64,000 bases of DNA from contig NC_135763.1 of the NCBI RefSeq assembly GCF_052425735.1, forward strand, positions 1,426,001 through 1,490,000. The letters are read 5' to 3'. This DNA is from Oculina patagonica (taxonomy: Eukaryota). The notes under the pieces are model-generated. The model saw nothing but the letters and a program-made list of their open reading frames with translations, had not been told where the DNA came from and made no database searches. Shown here in pieces: positions 1-64,000 of the stretch; within the stretch, counting starts at the first letter, position 1; every line of letters begins with the position of its first letter. The position numbers were made by a program, and so were the translations under genes.

Positions 1-11
1 CTGTACCTTCT

Positions 12-295
12 TCAGCGTAAGTACAAATGGCGTCCAGATGTAAATGAAATGTTTTTAGAAAGGCGAGAATCCACTAGAGATTGGCCTGCAGGATTTTGTA
101 CATCTACGGAATGTTTGTTAATCGAGTTCGGTTCACGGATAGAATGCCATGCTTCTAAAAACAGTCTGCGTGACCACTGAGAACAGCAGTCCTTAAATTC
201 GACATCGTCGAAATTAATATCGTGATTAGTTTGCGCGCAATATTGTGCCAACAGGGAGTTCTTGTCATCTGTGAAAACAGCTCTTTTGTGTTCTG
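12..295 (-). mobile_element. Penelope-like retroelement fragment (C-terminal part of GIY-YIG endonuclease)
   Basis: Minus strand reads EHKRAVFTDDKNSLLAQYCAQTNHDINFDDV...SRRLFLEAWHSIREPNSIN, typical of the PLE endonuclease end; truncated. Confidence 0.7.
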
Positions 296-855
296 GAGAA
301 GGTTACAGTATTTTTAACCAAAACGTCCACTTTTAAATTTTAGTCAGTGACAACAATTTTTCACTATTTTTTAATCATGCCTGACTATGATTACGGTATT
401 TCCAAAGAGTAATTTTTTGGGTAAACCAGGCAGAAATGCTAGGGGGTTGCTCGGCTTGGATAGAGGACCCGCATTATGTTGCTTCCACCTTAAATATAAC
501 AGCAGAGATTTAGAAAACGATTTTATAATGAAATTAAACGCTAAAATATTGTTAAAATTCATTTTAAAACTTTAAAAACTTTAAAAAAGTAGACGACGTT
601 TCGGCGCTACTCTACGCCATAATCAAGTCAAAAGAAGTGATAGTTAAAATAAGAATATATATAACGTGAAACAATGAAAATAGTTGTGTGTCCTATGGGC
701 ATAATACGTAAAGTAAAACAATGGAAAAACTAAAGGTTCTAATTAAAAATAGGGAAGTGTCAAGTAAATAATTTGGCGCGGATAGAGTCACTCTGGGTGT
801 TCAGGGAAGGATTAATGTCCCTGATGAACAGCATTTCGTATACGAGGCAGTCAAA

Positions 856-1137
856 CTTTTTTTTTTTTCATGTTTAAATGCGCTTTTATTACAAACAACA
901 CTCACAAGCTATTTACATGGTACTAGAAACAATACAATACATACTTATCTAAATTACAGCACACTACATATTTAACACTACATTACAATAAGTTAAACAA
1001 TACATTAATTACAGTCGCTGGTACGTTACATTTAAATGTATAAAGTAAGTGCATTGCTTACATTACTAAAATACACACTCTAACTAGCTGAGAAGGAATT
1101 TCCATTTCTGTTTAAATTTCTTCTCATCATTTGACAG
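856..1137 (-). mobile_element. 3' tail of an L1/Tx1-like LINE with poly(A)
   Basis: Poly-T at about 857-868 (poly-A on minus), AATAAA just upstream on minus, and an ORF end LSNDEKKFKQKWKFLLS* with the F..KW terminus common in Tx1/L1 ORF2. Confidence 0.5.
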
Positions 1138-1906
1138 CTGTTTCAATTCAACGGTGAGCTGTATGAGCAAACAGACGGTGTAGCTATGGGCTCGCCACTT
1201 GGCCCACTACTAGCCAATGTTCTCATGTGCCATATAGAGAACCAACTGGAACAAAACAACATGATCCCGTCATTCTATCGAAGATACGTTGATGACACTC
1301 TGGTCAAAATGCCCAACACAGACGCGGCTATAGATTTCTTACAAGTACTTAACGGTGCCCATCCTAGTTTGTCTTTTACCATGGCACTTGAACATGAGGT
1401 CTCTATTCCATTTCTCGGCACACTAATCACGAGAAACGACAACACACTAAAAACGGAAGTCTACAGAAAACCAACTGACACGGGCCTTCTGAAAAGGCCT
1501 GGTAAACACAATGGTTAATCGGGCGCACCGTTTATCCTCCACCGAAGAAGCCTTCACGAAAGAGTGCAACAAGTTACGCACCATGTTTTCAAAACTACAC
1601 TACCCGAACGCATTAGTCGATTCTACAATACGCAAGTTCAGGCAAGAAACTAATATAGAACCGCACGCCGCAACCCCATCAGAGCCATCTGTCTACATTT
1701 CATTGCCTTTTAAAGATCAACGATCGGCTAATCGCGTCCGCAAAGAAATTCATTCTCTGGGATCCAAGATCAACATCGATGTCAAACCCGTCTTTACCAG
1801 CAGAAAACTGTCACGGATTTTGTGCGTAAAGGAAAACAAGCCCCCGATCGTAAACACACAATGCGTTGTTTACTTGTTTAAATGTGATTTGTGCGATGCA
1901 AATTAT

Positions 1907-2187
1907 GTAATGTTTAATAAATGAGCAGCAGTGTTTTATCAAGTTTAAAACACGAGGCGCAGCCGAGTGTTTTAGACTTGACAAAGCACGAACTGCGAAT
2001 TTATTGAACGGCTTAAAAATCTTCTGATGTAGATCAACTAATTCTTGCACTTATATTTAGATTTGGGGTTATTTTCGCCTAGAAAATTGGACGTTAAGTT
2101 TAGCCGTGTCTTTATCAGATATAAAGAAACTCATTAAACATTCATTTCTTTTGTATTTTCTTTATGAATTATTAATGAGTTTTTTAA
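1907..2187. mobile_element. Non-coding insertion splitting the PLE GIY-YIG motif
   Basis: Sits between TAT and GTC of ...NY|VGFT...; has an internal hairpin centred on GGCGCAGCC (about 1956-1964). Confidence 0.7.
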
Positions 2188-3057
2188 GTCGGGTTTACTG
2201 CCCGACACCTACATCAACGCATTAGGGAGCACCGTTATTCTGCGATCGGTAAACACCTTGAGGCACAACATGGCAGCAAAGGAGCAAAGATTAATCTCCT
2301 TTTCAGAGTTAAAGAAATGCAGAAGCAAGTTTGACTGCCTCGTATACGAAATGCTGTTCATCAGGGACATTAATCCTTCCCTGAACACCCAGAGTGACTC
2401 TATCCGCGCCAAATTATTTACTTGACACTTCCCTATTTTTAATTAGAACTTTTAGTTTTTCCATTGTTTTACTTTACGTATTATGCCCATAGGACACACA
2501 ACTATTTTTATTGTTTCACGTTATATATATTCTTATTTTAACTATCACTTCTTTTGATTTGACAATGGCGTAGAGTAGCGCCGAAACGTCGTCTACTTTT
2601 TTTAAAGTTTTTAAAGTTTTAAAATGAATTTTTACAACATTTTAGCGTTTAATTTCGTTATAAAACCTTAAATATAGCAATTTATTTTTTATTTATTTTC
2701 ACATGTGATGGTCGAGCTAGTTTCAATACATACATATTATACTCGCTTCTCGTTATTTGGAATTGAAATTGGAATGTGTTTTTACCTTTATAGGAACACA
2801 CATATAAGCAATACTACTGGTAACTGTAAAACCTTTATGTTGTTAAAATTTGCTATTTATCATTATTTTCAGGTGGAATTTTTATAGGTGGTCTTCTCGT
2901 CCGTCGTTTCAAATTAAAAGAATCTCTCCTAATGGCAGCCAAATACTGTCTTATTATTAAGGCTCTCACTGCACTTGGCAGCATTTTGTGGATTTTTCCA
3001 GGATGCAAAGAAGTGCAACTTGCAGGAATTATCAAACCTTACTGGGACAGGTATGTA

Positions 3058-3876
3058 AAGGCCCAGTAATACGGGCTTCTCTTTCAACTTGTCTCGCAAC
3101 ATTGTTACATTGCAAGTTGTAAAGTGTTGTTGCGCGTATTACCTCCCGTATTGCAAGTTGTAAAGTGTAGTTGCGCGTATTATCACCCGTATGCAAGTTG
3201 TAAAGTGTTGTTGCGCGTATTACCTCCCGTATTGCAAGTTGTAAAGTGTTGTTGCGCGTATTACCTCCCGTATTGCAAGTTGTAAAGTGTTGTTGCGCGT
3301 ATTACCTCTTTCAACTTGTCTCGCAACATTGTTACATTGCAAGTTGTAAAGTGTTGTTGCGCGTATTACCTCCCGTATTGCAAGTTGTAAAGTGTAGTTG
3401 CGCGTATTATCACCCGTATGCAAGTTGTAAAGTGTTGTTGCGCGTATTACCTCCCGTATTGCAAGTTGTAAAGTGTTGTTGCGCGTATTACCTCCCGTAT
3501 TGCAAGTTGTAAAGTGTTGATGCGCGTATTACCTCCCGTATTGCAAGTTGTAAAGTGTTGTTGCGCGTATTACCTCCCGTATTGCAAGTTGTAAAGTGTT
3601 GTTGGGCGTATTACCTCCCGTATTGCAAGTTGTAAAGTGTTGTTGCGCGTATTACCTCCCGTATTGCAAGTTGTAAAGTGTTGTTGCGCGTATTACCTCC
3701 CGTATTGCAAGTTGCGGCAGCACGTTGCGCAAAGTAGACAAAACTTCAACTTTTTGCAACATTTTGCCGCAACTTGCCATAGGGTTGATAATATGCGCAA
3801 TAACAACGCTTTACAACTTGCAATGCAACAATCTTGCGAGACAAGTTGAAAGAGAAGCCCGTATTACTAAGCCTTA
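3058..3876. mobile_element. MITE with about 70-bp TIRs containing an expanded 41-bp minisatellite
   Basis: Left AAGGCCCAGTAATACGGGCTTCTCTTTCAACTTGTCTCGCAA versus right TTGCGAGACAAGTTGAAAGAGAAGCCCGTATTACTAAGCCTTA. Unit TTGCAAGTTGTAAAGTGTTGTTGCGCGTATTACCTCCCGTA repeated about 14 times (3110-3714). Confidence 0.85.
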
Positions 3877-6800
3877 ATACCGGACAAAAAACGAATATAG
3901 CTTGAATTTAAATTCAGACCTATGCACCTGACCTTGGTCACCACCTCCTGAAAGTTTGCTGGGTTCTAAGATTAAGAAAATTTATGATTTGATTTTTCAC
4001 TTGGTTCTTCACAGCCCGACGAAGGACAGTTCATTATTCTCAACACTGCCTCGTCCCCAGGCGTCCTCGTCCTTGGTCGTGCACGGTTCGCTTGGTGTTG
4101 TGGGACTGACGTGCACGGTTCGCTTGGCGTTCTGGGCCTGATGCGGACGGGGAAGCGGACGCCTGGCAGATCCTGTTCAGTTTCTTGGCAAAAATGTTCG
4201 GTTTCTCGTCAAAAGGCGTTTTAGCGCTTTTAACAAGTTTAACGGTCAAGAAATCAACACTGGGAGCTACGTGGAAGTTAGTACTGTCAACATGGGGATT
4301 TTGACGGCCTTTCGGATCGTTTTCGTTGCTCTATCGAGCCGATTCTTTTCAGCGTTCACTGAGGCTGGTTTCAGCAAAGCGGGGGTCCCCTTGCTTTAAT
4401 CTAATGTTGGCGGGAAATCTAGCTCAAAATCAGCGATTTATCCGGAGAAATGGTATGAAATCTGAGCAGAAGATTGAACAGAGAAAATCCCACTTTGATT
4501 GCGAGAAGATCGTCAATGGCGGAGGGTAAAGAATCTCTGCCGTCGTTAGAAAATTAAATTTCTTTATAAGCTTCGAACTGAGGGTAAGTTTCGCTTCAAT
4601 CGATGCCAGAGCTGGTTTGTTTCGTTTCTGAGCAGTGCTTAGCTTCCTTACATTTCGGTATACTTTTATTTGTACCTCTTGCAGCTATAAAGTCTATAAG
4701 CAGCGCTCCAGAGAGAGCCGTTCAAGTGCTAACAAGTGTTTTATCAAATTAATGTTGTCCAACGTAGGAGATCTTATGAGAACATAACACATAAACAATT
4801 ATAATGTGTGCTGATATTTTATTCTAGCTAGGTTAACCTCATAATTTACCTTTCTTGACAGAAAGTACAATTATTGAAATTTCAACTTTACGTAGTTCTG
4901 TTTATTTCAGCACTTAATGTGTTAGTGACCAGAGGAGGCAGATCCTACTCAAAATTTCTTTTTACTGATTCAAGTGTTAATATCGAAATTACTCTCCGCT
5001 GATTAATTTGTGTGTTTCTCGTCACTGTACTGCTTGATAATGCATTGATACTGTAAGGAGAAATAAGGTTTTGGTCACTCTTTTGGAGGATTTAAGCAGG
5101 ATAAGACTGACAAACTTGTAACAAAAAAAAATATAGTTTTTTCTAGTTGTAGTGTCACAGGGAGTGTTTTTTAGTAGGTGTTTGTAGAGAATGTGTGGCA
5201 AAACTTTATTCCTAAGGGTAACAAAACACTGGACTATGACAGACAGCAAAACTTAAATTATTTTTGCCGGCCCAAGAGTTTAATTTATGGCTGAGATAGT
5301 GTAGGAAAATAAATTGAGATGCCAGGCAATTTTACATCGAAGGGTTTGTTACTGACTCTTAAATGCATTTCATGTGAACATGGCAACTCCTGGCTAACCA
5401 TATTCAATTTGATTAAAATAAATAAACCGGCAAACCTGGAGTTGCCACTTTTTCCCCAGTCTGCTAATAGCCCACTGCCTCTAGCAGTCTTGGAAAACAA
5501 TTAAAACACTTTAAATGTTGAATGTATGCTTTGCCTACCCTGCTGCTTTATACCCATGACAACAGCTGTTGTAAGAGAAAAAGATACCTTTTTATATTTT
5601 TAAAAATATTTATAGTAGTACTGATTTTGCAAAACCATTCAGACATTTCCCTTCAATTTGCAAAAGTTATCTAGCCAGGAGGGTTTTACCTGCATGGCCT
5701 TAACCTACTGTGAATTTAAATAAGTTGTGCATGAGATAATCTGAGGATTACTGTTTGTACGACAATTTTCTTGGTGGTGCCCTTCATCTGATTATCATCT
5801 AGACATAATAGTTAGCCTTCTCCTGAAAATTAACTTGATTGATTTTCTAAAGTGATTTTCTACCCTCTTCAACCCTCCATGTACAGTTCACCCCAGCTCC
5901 TTTTGTAATTAGTTAATATCAAGTCAGTGGGAGCATAACAAAGGCCTTTAGACACGAAATTTGCAAGCACAAAGTAAACATTTCTTTTCAGTGGCTAAAA
6001 AAGTAAAGAATTTTACAAATACATGTACTAAGAATTACAGGAGAGTGATAAAAAATTAAGAGGGGTTTGTTACTAGAGTTATTTAGAATAGAATGATGGT
6101 GGGCCTTGGATGTCCAAAGATGCTAGCCTTGCATATCAATACATAAATATTTATGAGAAAAATTATCTTTCTATTTTTACAAAGCAAGATTTCAAGATGA
6201 TCTTAAATCATATACCGCACCGGGAACCATTCTAAAAACTTCATGAAAACAGTGTCATTCATCAGAAATGCTCTCTGCACCTGCCCCCAAATTAAAAGCC
6301 TGCATGGCATGGCATAGGGTACATTCCAAACAATTTAGTTGCCTCAGTTGCATTCACAGCATAAATGGCAGACTCACTGCCACAATGCTTAACAAAAAAA
6401 AGTGTGTATTTATCCTTAATAAATTGTGGTTTAATGGGAAAAAACTTTAAATATTCATTATTCCCCGCCCATTTTTCACAAGTATTCATTATTCCTTGCC
6501 TATTTTGAGATCAATATTCATTATTCCTTTAAATAGGTTGATGTTCCCAGGTATACAATTTTCAGACCCACAAAACGAGAGCGGTCAAATATTCTATTCC
6601 AATTCACAAGTTGTGCACAGGACACTGGACATTGTTCTGCTGCTATCCTTCTGGAAGGTGTTAGTTCATCACTTATTACATGCTTTTTTAATGGTGCCCT
6701 CTAGTTACACCTTCAATGGCCTTGATTAAAAAGTGTAAGAAGCATGTGGCTTCTTAGACTTGCCCCAAGTCGCTCGTTTTTTCTTTGCATCTATAGTTAC

Positions 6801-6981
6801 TTAAATAAAATGACCACTTGAGTAAAATCACCTTTGTAATCGCGCGGGATTTATTTCTGTGAACGCGCGCGCGACACTTACCGAGGAATGGCTCGGAACG
6901 AGCGACTTGTGTCACTTGCAGGAAATCGATTCTGGCTGACGTTTATTGCCGCGAAAAATTGCATCATGCTTGTGTGCACTG

Positions 6982-8278
6982 AATAGCGTCGCGCACAAAT
7001 TCTAAAAATAGATTTGGTCTCATGAGACCCCCCGCGTGACTCAGACAAACATTGCAGTCGGCCATAAGCGAATGTATGCGAGAGAGCGTCAATACGTGAA
7101 GAAAACATGTGAAAAGTTAGGTAAATCGGAGTGTATGCTTTCTCAAAGGGTCAAGAATGGTTAGTACAAAGCACTGCTGGCATAGTGAGTGCAAAACCGA
7201 CTCAAAGTATCCTGAACATTGGCCAAAATCGCTCTTAGAGCTGGAGGAATCGGGGAAGAAAGTCTTCATTCCATTCGGCTTACGGTACGAATTGCGAAAC
7301 GAAACGGTACTTTACGAAATGGTACTTTGCGAAACGGTACTGAGGTAAAAATATTGCAAAAATATTGAATGGGGCAAATAAACATTGATTGCAAAACAGG
7401 TATAAGTCATGATAAGTCGACCCAGGTTTGCGTGAAGGATAAATGTGATGCCTGCTTGAATCGAAACTTGTCGCGTCGCGAAAGAATTTATTTTCGAACA
7501 TGAATCAAAAATGCAAAACGTGAATCAGGGTGAATGAAAGTAACATCAAAAATCAGAAATAAAGACGCCTGTAAAAGCACTACTCTCGCTTTAGTCATCC
7601 GAAAATGAAGGAAGCGAAATCTTTCTGCCGCCGAGGATTTCTTATCTTTATTATAGTGCGTGAATGTACGCCGCCCGGCCCGCCAGGTTGTAAATAAAGG
7701 TCGCGTTAGTCACGTTTGTCATTCTTTCTTGTTATGTGTAGTCATGAAAACGAATGGATTAAAAGTCTGTTTTTTAACATGGCGAACGTTTATTAAGATC
7801 GAATAAAATTTTCAAAGAAGGTTCATGAATTTGTGGCATTTTTTTGCGGGGAATGTGTTATCTTTCGGGCGACAAACGCCGACAACTGTGATTATGCAAA
7901 TAACTGCTATACCGTTCAGCTACATTTTTGCCGATAAAAATTATTTCGAGCCGATCAAAATAGCTATTTTCGGTCAATTCTAAATTTGACGCTAGGTTCG
8001 TGATTAGTGTTTAGAAATACGATTTTTTCGAAGGGTTGTCGTTTTCCGCTTAATTTTAGCCCTCTGCACTTCAGCCATCGTTTTAACTGATCCGCAGTAT
8101 AGTTCTCTGCTTCACTTTCAAATTTCGAGCCAGGAACGCCATCATCTTGCGTGAGAACGGCCAAAGACCGAAGCGAAGTGCTCGCGAGCGACATAATTTC
8201 TTCATATCGCTCTTGTAGTTTGTCTGAGTCAAGTGGGGGGTCTCAATTTTGGTGACGTCATTTGTGCGCGACGCTATT
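6982..8278. mobile_element. Internally deleted ISL2EU/Harbinger-like transposon nested in the large element
   Basis: TIR AATAGCGTCGCGCACAAAT plus subterminal GAGACCCCC...TGACTCAGACAAAC at both ends. Convergent ORF starts: THAP-like MVSTKHCWHSECKTDSKY...FIPF (7157, +) and SAP domain YTADQLKRWLKCRGLKLSGKR (8194, -). Confidence 0.7.
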
Positions 8279-8896
8279 GGTTTCTTTTATCGTATTGACG
8301 TCAGTTTCGTGCGCCGTGTGCAGCTGACGCGCGCTGTGGCGTGTGTTAAAATTGCGATTTTCTTCCCTTTTCGTGGGAAATCATACTTAGGGCCCTTGAT
8401 GGCTCTCTCATTTCTGTAAGATTTAAAAGGGACATGCATAAAAAAAAGACATTTGTGTTGTTTGTTCTAAAACTGGTTTAACTGCCGATGTGAGAAGGAA
8501 ACAAGTCTACCAAAGAGCTGAAAAGTTAAACGCAAGCTTGTCTCGCGAGCAGCGCGCGCTAAGTTGGCGGGCACAGCGCGCTCAGTAAGTTCGCGCGCAA
8601 TACAATATGATTGACATAATCTCGATGGCGTCACCGGTGGAAAAATCCACCGGTGACGCCATATTTCAGAATTGGCACGCTGCAGGTGAGCCAAGTCGCT
8701 CGTTCCGCAACGATCCTCCGCCATTTTGTTTCTCGTGCCTGCGCGCGCCCTCCGTTTCCGTATCCAGCGGTCTCCTGCGAATCTAACGAGCGACTTGAAA
8801 CAAGTCTAGTGGCTTCTTTATTTGCTGACTAGCAAAATAGTACCCCCCCCCCCCAAAAAAAGCCAAGCGACATGTTTCAGTGAAAAGCTTTATTAA

Positions 8897-9667
8897 GGAC
8901 GGTGCCTCCTATTGTTACTGCGCACCTGTTCTGCGCATCACGCAATGCATCGATCACACCGGGCGCGCGCGCTTTTGATGAATTTGCTCGACCAAGCGCG
9001 CGACTAAAAAGCAAGAAAGATTTCTTTGCGACGAAATCTAGTTTATGGACATATACTAAGGCAGGAACAGCGGAAACAGCAGAAGAACAACATATCAGTA
9101 ACCATTGACCTCTTACACTGAAAATGGCTCACATTGACAGATAAAAACAAATCGCTAAGCGCTAAAACGTAAACTGCTAACTACATATGGCGTAGTGCAC
9201 GCGCGAGATGCAAATTTTTAACTCGCTAGGGAGGGGATAGGAAAAATGTAACAGACCCCAAAAGCGATTTCACAGAGCTTGAAAACAACTCGTATAACTT
9301 TTAAAAACGCGTGGTGACCCCTACTTTTTATTTTATAAAATGGAAGTGGCAAGCCTAAAGAGCACATGTTTTATTTGTCATTGAGTGAAAAAAAGTTTAG
9401 GCCGATTTCGTGGCCGTGCAAGTGAGAGCTGTTAGAGTCAAAAATAGCTCAAACGCAATTATTTTGTTAATAGAAACGTGGATCACGCAGTTCCGAAGAC
9501 ATTATTTGTTAGTTATTTTAAAGATTTTTATATTTTATGTTGATTTTGTTCATGTACAAACAATTTCACATGGAATTTGCAAGGAAATGTTATTTAGTTT
9601 TACCTTTTTTTTTAAATGCCACGTCAGCACTTTTTTCCAGTTTTCAAACCAAATTATATCGAAAATT

Positions 9668-9700
<33 letters not shown>

Positions 9701-9775
9701 TAATAGCCCTTGGTAACATCTACATTTCTAGTCATCGGCCGGACAAAAATACCTTGTTATTAGTAGGCACCGTCC
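8897..9775. mobile_element. Non-autonomous TTAA-targeting TIR element (Kolobok-like)
   Basis: TTAA|GGACGGTGCCT ... AGGCACCGTCC|TTAA. Confidence 0.8.
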
Positions 9776-10309
9776 TTAAACAAACAATGACGACAATGCG
9801 GTCCAACCAATGAGTCTATATAATCTGGAAAACAATGAAGTGTTGCACGATGTTTATAACAAGTTCTTTTGTAGGCCATTGTACAAACTTGTTCGAAAAC
9901 GCGTTTATCTCCTTAACATCATCACTCGTGCAATCAAGTCGAAATTAGTGCACCTAACAGAAATACATAATATCACACCCGCTTTAAGCGAAGCATAGTC
10001 TTTTGAAGCATGTACAAAGACAACAACTGTACGTAACCATAACGACTTGTCTATCAAGAGTTACTTCTAAACCAATAAGTGAACAACGGATAAAAGATAA
10101 ATGTAGTGTTTGCCTTCAGGAATAACAGGAACGGTACAAGTGCCCACAAGTACGTCAACGGGCCACATAATTTAAAAGTAGCATTCTGTTACCAATCTGA
10201 GTATTATTCCTATATCATGACACATTTTACATTGAGCACCGCTTTATGAGTTATCTATTTTCAGCTGTAGCTGTTAGATCAGCTTTGTGATTTTTCAAAA
10301 AAGTTCGAC

Positions 10310-11995
10310 ATCACCGTAATCTAATACGGGTTGCTGTTCTCCCTGTTCGTGTACGACAAGAAACCCTGGATGGTCCTCCCGGCTGTTCGTCGTCTGAGGC
10401 ATCTGAAGCCTCATCCTCGGAGTCAATGTCACTGTCTACGCCTCCTTTGAGTATCCGCTCAATTCTTAAAACTTCTTGCTGCAAAATTGTGTACAGTTTT
10501 TCATTTGGCAGACCCTCATTGACTACTTAACAACTTCGACGCGGTCAATAACTGAATACGGCGAATTTCGACAATCTGAATATGACTCTTTAAAGGTGTA
10601 TTTGTCTCCCGTTTCACAGTTGTCGAGCCATGTTATGCTCATACAGTCGTCAACGAAATCTATTCCGTCATTGCTCCCTTTCTTGATCAGCAAATCTTTC
10701 ATAAGAACGGCAAGGAAAAATCACCATTCCTCTTTTTTTCTACCGTGTTTCACTGCAATGGTCTCATTTTGCTTGAACAAGATGTCGCACTGAATAACTC
10801 GATTATCCTGGGAATAGCTTGACGAATTAGCATGACCTGCGGCCAAGTCTTCTGTGAGGACATCACAACTCGAATCTTGGCGCTGCTGTAAAGAGAATGA
10901 AATAGGATAAGGTAGCTGACCGTTTTCTTCTTTACTCTTGTATCTTACGGTATGCTGGCAAACGCTTCGTCCAAATGAAATGGCAAATTCACGTAAAGTT
11001 TTCTTCTTTTCAAGAGATAAATTTTGCAGATCACTTTGTACTGCATCGACAATTGCCTGTGGAATGGGCGGAGGATTGTTAAGCACTTTGTTAGGATAAT
11101 AACTGTTAGGACCAGTGAAATATTGAAAATCACCACTGTGCATTCTCTTTTCCAGCTTTCTTATACAGGCGGCACGCCGGATTCCGTATTTGAGCTGCGT
11201 TGGCATCGAGTCCTGTTGCCGCATTAAGGAGAAAAAATTCCCAACGATTAAAGTGGTAGGTGCGGAAAACAGAATCTGGTTGACGAGGTCTTCTTCCCCT
11301 AATTCTGTAAGAAGATTTTTTAATTTCCCAAGGCTGCTATGAATCAGTTGAAATGACCTTCTTGTACAATGAGGTATTATTTGGTCGGGACCTTGAGTAG
11401 CTGTACGGCCCGTTCGCTCACGTGTTTCCTCTCCCCAGGTCAAAAGAAAAGCAACAACATTGTCAATGATCGATATTCCTTGATCAAAGGAAAATCTTGG
11501 TGGGCCACGGTAGTGATCAAGGTTAAATAGTTCAGCATACTTATAAAAGACATCTGACAGCTTCTTGAAAGGTTTCCCGTTCGTTATCATCCGAATGGCC
11601 TTATTTCCACTGTCGCAAACGAAAAGTGTCCTTCCAAACGTTTCCAAGCCATGAGGTGAGTGTAACGTTGCTGAGCTCACTACTCCATCCATGTCTCCAG
11701 TTTCATTCGAACTACCGGTCACTAGTTGGTATCTCGGGACATGCTCAATGTCAGATTCTTTTACAATCGTATGATTGCTAGAGTTTGATACGTAAAGGCA
11801 ACAATATAGGAAGCAAAGTCCAGAAGGAGAGACGATTAATTCAGAAGCAACAGAAGACAGTAACGTTCCATTCCTCGAGTCAATAACGAGAATATTCGGA
11901 TTACTTGTCAAGTTACTTGCAACATACAACTTATTTTCCTGGAAGGCTAATGCTACAGGCAGAATGTTGGTAGGCGTGTCCTTAGGTGGGTACAC
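10310..11995 (-). pseudogene. Decayed NHL-repeat (beta-propeller) protein with transposase-like C-terminal region
   Basis: 424-aa ORF with NHL-type repeats (SPSGLCF...LYVSNSSNHTI; GDMDG...ATLHSPHGL...LFVCDSGNKAIR). The frame continues through TGA at 10721 (EEW*FFLAVLMKDLLIKK...) and, with more lesions, to an acidic tail and RTRTGR near 10310. The N-terminus appears deleted. Confidence 0.7.
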
Positions 11996-14612
11996 AAGAT
12001 GCAGTCAATTTACGGGAAAATATAGACAACTGGATGGAAAATTAAAAACGTAACTAAACGCTTTCTAGCCAAGCTACATCTTTCAAACTTGGTGAATAAA
12101 AACTTTTGCCTAGCATTTTAACTTTACAATTCATAATTTGTCCAGAATTCAATTTTTGAAAAAAAATATTGCCGTCGGATTTCCATACACACACTATAAT
12201 TTCTCACTGCGTTGCCTACCTGCAAGATGGCGTGAAAAACCGTGATAAGGCCAATTAAAACATTTTTTTCGTGGTGTTCTGTTTTCCAACGTGGAATCTG
12301 TGAGCTTCAATGTGAGCTAACAAACGGATAAAAATGTTTAGATTCGTTAGTTAGCAGAGTTGAAGGGCCAAAAGTTTTCAAGTTCGATTCAAGTCTACTT
12401 TGAGATCGACTTTGAGGCTTGTGAACTATCATTGTTCATTCAATTCGGAAAAATAGTATGTTATCCTTTTCACCTTTCACTGTGACTTCTTGTCTGTAGC
12501 GTTATTTGGTTTCGCTGGCAGACTGAAGTCAACATGAGTTTCGGATGAGTTTATTAGCGGTCAAATGGCGAAGATGCATGGATCTACTTGGATTTTAAAC
12601 ACTACACTTAGAAATCGATTAGAAAAGAACTCTCGATTTTTATTGTTGTTGTCGTCGTTGTTGTAAGCTTATGGTTTGGAAATCTGTTCGAGTTAAAAAT
12701 AGTTTAAAAGCTTTACTTACCTGTCTTTCCTGTGCTTTCCCATCTTTACAAATCCGAACAGTTCTTAGACCGTAACCAAAGCGTCGAAATTTAAAGCGGT
12801 CAACTGAAGCATGTGCTTTGAAAGTGACGTCACAAAAATAATATCTCCCTTGGGGAGTAGTCCGCCTGGCAAATTTTGCAAGCTTAACATGAGGCAGATC
12901 TAGAGCGCCTGCCAAATATCTAAAATATAGAACACCTGCGATTATTATTTGGAGACAGAGAGGGTGAGGAGAACTTATTTTCTCTTTGCAAGTATTCAAT
13001 ATTCTTGATTAAAAAACTGAGTATTCAATATTCCTTACAATTTTGAGCCAATATTCAATATTCCTTTACAATTTCAAGCCAGTATTCAATATTCATTATT
13101 CCGCTTCAACCCCCGAACCTACTGGCAATCAATACAAAAATTGCATTAAAAAAAATTACAGTTATGATATCAAACATTTTTAGTGTAATTTTTATTTTCA
13201 ATTAATACAACAACTATCAAAGGTTGTGCTTGATTTCTGATAAGCAGATAATTAACATTTTATTGAAGTAAACCAGAGATAGTAGAAATGACATCCCAAA
13301 GACAGATGAATTGTTATTTGTATCGATGGATTCATACTGTTGTTGCATTATCTTTGTCGCGTCTGGCTTAAATGAGCGTCCATGGAATAACTAAAAGGCA
13401 ACTAACTCTCGGGCTCTACGAAAAAAATTCTACACAAAACAATTATGGAAAGGATAACTAATTTTCTTGTCATTTACACTCGGATTTACAAGACAACTTC
13501 GATAAACGGAAATGAGTACCTGTCTCTCTTGGAGTTCGGAAAATGTCATTAGACATTTCAACGTCTCTTTGCCGTAAAGGATTTAAAGCTTTTTAACTTC
13601 ACAGAGAGTGCCTCGTATGCTCCTGGCTCTTTTCAAGCTGAGCTGGGACATGAAGCGTGCGAAAATGGTGGTGAAGTCCGTCGTCTTATTAATAAGAATA
13701 TTTTTCATAAAAGATGTGTCCAAGGCGCTCTGTGCTGTAAAAATGCTAAATAGACGGCTCTTTTGCTGTTTTTAATACACTTTTCAGGGTTGATGACATT
13801 TTGGTCTGCCATATTGAATGCAAGATCTGCCAGGCGCTCCGCGGCTCGCTCCCTAACCATCAATCCCCGCGCTCCCTGTTTTCCCGCCTTACCGCCTCAA
13901 CGTCCGGCCAATCGGCGCCTGGGGACGAGGCAGATTCTCAACATGCAACAGGAACTGCAGTTGCCCGCTGTCCCAGATCAGACCTGTTTGTGGTGCGGAC
14001 AAGTTAACATATTTTTCGCCTTGTTTTGCCGGTTGTACGTCATCAGCCGCAAAAGGGGTAAAATAAAACGCACAGTGCTCAATTACTATTATTAATACTA
14101 ACACTTATCTAAATTCTACACAAATTTGTTATGAAAGGTTTAGGCTGTTCCTGGCATTCGGTTAGTTGAACCCGAAAAGAACGCCGTTTTTTTGCGCTGC
14201 TCCTCAACTGCAAAAAGAAAGCGTACTGGCACGTTTAAAAGGTTTAAGGTGGTCAACATGCAAAGTGAAACGTTTGCAGAATGTAAAGCTTAACAGTCTC
14301 AAAAAAGGCTAAGTATTTATGAGGAAATCTAGCTTTAACTCATCAAATGTCTTTTCTATGGCAGGTTTTCTCCAAATGCAGTTGTTTAACAGCAGATTTC
14401 TTCAATGTCTCAGGCCCTGAGACTGTTCGTGGATTTTGTGACCGTGGCTTCAGTTGTGATAACTACATTATATTTCTGGTTATTTTAGTGTCGATTCTCT
14501 TCATTAATTTTTTCCTCGCCGTTCCTCAGAAGACTGTGATATTAAGGTGAGAGAGATGTATAGAAATATTGAAATATAAGTACAAGATACTTAAAGTAAG
14601 ATTAACTACTCA

Positions 14613-14940
14613 TTAGTTGGTTGGTTAGTTGGTTGGTTGGCTTGTTGGCTTGTTAACTGGCAGGCTGGCTGGCTGGTTAGTTGGTTGGTTGGTTGGCTGG
14701 TTGGCTTGTTGGCAGGCTGGCTGGTTGGTTGGCTTGTTGGCTAGCTGACTGGCAGGCTGGCTGGCTGGTTGGTTGGTTCGATGGTTGGCTCGTTGGCTGA
14801 CTGGCTGAATGGCTGGTTGGCTTGTTAGCTGATTAGTTGGTTGGCTGGTTGACTGAGTTGGTTGGTTGGTTGGCCCGGTTGGTTGGTTGGTTGGCTGGCT
14901 GGTTGGTTTGCTTCTTCGTTGGTAGAATGGTTGCATGGTT
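14613..14940. repeat. Degenerate (GGTT/GGCT)n tetranucleotide microsatellite in SLCO-A intron
   Basis: Direct reading; it generates the spurious QPTN ORF. Confidence 0.95.
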
Positions 14941-17640
14941 GAATGCTTATTAAACTACAGCATGGGTTGTGCAAGAAGCTCACAGTTCATTAATGTTCCG
15001 TTTCCAGGTCGGTTCCTGATAACATACGCTCCTACGCGTTTGGCTTTTCGTTCATACTTCAGAGGTCTCTTGGACTCCTTCCAGGCCCCATAGTGTACGG
15101 TTGGGGGTTTGTTGACACTCAGTGTCTTGTCTGGGGCCGGAGCTGCAGCAGACGAGGAAGCTGTCAATTCTATGACGTAAACGGCCTATCCTATGGCTTT
15201 ATGTACCTCGGTGGAACATTTCAAGGTGAATAAAATGTAAGGCTATTGTCACGTATCACGTATGGGCACCATAGTAAAATAAGATCAAAAGAAGTTCGTT
15301 ACAGCATCGGAACCCGGTTTAGGTTCTAGGGTGCAACTTCTATAAGGTTCATTTCATTTACTTCTGAGATAAGATCTGAATCTTGCTGCGACCCGATACC
15401 TTTTTAACTGTTTTAAACCGTCCGTGTCACGGTTAGTTGTGAACTTTAAAACGGCTTTATCACTTTTCGACCACAAAATATCGATTAATTTTCTGGGATG
15501 AACCGACGTCAAAAATAAAGAAACAGCTAATGCTGCCATTTATTGTCACCGTCCAACAGAGCTTTACTCGGCATATGACGCCATCGTGTCATTTGACTCG
15601 CCATAGGAATTAGTCACATATGATTGCATTGCCTCGCGGACATTGGAAAGAAAAGATTAGTTGTTGATTAGTCTTAAATTTGAGAAATTAATGGGTGAAG
15701 TCTTGCGCTTTTGTTTTGTTTAATTTGAATTAATTACCTAAAACATTCTTCTGTTCTGTCTCTTTAGGGATGGCTACTTTGTTCTATCTTATTTCGTTTT
15801 GGTTCTGCAAGCGGAACGCCTCAAAGAAAGTAAAGAGGGATAACATATCTACTGACGAAGTCAAAGAAGTAATTTGGAAAGAGACAACTTTGTGAAGAAA
15901 CTATTTTTAAGATCGACGGTTAGGAAAAACCGAGCAAAACCTTGATTTCGTGGCAGAAGTGCGAGCAAGAAATTAAACGGTTTCTGGGGTGGGGGGCGGG
16001 GGAGGAAAAGAGACTGCAGTAAGTGAACATTCATCGTACAAGAGCATTTTAGAGAGTTGTAGACCTTTTGGGTTTTCCTTTGTATATATATTTTCTTTTT
16101 TAGCAAAAGTCTTATAAGTCGCGGCAGGAAAATTTAATTTGACTTTTTCTTATCGTTTAATATTATTTTTCTTGGTTAATTAGCATAATCTTGCTGAAAT
16201 AAAGTTATTATTCATTCATTCATAGGGCAGTACCACACAATAACAACAAAATTAGTCGCCATGTCGATCGAGCAGAAATCATTTTATTAAGTAGTACTTT
16301 ATATTATGGATAAGTTTTACTTTGAAAATGATTGATACGTGCATTAAAAATACCCCCAAAACCTTTAGCATATTAGCTGGTTATATGTTGTAAGCAACTT
16401 CATATGCTACATTTGTTGTATGGCAATTTCTTTGCCAAACGTAATAATATAAACGAAACAAGCAAAGATAAGTGACTACACAAGTTTTTCTCCGACCGGT
16501 CGGAAAATTGATTGCGATTCAGATCGTTGGGCCGTCACAGTCGACCCGCGGAACCGCCATCTTGATTCATTTGGGGATCGAAATCTGACAGAAGATAGGA
16601 CAAATCTTCTCCGGGTATGGGGACGGGTAGGTGACGCGACGGCCGGATTCTACAAAGGACTATTCACAGTGTAGGAGGATGGGGACCATATTAAAAGACC
16701 TTATCATGCAAAAGGATAAAAAACAAAAGAATGTTCTCAACTACCGTATAGCCCTACCTTAAAATCGTTTGTCTTTTCGTGCAGAATGGGAAATACCCCT
16801 ACCTTTTTCCCTAGAATAAACGTCTCCCTCCTTTCCTCTGTCTTACGTTTCCTGTCTGGTCAATTAATAGTAATGATGTCACAAGGCAATTAAAACCTGT
16901 TTGTGCTGTTACTTAATTCTTATTTACAAGCATTATTTCGAGGTTTAACTTACTATAAGATATCAAAACGGGAACTAAATAGCTTCTTATTGTTTAGGTC
17001 GACATGCACTGAAAATCTGCTCTTTTTCCAAGTGCTTTCATAGCATAGGTACGTGCACTTTTAATTTTTGTTTAATTGTTGCGGTCTTAGAAAATGCTGT
17101 AAACCACTTGGCACGATTACAGTTGTAGGCCATTGTCAAGTCCTCCGTCCACACGGGCATCTCTTTTGATTACGCACCCACTTAGAGTCTACTTAGTAAC
17201 CAAAACCTTACCTATCAAGTGAACGAATATTAATTGAGGGTAGGTTCCAAGTCATCAAATGTTTGTTTTTTCCTCTGATTCACTTTCAGTAACCTATAGT
17301 GTTTTTAATTATGAAAAGGAACATTTCTCCAAGTCTATTAAATCTAACCAAGCTTATATATACATGGAATAGGGCTTGGGTTGACCGAGCGATGATGGAG
17401 ATCAAAAACACAAGCAACAGTAGAATCCCGATTTCTCGACTCTCGTTTCCTCGAAACTCCCGATTTTCGTTTCCCCTGGAGGTTCAAGAAATCAGGATTC
17501 TGCTGTATTTCGATAACAGAATAATTTACATGTGAATTGCAGGAACTAAACACAAATATAGCCTCCATCCTTTTCTTACAAAGGCCGGGCTGCTGACCAA
17601 GCAATTGTAAAATGCAATAAGTTTGTGCTAAAGTGTTGCC

Positions 17641-20600
17641 TCAAAGTGTAGTTTCTTTGGACACTTCAGTACTCAACAGTTCATTTGTTTCAGGTTGGTC
17701 TGAAACTTGACTTCTTTCTTCAGTGTCATAGCTTGATTTGCAGAACCAAAAGGTCAGGAAATAGAACACTAAAGCCAGACCTGAAGATAACAAAGAGGAA
17801 GATTCTTATTATGGTCATGATTATTATTGGATAACCCCACGAAAAAAAAACTGAGAAAAAATCACGCGACATAGACATTGACCTAGTCATGAACATAGAC
17901 TTAGACGTAGACAAATACATAAACATAGACACAGACATAGACATAGACATAGACATAGACACCGACATAGACATTGACATAGACATAGACCCAGATATAG
18001 ACTTAGACATAGACACAGACATAGACATAGACATAGACATAGACATAGAAATAGACATTGACATAGACATAGACATAGACATAGACATAGACACAGACAT
18101 GAACATGGACCTAGAGTCAAGATATTGAGCATCAAACTTAACAGAACGACTCAGAACGATCTAGACAGATATCTATCTAGTAAGAAACGAGAGGCACCGT
18201 GAACAGTAAACTAATGGTTAGTGCAAGCATCAAACGGCTGGGTGCTCCTGTGTTAACAAGAGCAACAATGGCTTAAAAGTCAGACCAAAGTAATCTCTCT
18301 GGAAATCACAAAGAATACTGATAATACAGTAAACCAACCAAATTTACAGTGTGTCTACTCCAACCAAGGCCACCCGATATGTTAAAACAATAAAAATGAT
18401 CACAAATTTACTGCTTCTATAGCATGCAGCTGGTGTAGATCCACATTTTGTAAAAAAATCCATTGTTAACATACAAGGTTTTCATTTCCTATTTTGCACA
18501 GATTTTGTCAGGTGGCCTTGGTTGTAGTCGGCCGCACTGTAAAGCAAATAGGGAGCTTCAGCAAACCACGACGGCAACGTGAACGAGAACGTCGCCAAAC
18601 AAAAGGTTTAACGAGCAAAATAATAACTCTGCACGTGCGTTTAAAATCCTGGTACTGTTCTTGGCCGTTCTCTGTGAAACAACTACGTGAAATGACCAAG
18701 TTCTTCGTACATTGGAGAACGTGAACAAAGACAATTATATTTCCGTATTTCTATTTGGGGAACTCTCGTCTTACATATTTAGCTTCGGTTAGTTCCTAAA
18801 CCAATAGATACACTGAATACATCTGGATAATTGCGAAATTCTCGAGTAAAATATAAATTCATTTTTCACCAGGCGTTGTCCTCGGCATCGCCGTCGTCTT
18901 TGCTAACGCTCCCTAATAATTATGTAGCCAGTGCGATTTAGCGCATGGAAAACGCATGCGAGCGAGTCAAGATTTGTCAAGGTTGAATTAAGAAGGTGGC
19001 GCGAGTTTTTCTTTTCACCACTCGCAATGTGTATTAATATAAGTTCAAAGTAAATGCAAATTATTTTCGACGCTCAAGTGGAAACTGGAGCGGAGTGGAG
19101 CTGAAGTTTAGTGCAGACACCTATCACACTGATCCATCTAGGTCCAATTCAATTTTTGGCATAGTAGCATACTTTATCTTTACCTTAGTTAGCAATAGAA
19201 CTGGACACAATCATGACGATGGTTAACTGAAAAACTTGCCTTTTAAACTACACCCAATAACTGTTATCCTCAAGGACAAGTTCCAAATATCATATATTTG
19301 GCATCGCCCTTGTTTTCCACAACTTTCTCCCCAGAAGAGACAAAGAGAATCAAACATCCAACCAAACACGATGGGTCCTGGCAAAAATCCAAGAGTGCGC
19401 TGGAAAATGAACTGGAAACCAAGAGAGTAGGATCTTTGATTGTCTGGTACACACCTGGTGGAAGAAAATGAAAGTTAAAACGGCTGTACTGTACAATTTT
19501 TAATTTTACTTATAGCCTTTGAAAGTATTTACTCGTTTCCCTCGAGAAGGACAGAATCAACTTGAAACTCAAAATTTGAAGTTGAAACTTTTTTTTCTTT
19601 AATTTCCTAAAGAAACTGTTCTACTTTGTCGGCGGGTAATTAAAAGTTCAAGTAGCTTGCGTACAAGACATATATCCCCTGCTTTATGATCGATCGTTTT
19701 CATCACGATAAAGAAGAACTAACAACTTAACCCACCAATTTCTCCGATCCCGTGTGGCCTCGAGGCTCAGTCAGTTAGAGCAACGTCTAGTCCGAAGGTC
19801 GTGGGTTCGAATCCCACCCAACTCAAAATAATTTTATTTTGCCTTATGTGGTCTCCTATCTCTTTAAAGGAGCAATGTCACCGTATATAAGTCATTTTTC
19901 TGCTAATTCCTTTCAAAGTGAAGGAAACCTCAAACTAATAGTTTTCTAACATAGCAAAATAACAAAGGAGTAATAAAAAGGCAAAAATTACCAAGAATGG
20001 TTCCGACTGATAAAAATTAATACAAATTTCGAACGACAAATGTGAAAAACTTTGCCATTTTTTTCAATTAAATGTGTTCTCTGTGACGAAGCTCCTACGT
20101 AATACATGAGGGCAAACGATTAGTAAAGGAAAAATGTGCTCATGAATTTCAGTCCGTCAATTTTCGGATTTCACGTAAGACGAAATTAGACTTGTTTGCA
20201 CATAAGAGTCAAAGGATTAGTGTTTCTTACCGCAGGACCACTGTCTTGTTCGGTATCGCTGTTAAGAAAACCGCCAAAAGTAAAAAACAGCTGACCAGAA
20301 GAAAGTAGTAAAAATTCTTGCATCCCGGTCCTCTGTCACAGTAGCCTTTCTCGGCTAAAGCTTGACTTCCATTGAATGTAGGACCAATACAGCTACAGTT
20401 GAAAGCCTAAAAAGAAGATACTTAAACGTCGGGAAAACCCTGGACAGTCGGAGATTTCGTTGTTTTCCGACCGTTCAAAACATTCCCGACAAATTAAAAG
20501 AATTCAAAGCGTTCTTTTTATTCCCTGATCCGTGTGATATTGCAGCTGCGATGATCGCAAAAATCTTTCCGACTTTTGAAAATATGAATCTGATTATCTG

Positions 20601-23600
20601 GAACCTGAGTTCCAACCCTTTATACTGTCCTTGGCTTTGGTCTCAAAACGAAGCTTGCATCTAATATGGAACAGTGTCCTATATCGGAAACATCTGGAAC
20701 GGTCAGAACGGTTACCGTAGGGTATTAACAAGCACCCTGATTCATCTCGGATTTTCCCGATATGTGAAAACCAGGCTAAAGGGCCAACGATTGTAGTCTT
20801 GGAGCAAATGCCGAGGAAAAATATTACCTTGAAGAAAAATGTTCTATTTCTCACCAAACGCAGTTAGAAGTACCCATTGTTAGAAGTACCCATTTCATTT
20901 GCTATGCAATCTTTCTTCCCTACCAAGCCCACGAAGGAGAGTTCTCAGACCCAAACGGGTTTCCAAAATCTATATTTCATATTTCATACCTTTGTTCCTA
21001 TCACCTTTGAACACCCAGCATGACAAGGCGAAAAGTAAGTCAACTTATCAACTCCACATACGGGGTTTATGTTCGCGTTTGAGCAGCTGCAGTTCATATT
21101 GCATGGGGCCACTGGACTTCTCGTTTGCAACTGGCTATTGATCAAAAAAGCAACAAGCAAAAAATTAAATGGAGGTTGAGTTTGTTCCAATCCGAGGGAT
21201 CTTAGAGGCCCAATGGCTTATTCCGGTGCTTAACTTTGGTGTCTGTAGCAGGGAGTGACTATTCCCCTTGATGAGCAGATAATTTTTCATCAGGGTAGTT
21301 AAAAATTAACTGAACTGCCCATTTATCATCTAGGTCACTAATAAATGGATTTCGATAACAATTTTCGTTGGGTACTTTTGCGCTGTGCGGCCAAGAACGA
21401 AAGAAACTAAACGTTCTTTTAAGAATAAAAGATTTTGTCACCTAAAGAATGTGCTCGCTCATTGTTGTAGCCTGCGTTGTAGACAGCTCGGCCCCGGGGT
21501 TGAGTTCGTCTGCGACGCAGTATATTAGTGGTGGTGCAGTCGTCCATTTCCCCCGGGAGGGGGGGGGGGGGGCACTTCCTATATTGGCCTATACGGGGAG
21601 GCTCTGCCCGAAAGGGGTACCTTTTTCATGCTTCAGGTATATAAAAGGGTAGGGATTTCACAAGCTAAGGTATATAAAATGGTAGGCATATCGCTCATTT
21701 AGGTATTTAAAAATGCCTTCAATTAAAAGATTATGAACAGACGCACCTTATGGAGGTATCATTTAAATTTATCAAACACTACATAAAAATGGCATCAAGA
21801 CTTCTTGTTTTAGGCATTTGTCATGTCTTTTCGGTATATGAAAGGGGTACCTTTTTTCAGTAAATGGTAAACGAAAGTGCTGCCTTTTCTGTCAAAATGG
21901 TATATAAAAGGGTAAGGGGTTGGACTTCAGGCCGGAGCCTCCCCGTACAAAACGTTTTTGAGTAGCCTCCCCCCCCCGGGCCATTTCCTTCCTATTTTTG
22001 TCCCTTCCTGTCTCGTCTCGTGATTGGCACGGAACGTGACATCTGAGCCTGTCACAAGTTATTGCAAGCTCACTTCCTTATTAATTTTTTTAGGACACTA
22101 ACCTGTTGAAATAAGGTTTGACGACTCCCGCCAAATTCACCTGATCACATCCAGGAATAATAAAGGAACTTATAGTCCATAAGGTGATAAATTGAAATAT
22201 CAAGCAGAACTTTGCAGAATGTCGACAGGACTTCTTCAAATTGAACCTTCTAACGATCACACCGCTCAACATGATACCACCTGCAAGACGATCATCGATA
22301 ATTCGAGATTAATGCTAATTCAACGTTTACTGAGTGACCAGTTCAGCTAGCTCCATAACAGGATTTATTGTTCAACAAATGCGCACGCTGCCCATATATG
22401 GTCAAAATGTGATTGTTATCTATCCTCCGTACACAACAGATATCCTACGATATACGTAGGTTGTCAAAGTTCGTCCGAAATCTTGGAAATGCTGCACAAC
22501 CCCAGTTTTTTCTATCTGCAAAATGTTTTTGTTGACAATTTGTTGAATAATAAAACAATTATCCTGCTTAATCTTGCGGTATCAGGCGATATTCCGCGCG
22601 ATTTCGAATTGTTAAAAATTGGCCACCATCAATTCAGTTTTGGTGATGAATTTCGCTAGCTATTTCAAAGCCAGTTTAACTTTTGACAGCAGAGGAAAAT
22701 TTTAAGAATATTGCATCGTGCTGTATATTTCATCGCAAGTTCTACTAAGAATTATTATCAAACACCGCTTGGAGTACAAATAAAGTACGAAACAAGTAAA
22801 GATAACTCACGATATTTGTACTCTAAAAGACCGTTTTAACAGGTTCTGTACACGTATAGTCCACTTATTTCTCCTTGCCGCCGCGCAAATGATTCAAATA
22901 TGGTGAAAAAAGATAACAGATCTCGTGCTTCTGTGGAAAAAAGAGGAAGTCAAAAAGATTTAGATACCTGCTGCGCCAACAACAAATATGGCTCCCAGAC
23001 TAATCCCTGCCATTCCTGGGTTAATACCAAACTTCAGCTGGGCAAACTTCGCAATAAACGCTTCAATCCCTGCCCCGACCAGCGACGCAGATGTTACAGC
23101 CAGCGTATTGAACATGTAGGTTGGATTTTTTAAGAGCTGCATTGTGGCTGGAACGATATCTCTCAATTTTCCTCGCAGTTTGTTGTCCTTTTTTGGCAAG
23201 TCCCCCTCTTTAATTGCTTTATCTCGCATCTCTTTTGATCCGGGTAGTTCACGGGGGAAACCGAGGATTAAAATGGCGCTTATAAACATCACCACACCAG
23301 CTACAGTGTATCCTAGCCACCAGGCCCCTATCCACTGTGGATTCCTTGGAGTTAAGTTAGCTCCCTCGGGCTACGTTTGAAAAAACAATTCTAAGAACAT
23401 GATGGTGGGAATCAGAGTACAAACTAAGCTTCTCAAAAGCGACTATCCTGGAATACAGAGTAAAAAGAGGATATACATGCATAGAGAAAAGAACAAACGG
23501 CATTTTTCTTCTTTATATTTTCATCTTGTGTGGCACAGTGGCAAATTTAATGCTAAAGCCAATATGGCTGTGGTGTATACTCAAAAGACCGTAACAAGCG

Positions 23601-26600
23601 AGTCGTGGAGAGAAATTTCCCGCTCATTTGAAATTCGAATACATTATGTATCCCAATCAAATTCTCGGCTTCTCTAGTTCACGGATTAATTTTTTGGGGT
23701 GTCGGTAAAACGCCGACTCGGGGTCGGGGTCGGGGCTGGGGTCGGGGTCGGGGTAGGGGTCGGGGTCGGGGTCAATTTTTTTTTTTTTTTTTTAATTCAT
23801 TGATCGAGAAAAAAAAAATACAAAGTTTATATTAGCGAGTACGTCATGTTGAACACTTCATCTTCATTATTTATTACCGAGCTGAAAATTTACCATCTTT
23901 ATTATTTACTACAAACTTGATGAATTCGACATTGCTGATCCTAGCAGTATGCAGGACGCGTGTCACTTATCAACCTAGTAAAATGGCCCAGCTCACAACG
24001 AGTCTCTCGTAGCTCAGATGGTTAGAGCGCCCAACCGGTATCTGGGAGGCCATGGGTTCGATTCCCGTCGGGGACTCAGAATTTTTCTTTATCCCATGCT
24101 CGAGTCATGTTGAACACTTCATCTTCATTATTAATTACCGAGCTGAAAATTTACCATCTTTATTATTTACTTTATATTAGCGTGTGGGACATTTCGAGTC
24201 AAAAAAGCATTTTCTTCACAAATTCGCCACAAATCTTGATCCTTATAAGTTCAAAAGTATAAAAGAAGAAATTTGTGGTCTAGCAGGCGACAGGTGAAAT
24301 TGTCTATCTCGGCGGATAGAATTTGCTGACGACTTCTTTCTGAGCGCTAGCAACTCGCTAACATAGCATGAACTTTTTCAGGTTTAAATTAAATTGTACA
24401 AATGTTTGTGTAGCAAGAGAAAATTAATTCAGGTTTATATCGTTAAAATAAAGCCGCCTTTCGTATCCAAAAAAGTATTTATGAGGAGGCAGAATTGTTT
24501 TGTTTAGCAAGCGAAGCTCGCATTAAGGTCGCGCGGGACCCTTGCTCATTAATAAATTCATTAGCCAAATTTCTTGAGGGTGTTCTATCTTATAAAGCTT
24601 TAATTCACTACATTTTGAACATCGATTCCTCTAAAATTTAACAAGGATATTCGGGGATGATGGAATTACCTCATGATTGTCCTTATACTGAGAGATGACC
24701 GTTGTCTGAGATGTTACAAACCCTTAAAAGTTTAACTGCAGATAATGCGATTTTGTGTCCAAGTTTTCAGCTAGTACAGTGCACCAAATTAAATGATTAT
24801 ATAGCCTAGTGATAAATCATAACCCCTTTTGTGCTATGGCTAGAACGAAATTTTCGATTTCAAAAACTGCTACAAGTTAATGGCGTTTAAGAGAGCAAAA
24901 ATGTGAAATCTTAACTTTGAAACGTGCTATCTTCAGTTTGAGAAGGAAATTTAAAAATTCGCTCTAGTCATAGCACAATAGAGTACATCAAGTTTACGTT
25001 CCTCGCGAATCAACTATTGAAATTCTATATCGGCTGAGAAAACTTGGACACAAAATTGCAGGTTTTGAGGCTTCCGAAGACCTTCCGAATCAATGTTTAC
25101 AACAACGGGTGACATATTCAAAGCTGCGAATCTAATTATGATAATTCCCTATGTTCCAGCGCACGTGGCACAAAACGGAGAACAATTGCTGAATTACTTG
25201 TACAAAAGAGTTTAAAAACAAACATTCTCATGAATATTTCGTTTGTTGTCGGCTTCAGTCGTCCGGCAGTTCGTGCATACTCTTTAAATAAATACATACT
25301 AATGATTGCAAGGGTCCTGCGCGACCTTAACATGTCTCGCAATCTTGAAGTTTCTAAATTCTGTTATTGTTTTAAATATAAGACATTTTAATTGAGGTTA
25401 TGCTGACGAGAAAGTATCACACCCGCCTTCAGTGTTAGGTGCATAGCGGTTAGTTAAAACAAACAACACGGATCGAAGTCCGCCAATTACAGCCCACCAG
25501 AATGACCTTTTGACCTTGTGGGTGAAACCAACAAGGGTATCCATCGGTGTTAATTGGCTCATTTCAAACAGCACGTCGAAAGATGCTGTCGAAAGATGAT
25601 GTTGAAAGACGGACGTAGAAAGATAGCTATGCACGTAGCATTAAAAGCGGGTGTAAAATATTCGATTACAGAGAAGTTAACAACAACATCTTATCGCTAA
25701 ACTGTATGTAAAAGTTAAATTTCACCTCTCGCCTGTTAGACCTTAACTAAATTGCTTCTCTTATAGTCTTGAACTTATAAGGATCAAGATTTGTGCCGAA
25801 TTTGTGAAGACCCAAAATGACCCACACGCTAATATAAACTTTGTATTTTTTTTTCTGTGAAATTTTCAGTNNNNNNNNNNNNNNNNNNNNNNNNNNNNNN
25901 NNNNNNNNNNNNNNNNNNNNNNNNNNNNNNNNNNNNNNNNNNNNNNNNNNNNNNNNNNNNNNNNNNNNNNNNNNNNNNNNNNNNNNNNNNNNNNNNNNNN
26001 NNNNNNNNNNNNNNNNNNNNNNNNNNNNNNNNNNNNNNNNNNNNNNNNNNNNNNNNNNNNNNNNNNNNNNNNNNNNNNNNNNNNNCGACACCCAATTTTT
26101 TGTCTGGAACGCACCCCTTCCGTTGAGAATGGAGGTTCTTCGCTTGTCGCTTCGTGCTCGGAGTAAATCTGGCACAACTTCTCGGCTTGCCTCGCGACGG
26201 TTAATATTTGGCGGGGAAAACGTTTCGCAACACGCAGTGAGTCAAAATGTAATAAACGTTTTTAATTATTATTTTGAAGATAAATTATCCCAAGGTTTTT
26301 CTTCACCGCCGGAGTGACAGAATTAAAGCGTCACAAAAAAATGAGATAAAGGCTCTCACCCACGATATAATATTGCTTCTGTAAGCTGTTCCTATTTATG
26401 TGTGTAACATAAGTCGTAAGCAGCAATTTCGAAGTGGAATGATATACAGTAGAACCCCGTTAACTCGAACTCGGATAACTCGAACAACCCCGCTAACTCG
26501 AACATACTTCCATTTCCCTTGGATTTGAACTCACTTTTCAGTCATTTTTACTCGGTTAACTCGAACTCGGATAACTCGAAAACCCCGCTAACTCGAACTA

Positions 26601-29600
26601 AATTTCGTTTCCCTTGATCAAAATTTGGGTCAAATTTACCCCGATAATTCGAATTCCGGTTCTTGCAACTCGCCACAGTTGCCCATTGATTAGAGCAACA
26701 AAACAGATCACGTATTTGACAGCCTTTTTTCACTCTTATCCTAAGAATTTATGATCGTGTTAGAGTTTCTGACGAGATAAGTTTAATTTGCACTGTGCTG
26801 TATACTGAAGTGCTGAAAAATCAGTAAACTATCAATTATTAACTTGGCAAATTAAATATTCAATCTACCCCGATAACTCGAAACCCCGCTAACTCGAACG
26901 GTTTTTCGTTTCCCTTCAGAGTTCGAGTTACCGGGGTTCTACTGTAGTAAAATACATAAAGGGCTGGGGAGGGGACACGCTACAATTTTTTTACAAGCAA
27001 TGTTGCACGTGGTGTCTGCACCTTAAATTAAACAGAACAAGGGTTTAGGTAACAGATTAAGTTATTAACGAACCTGTTTGATGTGTATGTAAATTTCGTT
27101 CAGAATTGGTCCACCAGCAACAAATCCAAGACCAGGGCCAGCTATCGCAGCCGCGAAAAATACTCCAAGGTAAATGGGCGATGCTTTAGGATGAACGTTC
27201 TCATCAATGTACGCAGGCGCAAGGGAATACAGCGGTGTAGTACCTGCACCCATGATGAGTTGCGCTAAGCAGAAAATAAACAAGTATATCCTGTTTGACT
27301 CGTATCCAGAAAAACAGGCATTACTGGTTGAGCTCCCGTTGCTGATGATACATTCTACAGCTCGTTGGGAACTGGACGTGGTGTTTGACAGAACAGGTTC
27401 GTACGGGCTGATCAAGACGTGTGGTAGGAAAAACACGAAACAGCCAATTGCTGCGAACAAAAACAGAGTAAGTGCACATCAGTGTTTATAATTCACCAGT
27501 ACTCAACACCATAAGTAGTAGCTGTATGTATTAAAGGCTGGCTCCTGTTAGAGTTGCGTTCTAACAGAAACTCGACTGAAGCCAAAACATCTGGCAAACT
27601 CTTCTTGTTAAATTTTTCAAAACAACATGGCTTCCGAGCACAAAGTCGATCACAATCTACATCATGTAGGAATAATGGAATGTCACATACAATTACTTTG
27701 AAACTGAAATTCACAAACTGACTTTTCAATCCGGCCTCAACCTCGACCCCGACCCAGACTGAATAGTCGAATATTGTAGCGTCCCTTTATGATTCCAAAC
27801 CATTACCCAACACAAGGTTCAGATAAAAAATAACTTGCCGCATTTTTTCTTGCCCTCGAACAAAAAGAATAATAATAATGGGAATTTTAGTGGCATCTTC
27901 CACATAGTGGCTCTTCCAATCCCACTGATTCCAGATCGAATTGGAATTTAGAAGTGTTGGTTTTTGTGGAGGGAGGAAAACCGGAGAACCTGGAGAAAAA
28001 CCCTCGGAGCAAGGACGAGAACCAACAACAAACTCAACCCACATATAATGCCGGGTCCGGGAATTGCAACCTCGTTCCCTGGGCTATTAGGCCATCCCCT
28101 TTTTTTTTCTCTGTTTAGCGTCGTCCGACCGACCCAGATTTTCGCGTTTTCAAAAAAAAAAATTTATGCAGAAGGTATAGAAGGAAATGACACATTATTT
28201 TAAATAATGTTTCATCCTTTTTACGCTGTTCTTGTTTGAGTTTAACCACGACGTCGATTTTTCCTTCCTCCATTGCCGCCATGTTGACTTTGTAACCATG
28301 CCTTCTTGTTTCCAGGCTCCACGGACATTATGCTGAGGTACCGGGCCTCCTAGTTCCAGACTCCTTATCCACTTTTTTTTTTTTTTTAATTTTTTTTTTT
28401 AATTCCGACCGACCGACCCAAAATCAGAAAACACATACGACGATAAACGAAAAAAAAAAAGGGGGATGGCCTTACCAAGAAAAAACCCTGGGAACGAGGT
28501 TGCGGGAATCGAACCCGGGCCACATTGGTGGGAGGCGAGCGCTCTCATCACTGCGCCTTCCATGCTCCCCTACAACACCTTTTTGCGCATTCGTACGGCT
28601 CCACTCTTCAAATGACGCATGCGCTACTGAAACTGACCTGTGACTAATGTTCCATAGCCCAACCACTTGATCTTGTTTCCAAATTCTCCATAAAAGCTAA
28701 CAAAGCTGACGAGTAAGATGGCGGATATGTCGTTGGAGGCAGCAATGAGGCCGAGGTCTTGGCTACGCAGTTGAAAACGCTTCTCTAGCGCGGGAAGGTT
28801 GATGCTTGTGATTCCGTTAACTGTCATGCCTGTATATACAAATTAAAAAAAGACAATATCAAAGAAGGACTTCAAGCTACACCCCAACCAAAAACTCACC
28901 AACTGTTTGTCTGCCCGATTGACAGACAAAAAAATATTGAGGGGCCGTAGCCAGTCAGGATGAAACATAATGAAGATTAAACATATGTTCCAATTCTTTT
29001 TTTTTTTTTTTTAAATTACGAGCTCTCCACTATTCGATATGAAATCCTCGATGGGTAAAATTGAACAATGATACGGTCAAAAGTCGCTTTCTTTCAGTCA
29101 GAGAACACCTTTTTCAGTCTTCATTGTGACTGGCCGACTGCCTGCCTGCCCCCTGCCTGAATTGACTGGACTGGCTAATTTACTATCAGACAGACAGAAA
29201 GACAGATACGCAGACAGGATGAAGGGAGGAAGGAAGGAAGGAACAAGTATTAGGAATCAAACTTATTAGATTAAAGTTTTCTAATACCTAGACTTACTAT
29301 CAAAAGTAATCTGACAGTCGTACACTATTGCACTGCCCTATAATTAATAGAAACAAACACAATCAAAAGTAAAGATGGCCAATCATGACGAAGTTTATGC
29401 GTGTTTTTCCGCGCTTTAAGCTTAAGCTTTTTTCTTCTAGTTCTAATAAGTTCATCAAAATTCCAGGAGAAAAAAATATTGACGCAAACTAACTTTGAAC
29501 CATTGTAAGAATGACAACAACGAAGAGAAAACATTTGGAATTGTTAACCGTCTGAAGCCATCTTGGCCTGAAGGAAAACCAGCCGTATCTTAAATCCTGC

Positions 29601-29617
29601 TTGGTTGCTTTATCCAT
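17641..29617 (-). CDS. OATP/SLCO transporter paralog B (SLCO4-like), 9 coding exons, 649 aa
   Basis: Exons 29617-29494, 28829-28638, 27450-27074, 23370-22968, 22280-22103, 21134-20990, 20406-20231, 19454-19240 (GC donor), 17780-17641; total 1950 nt, in frame. LEKRFQL, AYIDENV, OATP signature NPQWIGAWWLG, Kazal-like CNMNCSC..PVCG..YFSPCHAGC; ends KETTL*. Confidence 0.93.
17866..18110. repeat. (GACATA)n hexanucleotide microsatellite in the last intron of SLCO-B
   Basis: About 40 degenerate units; source of the poly-MS, poly-CL and poly-DI ORFs. Confidence 0.95.
18547..18917. mobile_element. MITE
   Basis: AATAGGGAGCTTCAGCAAACCACGACGGC ... GCCGTCGTCTTTGCTAACGCTCCCTAAT imperfect TIRs. Confidence 0.7.
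19755..19860 (+). mobile_element. tRNA-derived SINE-like fragment (related copy at about 48907-49020)
   Basis: A-box-like GGCTCAGTCAGTTAGAGC and B-box GGTTCGAATCCC; no intact cloverleaf. Confidence 0.55.
21550..21980. mobile_element. Non-autonomous TIR element with CCCGGG(G)n ends (CACTA/EnSpm-like)
   Basis: CCCCGGGAGGGGGGGG... and ...CCTCCCCCCCCCGGG ends; internal GAAAGGGGTACCTTTTT repeats; CCATTTC flanks both sides. Confidence 0.55.
23697..26093. mobile_element. Mutator-like non-autonomous element with long TIRs (spans an assembly gap)
   Basis: GGGTGTCG...CGACACCC termini; exact 9-bp TSD AATTTTTTG (23688-23696, 26094-26102); 24171-24274 inverted at about 25748-25840; (GGGGTC)n near the left end. 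Confidence 0.8.
23838..24170 (+). mobile_element. tRNA-containing retroposon with 68-bp direct terminal repeats
   Basis: Direct repeats 23843-23910 and 24104-24171; tRNA-like cloverleaf at about 24002-24076 with A and B boxes; 12-bp flanking duplication TTTATATTAGCG. Confidence 0.75.
26447..26944. mobile_element. Tc1/mariner-pogo-type MITE
   Basis: TA|CAGTAGAACCCCG ... CGGGGTTCTACTG|TA, with many internal TAACTCGAAC repeats. Confidence 0.85.
27865..28570 (-). mobile_element. tRNA-derived SINE interrupted by a nested MITE (family copies at about 35460-35665 (-) and 42718-42910 (+))
   Basis: Head GGCGCAGTGATGAGAGCGCTCGCCTCCCACCAATGTGGCCCGGGTTCGATTCC; body ATGTGGGTTGAGTTTGTTGTTGGTTCTCG...TTCTCCGGTTTTCCTCCCTC; (ATT)n tail. 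Confidence 0.8.
28067..28502. mobile_element. CAACCTCGTTCCC-type MITE with 9-bp TSD, containing a further nested TIR element
   Basis: TIR CAACCTCGTTCCC(T/A)GGG; TSD CGGGAATTG / CGGGAATCG; inner TAGGCCATCCCC...GGGGATGGCCTTA. Confidence 0.8.
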
Positions 29618-32099
29618 GTCCTGAAATGGAAAATAATCTAGAATAAGTATAACTTTTTATCATTTTTTTTCCTTCTCATAGGCTGAGAGCCCACCAGATA
29701 ATATGTGGCAAAACTATTATTAGAGAGCCAAATTATGGAATATTTGTTAGATACACAAGGTGCTTTTTTAATAAAGGCAGTGAGTCTAAGACTTACAACA
29801 TTTCTTTCTACAAAACTGAAAGCATAGTACGGTTCGGAAAAATATAAGCATACATAATAAAAAAACCAGTTGGAATTTGCCTAGATTGCCCCCTCAAAAC
29901 TTAAACGTGCCAAATTGTATTACCTAAGTGAAAACAATCGGCGACTATTGTTTGCACCATGAAACGAATTTGATCCTATTTTAGACCAAAAGGTATAATC
30001 TATAACCCGATTGCCAACTAAAATAAATCGCTAGCCAAAACAACATGATGACCTTAACATGCAAAGCGCGACGGATACTGAAACCAGCATTCTCTCAACA
30101 ACCTCTTAAGACAACGAATCACAGTAAATTAGAAATGCTAACTCAAGTCATGAATTCTTAATGCTTATCACTGTGATGCCAGCGGGAGTGTCCGTTGCAG
30201 TTGTGAAAAAAGTCTTGTTGCTATAGCAACAATTTTTTGTAACCGAAGATCGTCTTTGTTTGATCCGACCCGCTTGCGTGTCTTTTTCCTTCACGCATTC
30301 CTTCTCGGTACGGTGAAGTTTTGTAAATCATGCCATTAAGGCTTTCCTGACTATCGTGAGAGTTTTTTCCCCTGTGGTTAGACTCAATTAATTCTGAATC
30401 ATTTCACTCAAATTTTCTGGGAGTCAGTGGACTGGATTAAGTGATTGTCAGGAGCCCTTTACCATTAATGGGCTTCTGTGATTGATACGGAAATAAGAAC
30501 ATTTAGTTACAGCACGGCATTACACGAAAAATGGTGACAAGAAATGAATAAAATTAGCCGTCTTCATCAAGCCAGCGTTGACCTGATAGGTCAGTTTTGT
30601 CGCAGTACGTCCCCCTCTTTACAATGAGACAATGAAAACGAAATTTAATTATCGAGTTACATGATGGGAACCCCAAGCAACTTATTTCCACTAAGTTTTC
30701 AAAGGAGCGGTAAAATACCTAATGATCTTAGGATAGCACTTCCGCACAGAGAAAATCCTGTATAGGGTCGTTACGTCAAGGACCCTTCCACATGCCACGG
30801 TGCAGTTGTCAAACTGCAATTACTAAACAACGAAGCCGGTGTCCCTTTTAGAATCACTCTATGTATAACACAGAACGTTTCACGAAGAACAGAACTTCAA
30901 CTCAATCAACTCTCGCCACAGCATAAGCCTTGCGCGAACGTAACATTATTGTATCACTCGCCACAAAACTTTCCCCTAGCGCCGCACGCAACTGAGATTG
31001 AAATAAAATTACCCCATCCCTGTTTCGCACGCACCAGCACTCAAAATGTAATTGAATTTTGTTTTTTTCAATTTCGTTAAATACCAGAATGTAGCAATTT
31101 TTATCTGACTTACCTCCGTACTTGCCGGTGACATCGTTAATAGCACGCAACACAATAAAAAATTCCAATCTTCAGACGACGAACGTGTGACGACAATATT
31201 TGACTGGGATAAGTCCGGGCATAACATTGGTACCGCACGTAAACCATAGGCCCGGGGAGGGGGGGGGGGACTAAATAAATACGACAAGTTGGAGAGGGGG
31301 TTACGCGTATTCCAAATGTCACGGGACACATTAGAAGTGAGTGCGCTACAGAATATTTCGGTTCCAGTGGCACGGCTCAGGTTCAGTTCACTGCAACTGG
31401 AATTGAAAAAAAATCTTGAATAAAAATGATAATTTTTCGTCTAAAATTGTAGGAAAGGCATTTCCGCCAGTGCCATATACGATATGGAGTCTCCCCTCGT
31501 CTCCCGGGCCGACCCCCGGGCCTCGTCTCCATCCCCACTCTGAGGGGGCGATGTGCACAAAATTTGGCAATGTTTTGATAACCCTTGATTTGACTGATAT
31601 CGGTGTTTTTGTTGTCACTTGCTCTCTTGCCAAGTTTTAGACAGGCGAACAAAAAAACACAGGACGCCGAGGTCATTAAACTAGGATAGCTGTGCAGTGG
31701 AACTTCGATTTAACGAAAGGACGAATGTGTACGTAATGACGCGGCCATGATTTCGCTATACCCAGGCCTGGTTCTTTATATCGGGTTGTTGGATACTTTT
31801 TTTTTGACCGCCGGGGCTGAAGAATGTTGTTCAGTATGTCGGGGAGTTCGTTAAAATGCGTTGAACGTCGGCTTATTTTACTACTTAACCCGGTTTTCAA
31901 ATAATTTCATTAACTAGACGAATTACCAAAAGAATTAGTGATTATAGCCCCTTAGAATTTACTGATTTAGGGCAGACACCACGTAACGTGATCATGATTC
32001 AGCGCATAATACGCGCAACATGCTACATGGCCATGAAACATACACCAGCAGCATTATAATTACTGACCCTTCACTAGTAAACTCAGGTATAATTTTAAT

Positions 32100-32565
32100 A
32101 ATAGAGACATTTAGCATCAGGTTTTTTATGAGAAACCGCAAACCGCAAACCTGAGGATATCACGTGACCACGGTCTTGCGGTCGCGTTTGCAGTTTGCAG
32201 TTCACGTTTGAACGGCAGGAAGGGCTTCTAGCGGTAAGTGATTTACGGCAAGGTTTTTTGCCATTACAAATTGTACAGCCTCACGTTTAAAGGCAACAAA
32301 TAAGTCTCTTTACCTGTCTGCGATGTGCTAGTTAAATTGTTGAACTTGAATCAAAGAATTATTCAGTTTTATAGGCGATGAAAGTGAAGCACATCGACTT
32401 GACGAAAAACAACAAGGCGGAACGAAACTCGTACTTCGAAGTCGAACGTCTTGCTAAAATTCGAAATCCTGGCAACCTCAAACTGCAAACGTCTAATCGC
32501 AAACTGCAGTTTGCGGTTTGCGGTTTGCGGTTTCCCCAAAAAGACCTGAAGCTAAAGGTCTCTAA
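32100..32565. mobile_element. MITE
   Basis: AATAGAGACATTTAGCATCAGG ... CCTGAAGCTAAAGGTCTCTAAT TIRs with internal AAACCGC repeats. Confidence 0.7.
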
Positions 32566-33506
32566 TAATAATAAAAAACTTTACTCCAGCTGCCGGGTTG
32601 TTCAAAGCCCGATTAAGCTAATCGAGGATTAGTGCGAATTTTGTTTTCACTATTTTAACTTTTCAGTGTGGTTTTCTGTTTATATTTTCTGCCCTCAAGT
32701 TTTGAAGTCGACTTACCTCAAACTACACAAAACATAAGCAATAAAAACGCTTTTATACAAGAGAAATTGAACCATCGGTCAACGTTTAATCCTGGGTAAG
32801 TGTTAATCAGCTTTCGAGCAACCCGGCCCACAGACCCCCAGTTCGAAGGCCATGTGTCCGGGATTGTAGTTCATACGACCAGTTATACATTGATTCTGAC
32901 TATACATTAGATTCCGTCAACTACTAAATCGTTGTGACCTTCGATTTTCCTACTCGATATTGATATGAACAACTTAGCTTGTGACACCACGCACGTGTTT
33001 ATAGAGAAGAAAGGGAAAGAAGCAAAAATCGATGCATTTTTCAGAGTGAAGTTTCACAACTATAATTGTGGCGCCCATTGCTCAAGCCGAAGCGGAAGAG
33101 AGGCGAGGGCTGGTTTTGGTTGTAAGTTATTTTGTTTCCAACTCTGATCCCAGAAGCTTTCTTTCTTCGTTCTTCAATTGAAACGCTAAAAAGCCTTCGC
33201 GGCTGTTAAAGCAAGCGAGCAAAGAAGCTTTTTGGTTTATCGAAGATTTTTCGCCTTCTCGCTAAATTTGATTTAAGAACGTCTGAAAAGAGAAACCCTA
33301 TTATAACAGGCTCTTTCGATGAACGCTAGAACTGTTACGTTATGTAAACTTATGTATACTGTACAATAGTATAGATTACATTGACGCAAATCATACGTTT
33401 TATTTTTTCAGACGGAAAATTAGCTCTTTCGATGAACGCTAGAACTGTTACGTTATGTAAACTTATGTATACTGTACAATAGTATAGATTACATTGACGC
33501 AAATCA

Positions 33507-36500
33507 TTATTCATATTGCTGTTCCTCTGAATTATGCACAAAGGCTGAACCAAACAACATCCGGGCATCACGCATCATTAGTTTGTCACTTGGATAGGGC
33601 ACGTGATCAAAGTAGTGAAGGAAGGCACCAGTTGTAGCAGGAATGGAAGCAGAGCTCGCACCAGTCACGGACCGTTCTTTACGCCATTTAACACGTCTGT
33701 TCTTGAACCAGTTCTGAAAAATGAAAAACAGAAGTCAGTTGTTTCTGCTTTTGAAGTTGGCTGATTTAGGATCTTCATTGGTCAGTCTCACCGTATTTAG
33801 TTTCTGTCCGCTAACAAAATGAAACCTGTGACTAATTTCTAGTAGAAAGCTAAGACATAAATGTTTTTAGCGTTTCTTCATCGATGTTAAAAAACTCAAG
33901 TAATGTTAAACTGCGTGGGAGGCGCTGTGGATTGACAATGGTTAGAACACCGCAATCCGGATCTCGAGAGCGGTTCGGATTCCTGAGCAGGACACTTTGT
34001 TCTCACAGTGCCTCTCCGGACTCCAGCCATCAGTATAAATAGTAACGCCGAGTCGTTAGAGCAACCTGACAGAATGCCGGGCGTAACTTGCAGTGAAATA
34101 CAGCAAGCATCCCATCCAGGAGGAGTAGCAATACTCCTAGCCGCTTCATGCTACAGAAACCAGAGTAAGGACGGAATTAACCTGCGATCAGGCGTTATTT
34201 TTCTCGCGGGAGGGGTCAACGGAAAAATGAACGCCTGATACAATTACTTGTCGAGTCGTCTGTAAAAAGTCCAGAATCTGGACTTTTTTTCTGATTGGCC
34301 GGAAAACAAAAGGCAGCATTAAAACTCTATCCTGATTGGCTAATGGAGTTCAAGTCTGATTTCCGGTCCAAAAATATCGCACGTAGACAAAAACAATGGT
34401 AGATGATTGTTATCATGGCGGGTGTTGAGCGGAATGAAGTAGAAAGCGAGTTCTTCTAGGTTTTAGAAAATCTCTCGAGTTTTGTTCACAAAACATTTAA
34501 AGACGAACTAAGGGAGTGTATTCGGCGAATAGTTTGTGAAAGAAAAGATGTTTTGGCTGTGCTTCCGATGGGATTCGGTAAGAGCGTGATCTATCACCAG
34601 TGGTGTCGAAGGGTATTACATCACACCACCAAAGACGCCAGACGATCGTGCCAGTGACGAAAACTACGACCTTGGAATTATGAGCCTTACACAAAATCAG
34701 CCTTTGCAGAAAACAAATTTTAAAAACCACCCGATCAGCTCCTTCAAAAAGAGTAATTCTAACACATGTTCGTGAGAGTAAAAAAATAATTTGAAGGCGC
34801 TAATCACGCTTTAATATCTGATGGCATCGCCGACATTCTCGACGACGTTGACAGATATTTTAATTAGGGGCGGCAGACGACTTGTCAAGTAATTGTATCA
34901 GGCTTTCCTTTTTTTTCTCCTTCCCTCCGCCGCGAAAAAAAGAAAGCCTGATCGCAGGTTAGGACGGAATGGGGAGCTGTTAGCCACTTGGTAATAAGAG
35001 GCGTTTCTTTATTGTCGCACGAAAAAAATTATAAAGGTGGGTTTTTCTAGAGCCTTTTCTAGAGCCCGCTGAGCACAGCTCCGCTTTATAATTTGTAGCT
35101 ATCTAACTTATCTAAAAACGTATAGTTTTGTAAACTGGCAAATCTCATAAATTTATCTAAAAATAAATACAAGAGTAAACTTGACACTTTACCTGAATGA
35201 TTCCATCAGAAATTCCCAGTTCTTCTGATAATGACTGGCGTTTCTGAGGTGAAATGTACTTTGATTGGCTAAATGTCTTTTCTAATTCGCGCCGCTGATA
35301 AACAGTGAAATGGGTTCTCATGTATCTGATTGGTTTGTCTGACCGAGATTTCAGAATTCCATGAGGTGGCAAAACTGCAAATAAAATGTTGTATAATATA
35401 TAAATCGTTATATAATGGAAAATGAAAAAACTAATGGGAATTTACAACGGCATCGGTGGCTCTTCCGATCCCACTGATCCCATATTGAATTGAAATTTAG
35501 TAGTGGTGGCTTTTGCGGAGGGAATAAAACCGGAGAACCCGGAGAAAAACCCTCGGAGCAAGGACGAGAACCAACAACAGACTCCTGGTCCGGGAATTAG
35601 GGAATCGCACGCGGTCCACTTTGGCGGGAGGCGAGCGCTCTCACCACTACGCCATCCCTGCTCCCCGAATATAAGGCAATTATTTACATCATTCAATAAA
35701 GATGAACTTCACAATTCATGCACCAGTCATATTAGTTTGAAATCAGCAATTATCCATGAATGCGAAAGACAACAATTGGCATCAAATTCGATGTATACTT
35801 GTTGAACATTTCCGTAACATTGTTACCCGAGGAAAACAATCAAAACAAACAATCTCAGTGAACTTGAAAAAAACAGCCTGACTATTTGAAGTTGTGATCA
35901 AAACTTCCTGATAGCATCGCATAAATATCGCTAGTTTATAACTTCAGTACACTGGCATAGTAACAATGAACAAAACTGGACCACTAGAAAGGTGACGTTA
36001 TTTCAACACAAAATAGTGTGAAAAGGAATAACAGAATTACATACGACGACAATAATCCTGTGTTTGAATGATTTATCCAGATCAGCCACCACTTTCTTTT
36101 AGAGACTCTTGTCTGCTCGACCTTATTGAATAAAAAGCTAAATATTGTGTATTACATTCTTGCTGGCCGCTAAATAGGGTCAGAAAAAATAAAAGAACGC
36201 TCATGGGACAGGCGGGCAAAAAGTGGCCGCGGTCGCTTTCAAAATAGGGGTGGCCGATTAAAATGGGTTTTATTTACAGTATTATACTGACAACAGGTTT
36301 CGGGACTTAAATAACTGGCAGCTTAATAGAGGGCGGCCGCTTAATAGGGGTTTGATTGTATTTTTAAAATAATACGTTTTACCAATTTAAACGCTACACA
36401 GATCATGTTTTCACGATAAAATGCCTGAATGATATCTTAAACTGCAAACCTCTTTTTGGACTCGCAGGACCTTCGGGTTGGCCAGAACTTGTCACAGGCT

Positions 36501-36612
36501 TGGCATATACGTACGTGACGCTAGTTGATGGCTGTATTTCCTTGAAAAAACCAGTAGGATGAGTCTGGATCTGGTTATAATCAGTGCTGGTAAGGGAGGT
36601 AGCAAACTCCAT
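33507..36612 (-). CDS. Divergent K50 homeobox gene HB1, 3 exons, 183 aa
   Basis: Exons 36612-36450, 35374-35193, 33713-33507 (552 nt, GT-AG, in frame). Homeodomain IRYMRTHFTVYQRRELEKTFSQSKYISPQKRQSLSEELGISDGIIQ|NWFKNRRVKWRKER. Confidence 0.9.
34178..34961 (+). mobile_element. Deleted AcademH-like transposon with RecQ-like helicase remnant, inside the HB1 homeobox intron
   Basis: TIR TAACCTGCGATCAGGC; exact 9-bp TSD GGACGGAAT. 34415-34600 reads MAGVE...*...KDELRECIRRIVCERKDVLAVLPMGFGKSVIY (RecQ motif I-like). Confidence 0.75.
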
Positions 36613-36662
36613 TGCTCTTTGGCTTTGAAAATAAAGTCTGCGTTGAGCCCATTTTGGCGAAG

Positions 36663-36671
36663 TTTTTATAT
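36663..36671 (-). promoter_or_regulatory. Putative TATA box of HB1
   Basis: ATATAAAAA about 55 bp upstream of the ATG; equivalent boxes upstream of HB2 and HB3. Confidence 0.6.
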
Positions 36672-39159
36672 CCTTACTTCAACATAGTTTTGCGTAATAA
36701 AAACACATTAATTGCCATTAACCTTAATGTTTTTCGTGAATTACAATCTTTAATGAACGTAGAACGAGCTATTTTTTGGCACATACGCACAGAATACAAT
36801 AGGAATGATGTCAACAAGCCACGCCTTGACACATTTATAAGGCTTCCTTTTCAACTGGGATGACCGTTTTTTTGGGGGGGGGGGGAATATAGCAGCGCGA
36901 TTTAGCAGCAGCACGAAGTAACATATAAAGGTTTTGAGAAATCACACGATGCTTTTTAAATACATTTCTCGTAACAAAAATGTTGCCCCCAACAATATAA
37001 TTCATTCACTTGACAATTACTGTAGAATAAATGTGAATTCCGTTGCCCGATAGGTAGCACAATGTCTTGTTTTTTGTTATTATGGCCATCGCATGTATGA
37101 GAGATCAATAAGGTCATTAAGCCACGACTTCACGCCAAATCACACGCTTCGTTCTTTTGACCAATGAACGATTAGAATTGTTTATGACACACCCACTTAT
37201 TATGTTTGCATGAGACGTAGCGCTATTGTTTCGCCTACGCAAGAAATGAGACGAATGACGTCATTAACCCGCGCCCTATTAACACTTGAATGTTTTCTTT
37301 TATTTATAACGAATAAACATCTCAAAGGGAATATGACACACCCATATATTGATCGCATAAACGTAGCACCGTTGATTGGCCTACGTAAGGAATAAGAGCT
37401 GACGTCATTAAACCACACAATTTGTAGCCAATCAAAACCAAGCATTTTTAACTATCCCAATGCTATGTAGTAGCCCACCTAGACTTTCTAAAACTCGTTC
37501 ACTTCTTGTTTCCGGTTTGGTGGTAGTAGAAAACCGCCGCTGTCGAGCCTTTGCACTTCGCGCTCTGTGAGCTCGACTTTTAAGCAAGTCTATAGCTCAC
37601 TTAATAACATGCTTTGCTGGCGGGACTGTACTGGGGAACATTGTGACACCAGACTTTTCTTTCCTTGAAAAGGGAAATGGTAACAGAACTTTTCCTGCAA
37701 TGAGTGTCCATTAAACCTTTTTATTATATTATTATATTATTATTATATTATTATATTATAACACTAGCTGGCGAAGAAATTCACACGACGCAGGTGGGGT
37801 ACGTAGGAAAAGAACTAACTGGAAGCAAGCCTCTAGGCAGCAAGAGGATGGAATCCTGTCATTAGCTACAGGATGCCAAGTAACCGCGGCATCTGGATTT
37901 CAGGCAGGCCAAGAACTTCCACACATAACTACACTTCAATAGTACTTTATTGTCTTTTTGATGTATTTTAAGCCGTGAATATCGAAATACAATCACTATG
38001 TCTTCAGTTTATGCTAGCCATTGCCTGATCGTTACAGCAGTAATGAATAAATATTTACAAAATAAATAAATAAATAAATAAATAAATATAAATAACAGTA
38101 CAGCAAGTGTACCTTTCGCGATTACTGACTGGTCTAGAGTGTTCCATATTTACGTAAAAAAAATTTCAAAGTTGGGTTCTTTTACCCCTTCAAAACTATA
38201 GTAAGCCACCTTAAATAAGATTTCAAATGTAGAGTAAAAACAATATTGAATAGTAAACAACTGAAATACAGTTATCTCGTTCGTGGTATATGAAAACCGT
38301 CGGTCATTTTGTAGCATATTTATCTCAAAACACAAATATTATGCGCTAGGAAAACACTCCCGGTGCTGTATCTGACACAGCAAAGCCGGTGAATGCTGAA
38401 ACAGTTACACTAAATACGTTTAATTTCGCGCCGGGCTTACCATACAAAAAAGAACAATCTCTGATTGAGCAGTTAAAAGAAATATCAAAATATGCTCGCC
38501 TGAAAACCATCAGAGCGATAAAAAAAAACCTATAAATGTGGCTAAAAAAGCTATATACATAGCATAGCATAAAAAAGTGGCAACTATTTCCAAATTCGCA
38601 ATCTAATTTGCTACACAAATGTCTGGCTCTACTATTGTTAGCATAAGACGAAACCCCTTGCAGCGTTTGCGCCCTTTTTTGGCAGATTGCGGCCGACTGA
38701 ATGTCAAACAAAAATATCACTAAATAAATCAGAAATATCGGTGTTCTGTGTCAGAAGATCGGCCACTGGGTTATTTGCTTAAACAATAGCACTAGCTTGT
38801 CAGGTTAATATGTCATATCTGCATAGCATTACTAAACTTATAGGAACAAGGCAACATCGCCTAGTATAGGCTGATTTAGCACATGATGTTTTTTGTAGAA
38901 AAAGTTGTAAAACGAGTTTTTTTTTTGGAGTAAACTATGATAAACGAAACTGTTCAACAATTTGAACAGTTAGTAAATGTTATGCAAATATGACAAGAAT
39001 TGCTTGCTATCGGATTCTATCTACTTTGATAACGGCACTCGGGGCTAAACCCCTCGCTAATCATCATCTGATAGAACCTTGACCTCACTGTCTAATTTTT
39101 AAGAAGATGAGGAGAAATAAATCTTGTAGAGTAGCGACTTAACTTGGTTAACTTCGCCA

Positions 39160-41225
39160 TCATTGGTCTTCATATGAAGCATGTGCAGAAGCTGTGCCAA
39201 AAAGCATCCGGGCATCACGCATCATTAATTTACTATTTGGATAAGGCACGTGACCAAAGTATTGAAAGTAGGGACCAGTTGAAACAGAAGTTGAAGCAGT
39301 CCTCTTACTGGGCAGCCGCTGTTCTTTTCGCCATTTAACCCGTCTGTTCTTGAACCAGGTCTAGAAGAAAAAATTAAACTTACTATTGGTATGTTGATAA
39401 ATACAAAGATGGTTAGCTGCTAAACTTGGTCATACTGTAGTACGAACTGTATTCAGCTTGTCATGAGTATATGGGACGAAGAAAATATAAGTTTCTACTC
39501 CCCGCGCGTACGCTCACTCGACAACCAAATTTTTTTGGCTTTATGATGGGTTTACCAAATTTCCTTACCCATGGTGCTCCACTGGCAAGCTTCGCGCGCT
39601 AGAGCTCCACTATATATTAATCACATAACCAGTTAATCTCCACTAACAATAATCTCGCAGCACTAAAAACATGTTGTAAATGATGTTAATGTTGTAGATG
39701 TACCTGAATTATTTCATTAGAAACCCCCAACTGCTGTGATAGCGATTGACGTTTCTGAGGTGAAATGTACTGTGATTGGACGAATGTCTTCTCAAGCTCG
39801 CAACGCTGATAGGCAGTAAATTGGGTTCTCAAGCATTTAATTGGCTCGTCCACGTGATGTCCCATTATTCCTTGGCCTGCTTGTGATGGCAAATCTGCAA
39901 AAATTAAAAAGCATAAATTTAAAAACAGCAACAAAGAATTTGGTCTGTCGGGCAGGGTTTGCACCGCTGGGCAGGACTTCGCTCATCTCGTTTTAATTTT
40001 TGTGTTTTAATTTTTATATTTTTAATCACGGTGATTATATTAATTGTGTAGTAGTGAGCATTTTTATGTCTTATATTTCAATTAATTTAGATTTTGGGTT
40101 TTTAATTTGTGGAATATCTGTAAACTAGCCGTATGGCTAAGTACTGATTTCACGTAAATAAAGTATCTGGGCTCCGGATCGAAAAGACCGCCGCGACCGT
40201 TTTTAGTTCGAGCTCTGGTCCTGGTTTTTCTTCTGTACTTATTTGTTCTTTTGTAAGACACTTTACACTACTTGAACGGCGAAGGGGCAACCCAACAAAT
40301 TGCTAGGGTTGACCCATGATAGAAAAGCGTACCCAAATCAGATATACAAACATACTTCAAAGCTATTATCTCAAAGGAAAAGTAATTTTTATTAGAAGGA
40401 GAAAACTAACGATAGACTTGCGGTTTATTTCTTTCCGTAACGGTTAACATGAGTGTTAAAAATTAATTTTCACTGTTTTAAAGGTTAAAAATTAATTTCC
40501 ATTGTTGTGAGGTAAAAGTAATTTTCTGTTGCTGTTAAACATGTTTTAAGATCTTAGGATCATTCCGGGATGAGTTATCTAGCCTATTTTATTTTAAATT
40601 ATAACGCCGCTAATTTCCACGAGGCTGTAAAGTTTAATGTCGAATTTCTGTTGGCCGAACTTTTTGGCTTATAATAGTCGTTACGGGTTAACTTGTTTTA
40701 CAGGTAACGGTTAAAATGTTTCAATTTTATGCCTAACGGCAAATGTTTGGCCATATTACGGCTAACGGTTAACCCCATTGAGACCATCTCAATACTGTGA
40801 ATTTATTTCAGCATTCTAATTTGTTTGAACAGCATGACAATTTATTCTAGAAAGCACAAATTTGGAATCGTACTCTACATTTTTAACAGCGATTTTTTGC
40901 GTATATATCCAATTTTTTGCTTAGAAAATCGTTTAATTGAAAACTATATTTAAAATTACATTCATGCGTTAATTCTTTTTTTTCGAATTTAGTTATATGA
41001 ACTTTTTCAATCATTCAAAAAAGACTAACCTTTTTTCGTGTTAGGACCGATGTAAAAAGTCGGACCTTCCTGTTGACAGTTGCTGACATTTTGGGCAAAT
41101 GAAATAGTCACAGGTCTGGGATAGCCAGCTGTCATGGTTGGTGGTGATAGACTCGGTTTAGTGAAATAACCAGTCGCACCTGTTCGAATCAAGTCAACAC
41201 TGCTAACAAACGGAGAAAACGCCAT
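39160..41225 (-). CDS. Divergent K50 homeobox gene HB2, 3 exons, 195 aa
   Basis: Exons 41225-41030, 39894-39704, 39360-39160 (588 nt, in frame). Homeodomain IKCLRTQFTAYQRCELEKTFVQSQYISPQKRQSLSQQLGVSNEIIQ|TWFKNRRVKWRKEQ. Confidence 0.9.
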
Positions 41226-41272
41226 GTCAGTCCCGAGTGAGTACTGGTCATTACTGAGTTCAGGCGAGGCAA

Positions 41273-41279
41273 TTTATAT
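41273..41279 (-). promoter_or_regulatory. Putative TATA box of HB2
   Basis: ATATAAA about 50 bp upstream of the ATG at 41225. Confidence 0.6.
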
Positions 41280-42182
41280 CCTCAATCTGTAATCAGTCTA
41301 CGTAATTATCAATGTTTTCGATCCAAATTACGTTAAAATTTTGTTTATTTGAATGCCTGTTACGTTGGTACCAACGTAGAGCCATTGATTGAATAAACAA
41401 GGATTAAAATAAGATTGACGTCATCAAACCACGCCTTAGCAAAACACACAATGAACACTTGAAAGGAATTACCTTTTTATAGATTGATTAGGTGTGGCTT
41501 GAACGTAGAGTTATTGTCTTGAATACGCAAGTAACCCAAAGTCAACGATCTGGAATGACGTGTTATCGAATGAGTAACGTCCGTAAATTTAATACCTATC
41601 CAACTGTTTACCATGCTGGGTAAAGGAAATGTAACTATAGATTAAAAATACACTAGTCACACTAAACTCAGACAATTATGCTTCAAACTCCTTTATTTGC
41701 TTTTTTTAATTTTGAAATATTTCCTTGAAATAAAAAGAAAATAGCAATGTGTTTTCCTTGCTGTCTCTCGGCTAAGTGTTTTCTTGTTTTGTTGTATGAT
41801 CCGCATGGCAACCAGGAAAACATGAGCTGATTTTAAAGTACTGTCGTCAAGATGACATAAATAGGACCTGGAATTGCATATTTTTGGTTTGATTGTGACG
41901 TTATTGCTTAGTTGAGTCTGTTATTTTTTTTATTGATTATTACTTATCCGTTACGGATGAGCTATTTCCCCCAAAAAGGTGTCAATGATTTCGTCAGAAA
42001 GGTATTAAAACAGGTAAATGCAGTTATATCAACTCATAATATACCACTTCTATAGATATTTCTTGTTAAACCCCTTCCAAGAACAACACTCTTTGTTTTT
42101 GTTTGTTATTGTGGTCGTCTTGGTAACTTAACCTAATGACGTAACTGCTACGCCAGTAAAATAATGCTTTCTAGCTATTTTT

Positions 42183-42700
42183 AGAGGGTCTGAATGGGGG
42201 TACCTCGATAACACTAAACACCTATTTTTTTTTTGGGTTCTGGAACAAAAAACAGTAAAATTTTAGGCATTTTAACACTAACAGTAAAAAATTCACTGTA
42301 ACAGTAAATTTTATCCAGAAAGAAACAAAAACAGCTCCAAAGAGGCAAATATCATTTTGTTTAGTATATCAAGAAGTTTTCATCCATTTTCCGACGATTT
42401 CCGATCATTTAGGAAGATTTCCGAATACTACCGAAGATTTCCGAAGACTACCGAGATATCCGGAGACTTCTGAAGATGGCGAAGACTACGGAAGATTTCC
42501 GAATTCCGAGGAGGAAACCGCAAATTTTCTCTTATTTTATGAGTGATTTTTTGCTAAAAGACACGAAAAACCATCCAAACACTTAACAGTATTTTCTCTG
42601 GAAACTTTAAACATTAAAAAATTAGATTGGCCAGTATATAATAAAACACTAAAAATTATGGGCAAATAACACTAAACACTAAACCCCATTCAGAAACTCT
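42183..42700. mobile_element. MITE
   Basis: AGAGGGTCTGAATGGGG ... CCCCATTCAGAAACTCT TIRs; internal AACACTAA and CCGAAGA repeats. Confidence 0.65.
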
Positions 42701-44659
42701 TTTTAGCTTGTTATTTTGGGGGAGCAAAGATGGCGCCTTCCACCAATGTGGCCCGGGTTCGATTCCGGCCAGGTGCCATATGTGGGTTAAGTTTGTTGTT
42801 GGTTCTCACCTTGCTCCAATTTTTTTTTTTTTGGGAACTCTGGTTTTCTTCCCTCCTGAGAAACCAGCTTTTTCAAATTCCGATTCGACATGGAAAGAGG
42901 ACCCGCAAGAAAACTAATTCAGGGAAAGCAAAATTTAAATTGTTGCTAATCCTGCAGAATTTATATTTGTATCGTAGAAAACCTAAAAATAATGGTACAC
43001 TTTGATTGTCGCACATTTCAATGCAAGCTCTGTCGCGCCGAAGTTGCATCAAGTTTCGCACAGGTTCAAAACTCCTGCGATATCGCGGCAACTTTATCGC
43101 CACTTACTTACACGAGTGTAAACTCTCGGCGATTAGGAGACTTCATGCAACTTCGACGCGAGCGACAAAAATTGCATATAGTTGCGCGACAAATAATGTT
43201 TTTCATCACAAGGGAAAGGGCGCATCCCAAGGGCACTTTGATTCCCTTGATCTGTTATTGCAAAGGAGGATCAGATAATAAATAGCCCTTATGCATGTTT
43301 TCGCCAGACTGGCTAGTTTCACCACCAAGCCTCACTTTCGAAGTGCAAAGTTGTAAATGTTATCATGAACCAATAGACCATTTTCGTATTTTTGGTACTG
43401 GATCGAAACTAGCTGCAATGCGAGGCTAATGCGGGTAATCTTTTTAAATGCAATTGACGTAAAGCTCTTTTTAATGATGCCCCCTCCTCCCCCACGCAAT
43501 AGCCTCCATTGCAATTATTTCCAGTTCAATACCGACAATACAAAAAGGTCTATTCCCAAAGCAGCAGAGATGTAAAGAATACCCACGTGATAACTGCATG
43601 AAGGTTGTATGCGTTGTGTATAATTCGCGTAAACGAGGCGGGCTTGGTGGTGAATTTTGATCATATGACGTTATCGTGCATAAGGCTTATTTAAGGAAGG
43701 AGGGTCATTTTTAAACTCCGCTACAAAAAAAGCAGCCGAAAAACCTGTTTATTCCAAGCCTCACTCACGAAAACAATCTACGAACAAACAAAGCGAAATA
43801 GCATCAACGACGTCAGTTAATAATAATAACAATCGCCTTCCACGCTTCTTCGTCATCATCGTCGTCATCATCATCATCAACATCATCGTCATCAACATNN
43901 NNNNNNNNNNNNNNNNNNNNNNNNNNNNNNNNNNNNNNNNNNNNNNNNNNNNNNNNNNNNNNNNNNNNNNNNNNNNNNNNNNNNNNNNNNNNNNNNNNNN
44001 NNNNNNNNNNNNNNNNNNNNNNNNNNNNNNNNNNNNNNNNNNNNNNNNNNNNNNNNNNNNNNNNNNNNNNNNTTTATCATCATCATATTCATTAAGTCAT
44101 CTTTGTATGGAGGTTATTTTTAACGCCGGATAACAGACAGAAGCAATTTGTAAGAATATTGAGCCTATAGTTTCACTCAGAATATAAATTGTTCCAGTAA
44201 ATGTGGCGCGGTACCAAAGAAGTCGACATTGTAAACCCTTTTAATTAAATCAGGACAGGTATAATTTGATTCAGACTCCCGTAGTACAGCAAACACAACT
44301 GACGCATTTTATAATAATTTGACAAAATGTTTATTTATGCAATTTAGTTTGCTTTAGTCGCATACATAATCAGACACGAATTCAAATTGCCCAAGTGCAT
44401 AACGTCCTGGGTCACTAAGTCAGTTACACTTTACCTTCAAGGGCTGTACACGGCTGGCTACTCTGGCCCTCGTAGGTTTATATTTGTTTTCATTTATTAG
44501 AATCTCATTTTAGTCTTGTACATGCAAAACGATGGTCCGTGGTCGCATCAATAGCGAAATAGTCGTAGATAGGAAATTCGAATGTTTTTTTTTTCTTCAT
44601 GCAGGCCAAAACAAATGGGGCCGGAGCTGTAACGAGAATGGTTGGTCATAACAATGCAT

Positions 44660-45548
44660 GATTCCACTGACTTTCAATATTGCATGTATAGGGCTGAACT
44701 TGGTAAATTCCCTCTGATCATTGATATTAATAAGAAGGTACTAAGATATCTAAATTACCTAGTACACCAAGAGGACGAAAACTCTATAGTCAAACAAGTC
44801 TTAAAAATATCGACTGATCTCTATGGTAACGAAAAAACAGTTTTTTAACTTTAACTAAAGTTCATTAAATGATTGAGAAAATTAAACAACATATTGATAT
44901 CATGAAAGAGAAGTATATTTTGTATTGTAACCAAACCGTACAAAATTCGCAAAAACTTAGTTTTTCTTACACTATTAAAAATAACTATTGCCCTTCTGTC
45001 TCCCTAGATTTAACAAGCAAAACCCTTTTAGGGAAACATTAGTTAAACTAAGGATACGCTGTCACAAACTTAGGATTGAAACAGGTAGATACGACAAAAT
45101 ACCTCGTAATGAAAGATTATGAAACTTCTGTACTAATTGCAACAACATTGAAGATGAAAGTCACTTTTTGTTAGATTGCCCAACCTATTCGCACATACGA
45201 GACACAGCCTTCTCAGAAAAGAACTTAAAATCCCATTTTTACGGTTACTATCACATGAAACCTTATTATCATCTTATGAATTCCACTGACTACTTTGTAA
45301 AAATTCAGCAAATTTCATTTATCAAGGCATGCTTTGAATTGAGAGACAATCTCGTTACAATGATTACCACCTTGAATAGTTAAAATGAACGATTATTGTA
45401 CTTATTTTATTTTATTTCATTTTATGTTATTTTTTGTTTTACTTGTTATCTTTATTAATTAAATCATTAGTAATTAAATTTAAGTAGCTTTTGCTACACT
45501 ACTTTATTTTTATGAAGTCATGCAAATAAAGCTTGTTGTTGTTGTTGA
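44660..45548 (+). mobile_element. Decayed 3' end of a LINE (CR1/L2/RTE group)
   Basis: Frameshifted RAELGKFPL...HKLRIETGRY.KIPRNERL...C..IEDE.HFLLDCPTY, followed by AATAAA and a (TTG)n tail. Confidence 0.75.
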
Positions 45549-45550
45549 CT

Positions 45551-45737
45551 TAGCCTGTTCCAGGCCTTCGGATAGTTGGGAAGCGGCACAAGAAACGGCG
45601 AGCGAAAAAATGGGGAGGGGACTAAGGCGAGGGGGCGAGAGTTCCCTCGCTCGCTCTCCTCCCCCCCCCCCTCCCCTTATTTTTTTTGCTCGCCGTTTTT
45701 CGCGCTTCCCAACTAACCGAACGCCTGGAACAGGCTA
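45551..45737. mobile_element. TAGCC-type MITE with 9-bp TSD
   Basis: TAGCCTGTTCCAGGC ... GCCTGGAACAGGCTA; TSD TTGTTGACT. Confidence 0.85.
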
Positions 45738-46043
45738 TTGTTGACTCAAACACCTAGCAATTTTGTTTTCAATATATATACAATGAAGGTCAACCATAAA
45801 TAAATGTTTCAGGATACATCATTACTTATTTAGTTAATTATTAGTTAGTTATAAGCCCTCAGACGTACATGCAAGTCATACTTCCATGACCATAAATATA
45901 GTGGTGGGGGCGAGGGTTGGGGTGGTGTGTGTGAGTGTGGGGGGGGGGAGGGTTGGAGGGTCTACGGACCCCCATCCACTCCACTATTTTTCGGTAGCTT
46001 TTCAGTTTTCGATAATTTAAGACGACATTAGAAAATGAAACCT

Positions 46044-48168
46044 CTATTGGAAATCTGACGAAATCTCTTGTAAGTCTGAGAGTTTTTTAGTGCTGTTGCT
46101 TCGTCGATTTGGAAGAACCAGTATGCGTATGTCAGCGGTCTTTGTTTGGACAGAGGCGGCTGTATTTGCAGGCTTGTGCAGGTTGTGCTCTACAGAATAT
46201 CCAGGATGTATTATCATCATGGTACTATATGGATATGGCACGTGACCAAAGCACTGGACGTAGGGAACTGGAGCCAAGGAAACAGGCCGCATATACTGAC
46301 ACTGTTCTCGACGCCATTTTACTCGTCGGTTCTTGAACCAATTCTGAAAAAAGCAGCAGAGATTGTTTTCAGGAATACGTATTTACATCAGTTCGCTAAT
46401 GAAACACTATTCGAATTTTCCATTTGCTACTATTTTGTTAACCACATAAGGAAACGATAGTGCGTTTGAGTTGCTAATTTTTCCTGCGACTGCCATGTTA
46501 CAGAACACTAAAGAAAAGACGGAAAAATCTACTGCATATTGACGAGCAAAGCCAAGCCACCATTAGTGGATTTCCAGTTAACACCAACACCTTCATTGCA
46601 TTTTCAAGTAGCACTTAATCATGGTGACACTAGAACTGTCTCTGCTCTCTTATAACTCTTTGATACAGTTGTGCAAACAGTGTAAAGTGCGTTACCTTAA
46701 CACTCCCTTCAGACAGGCCCAGTTCTTGGGATAACGATTGGCGCATGGGTGGTGTAATGTATTGTGATTGGCTGAATGCTGCCTCTAACTTGCCCAGCTG
46801 AGAAAGAGTAAACTGGGTTCTCCTTTTTTTCGTTTTCCTCGTCGATTCAGTCAAGCGCTGACCAAACCTTCCCTGCACCTGCATAGCTATTAGAGAAGAA
46901 ACAAAGCCCAGAATTTCTCAGTGACAGATGTAATTAAGTTTCAAAGCATTTAAATAACGAAAGGAAAACAACCACAGCTGGTTTGTCTTATTCGATCCGA
47001 GGTTAAAGTTCAAGAAAACGTGGGTTTAATCGGGATTCTATTGCCATTCCAGCTACGACTCGAGGGCCGACGCCATATTTGCTCACCGCCCCACAGGAGC
47101 TTCGTGCTTTCGCGGTCTGAACAAAATTTTGGTCAGTGAATGAGCCAATCAGATTACAGGAAATCGTATATCCAGTTTTTGGTTATCAGCCGAACTGTTA
47201 GCAGGTTTTAACAAAGAACAGGGCCTTATACGAAGAAATAAAAGATTTAGGACTTATACCATGTAGTAATCCAAATAATTTTGTCCATGTGGAGCTAATA
47301 AATATTCAGAATATTGAATTCCTTTTAACAACAAACCTTGAAATGTGTTTGCACTGTTTGGTGACCCTGTAGGATTGTCCCATCCGAGGTCGATAAATTT
47401 GTTTCCAGTTGATTCAGACACGTGTTGTATTCCTTGAGACTGCAGATCTAACAGGTGTATTAATTTGAATATCAGTACAAAAATCTTCTCAGTTAAACAA
47501 AACTATTGGCGAATGCTCAAAATGTGAAGGGGATAAAAAAAAAACTAAAAACTGAGGAGCAGGGGACCCATGATGAAGGTGCTCGGACTTGGTTAATTTT
47601 TGCGCGTAGAATAACCTTCGAGCAGAATAAGCAAAAAATGCCGAGAACAGGCATAAACGCGCAACCGAATAATTGTAGAAGATCAAGAATGAAATGATTC
47701 TAATTCGAAGTGCATCAGCGATGAAAACAAGAGTACCCAGTTCAGTCAGGGAATGTGTAAAGTTCGGAAAATAAAATCGCAACAGGAACTCCCAAAGAGA
47801 ACAAACGGAATCTTTTCCACTTAAATGCAGAAAAAGAATTTGAGAAGCAGCAAGAATATGGGCAAATTTATGAGAATAATTTATCCTACCCTAACTGCGA
47901 TTTGAAAATTTTTCCATTACTTAATTTGCTCTTTAATTCTCAAAGGGGCGAACATAAATTTCTTTCAAGACAAGGAAAAAGAAAGTTATCGATTCGGTAT
48001 CTGCAGAATCGTTGTTTTGAGCTGGGGGCTCGAAAAAAGAGTTTACAATTCATCAAACTAACCGTCAAGTTGGTCCCTACTGTCTCGCATACTGTAGGCA
48101 AAGTTGAAAACTTTTGGCACAGTTGTCGAGTGGTCAGATACAGGAAGAGGATGATTGGATGGGTACAT
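46044..48168 (-). CDS. Divergent K50 homeobox gene HB3, probably 4 exons, about 235 aa
   Basis: Firm exons 46886-46696 and 46343-46044, homeodomain TKKRRTQFTLSQLGKLEAAFSQSQYITPPMRQSLSQELGLSEGSVK|NWFKNRRVKWRREQ. Predicted 5' exons 48168-48063 and 47447-47337 (phase-compatible, GT-AG, TATATAA at about 48231-48238). Confidence 0.82.
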
Positions 48169-49243
48169 GGTCCAAGCAAGAGTGATCAGCACCAGTCGGG
48201 AGCAGACAGCCACTGCAGACTCTATGGGCCTTATATATCTTTTTTGCCCTGCGTTGTTTTCTTTTCAGGTTGTTTTTTGCTTCCTCGATTAACGTCATAT
48301 TTCTGACGCCCTTTTTTTTTTAGAAAATTTTAATACGAAGCGGTGCTGGTTAAAGGCTACGCCTTCTTGCGCTGACGTCAAGTGCTGTGAACTTCTGGTT
48401 GTTATGAACGGCCAGACAGTGAGACTTTCCTAATTTGCTTAGAAAATAACATGAATTTACAAAAACTCCTTTCGTTGACCTTCTAGTTTAATATAATGGA
48501 ACATCAACGTTGCAGGGCAGTTTTTTTTTTTTTCACCTTCAATACTTTACCTTAACAGTTTTTAACCTTGACATTCGTCTTATTTTTATGAGAAAATGTG
48601 TTTTGATGGTTGTCGTGGAAACAAAAACATAAACATGTTAATACTTTAACCATTAAAGGATATTCTAATATTGGAGAACAAAAATAGGGGTTGTCGTCTT
48701 TATGACGTCAATGGTTGACACAGCAACGATATCGCCCGTTAATTATTGTGAGTTGTCACAATATAAAATGCATTGAACATGAGTGCAGTAGGCAAAGAAT
48801 AAATTACATTACAGTTAATTCTTCACTTTCCAGCTGCTAATATCAGTACTGCATTCTGTTATTACCTTGCGAAGAATTACCAACTTAATTACCCACGACT
48901 TTCTTCTGGCTGTAGCTCAGTCGTAGCTCAGTCGTTAGAGCAACGGTGTTCTAATCGATAGGTCGTGGTCAATGTTATCTCACGGAGGTCAAAGATTTTT
49001 CGTGCCATGTGTGGTCTCCGCTTTTAAGTTTCTACGACTAACAATCACAGTGGCATTCTTAAGTTATTTTCCAGCACTTTAAATTATCTTGTCAGAAATA
49101 ATTATTTACTTTCCAGATTTTAATACCAGGGCTTTGAGGAGCAATATTGCATTCGTTATTGTCCCCTTAACCTAAACACCAGATTTTATTTCTGGTTTTG
49201 TGCAGCAAACGAAGCAAGGAGTATTGCTACTTCACCCTGTTGT

Positions 49244-49652
49244 CAGGGGCACCCAACGGAATATTTCGTTAAAATATCTGTTCGGAAGACGATTTGAGAT
49301 CTAGAATTTTCGGAACATTCATTGTAAATTTTTTTGCTTGCCTGCCTTTCCTAGGATTTTCGAATATCTAAAAAATGGTATAATTGTTCATTTTTAACGG
49401 ATTTTTACTCTAAAAAGGTCACCTAGAATTTTCGGGAGCCTTTCTCTGGCTGGAATTTTTTCGAAAAGGTAAGTTTTGATCCCTATAACTTTCGGATCAC
49501 TAGACTTTCAGCTTAAGGAAATCCGAACCGGATAAAAAAATTTTAGGGGATAAAAAATATGCCTATATCTACCGTTTAAATACTAAAATACGTTCAACGG
49601 TGCTATCGTATCTTTAAGTGGTTTTGAACTATATTCTCGATGGGTGCCCCTG
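49244..49652. mobile_element. hAT-like MITE
   Basis: CAGGGGCACCCA ... TGGGTGCCCCTG; TGTTGT duplicated on both flanks. Confidence 0.7.
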
Positions 49653-51214
49653 TGTTGTCACTGTTCGGTGCTTAATTGCTTAGGTTACATTACTTGATTG
49701 ATTTCTAAGATATTAACAAAGGAAAAGAATAAAATGTGGGATCGTTTTTGTAGTTTTTTTTTTAGTGTATGTTGTGGTTCAATTCTATCCTTGGTACAAT
49801 GTGGTACGTTCTGCTGTCTGTTGAATATGACGAATATCAGTTAAACAAAAGAACATTCCAAATTGTACCAAGGGTAAAACATACATTTGCTAATTTATCA
49901 GTTAATTTTCGGGTAACTGGTTTACAGATAAACCTTGCGACCTGCTTGTTGCGTTTTCTTTCCCTCTTCTTCCCTTTTGTTTTAATCCTCCTTCATGCCA
50001 CCAGATGGACTTGTGTTTGAAGTACCCGAATTTAACTCACTTTCGCTTTGTAAATAGCTAGTTGGTCGGCCTCCTGCCAGTTAAGCCGATTTTCTGTTCT
50101 ATTTTCAATCATGATTTGTTTGTTTATATTTTATTTACAGTGTACTCAATTTTCACAGGTACTGTACAGCTGTACATTTGAATCTGACAATCGATAAACA
50201 AAGCGATTTAATTTTTTTTTGTTAACTATAACTTTCTAAGATGATTTCTACCTTAGTAAATTAGTATTTTAGGACAAAATAATAGAAGGTGGGGTGACCG
50301 AGTAGCTTTAGGAGGTGGATTTGAAATATTTGTCCCCAGGTTCAAGTACTTACTTGCTAATTGATTACTTGCTTACTTACTTATCCGAAAAACAAACAGC
50401 TGGTACTACGACTGCGGCAGACTACAAACAAACAAACAAAAAACAGCCTTTGGCTAGTCCTGTAACCATTTCCGTAGCACTAAACGCTGGTCAATACTCT
50501 TCGGAGCTAATCAAAATGGCGCATTCTCCCCCTACCCCTTCACTCACTGAACAATATGACGTCACGCATGCCGAATCGTTTTTACAGGAATATTATATCA
50601 GCATTGCCTTGGGAGGGGTGGGTGGGAGTGGTCTGCAATGTTAGCATTATTTCCCAGTAGTTCTTCGAGTACTAGGTTATATTTATAACTATTTTAAATG
50701 TGTGATTTTAGGTAATTAATATATCTTTGCAGAGCTTCTTTTACAAACAGACCAAGAAAAATAACAGTCAGCCTCCTTCTGGGCTTGCAAGTTTTCCCAG
50801 TAAGGACCACTCAACACAATAATCCGGCATTTTGTGTCCCTTACCCCCACCCCCACCCCTCCCGCCTCCCTTCCTCAAAAATCTGATATTCTGCGGTGTG
50901 AGAACTGATTCCAATATATTGTCAGCAAAGATCGTCAAGTCGCACTTGAGGGTTCATTAGCATATCTTTTGAAGTCAACGCCGGGCCTTCGCTTGTCCGA
51001 CGAGAACATTTTACCAGGGAAAGCTTTTTCCTCGAAACGTTTCAAACATGGCTCGGTAAGTTGCTCCCTTAGTGCAGTGTACCCACCCCTCTCCCCGCTG
51101 GTGTGATACGTACGGGAGGGGTGAAGATTACGGGATTTAGTCCCAGTCACGGTTCATTAGAGGTGTTAATTAACTGAGTGTAGAGCTCGCATGATCTTTG
51201 TCATTTCTCTTGGG

Positions 51215-51275
51215 TATTTAAAATTCGTTGGGATCTCAATCGGCAGTGTCTTCAATAGTGAAGTCGAAGTCTAAG
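51215..51275 (+). promoter_or_regulatory. Candidate core promoter and non-coding first exon of SLCO-C
   Basis: TATTTAAAA, an Inr-like CAGT about 30 bp downstream, then a consensus donor AAG|GTAAGT. The SLCO-C ATG directly follows an acceptor, so an upstream exon is expected. Confidence 0.4.
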
Positions 51276-52120
51276 GTAAGTTAGTGATTACCTGCATTCC
51301 TGTGCAGTTATGCAAAGGATTTTATCGACGGTGCTGCCGTTGCGTAATCAGTACCAAGTGGCACGCACGTATTACTCGTTTGAAAATTCCTTCACTTAAG
51401 AATTTATATCGATCCTTGAAAGCACTGTATACAAGCAGGTACTAGGCAGCCTCTATATAATTGCAACAACCGAATCCATGTAGTTTATTTCTCTGTTCAA
51501 CGAGGAAAGTATGTCGAGCAATCCACACATAGCTGTTAAACAAACTATCGGGGGAACAAAGGAGATTATATTTTATTAAAATGTGCGCCATAGCATTGAA
51601 GTGAACTCTTTGGTTTAAGAGTCTCTATATAATGAAAAAAGCGATAAGTATATTATTTATAGCCAGAAATATTTATGACAGGAACAATACTGCAAATCTG
51701 CAAGTATTATGCTGAATGTCTCGTACAAGCCCTGCAAACCAATGTAAACAACGATGGCCTTCATTGATTTTATGTAATCCGAAAAATTAATTATGCGGTT
51801 TATTTGTTTTGGACACGGTCACGATTAGATGTCACGGTCACGATCAGATGTCACGCTGACTGGCTGACTGCCCTCATTTACGCTATCACGCAATTCAGTG
51901 GCAAATCTAAAGTCAGTGCCTCTCCCCTGTCCCTCTACCGCAAAGGTTGAGGAATATTGCTGCTCATATCAATCGTTTATATTTAGTTAAACACCTAGGT
52001 TACCATCAGCTTTTATTCAGCGTGATTTAGCGTAAAATCAGTGAAAAAAAGCCATTTTATAATTAGTGTCTTTTTAAACAAAAAAAAAACTCGGGATGTA
52101 ACCCAGGTATTTATTGGCGT

Positions 52121-52250
52121 ATTTATTTTCACCATAAGCGTATAGCCGTCGCATTTGCCCGTTGAAATTTTTTATTGTTTCTGAGCTTAAAAACAATAAA
52201 AAATTTCAACGGGCAAATACAACGGCTATACGCGTATGATGCAAATAAAT
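52121..52250. repeat. Imperfect palindrome of about 130 bp
   Basis: GCGTATAGCCGT...ATTTGCCCGTTGAAATTTTTTATTGTTT / AAACAATAAAAAATTTCAACGGGCAAAT...ACGGCTATACGC. Confidence 0.85.
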
Positions 52251-53089
52251 CCACTCTTTATCTTAAAAAGGTTTTTTAAAGCGATCTGTTTTTCCTTATC
52301 TTAATTTTCTGTTTACCTTTATCAGAGATAGATGAACAGATGTACCTTAAAAAAACTTTTAAATGTCTTTTACCGATCGCATTATGGGTTCCACTCTATA
52401 TTTCATTGTACTTACCTGTTAAAATGATTTTTAGCAATACACATTTTAATGTGTTTCAGTATACGCAACAGCTGAAATGAAACATTTCGCGCACAGGTAG
52501 CGACAAGTTTTTGCGTGACCGATTTTCCTTCCCTTGCGCTCGACGATGTTCAAAGGGAAAGTCGCGAATGCTCGTTTAAAGTCTTGGGCAAATTGGTCTA
52601 TAGTCGTTACTGAGCATTTGCGGCAGCGAGTGAGGAATTTTTAAGCAGAATTCGAGAAAAATGAGCAAAAATTAAAACGGTAGTTAAAACAGTTACAAGC
52701 AAATTATTAATCAGATCCGAAGAAACAGACAACGAGCTGAAATCAGCGGTGTTACCCACAAAATAAACAAACATGCAACATGTCATACTGAGGCAAAATT
52801 GGATCGCTCCCACACACCGTTTTGGCGTATACGGTGAACTTAAATGCTATATTTACCGATCGAAATTCGAGCAGGCAAAATAGCTTTCGTCAAGCAGAAT
52901 TTTAAGCAGAATAAAGAATGTTTGCGAGCACTGCCAGCAGCCAGAATTTACCAATTTACGAGCACGATTATACCCTATCTACAGTGAATTAAAAGGCAAG
53001 AACGTCATACAGAAGGGAAAATGCCTACAGCACGCAGTTACATGGCATTGTCCAATTCATTTTAAAAATTGTGCCTATTTTTCTTGCAG

Positions 53090-56000
53090 ATGGGTGACGA
53101 AAATGGTGAATTAAAGAAAAACGGGAAAGAAGAAGAAACTCCATTACATGTTGATATGGTGGAGGCTAAAGAAGAGGACCTTCGGTACGGCTGGGGGCGC
53201 TTCAGGCCAAAGTGTTTACAAATTCTCAATAGTCCTAAATGTTTTGTGGTTGCACTGGCGTTTTTCTCTTTCATTCAAGGTAAAAACAGAACATAAAATT
53301 ATCGCTAATACAGTTTTCTCTTGTTTTGTGCTTTCAATCCTGTATTAACATAAAACGGAAACGTGACGCCCCTCACGTAATGCTACCTAAACTTGTCACT
53401 GAGATTTGACAGTATTATGTGACAAAATTGGTCTAACAACAACCATTTTTGCGTCTCTTTAGCAAACACTAGCCTCCAAATGGTAATTTTTCATACGGAT
53501 CACAAATCCGCATTTAGCTAAAGAGGTTGCCGTAAAAATCGATATTATGCAAATCTGAAAACAGAGGACTGAGGACTTTCGTGCCTCAATTTCTCATATT
53601 CTTTTACTTCCTATTCTTATAGTAGAAGGATCATACTTTACCACAATGTTCACTTTTACTTGATATCCGACATACAAGAACAGCAGAGCTTTAACAGTAC
53701 CTGCAACAACGCTATACTATTAACAATAAATCTTGTTTCCTAGCGTTGCAAAGTGCTTCAAAACAAATGAACAGAACTTGGCCAATTTTCCATGTAATTT
53801 ATGCTTAATTGATGGTGCTGAACTCCCTGTGGTGAACACAATACTACTTGCTACTTGGTCCCCGTGCCGAGACATCACCTCATTTGGTTCCTCGTGGCGA
53901 GGTAACAGCTTGTTCTCTTTCTTCTTCAGTCTAGCAGAATGGTGTCTCCTTCTATCACATTTCGGTCTCTGGCATGAACCTTTAATATTGTCAATAAAGT
54001 CCTTGTTGGATTGCTTTCTTTGGGTGTGCCGCTCACAGACATCTTCCAACTATTTCCTCCTCTTCTACCTCGACCAGCTCAGGCATTTTAGTTGTAAACC
54101 TTTTACTAAACATCAATTCAACGGCAGGATTCTTTCCTGTAGTGGATTGGCGTTGACTTGTATCCCTGAAGGAACCTGTTGAGCTCTTCCCTGTTGGCTA
54201 ACCTACGCCATTGGCCCTTCAACCTGCCAAATTATGTCATTTTTTCAAGGAGTTCGTTAACTTTGGCAGTTATTTTTCTTTTAGAAAATGGCACTTGTCG
54301 CATCTTTTGGTTGTTTTCAAAAACCCACTTTCTTTTTTGAGCCATCAGTCCACCCGAAAGTCCAAGGAAAGAAGAAGAGAATACAGTAAAGATTGTTGTT
54401 TTACGGGGATAATCCGCTGGATAGGGCGTGGTTTTTTTGGCCCATCTTCCCTAATCAGAGTAAATATTTCAAGCGAGTCTGTCCTAATCAGAGACTGGAC
54501 CCGTCCTAGACAGGGTATAGCTGCAAGACTGTCCTAACCAGTCACGCTGTGTGGACGAGATTGCAGTACAGACGGCGTAGCGTGACGGCACAGTCATGAT
54601 TCTCTTGTTATCCTCTTGCATTAGGTATGACAGTGAACGGCTTCACCAATCTCTACCTGTTAACTTTAGAGAAGAGATTTCAACTTACAAGTACTGACGT
54701 AGGATTTGTCGCAGCATCCAATGACGTAGCAGGAATTCTGCTGACTGCGCTTGTTAGCTTTTATGGAGCTTATGGTAACAAGATCAAATGGCTGGGGTAC
54801 GGCTCAATTATTACAGGTAAAGAAACAATTAATGTTATTTTCAGCGACAACATGTGACATCTTTTTCTTTTTTTTTCATACATTTGAAGCTCTCTTTACA
54901 ACGTCCAGCTCTAGCTAAGACCACCACTGTGAAGCCTCGTTAAAATTGCCACTCTAAACTCTGTAACAAAAAGCTCTTGTAAGCCCGTAAGCGACCGCGA
55001 CCACCTTTAGGAATAACCAATTAACCTGTCTTTTCTTAGCCTGAATTTCAGACGTCCCTCTCTGGTCTCCTCCCTTCTCGAAAGCAGGCGACCAGAGAGG
55101 GGCGTCTAAAATTCAGGCTAGTCTTTTCTTTGTTTTCAAGCTCTTGTGAGCGATGTTTACTCTCTTCGATGAAAAAGCATCTGGTATATCCTAACACGTG
55201 TTATTTGTGCCATAGGTCTGGGCTGTTTATTATTCGTCCTCCCTCAAGGACTGGTCGGGCGATACCAGCCTCTCTTAGACTCCAACGGCTTATCCAGTGG
55301 TGGAGTTTGTCGTCTGAACGTCAATGGCACTTCAGAGTTCTGCTTTGACGATTATGGCGGCCAATGGTATTACATGTTCATCTTCTTCGTGGCTCAGTTA
55401 CTTATGGGGGCCGGAACAACACCGCTGTTCACCCTTGGGCCCGCGTATATCGATGAAAATGTACCCCCAAAGTCGTCACCAGTGTATCTTGCTGTTTTCT
55501 TCTCCCTGACTTTGTTGGGGCCTGGGTTGGGGTTTATCTCTGGTGGCTCCCTGTTGAATATTTATATTGACGTCACGCAGGTAATAAGTTCTGTCAATCA
55601 AGCTAGAATATAACAACACTCTCGGTTCTTCTTTAATACAACTTCTCAGAGCCAAGCAATCAATAAGTCAGTTGGTGCAACTGTATAATTTCGTACTTAT
55701 CAAAAACAATCTGATATGACGAATTACTTCCCTGCTTAAGTGTTAGTACACCAAAGAGGTCGTTTTCTACTAACAGTTTGTAGAAGCTCTCGACTTTTGC
55801 TTCAACAAGCGAATACGGTCTTTTTATCATTTAAGTCTTGTTCCATTTTGCAAAGTGTACATTTAAGTTTTTACAATAGAAGCCGTGTTTCAGTTTGCAA
55901 CATGTATGAACTGCTCACTATCGACTGTAATGAACAAACGGGCAAACGACTCAATTTTCAAATTATATCTTTGTCCCAGTTTGTAGGTCTTGCTGAATTA

Positions 56001-59000
56001 AGCGACTTTGACTGTGCATAGCCGTTCAACTTTATTGTCTTAGAATTACTGGTATCACGTTACCTTGACACTCCATAAGGCGGACAGCTCTCTAAGACAG
56101 ATAGTTGGGGCAGGTCCCGAAGGCGTCCGTCTTAAAGAGAGTTCACTGTACTTTATCTCCTCGTGCCCACACCCTATAGCTATTTGATTTTGTATTTACA
56201 TGTGTTTCACCTTGCAGCCCGAAGGATCTAATCTAAGCCCCGATGATCCCCGGTGGATAGGAGCATGGTGGCTGGGGTACCTGGCTGGGGGATCTATTCT
56301 TGTCCTTATCTCAGGCCTTCTTCTGGGATTTCCCAGAGAGATGCCAGGGGCCAAAAGCATACGAGAACAAGCAGTCAAAGAAGGATATATTCCAAAGAAG
56401 GATGAAAGGATTCAAGGGAAGCTGAAAGATATCTTGCCCGCGACACTTCAGTTGATAAAAGGGCCTGTTTTTATCTTCAACACTCTAGCAGTCACTTCCG
56501 GCTCGCTGTTCGGAGCTGGCATAGCAGCGTTCATGGCGAAAATTCTTCAGCTCAAATTTGGGCTCAACCCTTTCATTACAGGCGTTGTCATTGGGGTAGT
56601 CCTTGTGCCAGGAACTGTTGGTAGGTGTCTTCGGTTTAACCCTTTCACTGTTTAAGTCGATTTTTGTCGACATTTGGAGGACAGTTAACCACTTGTGACG
56701 TCATCAATTTGCACGTCAGCGGATTTTTTCGATACGCAACTGATACAGCTGGGGTTGGCCTTTTCACAGGACTGTTCATTTTGTACATCGACTGCATTCT
56801 GACAGAGCTACTCGAAAAAAAGAACACGATCAGTTTTTGGTGCAAAATCGGTAATTACAGGCCAACACACCTTTCACTGATCAAAATCTTCTTTTCAGGG
56901 TTAGAAGTGAAGAGTAGAAAGGAACGAGAAGGAAAAGGACCAAAAAAATTCGGAACGGTTCAGCCAAAAAAAAAAGTTTATGCGCTTAGGCCCAAGTGAA
57001 ATATTGCACGTTTTTACATGGAATGTTGATCAAAATGTTGCTGCAGTGTGAAAAAGTGCTATTATATATAGAAAACTCAGTAGTCAAAGGGTCAATCTTT
57101 TCAATAGCTATAGTGGCTGTATTTATCCACGAAGACGAATGGACCTATAGTACGTTTAGTATTCGTCAGTCAAGATAGAGTCAAGACGCATCATTATATA
57201 TATTTCTGCAAGACATGGAAAGTTATCAAGAGATAGTTCCTTTTTATTTTTGACGATTTTTATTGCCACTTTAACTAAAAGAACAGAGAAAGCAGCAGTT
57301 TTTTTGTTTGCAGGCACCCCACCCCATTCTCCTCATCAGTTGTCCATGTAATTCGTTGATACCCATTTACGAAGAGAAGCGCTGTGAGAGTAAAGTGTCT
57401 TGCCAAAGAACACAATGCAACCGAGATCCCTGGCCGGCCAGGCTCGTAATCTACCTCTCAACCTGGAGTGCAACGCACGGACCATCAAACTACAACGACA
57501 AGGAATGGAGATGTGGAGGGGTTGTCGAAACTAAGTAAATTCCGTGACGGTCACGATCCCTGTTTTTGTTTCAGGTGGTGTACTTCTGGGCGGAGCTCTT
57601 GTTCGAAGATTTGACTTGAAGAGGTCTCTAAAAATGTCGGCTAGATTCTGCGTCATCGCCTCAATTTTCACATTCGCAGGAAGTAGTGCATGGTTTATTC
57701 CCGGATGTGGTACCCCGGATTTAGCAGGAGTAATAGCTCCATATAATGGCAGGTGAGAGAAGGCCGAATAAGAATTGAAACCACTTGTACCGTTTTATAT
57801 AATAGCGAAAATTCAGGAAAATATGAAATATGAAAAATTACAAAATACAAAATTACGTTATGGAGTAAAATAATTTATAAAACTGAAAAGCTGCTTTCCA
57901 CGAATGTTGTGCCTTAAAGTGCTTGCTTGATCAAGCCTTTAAACCCGTTAACCCGCGTAAAGTCGGCACAAACCTTCGGTATAACGTAACGGATTACTGT
58001 CCAGTCTTGTCACTGCTTCTTAATTTCTCATAAATTTAGGTGGATTAGTTTAACAATACGTTGAAATTTAAAGGGTATTTGCATGGGCGATTATTTTATG
58101 AATTTTGCGTTAGTCTCTTGAAATGTCCAACGAAAATGTTGGGCGGCAATATTAATTTTTTCGGCGTACTTATAATGTTTTACATGTAAACAGCTAATAA
58201 GTCAAGGTAATTAGCAAGTTTGCAATAACAGAAATTGCTAAAAAAGTGCTCACTGACTCCCTGTGCATACTTGGGCTTGCAATCATTTTGCAGTGTTAAA
58301 ATGAACTCCTGCGTTTGCGCTCATATCGGTTATCCCATGTTAAAGGGACTGGGATGCTTGTCGTCTTGCATAGGGGTGTAAATTACAGATTTTGGACTGT
58401 TCAGGTTAGAAGGACCGTCAGGTCTCGTGTAGGGTTGCCCGGTGAGAAATAAAAAACGCCGTCCCTGTCTGGGTCTTAAAATGTTATCTTTTGGAGGTCA
58501 AAAGGAGCTTGAGTCACATTCGGATTAGTCTCCTTTAGGGGTTTCGTTCAAAATTTCCGACGAGTATCCCATGCATCCTTTTGAAATGGGCGTCTCTTCC
58601 GCGTATTGTGCATGTGTTGCTAAGTTGCTCGCTAGTGAAAACCAGTCCTTGGCACGACTACGCAGTAAACTAACTACATTTGGCATGGTTGGGAATCATA
58701 ACGGCATTTCCTACCATTTTATTTTTAGTTCTCTTGAAGAAACTGGAGTGAATGTGCCGTGCAACCTGAACTGTAGCTGCTCGCTGGCTAGTATTAATCC
58801 CGTATGCGGTGAAGATAAGCTGGCTTATTTTTCGCCCTGTCATGCTGGATGCAAGAATGTGTTGAATGAAGAGGTATCGTTAGCTACTATAAATATTTTT
58901 TCTCATAGAACACTACTAAAAATACTCTTGTATGGGTTTGTGACTTTCCAACTTTTTGCGTGACTATACAAGGAACCCACATGTTAAGCTCTGGCCAAAC

Positions 59001-61906
59001 GGCAACGCAAGTGGACGCAAGTAATCGCAAGTTGAACTTGCGTACAGACTTGGGTTGGGTGACCAAACGGACTCGCAAGTGCACGCAAGTTGTCAAAAAA
59101 CCCATTCCAATGCTACTGAACGCGCTGCATTTCAGTACTTGAAGTAAACAGCAAGATTTACGCTGGGTGGCCAAACGGTTAAAAATTTGCGTACACTTGT
59201 GTGCAAATTTGAACCTGAACAAAGTGAACGTCAGTCATCGCAAGTCAACGCAAGTGCACGCAAGTCCTGGCCAAATGGAGACGCAAGTGAAACCTTGCGT
59301 CCACTTGTGTCTCCGTTTGGCCAGGCCTTTAGCATGCTATCGTAACAAACAAATATTGTGTATCTGGTGATTAGTATGAGTTAGGACCTTTTTTTTTTCT
59401 TTTGTACGCAAGCTCTTGTAGTTTGCAGTGAAAGTTGGTATAATCAAATGGTGTAAGGATGAGGGCTAGAGGAGTGCGCGTTATGAACAATTAAGCCCAT
59501 CAAGAGGCAGGAGAAATACACCGAGTCGTTGTATGCTACGACAATCGAAAACTGAAGCCGTCACAGTTTAGCTGCGAGCTTTCTCTAGTTCAAAGGACTT
59601 GCGCAGACCACACCCTAACGGTAAAATCATAACACATCCTTTCTGATGCCCCTTTCCCTCGCACCTAACTTCTCGTATTTAGGTTGCTTTAAAAACGAAA
59701 TTGCTCCAAGTGAAAGTTTCTCTCTTTTTACCAGACGTTTACAAACTGTAGCTGTATCTACCCACAAGGCAATTCAAGTGAAGGCTCAGCCGTGAAAGGC
59801 TTCTGCGATAAGAGGTCTGGGTGCAAGACCTACATCGCATTCATAATTCTGATTGTGGTTGTGTTGTTCTCTGTATTTATCACTGCGATAGCGAACAAGA
59901 CGGTAGTACTAAGGTGAGTCATACCTACAAAGTTATTGTTTAAAATCATGATGGGATCCCCAGATGAGATGAGTGATAATAGGCCTTTAGCAACAGTCAC
60001 GATACAAAATCCGTCATGTTGGTTGCAAAAGTATGTGATATCCGAGTGCGCAGCTTAGACGACGGGAAAGCAAACCAGTGACTCTCTGCACACCTGTCGT
60101 TTGCTCCAACCACTAAGCTTCTGCATGCATTGCGTGCCGCTTAACTTTTTCAACTTTTGTAAACTATTATATACAATACACGAATTTACGCGGGATCAAT
60201 CGGCACAATACCCGGTTATTGGCCCTCTGACTACCCTATTCGTGTAATAATATTAATATCGGTTATGTAGGTTCACAACTTTGCTAGGCTCCGTACGTAA
60301 GTATCGAAGGTGTATCGACGGTTTTAAATCATGGCTAAACAATTCATTGATTTGCTTGTAGATGTGTCCCGTACAACCAGAGAGCGTACGCCCTCGGTTT
60401 TCAGTTTATAATCCAGCGCTGCCTGGGTTTCTTACCTGGACCAATCATGTTTGGTCGCATATTCGATGGCACATGTGTCCTGTGGGGGGAGAGCTGCGGC
60501 AAGAAAGGCAACTGTCAGTTTTACGAGATGAACACGTTGACTGACAGGCTTGGATACACGGGATTCGCCTTTACAGGTTAGCTTCACTTTATTAAATAGT
60601 TTCAGCTTTCAAAGGGTTATCTCCCCTGAAAACAAACAAACAATCAATCAATCGCGGACGTCTCTCGTCACGTTACTTTTCTTGCCACTGCGACAGACGT
60701 CTGATATTTGAGCGGAAAATTCCATAATGGTGACTTACTGCTTCCGGATCATCATCATCATCATCATCATATTCCCAGAAACAGATGACAGCACAGGTAG
60801 CCCAAGCTCCTAAAGGAGCCGTCAACATATAGACCACATATGACATTGCGTAATAACGTTATTATAAGGGTTTGTATGGGAATTTACCGATCGTGAAAAA
60901 TAATTCAAAATAGAGGAAAAATATCCAATAAAATCGACTTACCTATCCTCTTCTATGCATATGTTGTGTTTCTATGCCGTTTGGGGGCGATTTGAAGCCA
61001 TTTCAGTGGGTTTTAGGTTCGCTGGTTTCCTCTCTATATATAATTCCTGCGAACCTAAAACCCACTGAAATGGCTTCAAATCGCCCCCAAACGGCATAGA
61101 AACACAACATATGCATAGAAGAGGATAGGTAAGTCGATTTTATTGGATATTTTTCCTCTATTTTGAATTATTTTTCACGATCGGTAAATTCCCATACAAA
61201 CCCTTATAATAACGTTATTACGCAATGTCATATGTGGTCTATATGTTGACGGCTCCTTTAGGAGCTTGGGCTACCTGTGATGACAGATTGGTCGCCTGCA
61301 TGCCTCGCTGCTTAGTGAAGATAGAGAACAAAACTTGCCTGGATGGCGAGATTGTAACTAAATGTGATTTCTAAATTTTCGATGTTACGAGTCATCGTAC
61401 TGGTTTGGTGTTTGCTCCGATCCTTAGGATTTCAACCTACAGTATCAAGTTACAAATTGAAGTTGAAATATGGAGTCTGTTTCAGTCTTACCTTGTCATC
61501 CACTTTTAGTGCCATACTTTCATTTACACCAGTAAATTTACGTTGATATCAACAGAATAGTCGATTAACAGCGTGACACCATGTCAGCTCGGGCATGACT
61601 GAGCTAAGGTCAAGACAACCTCGTTCCTAGGGTCTCTCCCCCCCCCCCCAAAAAAAAAAAAAAAAAAAAAAACCTCGTTCTCTTCCCTCGCTCAAAGGAG
61701 CGGGGAGAGAGAGACCCTGGGAACGAGGTTGAGGTCAAGACTGTACTTTTCTGTCTTTTTCAGGGGTAGCTTTTATTTTCTACTTCCTGTGTTTCTGGTT
61801 TTGCAAGGCAACCATTCAAGAAGAAGAGCTGCGAAGCAAGCAACAACTTTCCAAGAATGAGGGACTTGCTGACGACGAGAATGTAATGTTCGAGTCGACC
61901 ATGTAG
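53090..61906 (+). CDS. OATP/SLCO transporter paralog C (SLCO4-like), 9 coding exons, 669 aa
   Basis: Exons 53090-53279, 54625-54816, 55216-55580, 56218-56620, 57575-57752, 58729-58873, 59735-59913, 60362-60576, 61764-61906; total 2010 nt, in frame. OATP signature DPRWIGAWWLGYL, Kazal-like domain; ends FESTM*. Confidence 0.95.
55037..55120. mobile_element. 84-bp TAGCC-type MITE with 9-bp TSD
   Basis: TAGCCTGAATTT ... AAATTCAGGCTA; TSD GTCTTTTCT. Confidence 0.85.
58985..59330. mobile_element. Harbinger-like MITE
   Basis: TAAGCTCTGGCCAAACGG ... CCGTTTGGCCAGGCCTTTA with internal ACGCAAGT repeats. Confidence 0.7.
60792..61279. mobile_element. Foldback MITE: 231-bp arms, 26-bp spacer, 7-bp TSD
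   Basis: CACAGGTAGCCC... / ...GGGCTACCTGTG; arms 60792-61022 and 61049-61279 appear identical; TSD ATGACAG. Confidence 0.9.
61616..61731. mobile_element. CAACCTCGTTCC-type MITE with 9-bp TSD
   Basis: CAACCTCGTTCCTAGGGTCTCTC ... GAGAGACCCTGGGAACGAGGTTG; TSD AGGTCAAGA. Confidence 0.85.
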
Positions 61907-62330
61907 TTTGCACACTAAAGCAAAACACTATACAGGGCATAGAAGAGTAATAAATCGCTTGCTGAGTTTTTCACACGGAAATCGAGCACACGCATTTCAT
62001 GTCGTCCATTTCGCGTTTATTGACGTCAAATTGACGTCAGTGTACATGTAGCTTAGTTACAATACAGTGGTATCCCGATATGAAAATAAGCTTTCATGTT
62101 TCAAACATTACATTCTCAAGATATAGCTTTTAGCGGTTATTTTTTTTTTTACTTTTTTATGTTATCCGATGTCTGCCGCGTCAATAAACTATTTCAGTTT
62201 ATTAAAAAATCTTTCCTACCCAGTTTGCATTGCGTAGTATTATCATTGCCTTAATTCAGCTCAAATTTGTCTGATCGCGCGCCTTCTCGGGTAGTGTTTC
62301 CTTTGCTTTATCTGCTCTTCTTCTCTTCGA

Positions 62331-64000: not shown

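Follow-up and report, generated by a model that had tools for sequence, protein, structure and literature searches.

SLCO-A and its split Kazal exon

The window analysed here, a 64,000-bp stretch of Oculina patagonica contig NC_135763.1, contains a gene copy designated SLCO-A, whose SLCO/OATP identity was assigned from exons matching the OATP profile together with a Kazal-like exon with conserved cysteines. The preceding exon in the window (approximately 2873-3050, plus strand) and the next exon (approximately 14365-14546, plus strand) are open and have AG/GT borders, and a further plus-strand exon (approximately 15008-15225) corresponds to OATP profile positions 484-543. The Kazal-domain exon is found in two plus-strand parts, a 5' part of 31 bp (4015-4045), with the acceptor cacag at 4010-4014, and a 3' part of 114 bp (13944-14057), with the donor gt at 14058-14059. 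When 4015-4045 is joined to 13944-14057, the resulting 145 bp reads PTKDSSLFSTCNRNCSCPLSQIRPVCGADKLTYFSPCFAGC... and equals in length the Kazal exons of both paralogs, each 145 bp, at 20990-21134 (minus strand) and 58729-58873 (plus strand). This bears out the first-pass annotation, which had proposed that excision restores a 145-bp exon matching both paralogs.

The DNA between the two exon parts has 18-bp inverted ends, CTGCCTCGTCCCCAGGCG and its reverse complement, at 4046-4063 and 13916-13933, which are 100% complementary. A direct repeat, ATTCTCAACA, has its left copy at 4036-4045 and its right copy at 13934-13943 and adjoins both inverted ends, so that the perfect terminal inverted repeats (TIRs) and the exact 10-bp target-site duplication described earlier are both present. 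The repeat is a true 10-bp duplication, as a 9-bp version would not touch both ends; the alternative description is a 9-bp duplication with an additional A at 13934. This structure is far beyond chance; CTGCCTCGTCCCCAGGCG has 432 forward and 429 reverse matches in the genome versus 0 for the reversed control. Reading from 4016 into the insert gives a stop codon at 4139-4141, where the earlier reading from the native acceptor had also placed it. A 9.9-kb mobile-element insertion splitting the SLCO-A exon is confirmed, and a non-autonomous TIR element does lie inside the Kazal exon, as had been suggested.

SLCO-A has further lesions. Exon 3, the next exon upstream and just outside the window, contains an in-frame TAA (window -773 to -771) at a position that encodes R/N or D in the paralogs. 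The N-terminal exons (OATP profile positions 1-190) were not found anywhere in the genome by a profile search and two protein searches; in an A-type SLCO relative from another coral, they lie within 1.6 kb of exon 3. The complete exon set (OATP profile positions 1-545) and open frame that characterize an intact SLCO gene are not found in SLCO-A. The previous observation that all other visible exons are intact therefore holds for those in the window (2873-3050, 14365-14546, and 15008-15225) and fails for the upstream exon with the TAA. The insertion had also been called a knockout; since the exon before it has an in-frame stop and the assembly lacks N-terminal exons altogether, it cannot be singled out as the inactivating event, and that designation is unsupported. 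SLCO-A is a pseudogene in this assembly. Given how well the other SLCO-A exons are preserved, the gene died recently, and its first lesion could have been the transposon.

If the element had recently knocked out a functional gene, the stop codon and the absence of 5' exons would represent later decay or assembly gaps; this would agree with the four in-window exons being open with intact splice borders and with the conserved Kazal cysteines. However, three independent genome-wide searches returned no N-terminal exons, the sequence containing the TAA is clean and aligns with residues that both paralogs encode, and a single haplotype does not reveal which lesion came first. This explanation is possible, yet doubtful.

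Element A and its MITE family

The outermost layer of the insert, element A, belongs to a family that consists mostly of MITEs of ~215 bp, with two halves to which 4046-4161 and 13835-13933 align. In the left terminus of A (4046-4161, plus strand), the inverted end (4046-4063) is followed by two 32-bp subterminal direct repeats (4078-4141), and the right terminus (13835-13933, plus strand) includes the 18-bp inverted end at 13916-13933. The SLCO-A copy shares with the family these 18-bp ends as well as the subterminal sequence at both termini. About 430 end pairs were found in the genome, most of them spaced 150-220 bp. The interior of A, also on the plus strand, is divided into a non-coding left part (4162-6444), which opens with a short inverted repeat of its own, CCTGGCAGATC, and a right part (13117-13834), at the end of which is the partner of this repeat (13824-13834). 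No ORF in A exceeds 113 aa.

The family also has a 3.2-kb non-coding form, with 40-55 copies in the genome. The segment immediately internal to the left terminus (4159-4760) is present in at least 40 copies, with 96-98% identity and at a constant distance of 116 bp from an end, and five full A copies correspond to window positions 4046-6444 joined to 13117-13933. These two segments have 98.4-99.1% identity to ten other copies and are collinear with the 3.2-kb consensus, relative to which 6445-13116 is extra. The SLCO-A insert corresponds to the 3.2-kb A form plus 6.7 kb (6445-13116) private to this copy. Private substitutions of A amount to 0.78%, the terminal branches of the A/MITE family range from 0.1 to 0.9%, and this family of DNA transposons can be considered recently active.

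The target-site duplication is 9 bp in 12 of the 14 family pairs, including all five copies of 3.2-4.0 kb, versus the 10 bp (or 9 bp plus an extra A) of the SLCO-A copy. Both values are within the 9-11 bp duplicated by Mutator-like elements. No autonomous partner was found among twelve lone ends inspected, all of them degenerate MITEs or A copies, and A must be mobilised by a transposase encoded elsewhere. Since no transposase partner was found, we infer the Mutator-like superfamily of A from the length of the duplication alone. Unlike the typical plant Mutator-like elements, A has much shorter ends (18 bp). Similarly to MITEs and their longer non-autonomous relatives, the A family has short perfect inverted ends, subterminal direct repeats, and no coding sequence, and as in MITE families, hundreds of ~215-bp copies coexist with tens of 3.2-kb copies that share their ends. 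A literature search on coral MITE nesting returned nothing relevant.

Elements nested within A

Element B (6445-13116, minus strand), nested in A, is related to a ~6-kb element, from which it differs by internal deletion. B retains its right inverted end, ...ATTCCGCTTCAACCCCCGA, and the left inverted end (~25 bp) has been deleted along with about 3 bp of A; the left end is kept in seven other B copies. The empty site of B was found in at least 40 A copies. Element C (6755-8808) is nested in B, with inverted ends TAGACTTGCCCCAAGTCGCTCGTT and a 9-bp duplication, GTGGCTTCT, at 6746-6754 and 8809-8817; the exact empty site (GTGGCTTCT) is present in the sister B copies L043 and L044. Element D (6985-8275), with inverted ends AGCGTCGCGCACAAAT and a 2-bp duplication (AT), is nested in C, and its empty site is present in the C copy L060. 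Also nested in B is element E, of 879 bp (8897-9775), with its TTAA site at 8893-8896 and 9776-9779 and an exact empty site (TTAA) in sister B copies. C, D, and E thus each have their own ends, a duplication (9 bp, AT, and TTAA, respectively), and an empty site, while for B the right end and the empty site were found.

The B+E pair is also present at G000:C2:22434787-22439400 and has 98.2% identity to its nearest copy. D has 99-100% identity to other D copies and, for this reason, is the youngest layer. Together, the divergences (0.78% private to A, 98.2% identity for B+E, and 99-100% for D) fit an order in which the outer layers are older and the inner ones younger.

The sole long ORF of the insert is one of 424 aa (10721-11995, minus strand), which matches NHL repeats only. 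Full-length relatives of B encode a protein of 1187 aa, of which this ORF is a fragment, equivalent to the C-terminal third. The reported absence of an intact transposase from the insert is upheld. Searches for a transposase identity of the 1187-aa protein in Pfam, among PDB sequences, and with PDB profiles returned NHL only; the Pfam search for P-element/THAP9 domains gave NHL alone, and the PDB profile search for an RNase-H-like fold gave NHL propellers alone. The predicted structure of its N-terminal domain (residues 110-445) has a pLDDT of 37, too poor for use. Motifs in this protein may resemble those of a P-element/THAP9-like transposase.

Probable origin of the nest and comparison with other corals

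The insert had been interpreted as a composite transposon that moved about 10 kb of pre-assembled cargo as one unit. A composite would have a complete element on each flank; here, a single MITE-like unit is split into a left half of 116 bp and a right half of 99 bp, and each half has one inverted end only. The same interpretation had named copies lacking the nested inserts as the observation that would speak against it, and such copies are found: at least 40 copies of the 3.2-kb family are without 6445-13116. The A/B junction has a full-length match in the genome to itself only, and all nine B copies inspected have flanks other than A. Junctions recurring at loci with other flanks were seen for the inner pair B+E only. 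Movement of the insert as a 10-kb unit is unsupported. Furthermore, three of the five full A copies fetched hold private inserts of their own, including a 721-bp insert in copy L040 that belongs to another high-copy element, and the L040 composite, the one searched genome-wide, was found nowhere else; nesting in place is therefore common in A.

In two other coral samples (runs X1 and X4), contigs track the left flank up to 4045 and then continue with 86 letters unlike the element, and their flanks differ from the window by 1.3-2.7%. This departure at 4045/4046 suggests an empty site in these samples. The insertion is probably young or lineage-specific and absent from other sampled corals, which gives partial support to the earlier proposal of a recent, possibly polymorphic event. 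None of the indexed runs carries the filled junction, a weak result from two sampled words only. The assembly has no alternative haplotig of the site, JGI metagenome contigs gave no match to the empty-site pattern or the flank pattern, and a protein search with an ORF crossing the left flank gave no empty-site candidate.

The insert is best read as a 3.2-kb transposon that was later hit by other transposons, that is, as ordinary nesting in a pseudogene. Here it is proposed that the non-autonomous 3.2-kb A was cut and pasted into the Kazal exon of SLCO-A, which would have created the 10-bp target duplication, and that A afterwards became a neutral insertion target for later elements. B, already with E, would have inserted into A, and a small deletion would then have taken away the left end of B. 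Subsequently, C would have inserted into B and D into C, at which point the insert would have reached 9.9 kb, in a pseudogene where the nest would face no counter-selection. Overall, we consider this sequence of events, with B+E, C, and D nested in place at SLCO-A itself and a pseudogene as host, the probable explanation. The boundaries of the layers, the families to which they belong, and the lesions of the gene are established, and the nesting at SLCO-A itself and the timing of the gene lesions with respect to the insertion are inferred. Some observations do not favor it. With nothing to date the layers relative to the arrival of A, they could have accumulated at a donor site; the 10-bp duplication departs from the usual 9 bp of the family. 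The perfect ends and duplication and the seeming absence of the insertion elsewhere fit a very recent arrival, in which case there would hardly have been time for a deletion and three further insertions; however, the 1.3-2.7% divergence of the sample flanks from the window is above the private divergence of A.

Alternatively, the nest or part of it (e.g., A+B+E) was built at a donor site, and 8-10 kb were mobilised very recently via the ends of A. The perfect ends and duplication would agree with this, as would the contigs of the other samples, which leave the window exactly at 4045/4046, and the sampled junction words, which are in no indexed run. The family is also able to mobilise 3.2-4.0 kb between its ends and leaves clean 9-bp duplications in doing so, and co-mobilised nested cargo exists here in the form of B+E, found at two loci with 98.2% identity. 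However, the A/B junction has no second copy, every other A copy examined is without B, and one event more is needed than for nesting in place. The private inserts in other A copies indicate that nesting in place is routine, and the insert-free flanking haplotypes, 1.3-2.7% diverged, would have left time enough for it. Such a donor-site origin is unlikely, and a still segregating, very recent arrival of the full nest or most of it as one 8-10-kb unit, via MITE-type ends into a coding exon, is rather improbable; if true, it would provide an example from nature in which a stack of other transposons was carried by a tiny non-autonomous element. An assembly artefact, with the 9.9 kb joined into the exon by a repeat-driven mis-join, is very hard to credit: none of the independent read sets was found to span the junctions and there is no alternative haplotig, but a mis-join would not yield an exact 10-bp exon duplication abutting two matching ends of one family, nor would excision then leave an in-frame 145-bp exon.

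Nested transposon clusters were first described for maize intergenic regions. As in those clusters, in the proposed nesting in place the younger elements lie inside the older ones, with their own ends and duplications and with empty sites in sister copies; unlike them, the coral layers are all DNA transposons and the nest is inside an exon, where it would have been tolerated because the SLCO-A copy was already defective. Similarly to the bacterial composite transposons Tn5 and Tn10 and to plant Pack-MULEs, terminal repeats can mobilise an interior, and B+E shows this for one layer. In contrast to these systems, the ends of A are not independent complete elements, the DNA between them is made of other transposons and not of captured host genes, and the SLCO-A composite has no second copy. 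Ips-r is a transposon insertion in the starch-branching enzyme gene of pea, and in both cases a TIR element in a coding exon leads to a premature stop. Unlike that gene, SLCO-A has further independent lesions, and therefore no phenotype is attributable to the insertion.

The finding is mainly a corrected annotation, and for the mechanism it has no implications past ordinary transposon nesting. SLCO-A should be treated in the coral assembly as a pseudogene and not as a fresh knockout, and each of the five transposon families in the 9.9-kb 'composite' should be masked separately. Additionally, the insertion probably differs between sampled corals and could be used as a population marker.

Insertion in the Kazal exon and its state in other samples

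The SLCO-A copy of the OATP/SLCO genes carries an insertion bounded by 18-bp ends of perfect complementarity (4046-4063 and 13916-13933), with ATTCTCAACA adjoining both of them (4036-4045 and 13934-13943). With 4015-4045 joined to 13944-14057, the exon is 145 bp long and encodes a Kazal-like motif; the Kazal exons of the two paralogs (20990-21134, minus strand, and 58729-58873, plus strand) have this length too, and the frame read from 4016 into the insert meets a stop at 4139-4141. The ends, duplication, restored exon and stop at 4141 described in the first-pass annotation agree with the sequence, and the exon-splitting insertion is real.

Contigs of four public sequencing runs, with four organism labels, were aligned to window 2700-4700. 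In two of these coral runs (X1 and X4), the sole contig over 3973-4039 aligns to exactly 4045 and continues with 86 letters unlike the window element. This overhang is equal in both contigs despite different left ends (3814 and 3711), as expected for an empty site, and 86 letters counted from 13944 end at 14029, immediately before a CpG. The overhang lengths are a strong hint, short of proof, that both contigs represent the empty site. The flanks of the samples differ by 1.3-2.7% from the window and belong to other haplotypes or sister species; the insertion is probably lineage-specific or polymorphic. Two sampled 31-mers across the filled junction are listed in no indexed run, which is weak evidence, and the assembly has no alternative haplotig of the site.

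The A family and its short relatives

The 18-bp end sequence occurs 432 times in forward and 429 times in reverse orientation in the genome (529 Mb) and its reversed control not once, so it is a transposon end and not a chance sequence. The spacing of end pairs, mostly 150-220 bp, indicates a MITE family of ~215 bp, whose left half aligns to window 4046-4161 and right half to 13835-13933. Just inside the left terminus, 4159-4760 has at least 40 genome copies at 96-98% identity, and a diagnostic 19-mer within it has 55 matches, located 116 bp from an end in every checked case. The canonical form of this transposon, A, is ~3.2 kb and corresponds to window 4046-6444 followed immediately by 13117-13933, as in five full copies (L037-L041); no ORF >113 aa was found in the family. 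Compared with ten other copies, the window A part shows 98.4-99.1% identity, and its private substitutions (0.78%) are at the older end of the family range (0.14-0.94%).

Of 14 family pairs, 12 have a 9-bp target-site duplication, all five long copies among them; hence the 10-bp duplication of the window is an outlier, or 9 bp plus an extra A at 13934. Duplications of 9-11 bp point to the Mutator-like superfamily, an affiliation that we only infer because no transposase partner of the A/MITE family was found. The A-specific interior is delimited by its own 13-bp inverted repeat (4160-4172, CGCCTGGCAGATC, and 13824-13836, GATCTGCCAGGCG), at the very point where the MITE consensus runs on without a break; either the MITE equals A without this interior unit, or A is a MITE with a captured element, then amplified to ~50 copies as a unit.

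Nested layers and their assembly

The 6.7 kb of window 6445-13116 are missing from the other A copies, and a genome search with them returned four further element families. Element B (6445-13116) lies in A and has lost its left duplication copy. The B ends TCGGGGGTTGAAGCGGAAT are found in seven other copies; the window B retains the right end only, its left junction having a deletion of ~25 bp of B and ~3 bp of A. Within B are E (8897-9775, duplication TTAA), with an empty site in the B copy L044, and C (6755-8808, 9-bp duplication GTGGCTTCT), a family of hundreds of copies, with empty sites in L044 and a second B copy, L043. C hosts D (6985-8275, 2-bp duplication AT), which is 99-100% identical to other D copies and has an empty site in the C copy L060. 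B with E is common to the window and G000:C2:22434787-22439400 (L043), at 98.2% identity; because the latter is without C and D, E was in B when B arrived, and C and D are later additions. B+E at two unrelated loci shows clearly that a nested element, E, was co-mobilised with its host. The element families are probably undescribed; the phenomenon of nesting is well known.

The first-pass annotation reported no intact transposase inside, which holds, since the only long ORF (424 aa, 10721-11995, minus strand) has matches to NHL repeats only and is the C-terminal third of a 1187-aa ORF (L057:1329-4892, minus strand) in a fuller B relative (G000:C11:6028386-6034361). Around aa 445-770 the latter ORF has an NHL beta-propeller with conserved regions on either side, and its homologs (1140-1196 aa) in other cnidarians, an uncharacterised protein of Exaiptasia among them, are annotated as NHL only. 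Searches of Pfam and PDB, both by sequence and by profile, returned nothing but the propeller, and the predicted model of the N-terminal domain was of too low quality for use. Motifs such as DAMAIK, PDPPHNLKSVRS and VENFFSLMR are reminiscent of P-element/THAP9 transposases, a likeness for which these searches give no confirmation.

An ordinary non-autonomous DNA transposon in the exon would have become a nest for other transposons, and we consider such nesting in place the probable history. Of the five A copies retrieved, three (L038, L040, L041) hold private nested inserts of 446-721 bp, and the composite formed by the one insert tested is also unique, so nesting in place into A copies is routine here. 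One private insert is a member of a MITE-like family with >500 candidate copies. The alternative, proposed at first, is that the ~10 kb of cargo moved pre-assembled. However, the 140-bp B/A junction (13047-13186) has no full-length match but itself, the remaining matches covering half; none of nine B copies has A flanks, and within the 84 kb around the site A, B, C, D and E have no further copy. Other A copies are without the nested inserts, the very observation that the first-pass annotation named as refuting movement as a pre-assembled unit. Movement as a unit, of the whole nest or of a part, therefore loses support and seems unlikely, short of strict disproof, since cut-and-paste transposition would not leave a copy at the donor site and B+E demonstrates that nested cargo can be carried along.

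Other lesions of SLCO-A

Besides the split Kazal exon, SLCO-A has exons at ~2873-3050, ~14365-14546, ~15008-15225 and, just outside the window (locus L054), -797 to -396. The latter reads PKDVHLTR*DPRWIGAWW (paralogs PEGANLTPRNPQWIGAWW and PEGSNLSPDDPRWIGAWW), with an in-frame TAA at -773 to -771, downstream of a normal acceptor. Exons for OATP profile positions 1-190 were absent within 20 kb upstream and, known paralogs aside, elsewhere in the assembly, in searches with the Pfam profile, relaxed tblastn, a paralog exon and an N-terminal exon of an A-type relative. This relative, a 2.6-kb contig of another coral-associated metagenome, is 67-74% identical to SLCO-A exon 3 (~50% for the paralogs), and both its N-terminal exons lie ≤1.6 kb from exon 3. 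Two lesions of SLCO-A, its 5' truncation and its premature stop, are thus independent of the transposon, and the decay of the gene is recent because the remaining exons are well preserved; the single haplotype gives no reading of the order of the three lesions. The recent, possibly polymorphic knockout proposed earlier stands in part: the insertion is probably polymorphic or lineage-specific, but the gene is defective in two other ways.

At the expected place of the missing N-terminal exons, 4-8 kb upstream of exon 3, there are ORFs of 350 aa (L054:1521-2573, minus strand) and 328 aa (L054:4875-5861, minus strand) with no Pfam match. Within an SLCO-A intron, window 3500-3824 has five tandem 41-bp units (3500-3755) facing an inverted partner (3746-3824), and contig depth marks the pieces flanking this array as very high-copy repeats. 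Runs of N occur at 25871-26085 and 43899-44072. The two paralogs flank the region (19286-28854, minus strand, and 54615-60536, plus strand), with all OATP exon types detected, and for one of them the protein library contains a full-length relative of 608 aa (P0005).

Follow-up and report, generated by a model that had tools for sequence, protein, structure and literature searches.

What kind of protein joins the blades of an NHL beta-propeller to a motif reminiscent of the catalytic glutamate of a DDE transposase, and to which element does it belong? The question was raised by a stretch of 64,000 nucleotides of the Oculina patagonica genome (here called the window), whose GC content of about 40% and many short broken open reading frames (ORFs) are as expected for an animal genome. 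On the minus strand of the window, at 10310-12004, NHL blades are followed by a helical segment, by TTLIVGNFFSLMR, and by YFT..YYP. After TTLIVGNFFSLMR comes FQYFTGPNSYYP and then a stop, past which the homology continues through a frameshift to an acidic tail that has TRTGR at its end. The initial annotation, which had described the NHL repeats, the helical segment, the degenerate motif, YFT...YYP, and the acidic TRTGR tail, was accurate on each of these features.

The continuous part of this reading is an ORF of 424 amino acids (window 10721-11995, minus strand). Its Pfam NHL match was weak when taken by itself (E = 0.003), and a Pfam scan of the window ORF and of intact proteins detected NHL repeats only. 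Fifteen database proteins, among them proteins of the stony corals O. patagonica and Stylophora pistillata, matched the 424-residue ORF with E values from 1e-32 to 1e-135, and its pattern is therefore no product of chance. At the ENFF position, longer database matches read VENFFSLMR, VENMFSLMR, or VENLFSLMR, and intact paralogs of 1,187 amino acids, 98% identical in DNA to the window copy, read VENFFSLMR. The window and one intact paralog, L053, differed by 31 mismatches in 1,691 nt of coding sequence. The Gly codon GGG (window 11242-11240) corresponds to GAG, that is, Glu, in L053, which bears out the proposal that this codon lies one change away from the GAG of VENFFSLMR. The Oculina protein P0013 is a chimeric gene model in which a fragment from the window is fused to a reverse transcriptase.

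A search of the same genome with a homolog yielded 58 matches, among which were frames open over 1,194 and 1,189 amino acids. The frame at L001:319-3882(-) encodes 1,187 amino acids; its true start is likely Met10, which would give 1,178 amino acids, as in a 99%-identical database protein. A paralog of 1,173 amino acids (L004) was 55% identical, and six more lineages of the same genome, 22 to 24% identical, had open frames of 1,098 to 1,244 amino acids. The relatives recovered, about 37 with an identity of about 22%, include a priapulid protein. Named members are known from Oculina, Stylophora, Exaiptasia, and Priapulus caudatus, in each case under an uncharacterized annotation. A representative search, half of whose output was taken up by giant NHL-repeat proteins, contributed about 50 family members but did not bring out bridging relatives.

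The ends of the element were set by comparing 10-kb stretches around its copies. The full element in L053 spans 2386-8362 (5,977 bp) and has TC..GA termini and terminal inverted repeats (TIRs) of 20 nt that are 100% complementary (TCGGGGGTTGAAGCGGAATA). Each end carries three 17-nt subterminal repeats, spaced by about 31 bp, and their orientation does not change between the two ends. Upstream of the ORF, the element contains an internal inverted repeat of 114 nt, and it encodes one intronless protein of about 1,180 amino acids. TCATCAA (7 bp) was found on both flanks of L053, and a second complete copy, L055, was flanked by CCACTTTT (8 bp); the target duplications, known from these two complete copies only, thus differ in length (7 versus 8 bp). 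The surroundings of L053 are a repeat that is uninterrupted in L054 (GATC-TCATCTA-GTGTT), and L054 therefore serves as a paralogous empty site. The 5' end of the element is present in at least 34 copies in the genome, at 90 to 100% identity. Around the distant member L059, TIRs were not delimited, and small palindromic repeats were found there. With its TIRs, target duplications, empty site, many copies, and two deletion subfamilies at several loci, this is a mobile element.

The ORF was contained in contigs from seven RNA libraries of several studies. In four runs, RNA contigs covered L053 2386-7118 at about 99% identity but continued beyond the element end, and DNA carry-over or read-through could possibly account for the contigs from the RNA libraries. 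The element may be active now.

By blastn, the window copy corresponds to L053 in separate blocks: L053 2411-2720 equals window 6444-6755, 2711-2796 equals 8809-8896, 2793-5019 equals 9776-12006, and 7255-8362 equals 12004-13116. The features of the copy, in window coordinates, are as follows.

6444-13116, minus strand: whole copy of the NHL-propeller transposon, predicted to be P-like (blastn against L053:2386-8362, 97-98% identity)
13097-13116, minus strand: intact 20-nt TIR at the 5' end relative to the ORF (plus strand: ...TATTCCGCTTCAACCCCCGA; exact match to the family repeat)
12007-13096, minus strand: 5' non-coding region with subterminal 17-nt repeats, as described in L053, and one arm region of the internal 114-nt inverted repeat (aligns to L053 7255-8342)
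12004-12006, minus strand: junction of a 2.2-kb internal deletion (L053 5020-7254 absent)
11578-12004, minus strand: NHL beta-propeller remnant, last blades, about residues 625-767 of the 1,187-residue protein (Pfam NHL, family profile, and model)
11255-11577, minus strand: helical segment after the propeller, about residues 769-875 (secondary structure of the full-length model)
11219-11257, minus strand: TTLIVGNFFSLMR, helix of the presumed third catalytic residue, E880G here (comparison with L053)
10721-10723, minus strand: nonsense mutation, Gly1053 GGA to TGA, which ends the 424-residue ORF (comparison with L053)
10527-10531, minus strand: 5-bp insertion that shifts the frame near residue 1116 (comparison with L053)
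10311-10484, minus strand: acidic C-terminal tail and conserved basic end (TRTGRTATRIRLR), out of frame (aligns to intact C-termini and the family consensus)
9776-10310, minus strand: 3' non-coding region, first piece (aligns to L053 2793-3328)
8809-8896, minus strand: 3' non-coding region, second piece, between two nested insertions (aligns to L053 2711-2796)
6444-6755, minus strand: 3' subterminal region, of which the last 25 nt, including the TIR, are missing (aligns to L053 2411-2720)

The part of L053 lost in the window copy (5020-7254) comprises the 5' leader and codons 1-624, which encode both putative catalytic aspartates, the zinc module, and the first propeller blades. Later insertions are a 2,054-bp element at 6755-8808 and a TTAA-flanked 879-bp element at 8897-9775. 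Because of the 5-bp insertion at about 10527-10531, the acidic tail with TRTGR lies in another frame, and at the left end of the window copy the family inverted repeat had no match. Devoid of D157 and D321, with E880G, a stop, and a frameshift, and with one TIR lost, the window copy cannot make transposase. The window piece probably represents the C-terminal 563 codons of the gene for a P-related cut-and-paste transposase, in a dead non-autonomous copy.

L057 shares the deletion breakpoints of the window copy, and at five loci the protein matches begin with the same residue. VGNFF is common to all readable copies of this deletion subfamily (at least four loci); full-length copies keep VENFF. 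Because both the breakpoints and VGNFF recur across loci, the window copy is a member of a non-autonomous lineage, its Gly at position 880 was inherited from the founder of the subfamily, and it was the full-length element that moved this lineage. A second deletion subfamily, with another breakpoint, is present at several loci.

The window contains an outer element at 4046-13933, with perfect 18-nt inverted repeats at 4046-4063 and 13916-13933 and a 10-bp target duplication, ATTCTCAACA. The initial annotation had considered that it could not be resolved whether the ORF belongs to this outer element or to a nested one. The nested element has its own ends inside the outer element, and its family has 20-nt TIRs and 7- or 8-bp duplications. 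This settles the matter: the ORF is owned by a nested element of its own (window about 6444-13116) and not by the outer element with the 10-bp duplication (4046-13933).

The family is not readily recognized as a transposase by sequence searches. The intact coral protein had no Pfam transposase match, including PF21787, and among the 37 family members, 9 matched PF21787 at E values up to 1 (best, 4.5e-5), with no other Pfam family recurring. Sequence and profile searches of the PDB with the whole protein, the family, the N domain, or the C part never found the P transposase; they returned NHL domains only or, for the C part, spurious designed-repeat proteins. Pfam sees only NHL repeats, and the identity as a transposase rests on conservation, structure, and profile comparison.

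Alignment of eight paralogs (22 to 55% identity) showed that D157 in SDAMAIKPG, ten cysteines between 256 and 310, D321 and E323 in SDCES or TDCEE, P346, D347, H350, and K353 in PDxxHxxK, and E880 are all invariant. Across 37 N domains and 32 C parts, D321, H350, and E880 remained invariant, and D157 and D347 were conserved in more than 90% of the sequences. A model of the N-terminal domain (residues 1-445, built from the 37-sequence alignment; pLDDT 88.9) displays the strand and helix order of an RNase H fold and places D157 on the first long strand (beta1), D321 at the end of strand 310-320 (after beta4), and D347 and H350 after strand 343-346 (beta5). When this model was compared with the PDB by Foldseek, the top matches were strand-transfer complexes of the Drosophila P element transposase (6p5a, E = 2.2e-7; 6pe2, E = 3.7e-7; probability 1.0), other DDE enzymes reaching at best an E value of 0.025 (Hermes). 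VIA-align of model residues 1-432 likewise gave a Z score of 11.4 over 291 residues with residues 120-430 of a P transposase chain, followed by retroviral integrase cores (Z = 6.8) and by Transib, RAG1, and Hermes (Z = 5 to 6; Hermes, 5.1). In the ESM Atlas, the structural neighbors were THAP9/P clusters with PF21787, PF21788, and PF21789 (TM score normalized by target, at most 0.77), with unnamed Basidiomycota clusters also among the top structural rows, and all named clusters returned by the language-model feature search carry PF21787.

Profile comparison pointed the same way once enough sequences were included. With hhalign, the first family alignment, of 8 sequences, gave nothing against four truncated coral P ORFs, and the 37-sequence alignment gave a weak match (E = 8.6e-4) before full-length canonical P proteins were used. 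Against 12 full-length canonical P/THAP9 proteins from cnidarians and echinoderms, we obtained a probability of 90% and an E value of 1.6e-6 over 223 columns. In this alignment, the FDEMK Asp is paired with D157, the TSDGAS Asp with D321, and SDxPH with PDxxH, and the Cys module is seen as inserted sequence. The models and the profiles together show a predicted core with a P-like RNase H fold whose first two putative catalytic residues are in register with those of P.

In the order suggested by the full-length model (pLDDT 81, pTM 0.77), the protein consists of a helical, DNA-binding-like region (residues 1-135), the RNase H-like core, the insertion domain, the E880 helix, and a C-terminal region that ends with an acidic tract and a basic tip. 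A 10-Cys zinc module is looped in between D157 and D321. The insertion domain contains strands between 427 and 767 and helices at 769-784, 798-823, and 837-859. Residues 426-767 superposed on the NHL domain of TRIM71/Lin41 with a Z score of 27.9 (265 amino acids, root mean square deviation 2.5), and Z scores for TRIM71, Thin, and Pizza6 were 27 to 28 (Pizza6, 27) at deviations of 2.0 to 2.9; the family profile found the SOQ1 NHL domain in the PDB at an E value of 1.8e-28. Between DxxH and the invariant Glu, the modeling thus shows a predicted NHL propeller with its full set of six blades. Structure searches with the full-length model were filled by propellers and gave no information on the catalytic core.

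In every full-length family member, the propeller lies between beta5 and the E880 helix, and its residues G722, G732, and D756 are invariant or nearly so across the family. In most lineages, a SAP DNA-binding motif is looped out of the propeller; Pfam detected it in two members, P0084 (E = 1e-11) and P0057 (E = 8e-10), and a low-confidence acidic loop at 536-565 marks the position that it takes in other lineages. Residues 362-430 match, by superposition, the first part of the GTP-binding domain of P and THAP9; it thus appears that the propeller went into a helical insertion domain that was already there and did not just take its place. In the model, the helical segment at about 769-875 forms the second, alpha-helical portion of the insertion domain. 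None of the scanned members matched the GTP-binding domain PF21788, and the THAP domain (PF05485), which canonical coral P proteins carry, was absent from the 15 full-length members scanned. After the E880 helix, the model has a second helix (895-913) and further helices, then a beta-rich domain (1028-1130) found only in some lineages and a disordered acidic tail.

We then consider the third residue of the presumed triad. E880 is invariant in 32 of 32 family sequences and lies in a predicted helix (877-887) directly after the insertion domain. Its invariance, its position, and this helix suggest that E880 sits in the active site and completes the metal site. Comparison of the C part with canonical P by hhalign was not significant (E = 0.29), even with permissive settings, and the similarity between the ENFF motif and the canonical P motif QDPLEEYFGxQR was likewise not statistically significant. 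Of the proposed P/THAP9-like ENFF motif, the glutamate is constant in all 32 sequences; the resemblance of the motif to that of P/THAP9 lacks statistical support. The broader proposal of a DDE transposase with a propeller placed before its last catalytic residue gained support from this glutamate and from an RNase H fold closest to that of P. The intact homologs kept the Glu, were multicopy with TIRs, and had the RNase H fold ahead of the propeller as judged by Foldseek.

We weighed three other explanations against a P-like transposase. The element could be a cut-and-paste transposon from outside the P superfamily, either a superfamily of its own or a branch of Kolobok, hAT, MULE, KDZ, or Zisupton that shares the RNase H and DxxH core. 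The intact coral protein without a Pfam P-family match, the empty result of the first, shallow hhalign comparison, the undetected THAP and GTP-binding domains, and the unnamed Basidiomycota clusters among the top Atlas structural rows would all fit such an origin, and no Kolobok structure exists for comparison. However, both structure searches placed the P transposase far ahead of Hermes, Transib, and RAG1, hhalign aligned the family to canonical P at 90% probability with both Asp residues and DxxH in register, and PF21787 was the sole recurrent Pfam family in the 37 members, with no KDZ or hAT family among them. We consequently regard an origin outside the P superfamily as unlikely. Kolobok elements are defined by TTAA target duplications and RR..YY termini (PMC9587614); this candidate was rejected, since the 7- and 8-bp duplications TCATCAA and CCACTTTT are not TTAA and the termini are TC..GA, not RR..YY.

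The other two explanations concern the relation of the propeller, or of the whole gene, to the host. Capture of a host propeller as cargo by a P-like element in the coral lineage, without a role in transposition, had been offered as an option in the initial annotation. NHL propellers are common host domains, and the closest solved relatives are the host proteins SOQ1, NHLRC2, and TRIM71, yet the propeller occupies the same position, in one continuous ORF, in all full-length members, which share 20 to 25% identity and include a priapulid and a sea anemone protein; G722, G732, and D756 are invariant or nearly so; and several divergent lineages in the same genome have intact ORFs of 1,098 to 1,244 amino acids. 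Since even relatives that share about 22% identity, including the Priapulus protein, keep the propeller in this position, we rejected capture as cargo, which is very improbable. Equally improbable is a domesticated host gene family of which the window piece would be a pseudogene fragment: at NCBI, the Exaiptasia, Stylophora, and Priapulus models carry the annotation of ordinary uncharacterized genes, and the Priapulus model has introns, but the TIRs and target duplications, the empty site, the copies that number in the dozens and are nearly identical, and the amplification of deletion derivatives speak for a mobile element instead.

A P-like transposase remains the preferred reading, and the comparison with P and THAP9 delimits what is shared. 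In the P element, the catalytic triad is D230, D303, and E531, the insertion domain lies between beta5 and alpha4, and target duplications are 8 bp; insertion domains are structurally alike among characterized DNA transposases (PMC7776569). The coral protein has the same helical pre-catalytic region, an RNase H core with D, D, and DxxH, and a large insertion domain between beta5 and the helix of the presumed catalytic Glu, and P/THAP9 is its closest structural and profile match. The elements also share TIRs with subterminal repeats, and the duplications are 7 or 8 bp here and 8 bp in P. In contrast, an NHL propeller (in many lineages with SAP) fills most of the coral insertion domain, where P has its GTP-binding domain; the spacing between the first and second Asp is 164 amino acids versus 73, and that between the second Asp and the Glu is 559 versus 228; and the coral protein has a 10-Cys module between the Asp residues and no detected THAP domain, is about 1,180 amino acids long, and is intronless. 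We conclude that a P-like core, as predicted, is combined with a new insertion-domain architecture.

Other systems resemble the coral protein in part. Hermes and other hAT transposases share 8-bp duplications, a C/DxxH motif, an insertion domain before the catalytic Glu, and an ExxFS-type Glu motif, but the structural match is far weaker (Foldseek E = 0.025, Z = 5.1). The scanned members gave no Pfam match to a BED finger or hAT dimerization domain, and neither KDZ transposase nor CxC domains were among the Pfam matches of the 37 members at E values up to 1. The propellers of TRIM71/Lin41, Brat, NHLRC2, and SOQ1 have the same complete six-bladed NHL fold, but in these RNA- or protein-binding host proteins the propeller stands on its own as a C-terminal or lumenal domain, and none is inserted in a nuclease fold. 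RAG1-RAG2, ProtoRAG, and Transib offer the parallel of a six-bladed beta-propeller acting together with a DDE recombinase of the RNase H type, with zinc-binding modules in or near the catalytic region, and RAG1 and Transib were among the structural matches (Z about 5 to 6). The RAG propeller, however, is the kelch-type propeller of RAG2, a separate protein, whereas the propeller described here is of the NHL type and fused inside the catalytic domain; the target duplication of Transib and RAG is 5 bp, versus 7 or 8 bp here.

In the proposed mechanism, a multimer of the transposase would bind the inverted and subterminal repeats, D157, D321, and E880 would coordinate two metal ions, and the element would be cut out and joined to the target with a 7- or 8-bp stagger. 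In the P transposase, the place that the propeller and SAP motif would occupy is where GTP is held and where the enzyme makes contact with target DNA and with the end of the transposon. The most likely role of the propeller and SAP motif would be to keep DNA, or a host factor, in position at the active site.

Full-text literature searches on NHL or propeller with transposase, P, Kolobok, and insertion domain returned no description of such a protein; Repbase lay outside the scope of these searches. We see about an even chance that the family constitutes an undescribed, deep P-like branch of cnidarians and at least one priapulid, in which the GTP-binding insertion domain has been largely replaced by an NHL propeller and SAP motif and a zinc module has been added. 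If this is true, the protein would be the first example of a propeller incorporated in the catalytic domain of a DDE transposase, and a same-chain counterpart of the RAG1-RAG2 arrangement.

In DDE transposases, insertion domains determine how DNA ends are handled, through hairpins in hAT and RAG and through GTP-guided positioning in P. A propeller, a SAP motif, and a zinc module in a P-like enzyme would represent a new solution for this domain, and the architecture could shed light on the recruitment of accessory propellers like RAG2. In current annotation, family members are listed as uncharacterized genes or as NHL-repeat host genes, and the family also yields chimeric gene models. Given copies in a stony coral that are intact, near-identical, and possibly transcribed, the transposase may be active and independent of GTP, and an intact, recently amplified element of corals and sea anemones could become a tool for cnidarian transgenesis.

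The outer element with a 10-bp target site duplication proposed in the initial annotation is present: its ends are perfect 18-nt inverted repeats, CTGCCTCGTCCCCAGGCG, and it is flanked by the 10-bp duplication ATTCTCAACA. Within it lies the NHL element, a P-like transposon with an NHL propeller, which itself carries later insertions.

Window 4036-4063 and 13916-13943: ends of the outer element, including the duplication, enclosing the whole nest
Window 6755-8808: 2,054-bp element that interrupts the NHL element in its 3' region
Window 8893-9779, with flanks: 879-bp inverted-repeat element, TTAA on both flanks, termini GG..CC

The 2,054-bp element has 24-nt inverted repeats that are 88% complementary. 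Because the host sequence on either side of it overlaps by 10 bp (2711-2720 of L053, the locus with the full-length NHL element), the alignment suggests that its insertion made a 10-bp duplication. The TTAA flanks and GG..CC termini of the 879-bp element match the Kolobok-type signature (RR..YY, TTAA), and this element probably represents a MITE that entered the NHL element at a TTAA site.

Two sets of repeats were found inside the full-length element.

L053 2415-2494 and 8264-8348: subterminal 17-nt repeats, three copies per end
L053 7125-7381: internal 114-nt inverted repeat, upstream of the ORF

The 17-nt motif, TCAATATTCATTATTCC, lies just inside each terminal inverted repeat at a spacing of about 31 bp, in identical rather than inverted orientation at the two ends, and its copies are candidate transposase binding sites. 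The arms of the 114-nt repeat are 88% complementary and separated by a 29-nt loop, in which one end of the recurrent 2.2-kb deletion falls; RNA-library contigs stop at the edge of this repeat (7118). A second non-autonomous subfamily, found at several loci (L015, L016 and L019 to L023), differs in its deletion breakpoint, which directly precedes LIVENFF, and, unlike the window's subfamily, keeps the Glu of this motif.

At the protein level, domain content varies among lineages of the NHL-propeller transposase family.

P0084 564-598 and P0057 561-594 (family members): SAP DNA-binding motif, weak in L033
Intact L001 transposase, aa 1028-1130 (window about 10490-10798): predicted C-terminal domain, rich in beta strands (fair confidence)

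In many lineages the SAP motif forms a loop protruding from the propeller; in the window's lineage its place is taken by a predicted acidic disordered loop. The predicted C-terminal domain occurs only in some lineages (the L001, L004 and L032 groups). The public Oculina patagonica gene model P0013 (ACROYT_G030391) contains a transposase fragment 94% identical to the window; since this fragment is joined to a reverse-transcriptase piece, the model looks like an annotation chimera.

The same genome also contains canonical P/THAP9-type elements with PF21787 and PF21788 (L043 to L049), in several near-identical copies, THAP being present in full-length relatives. Both branches, the classical one and the one with a propeller, are therefore found in Oculina patagonica.
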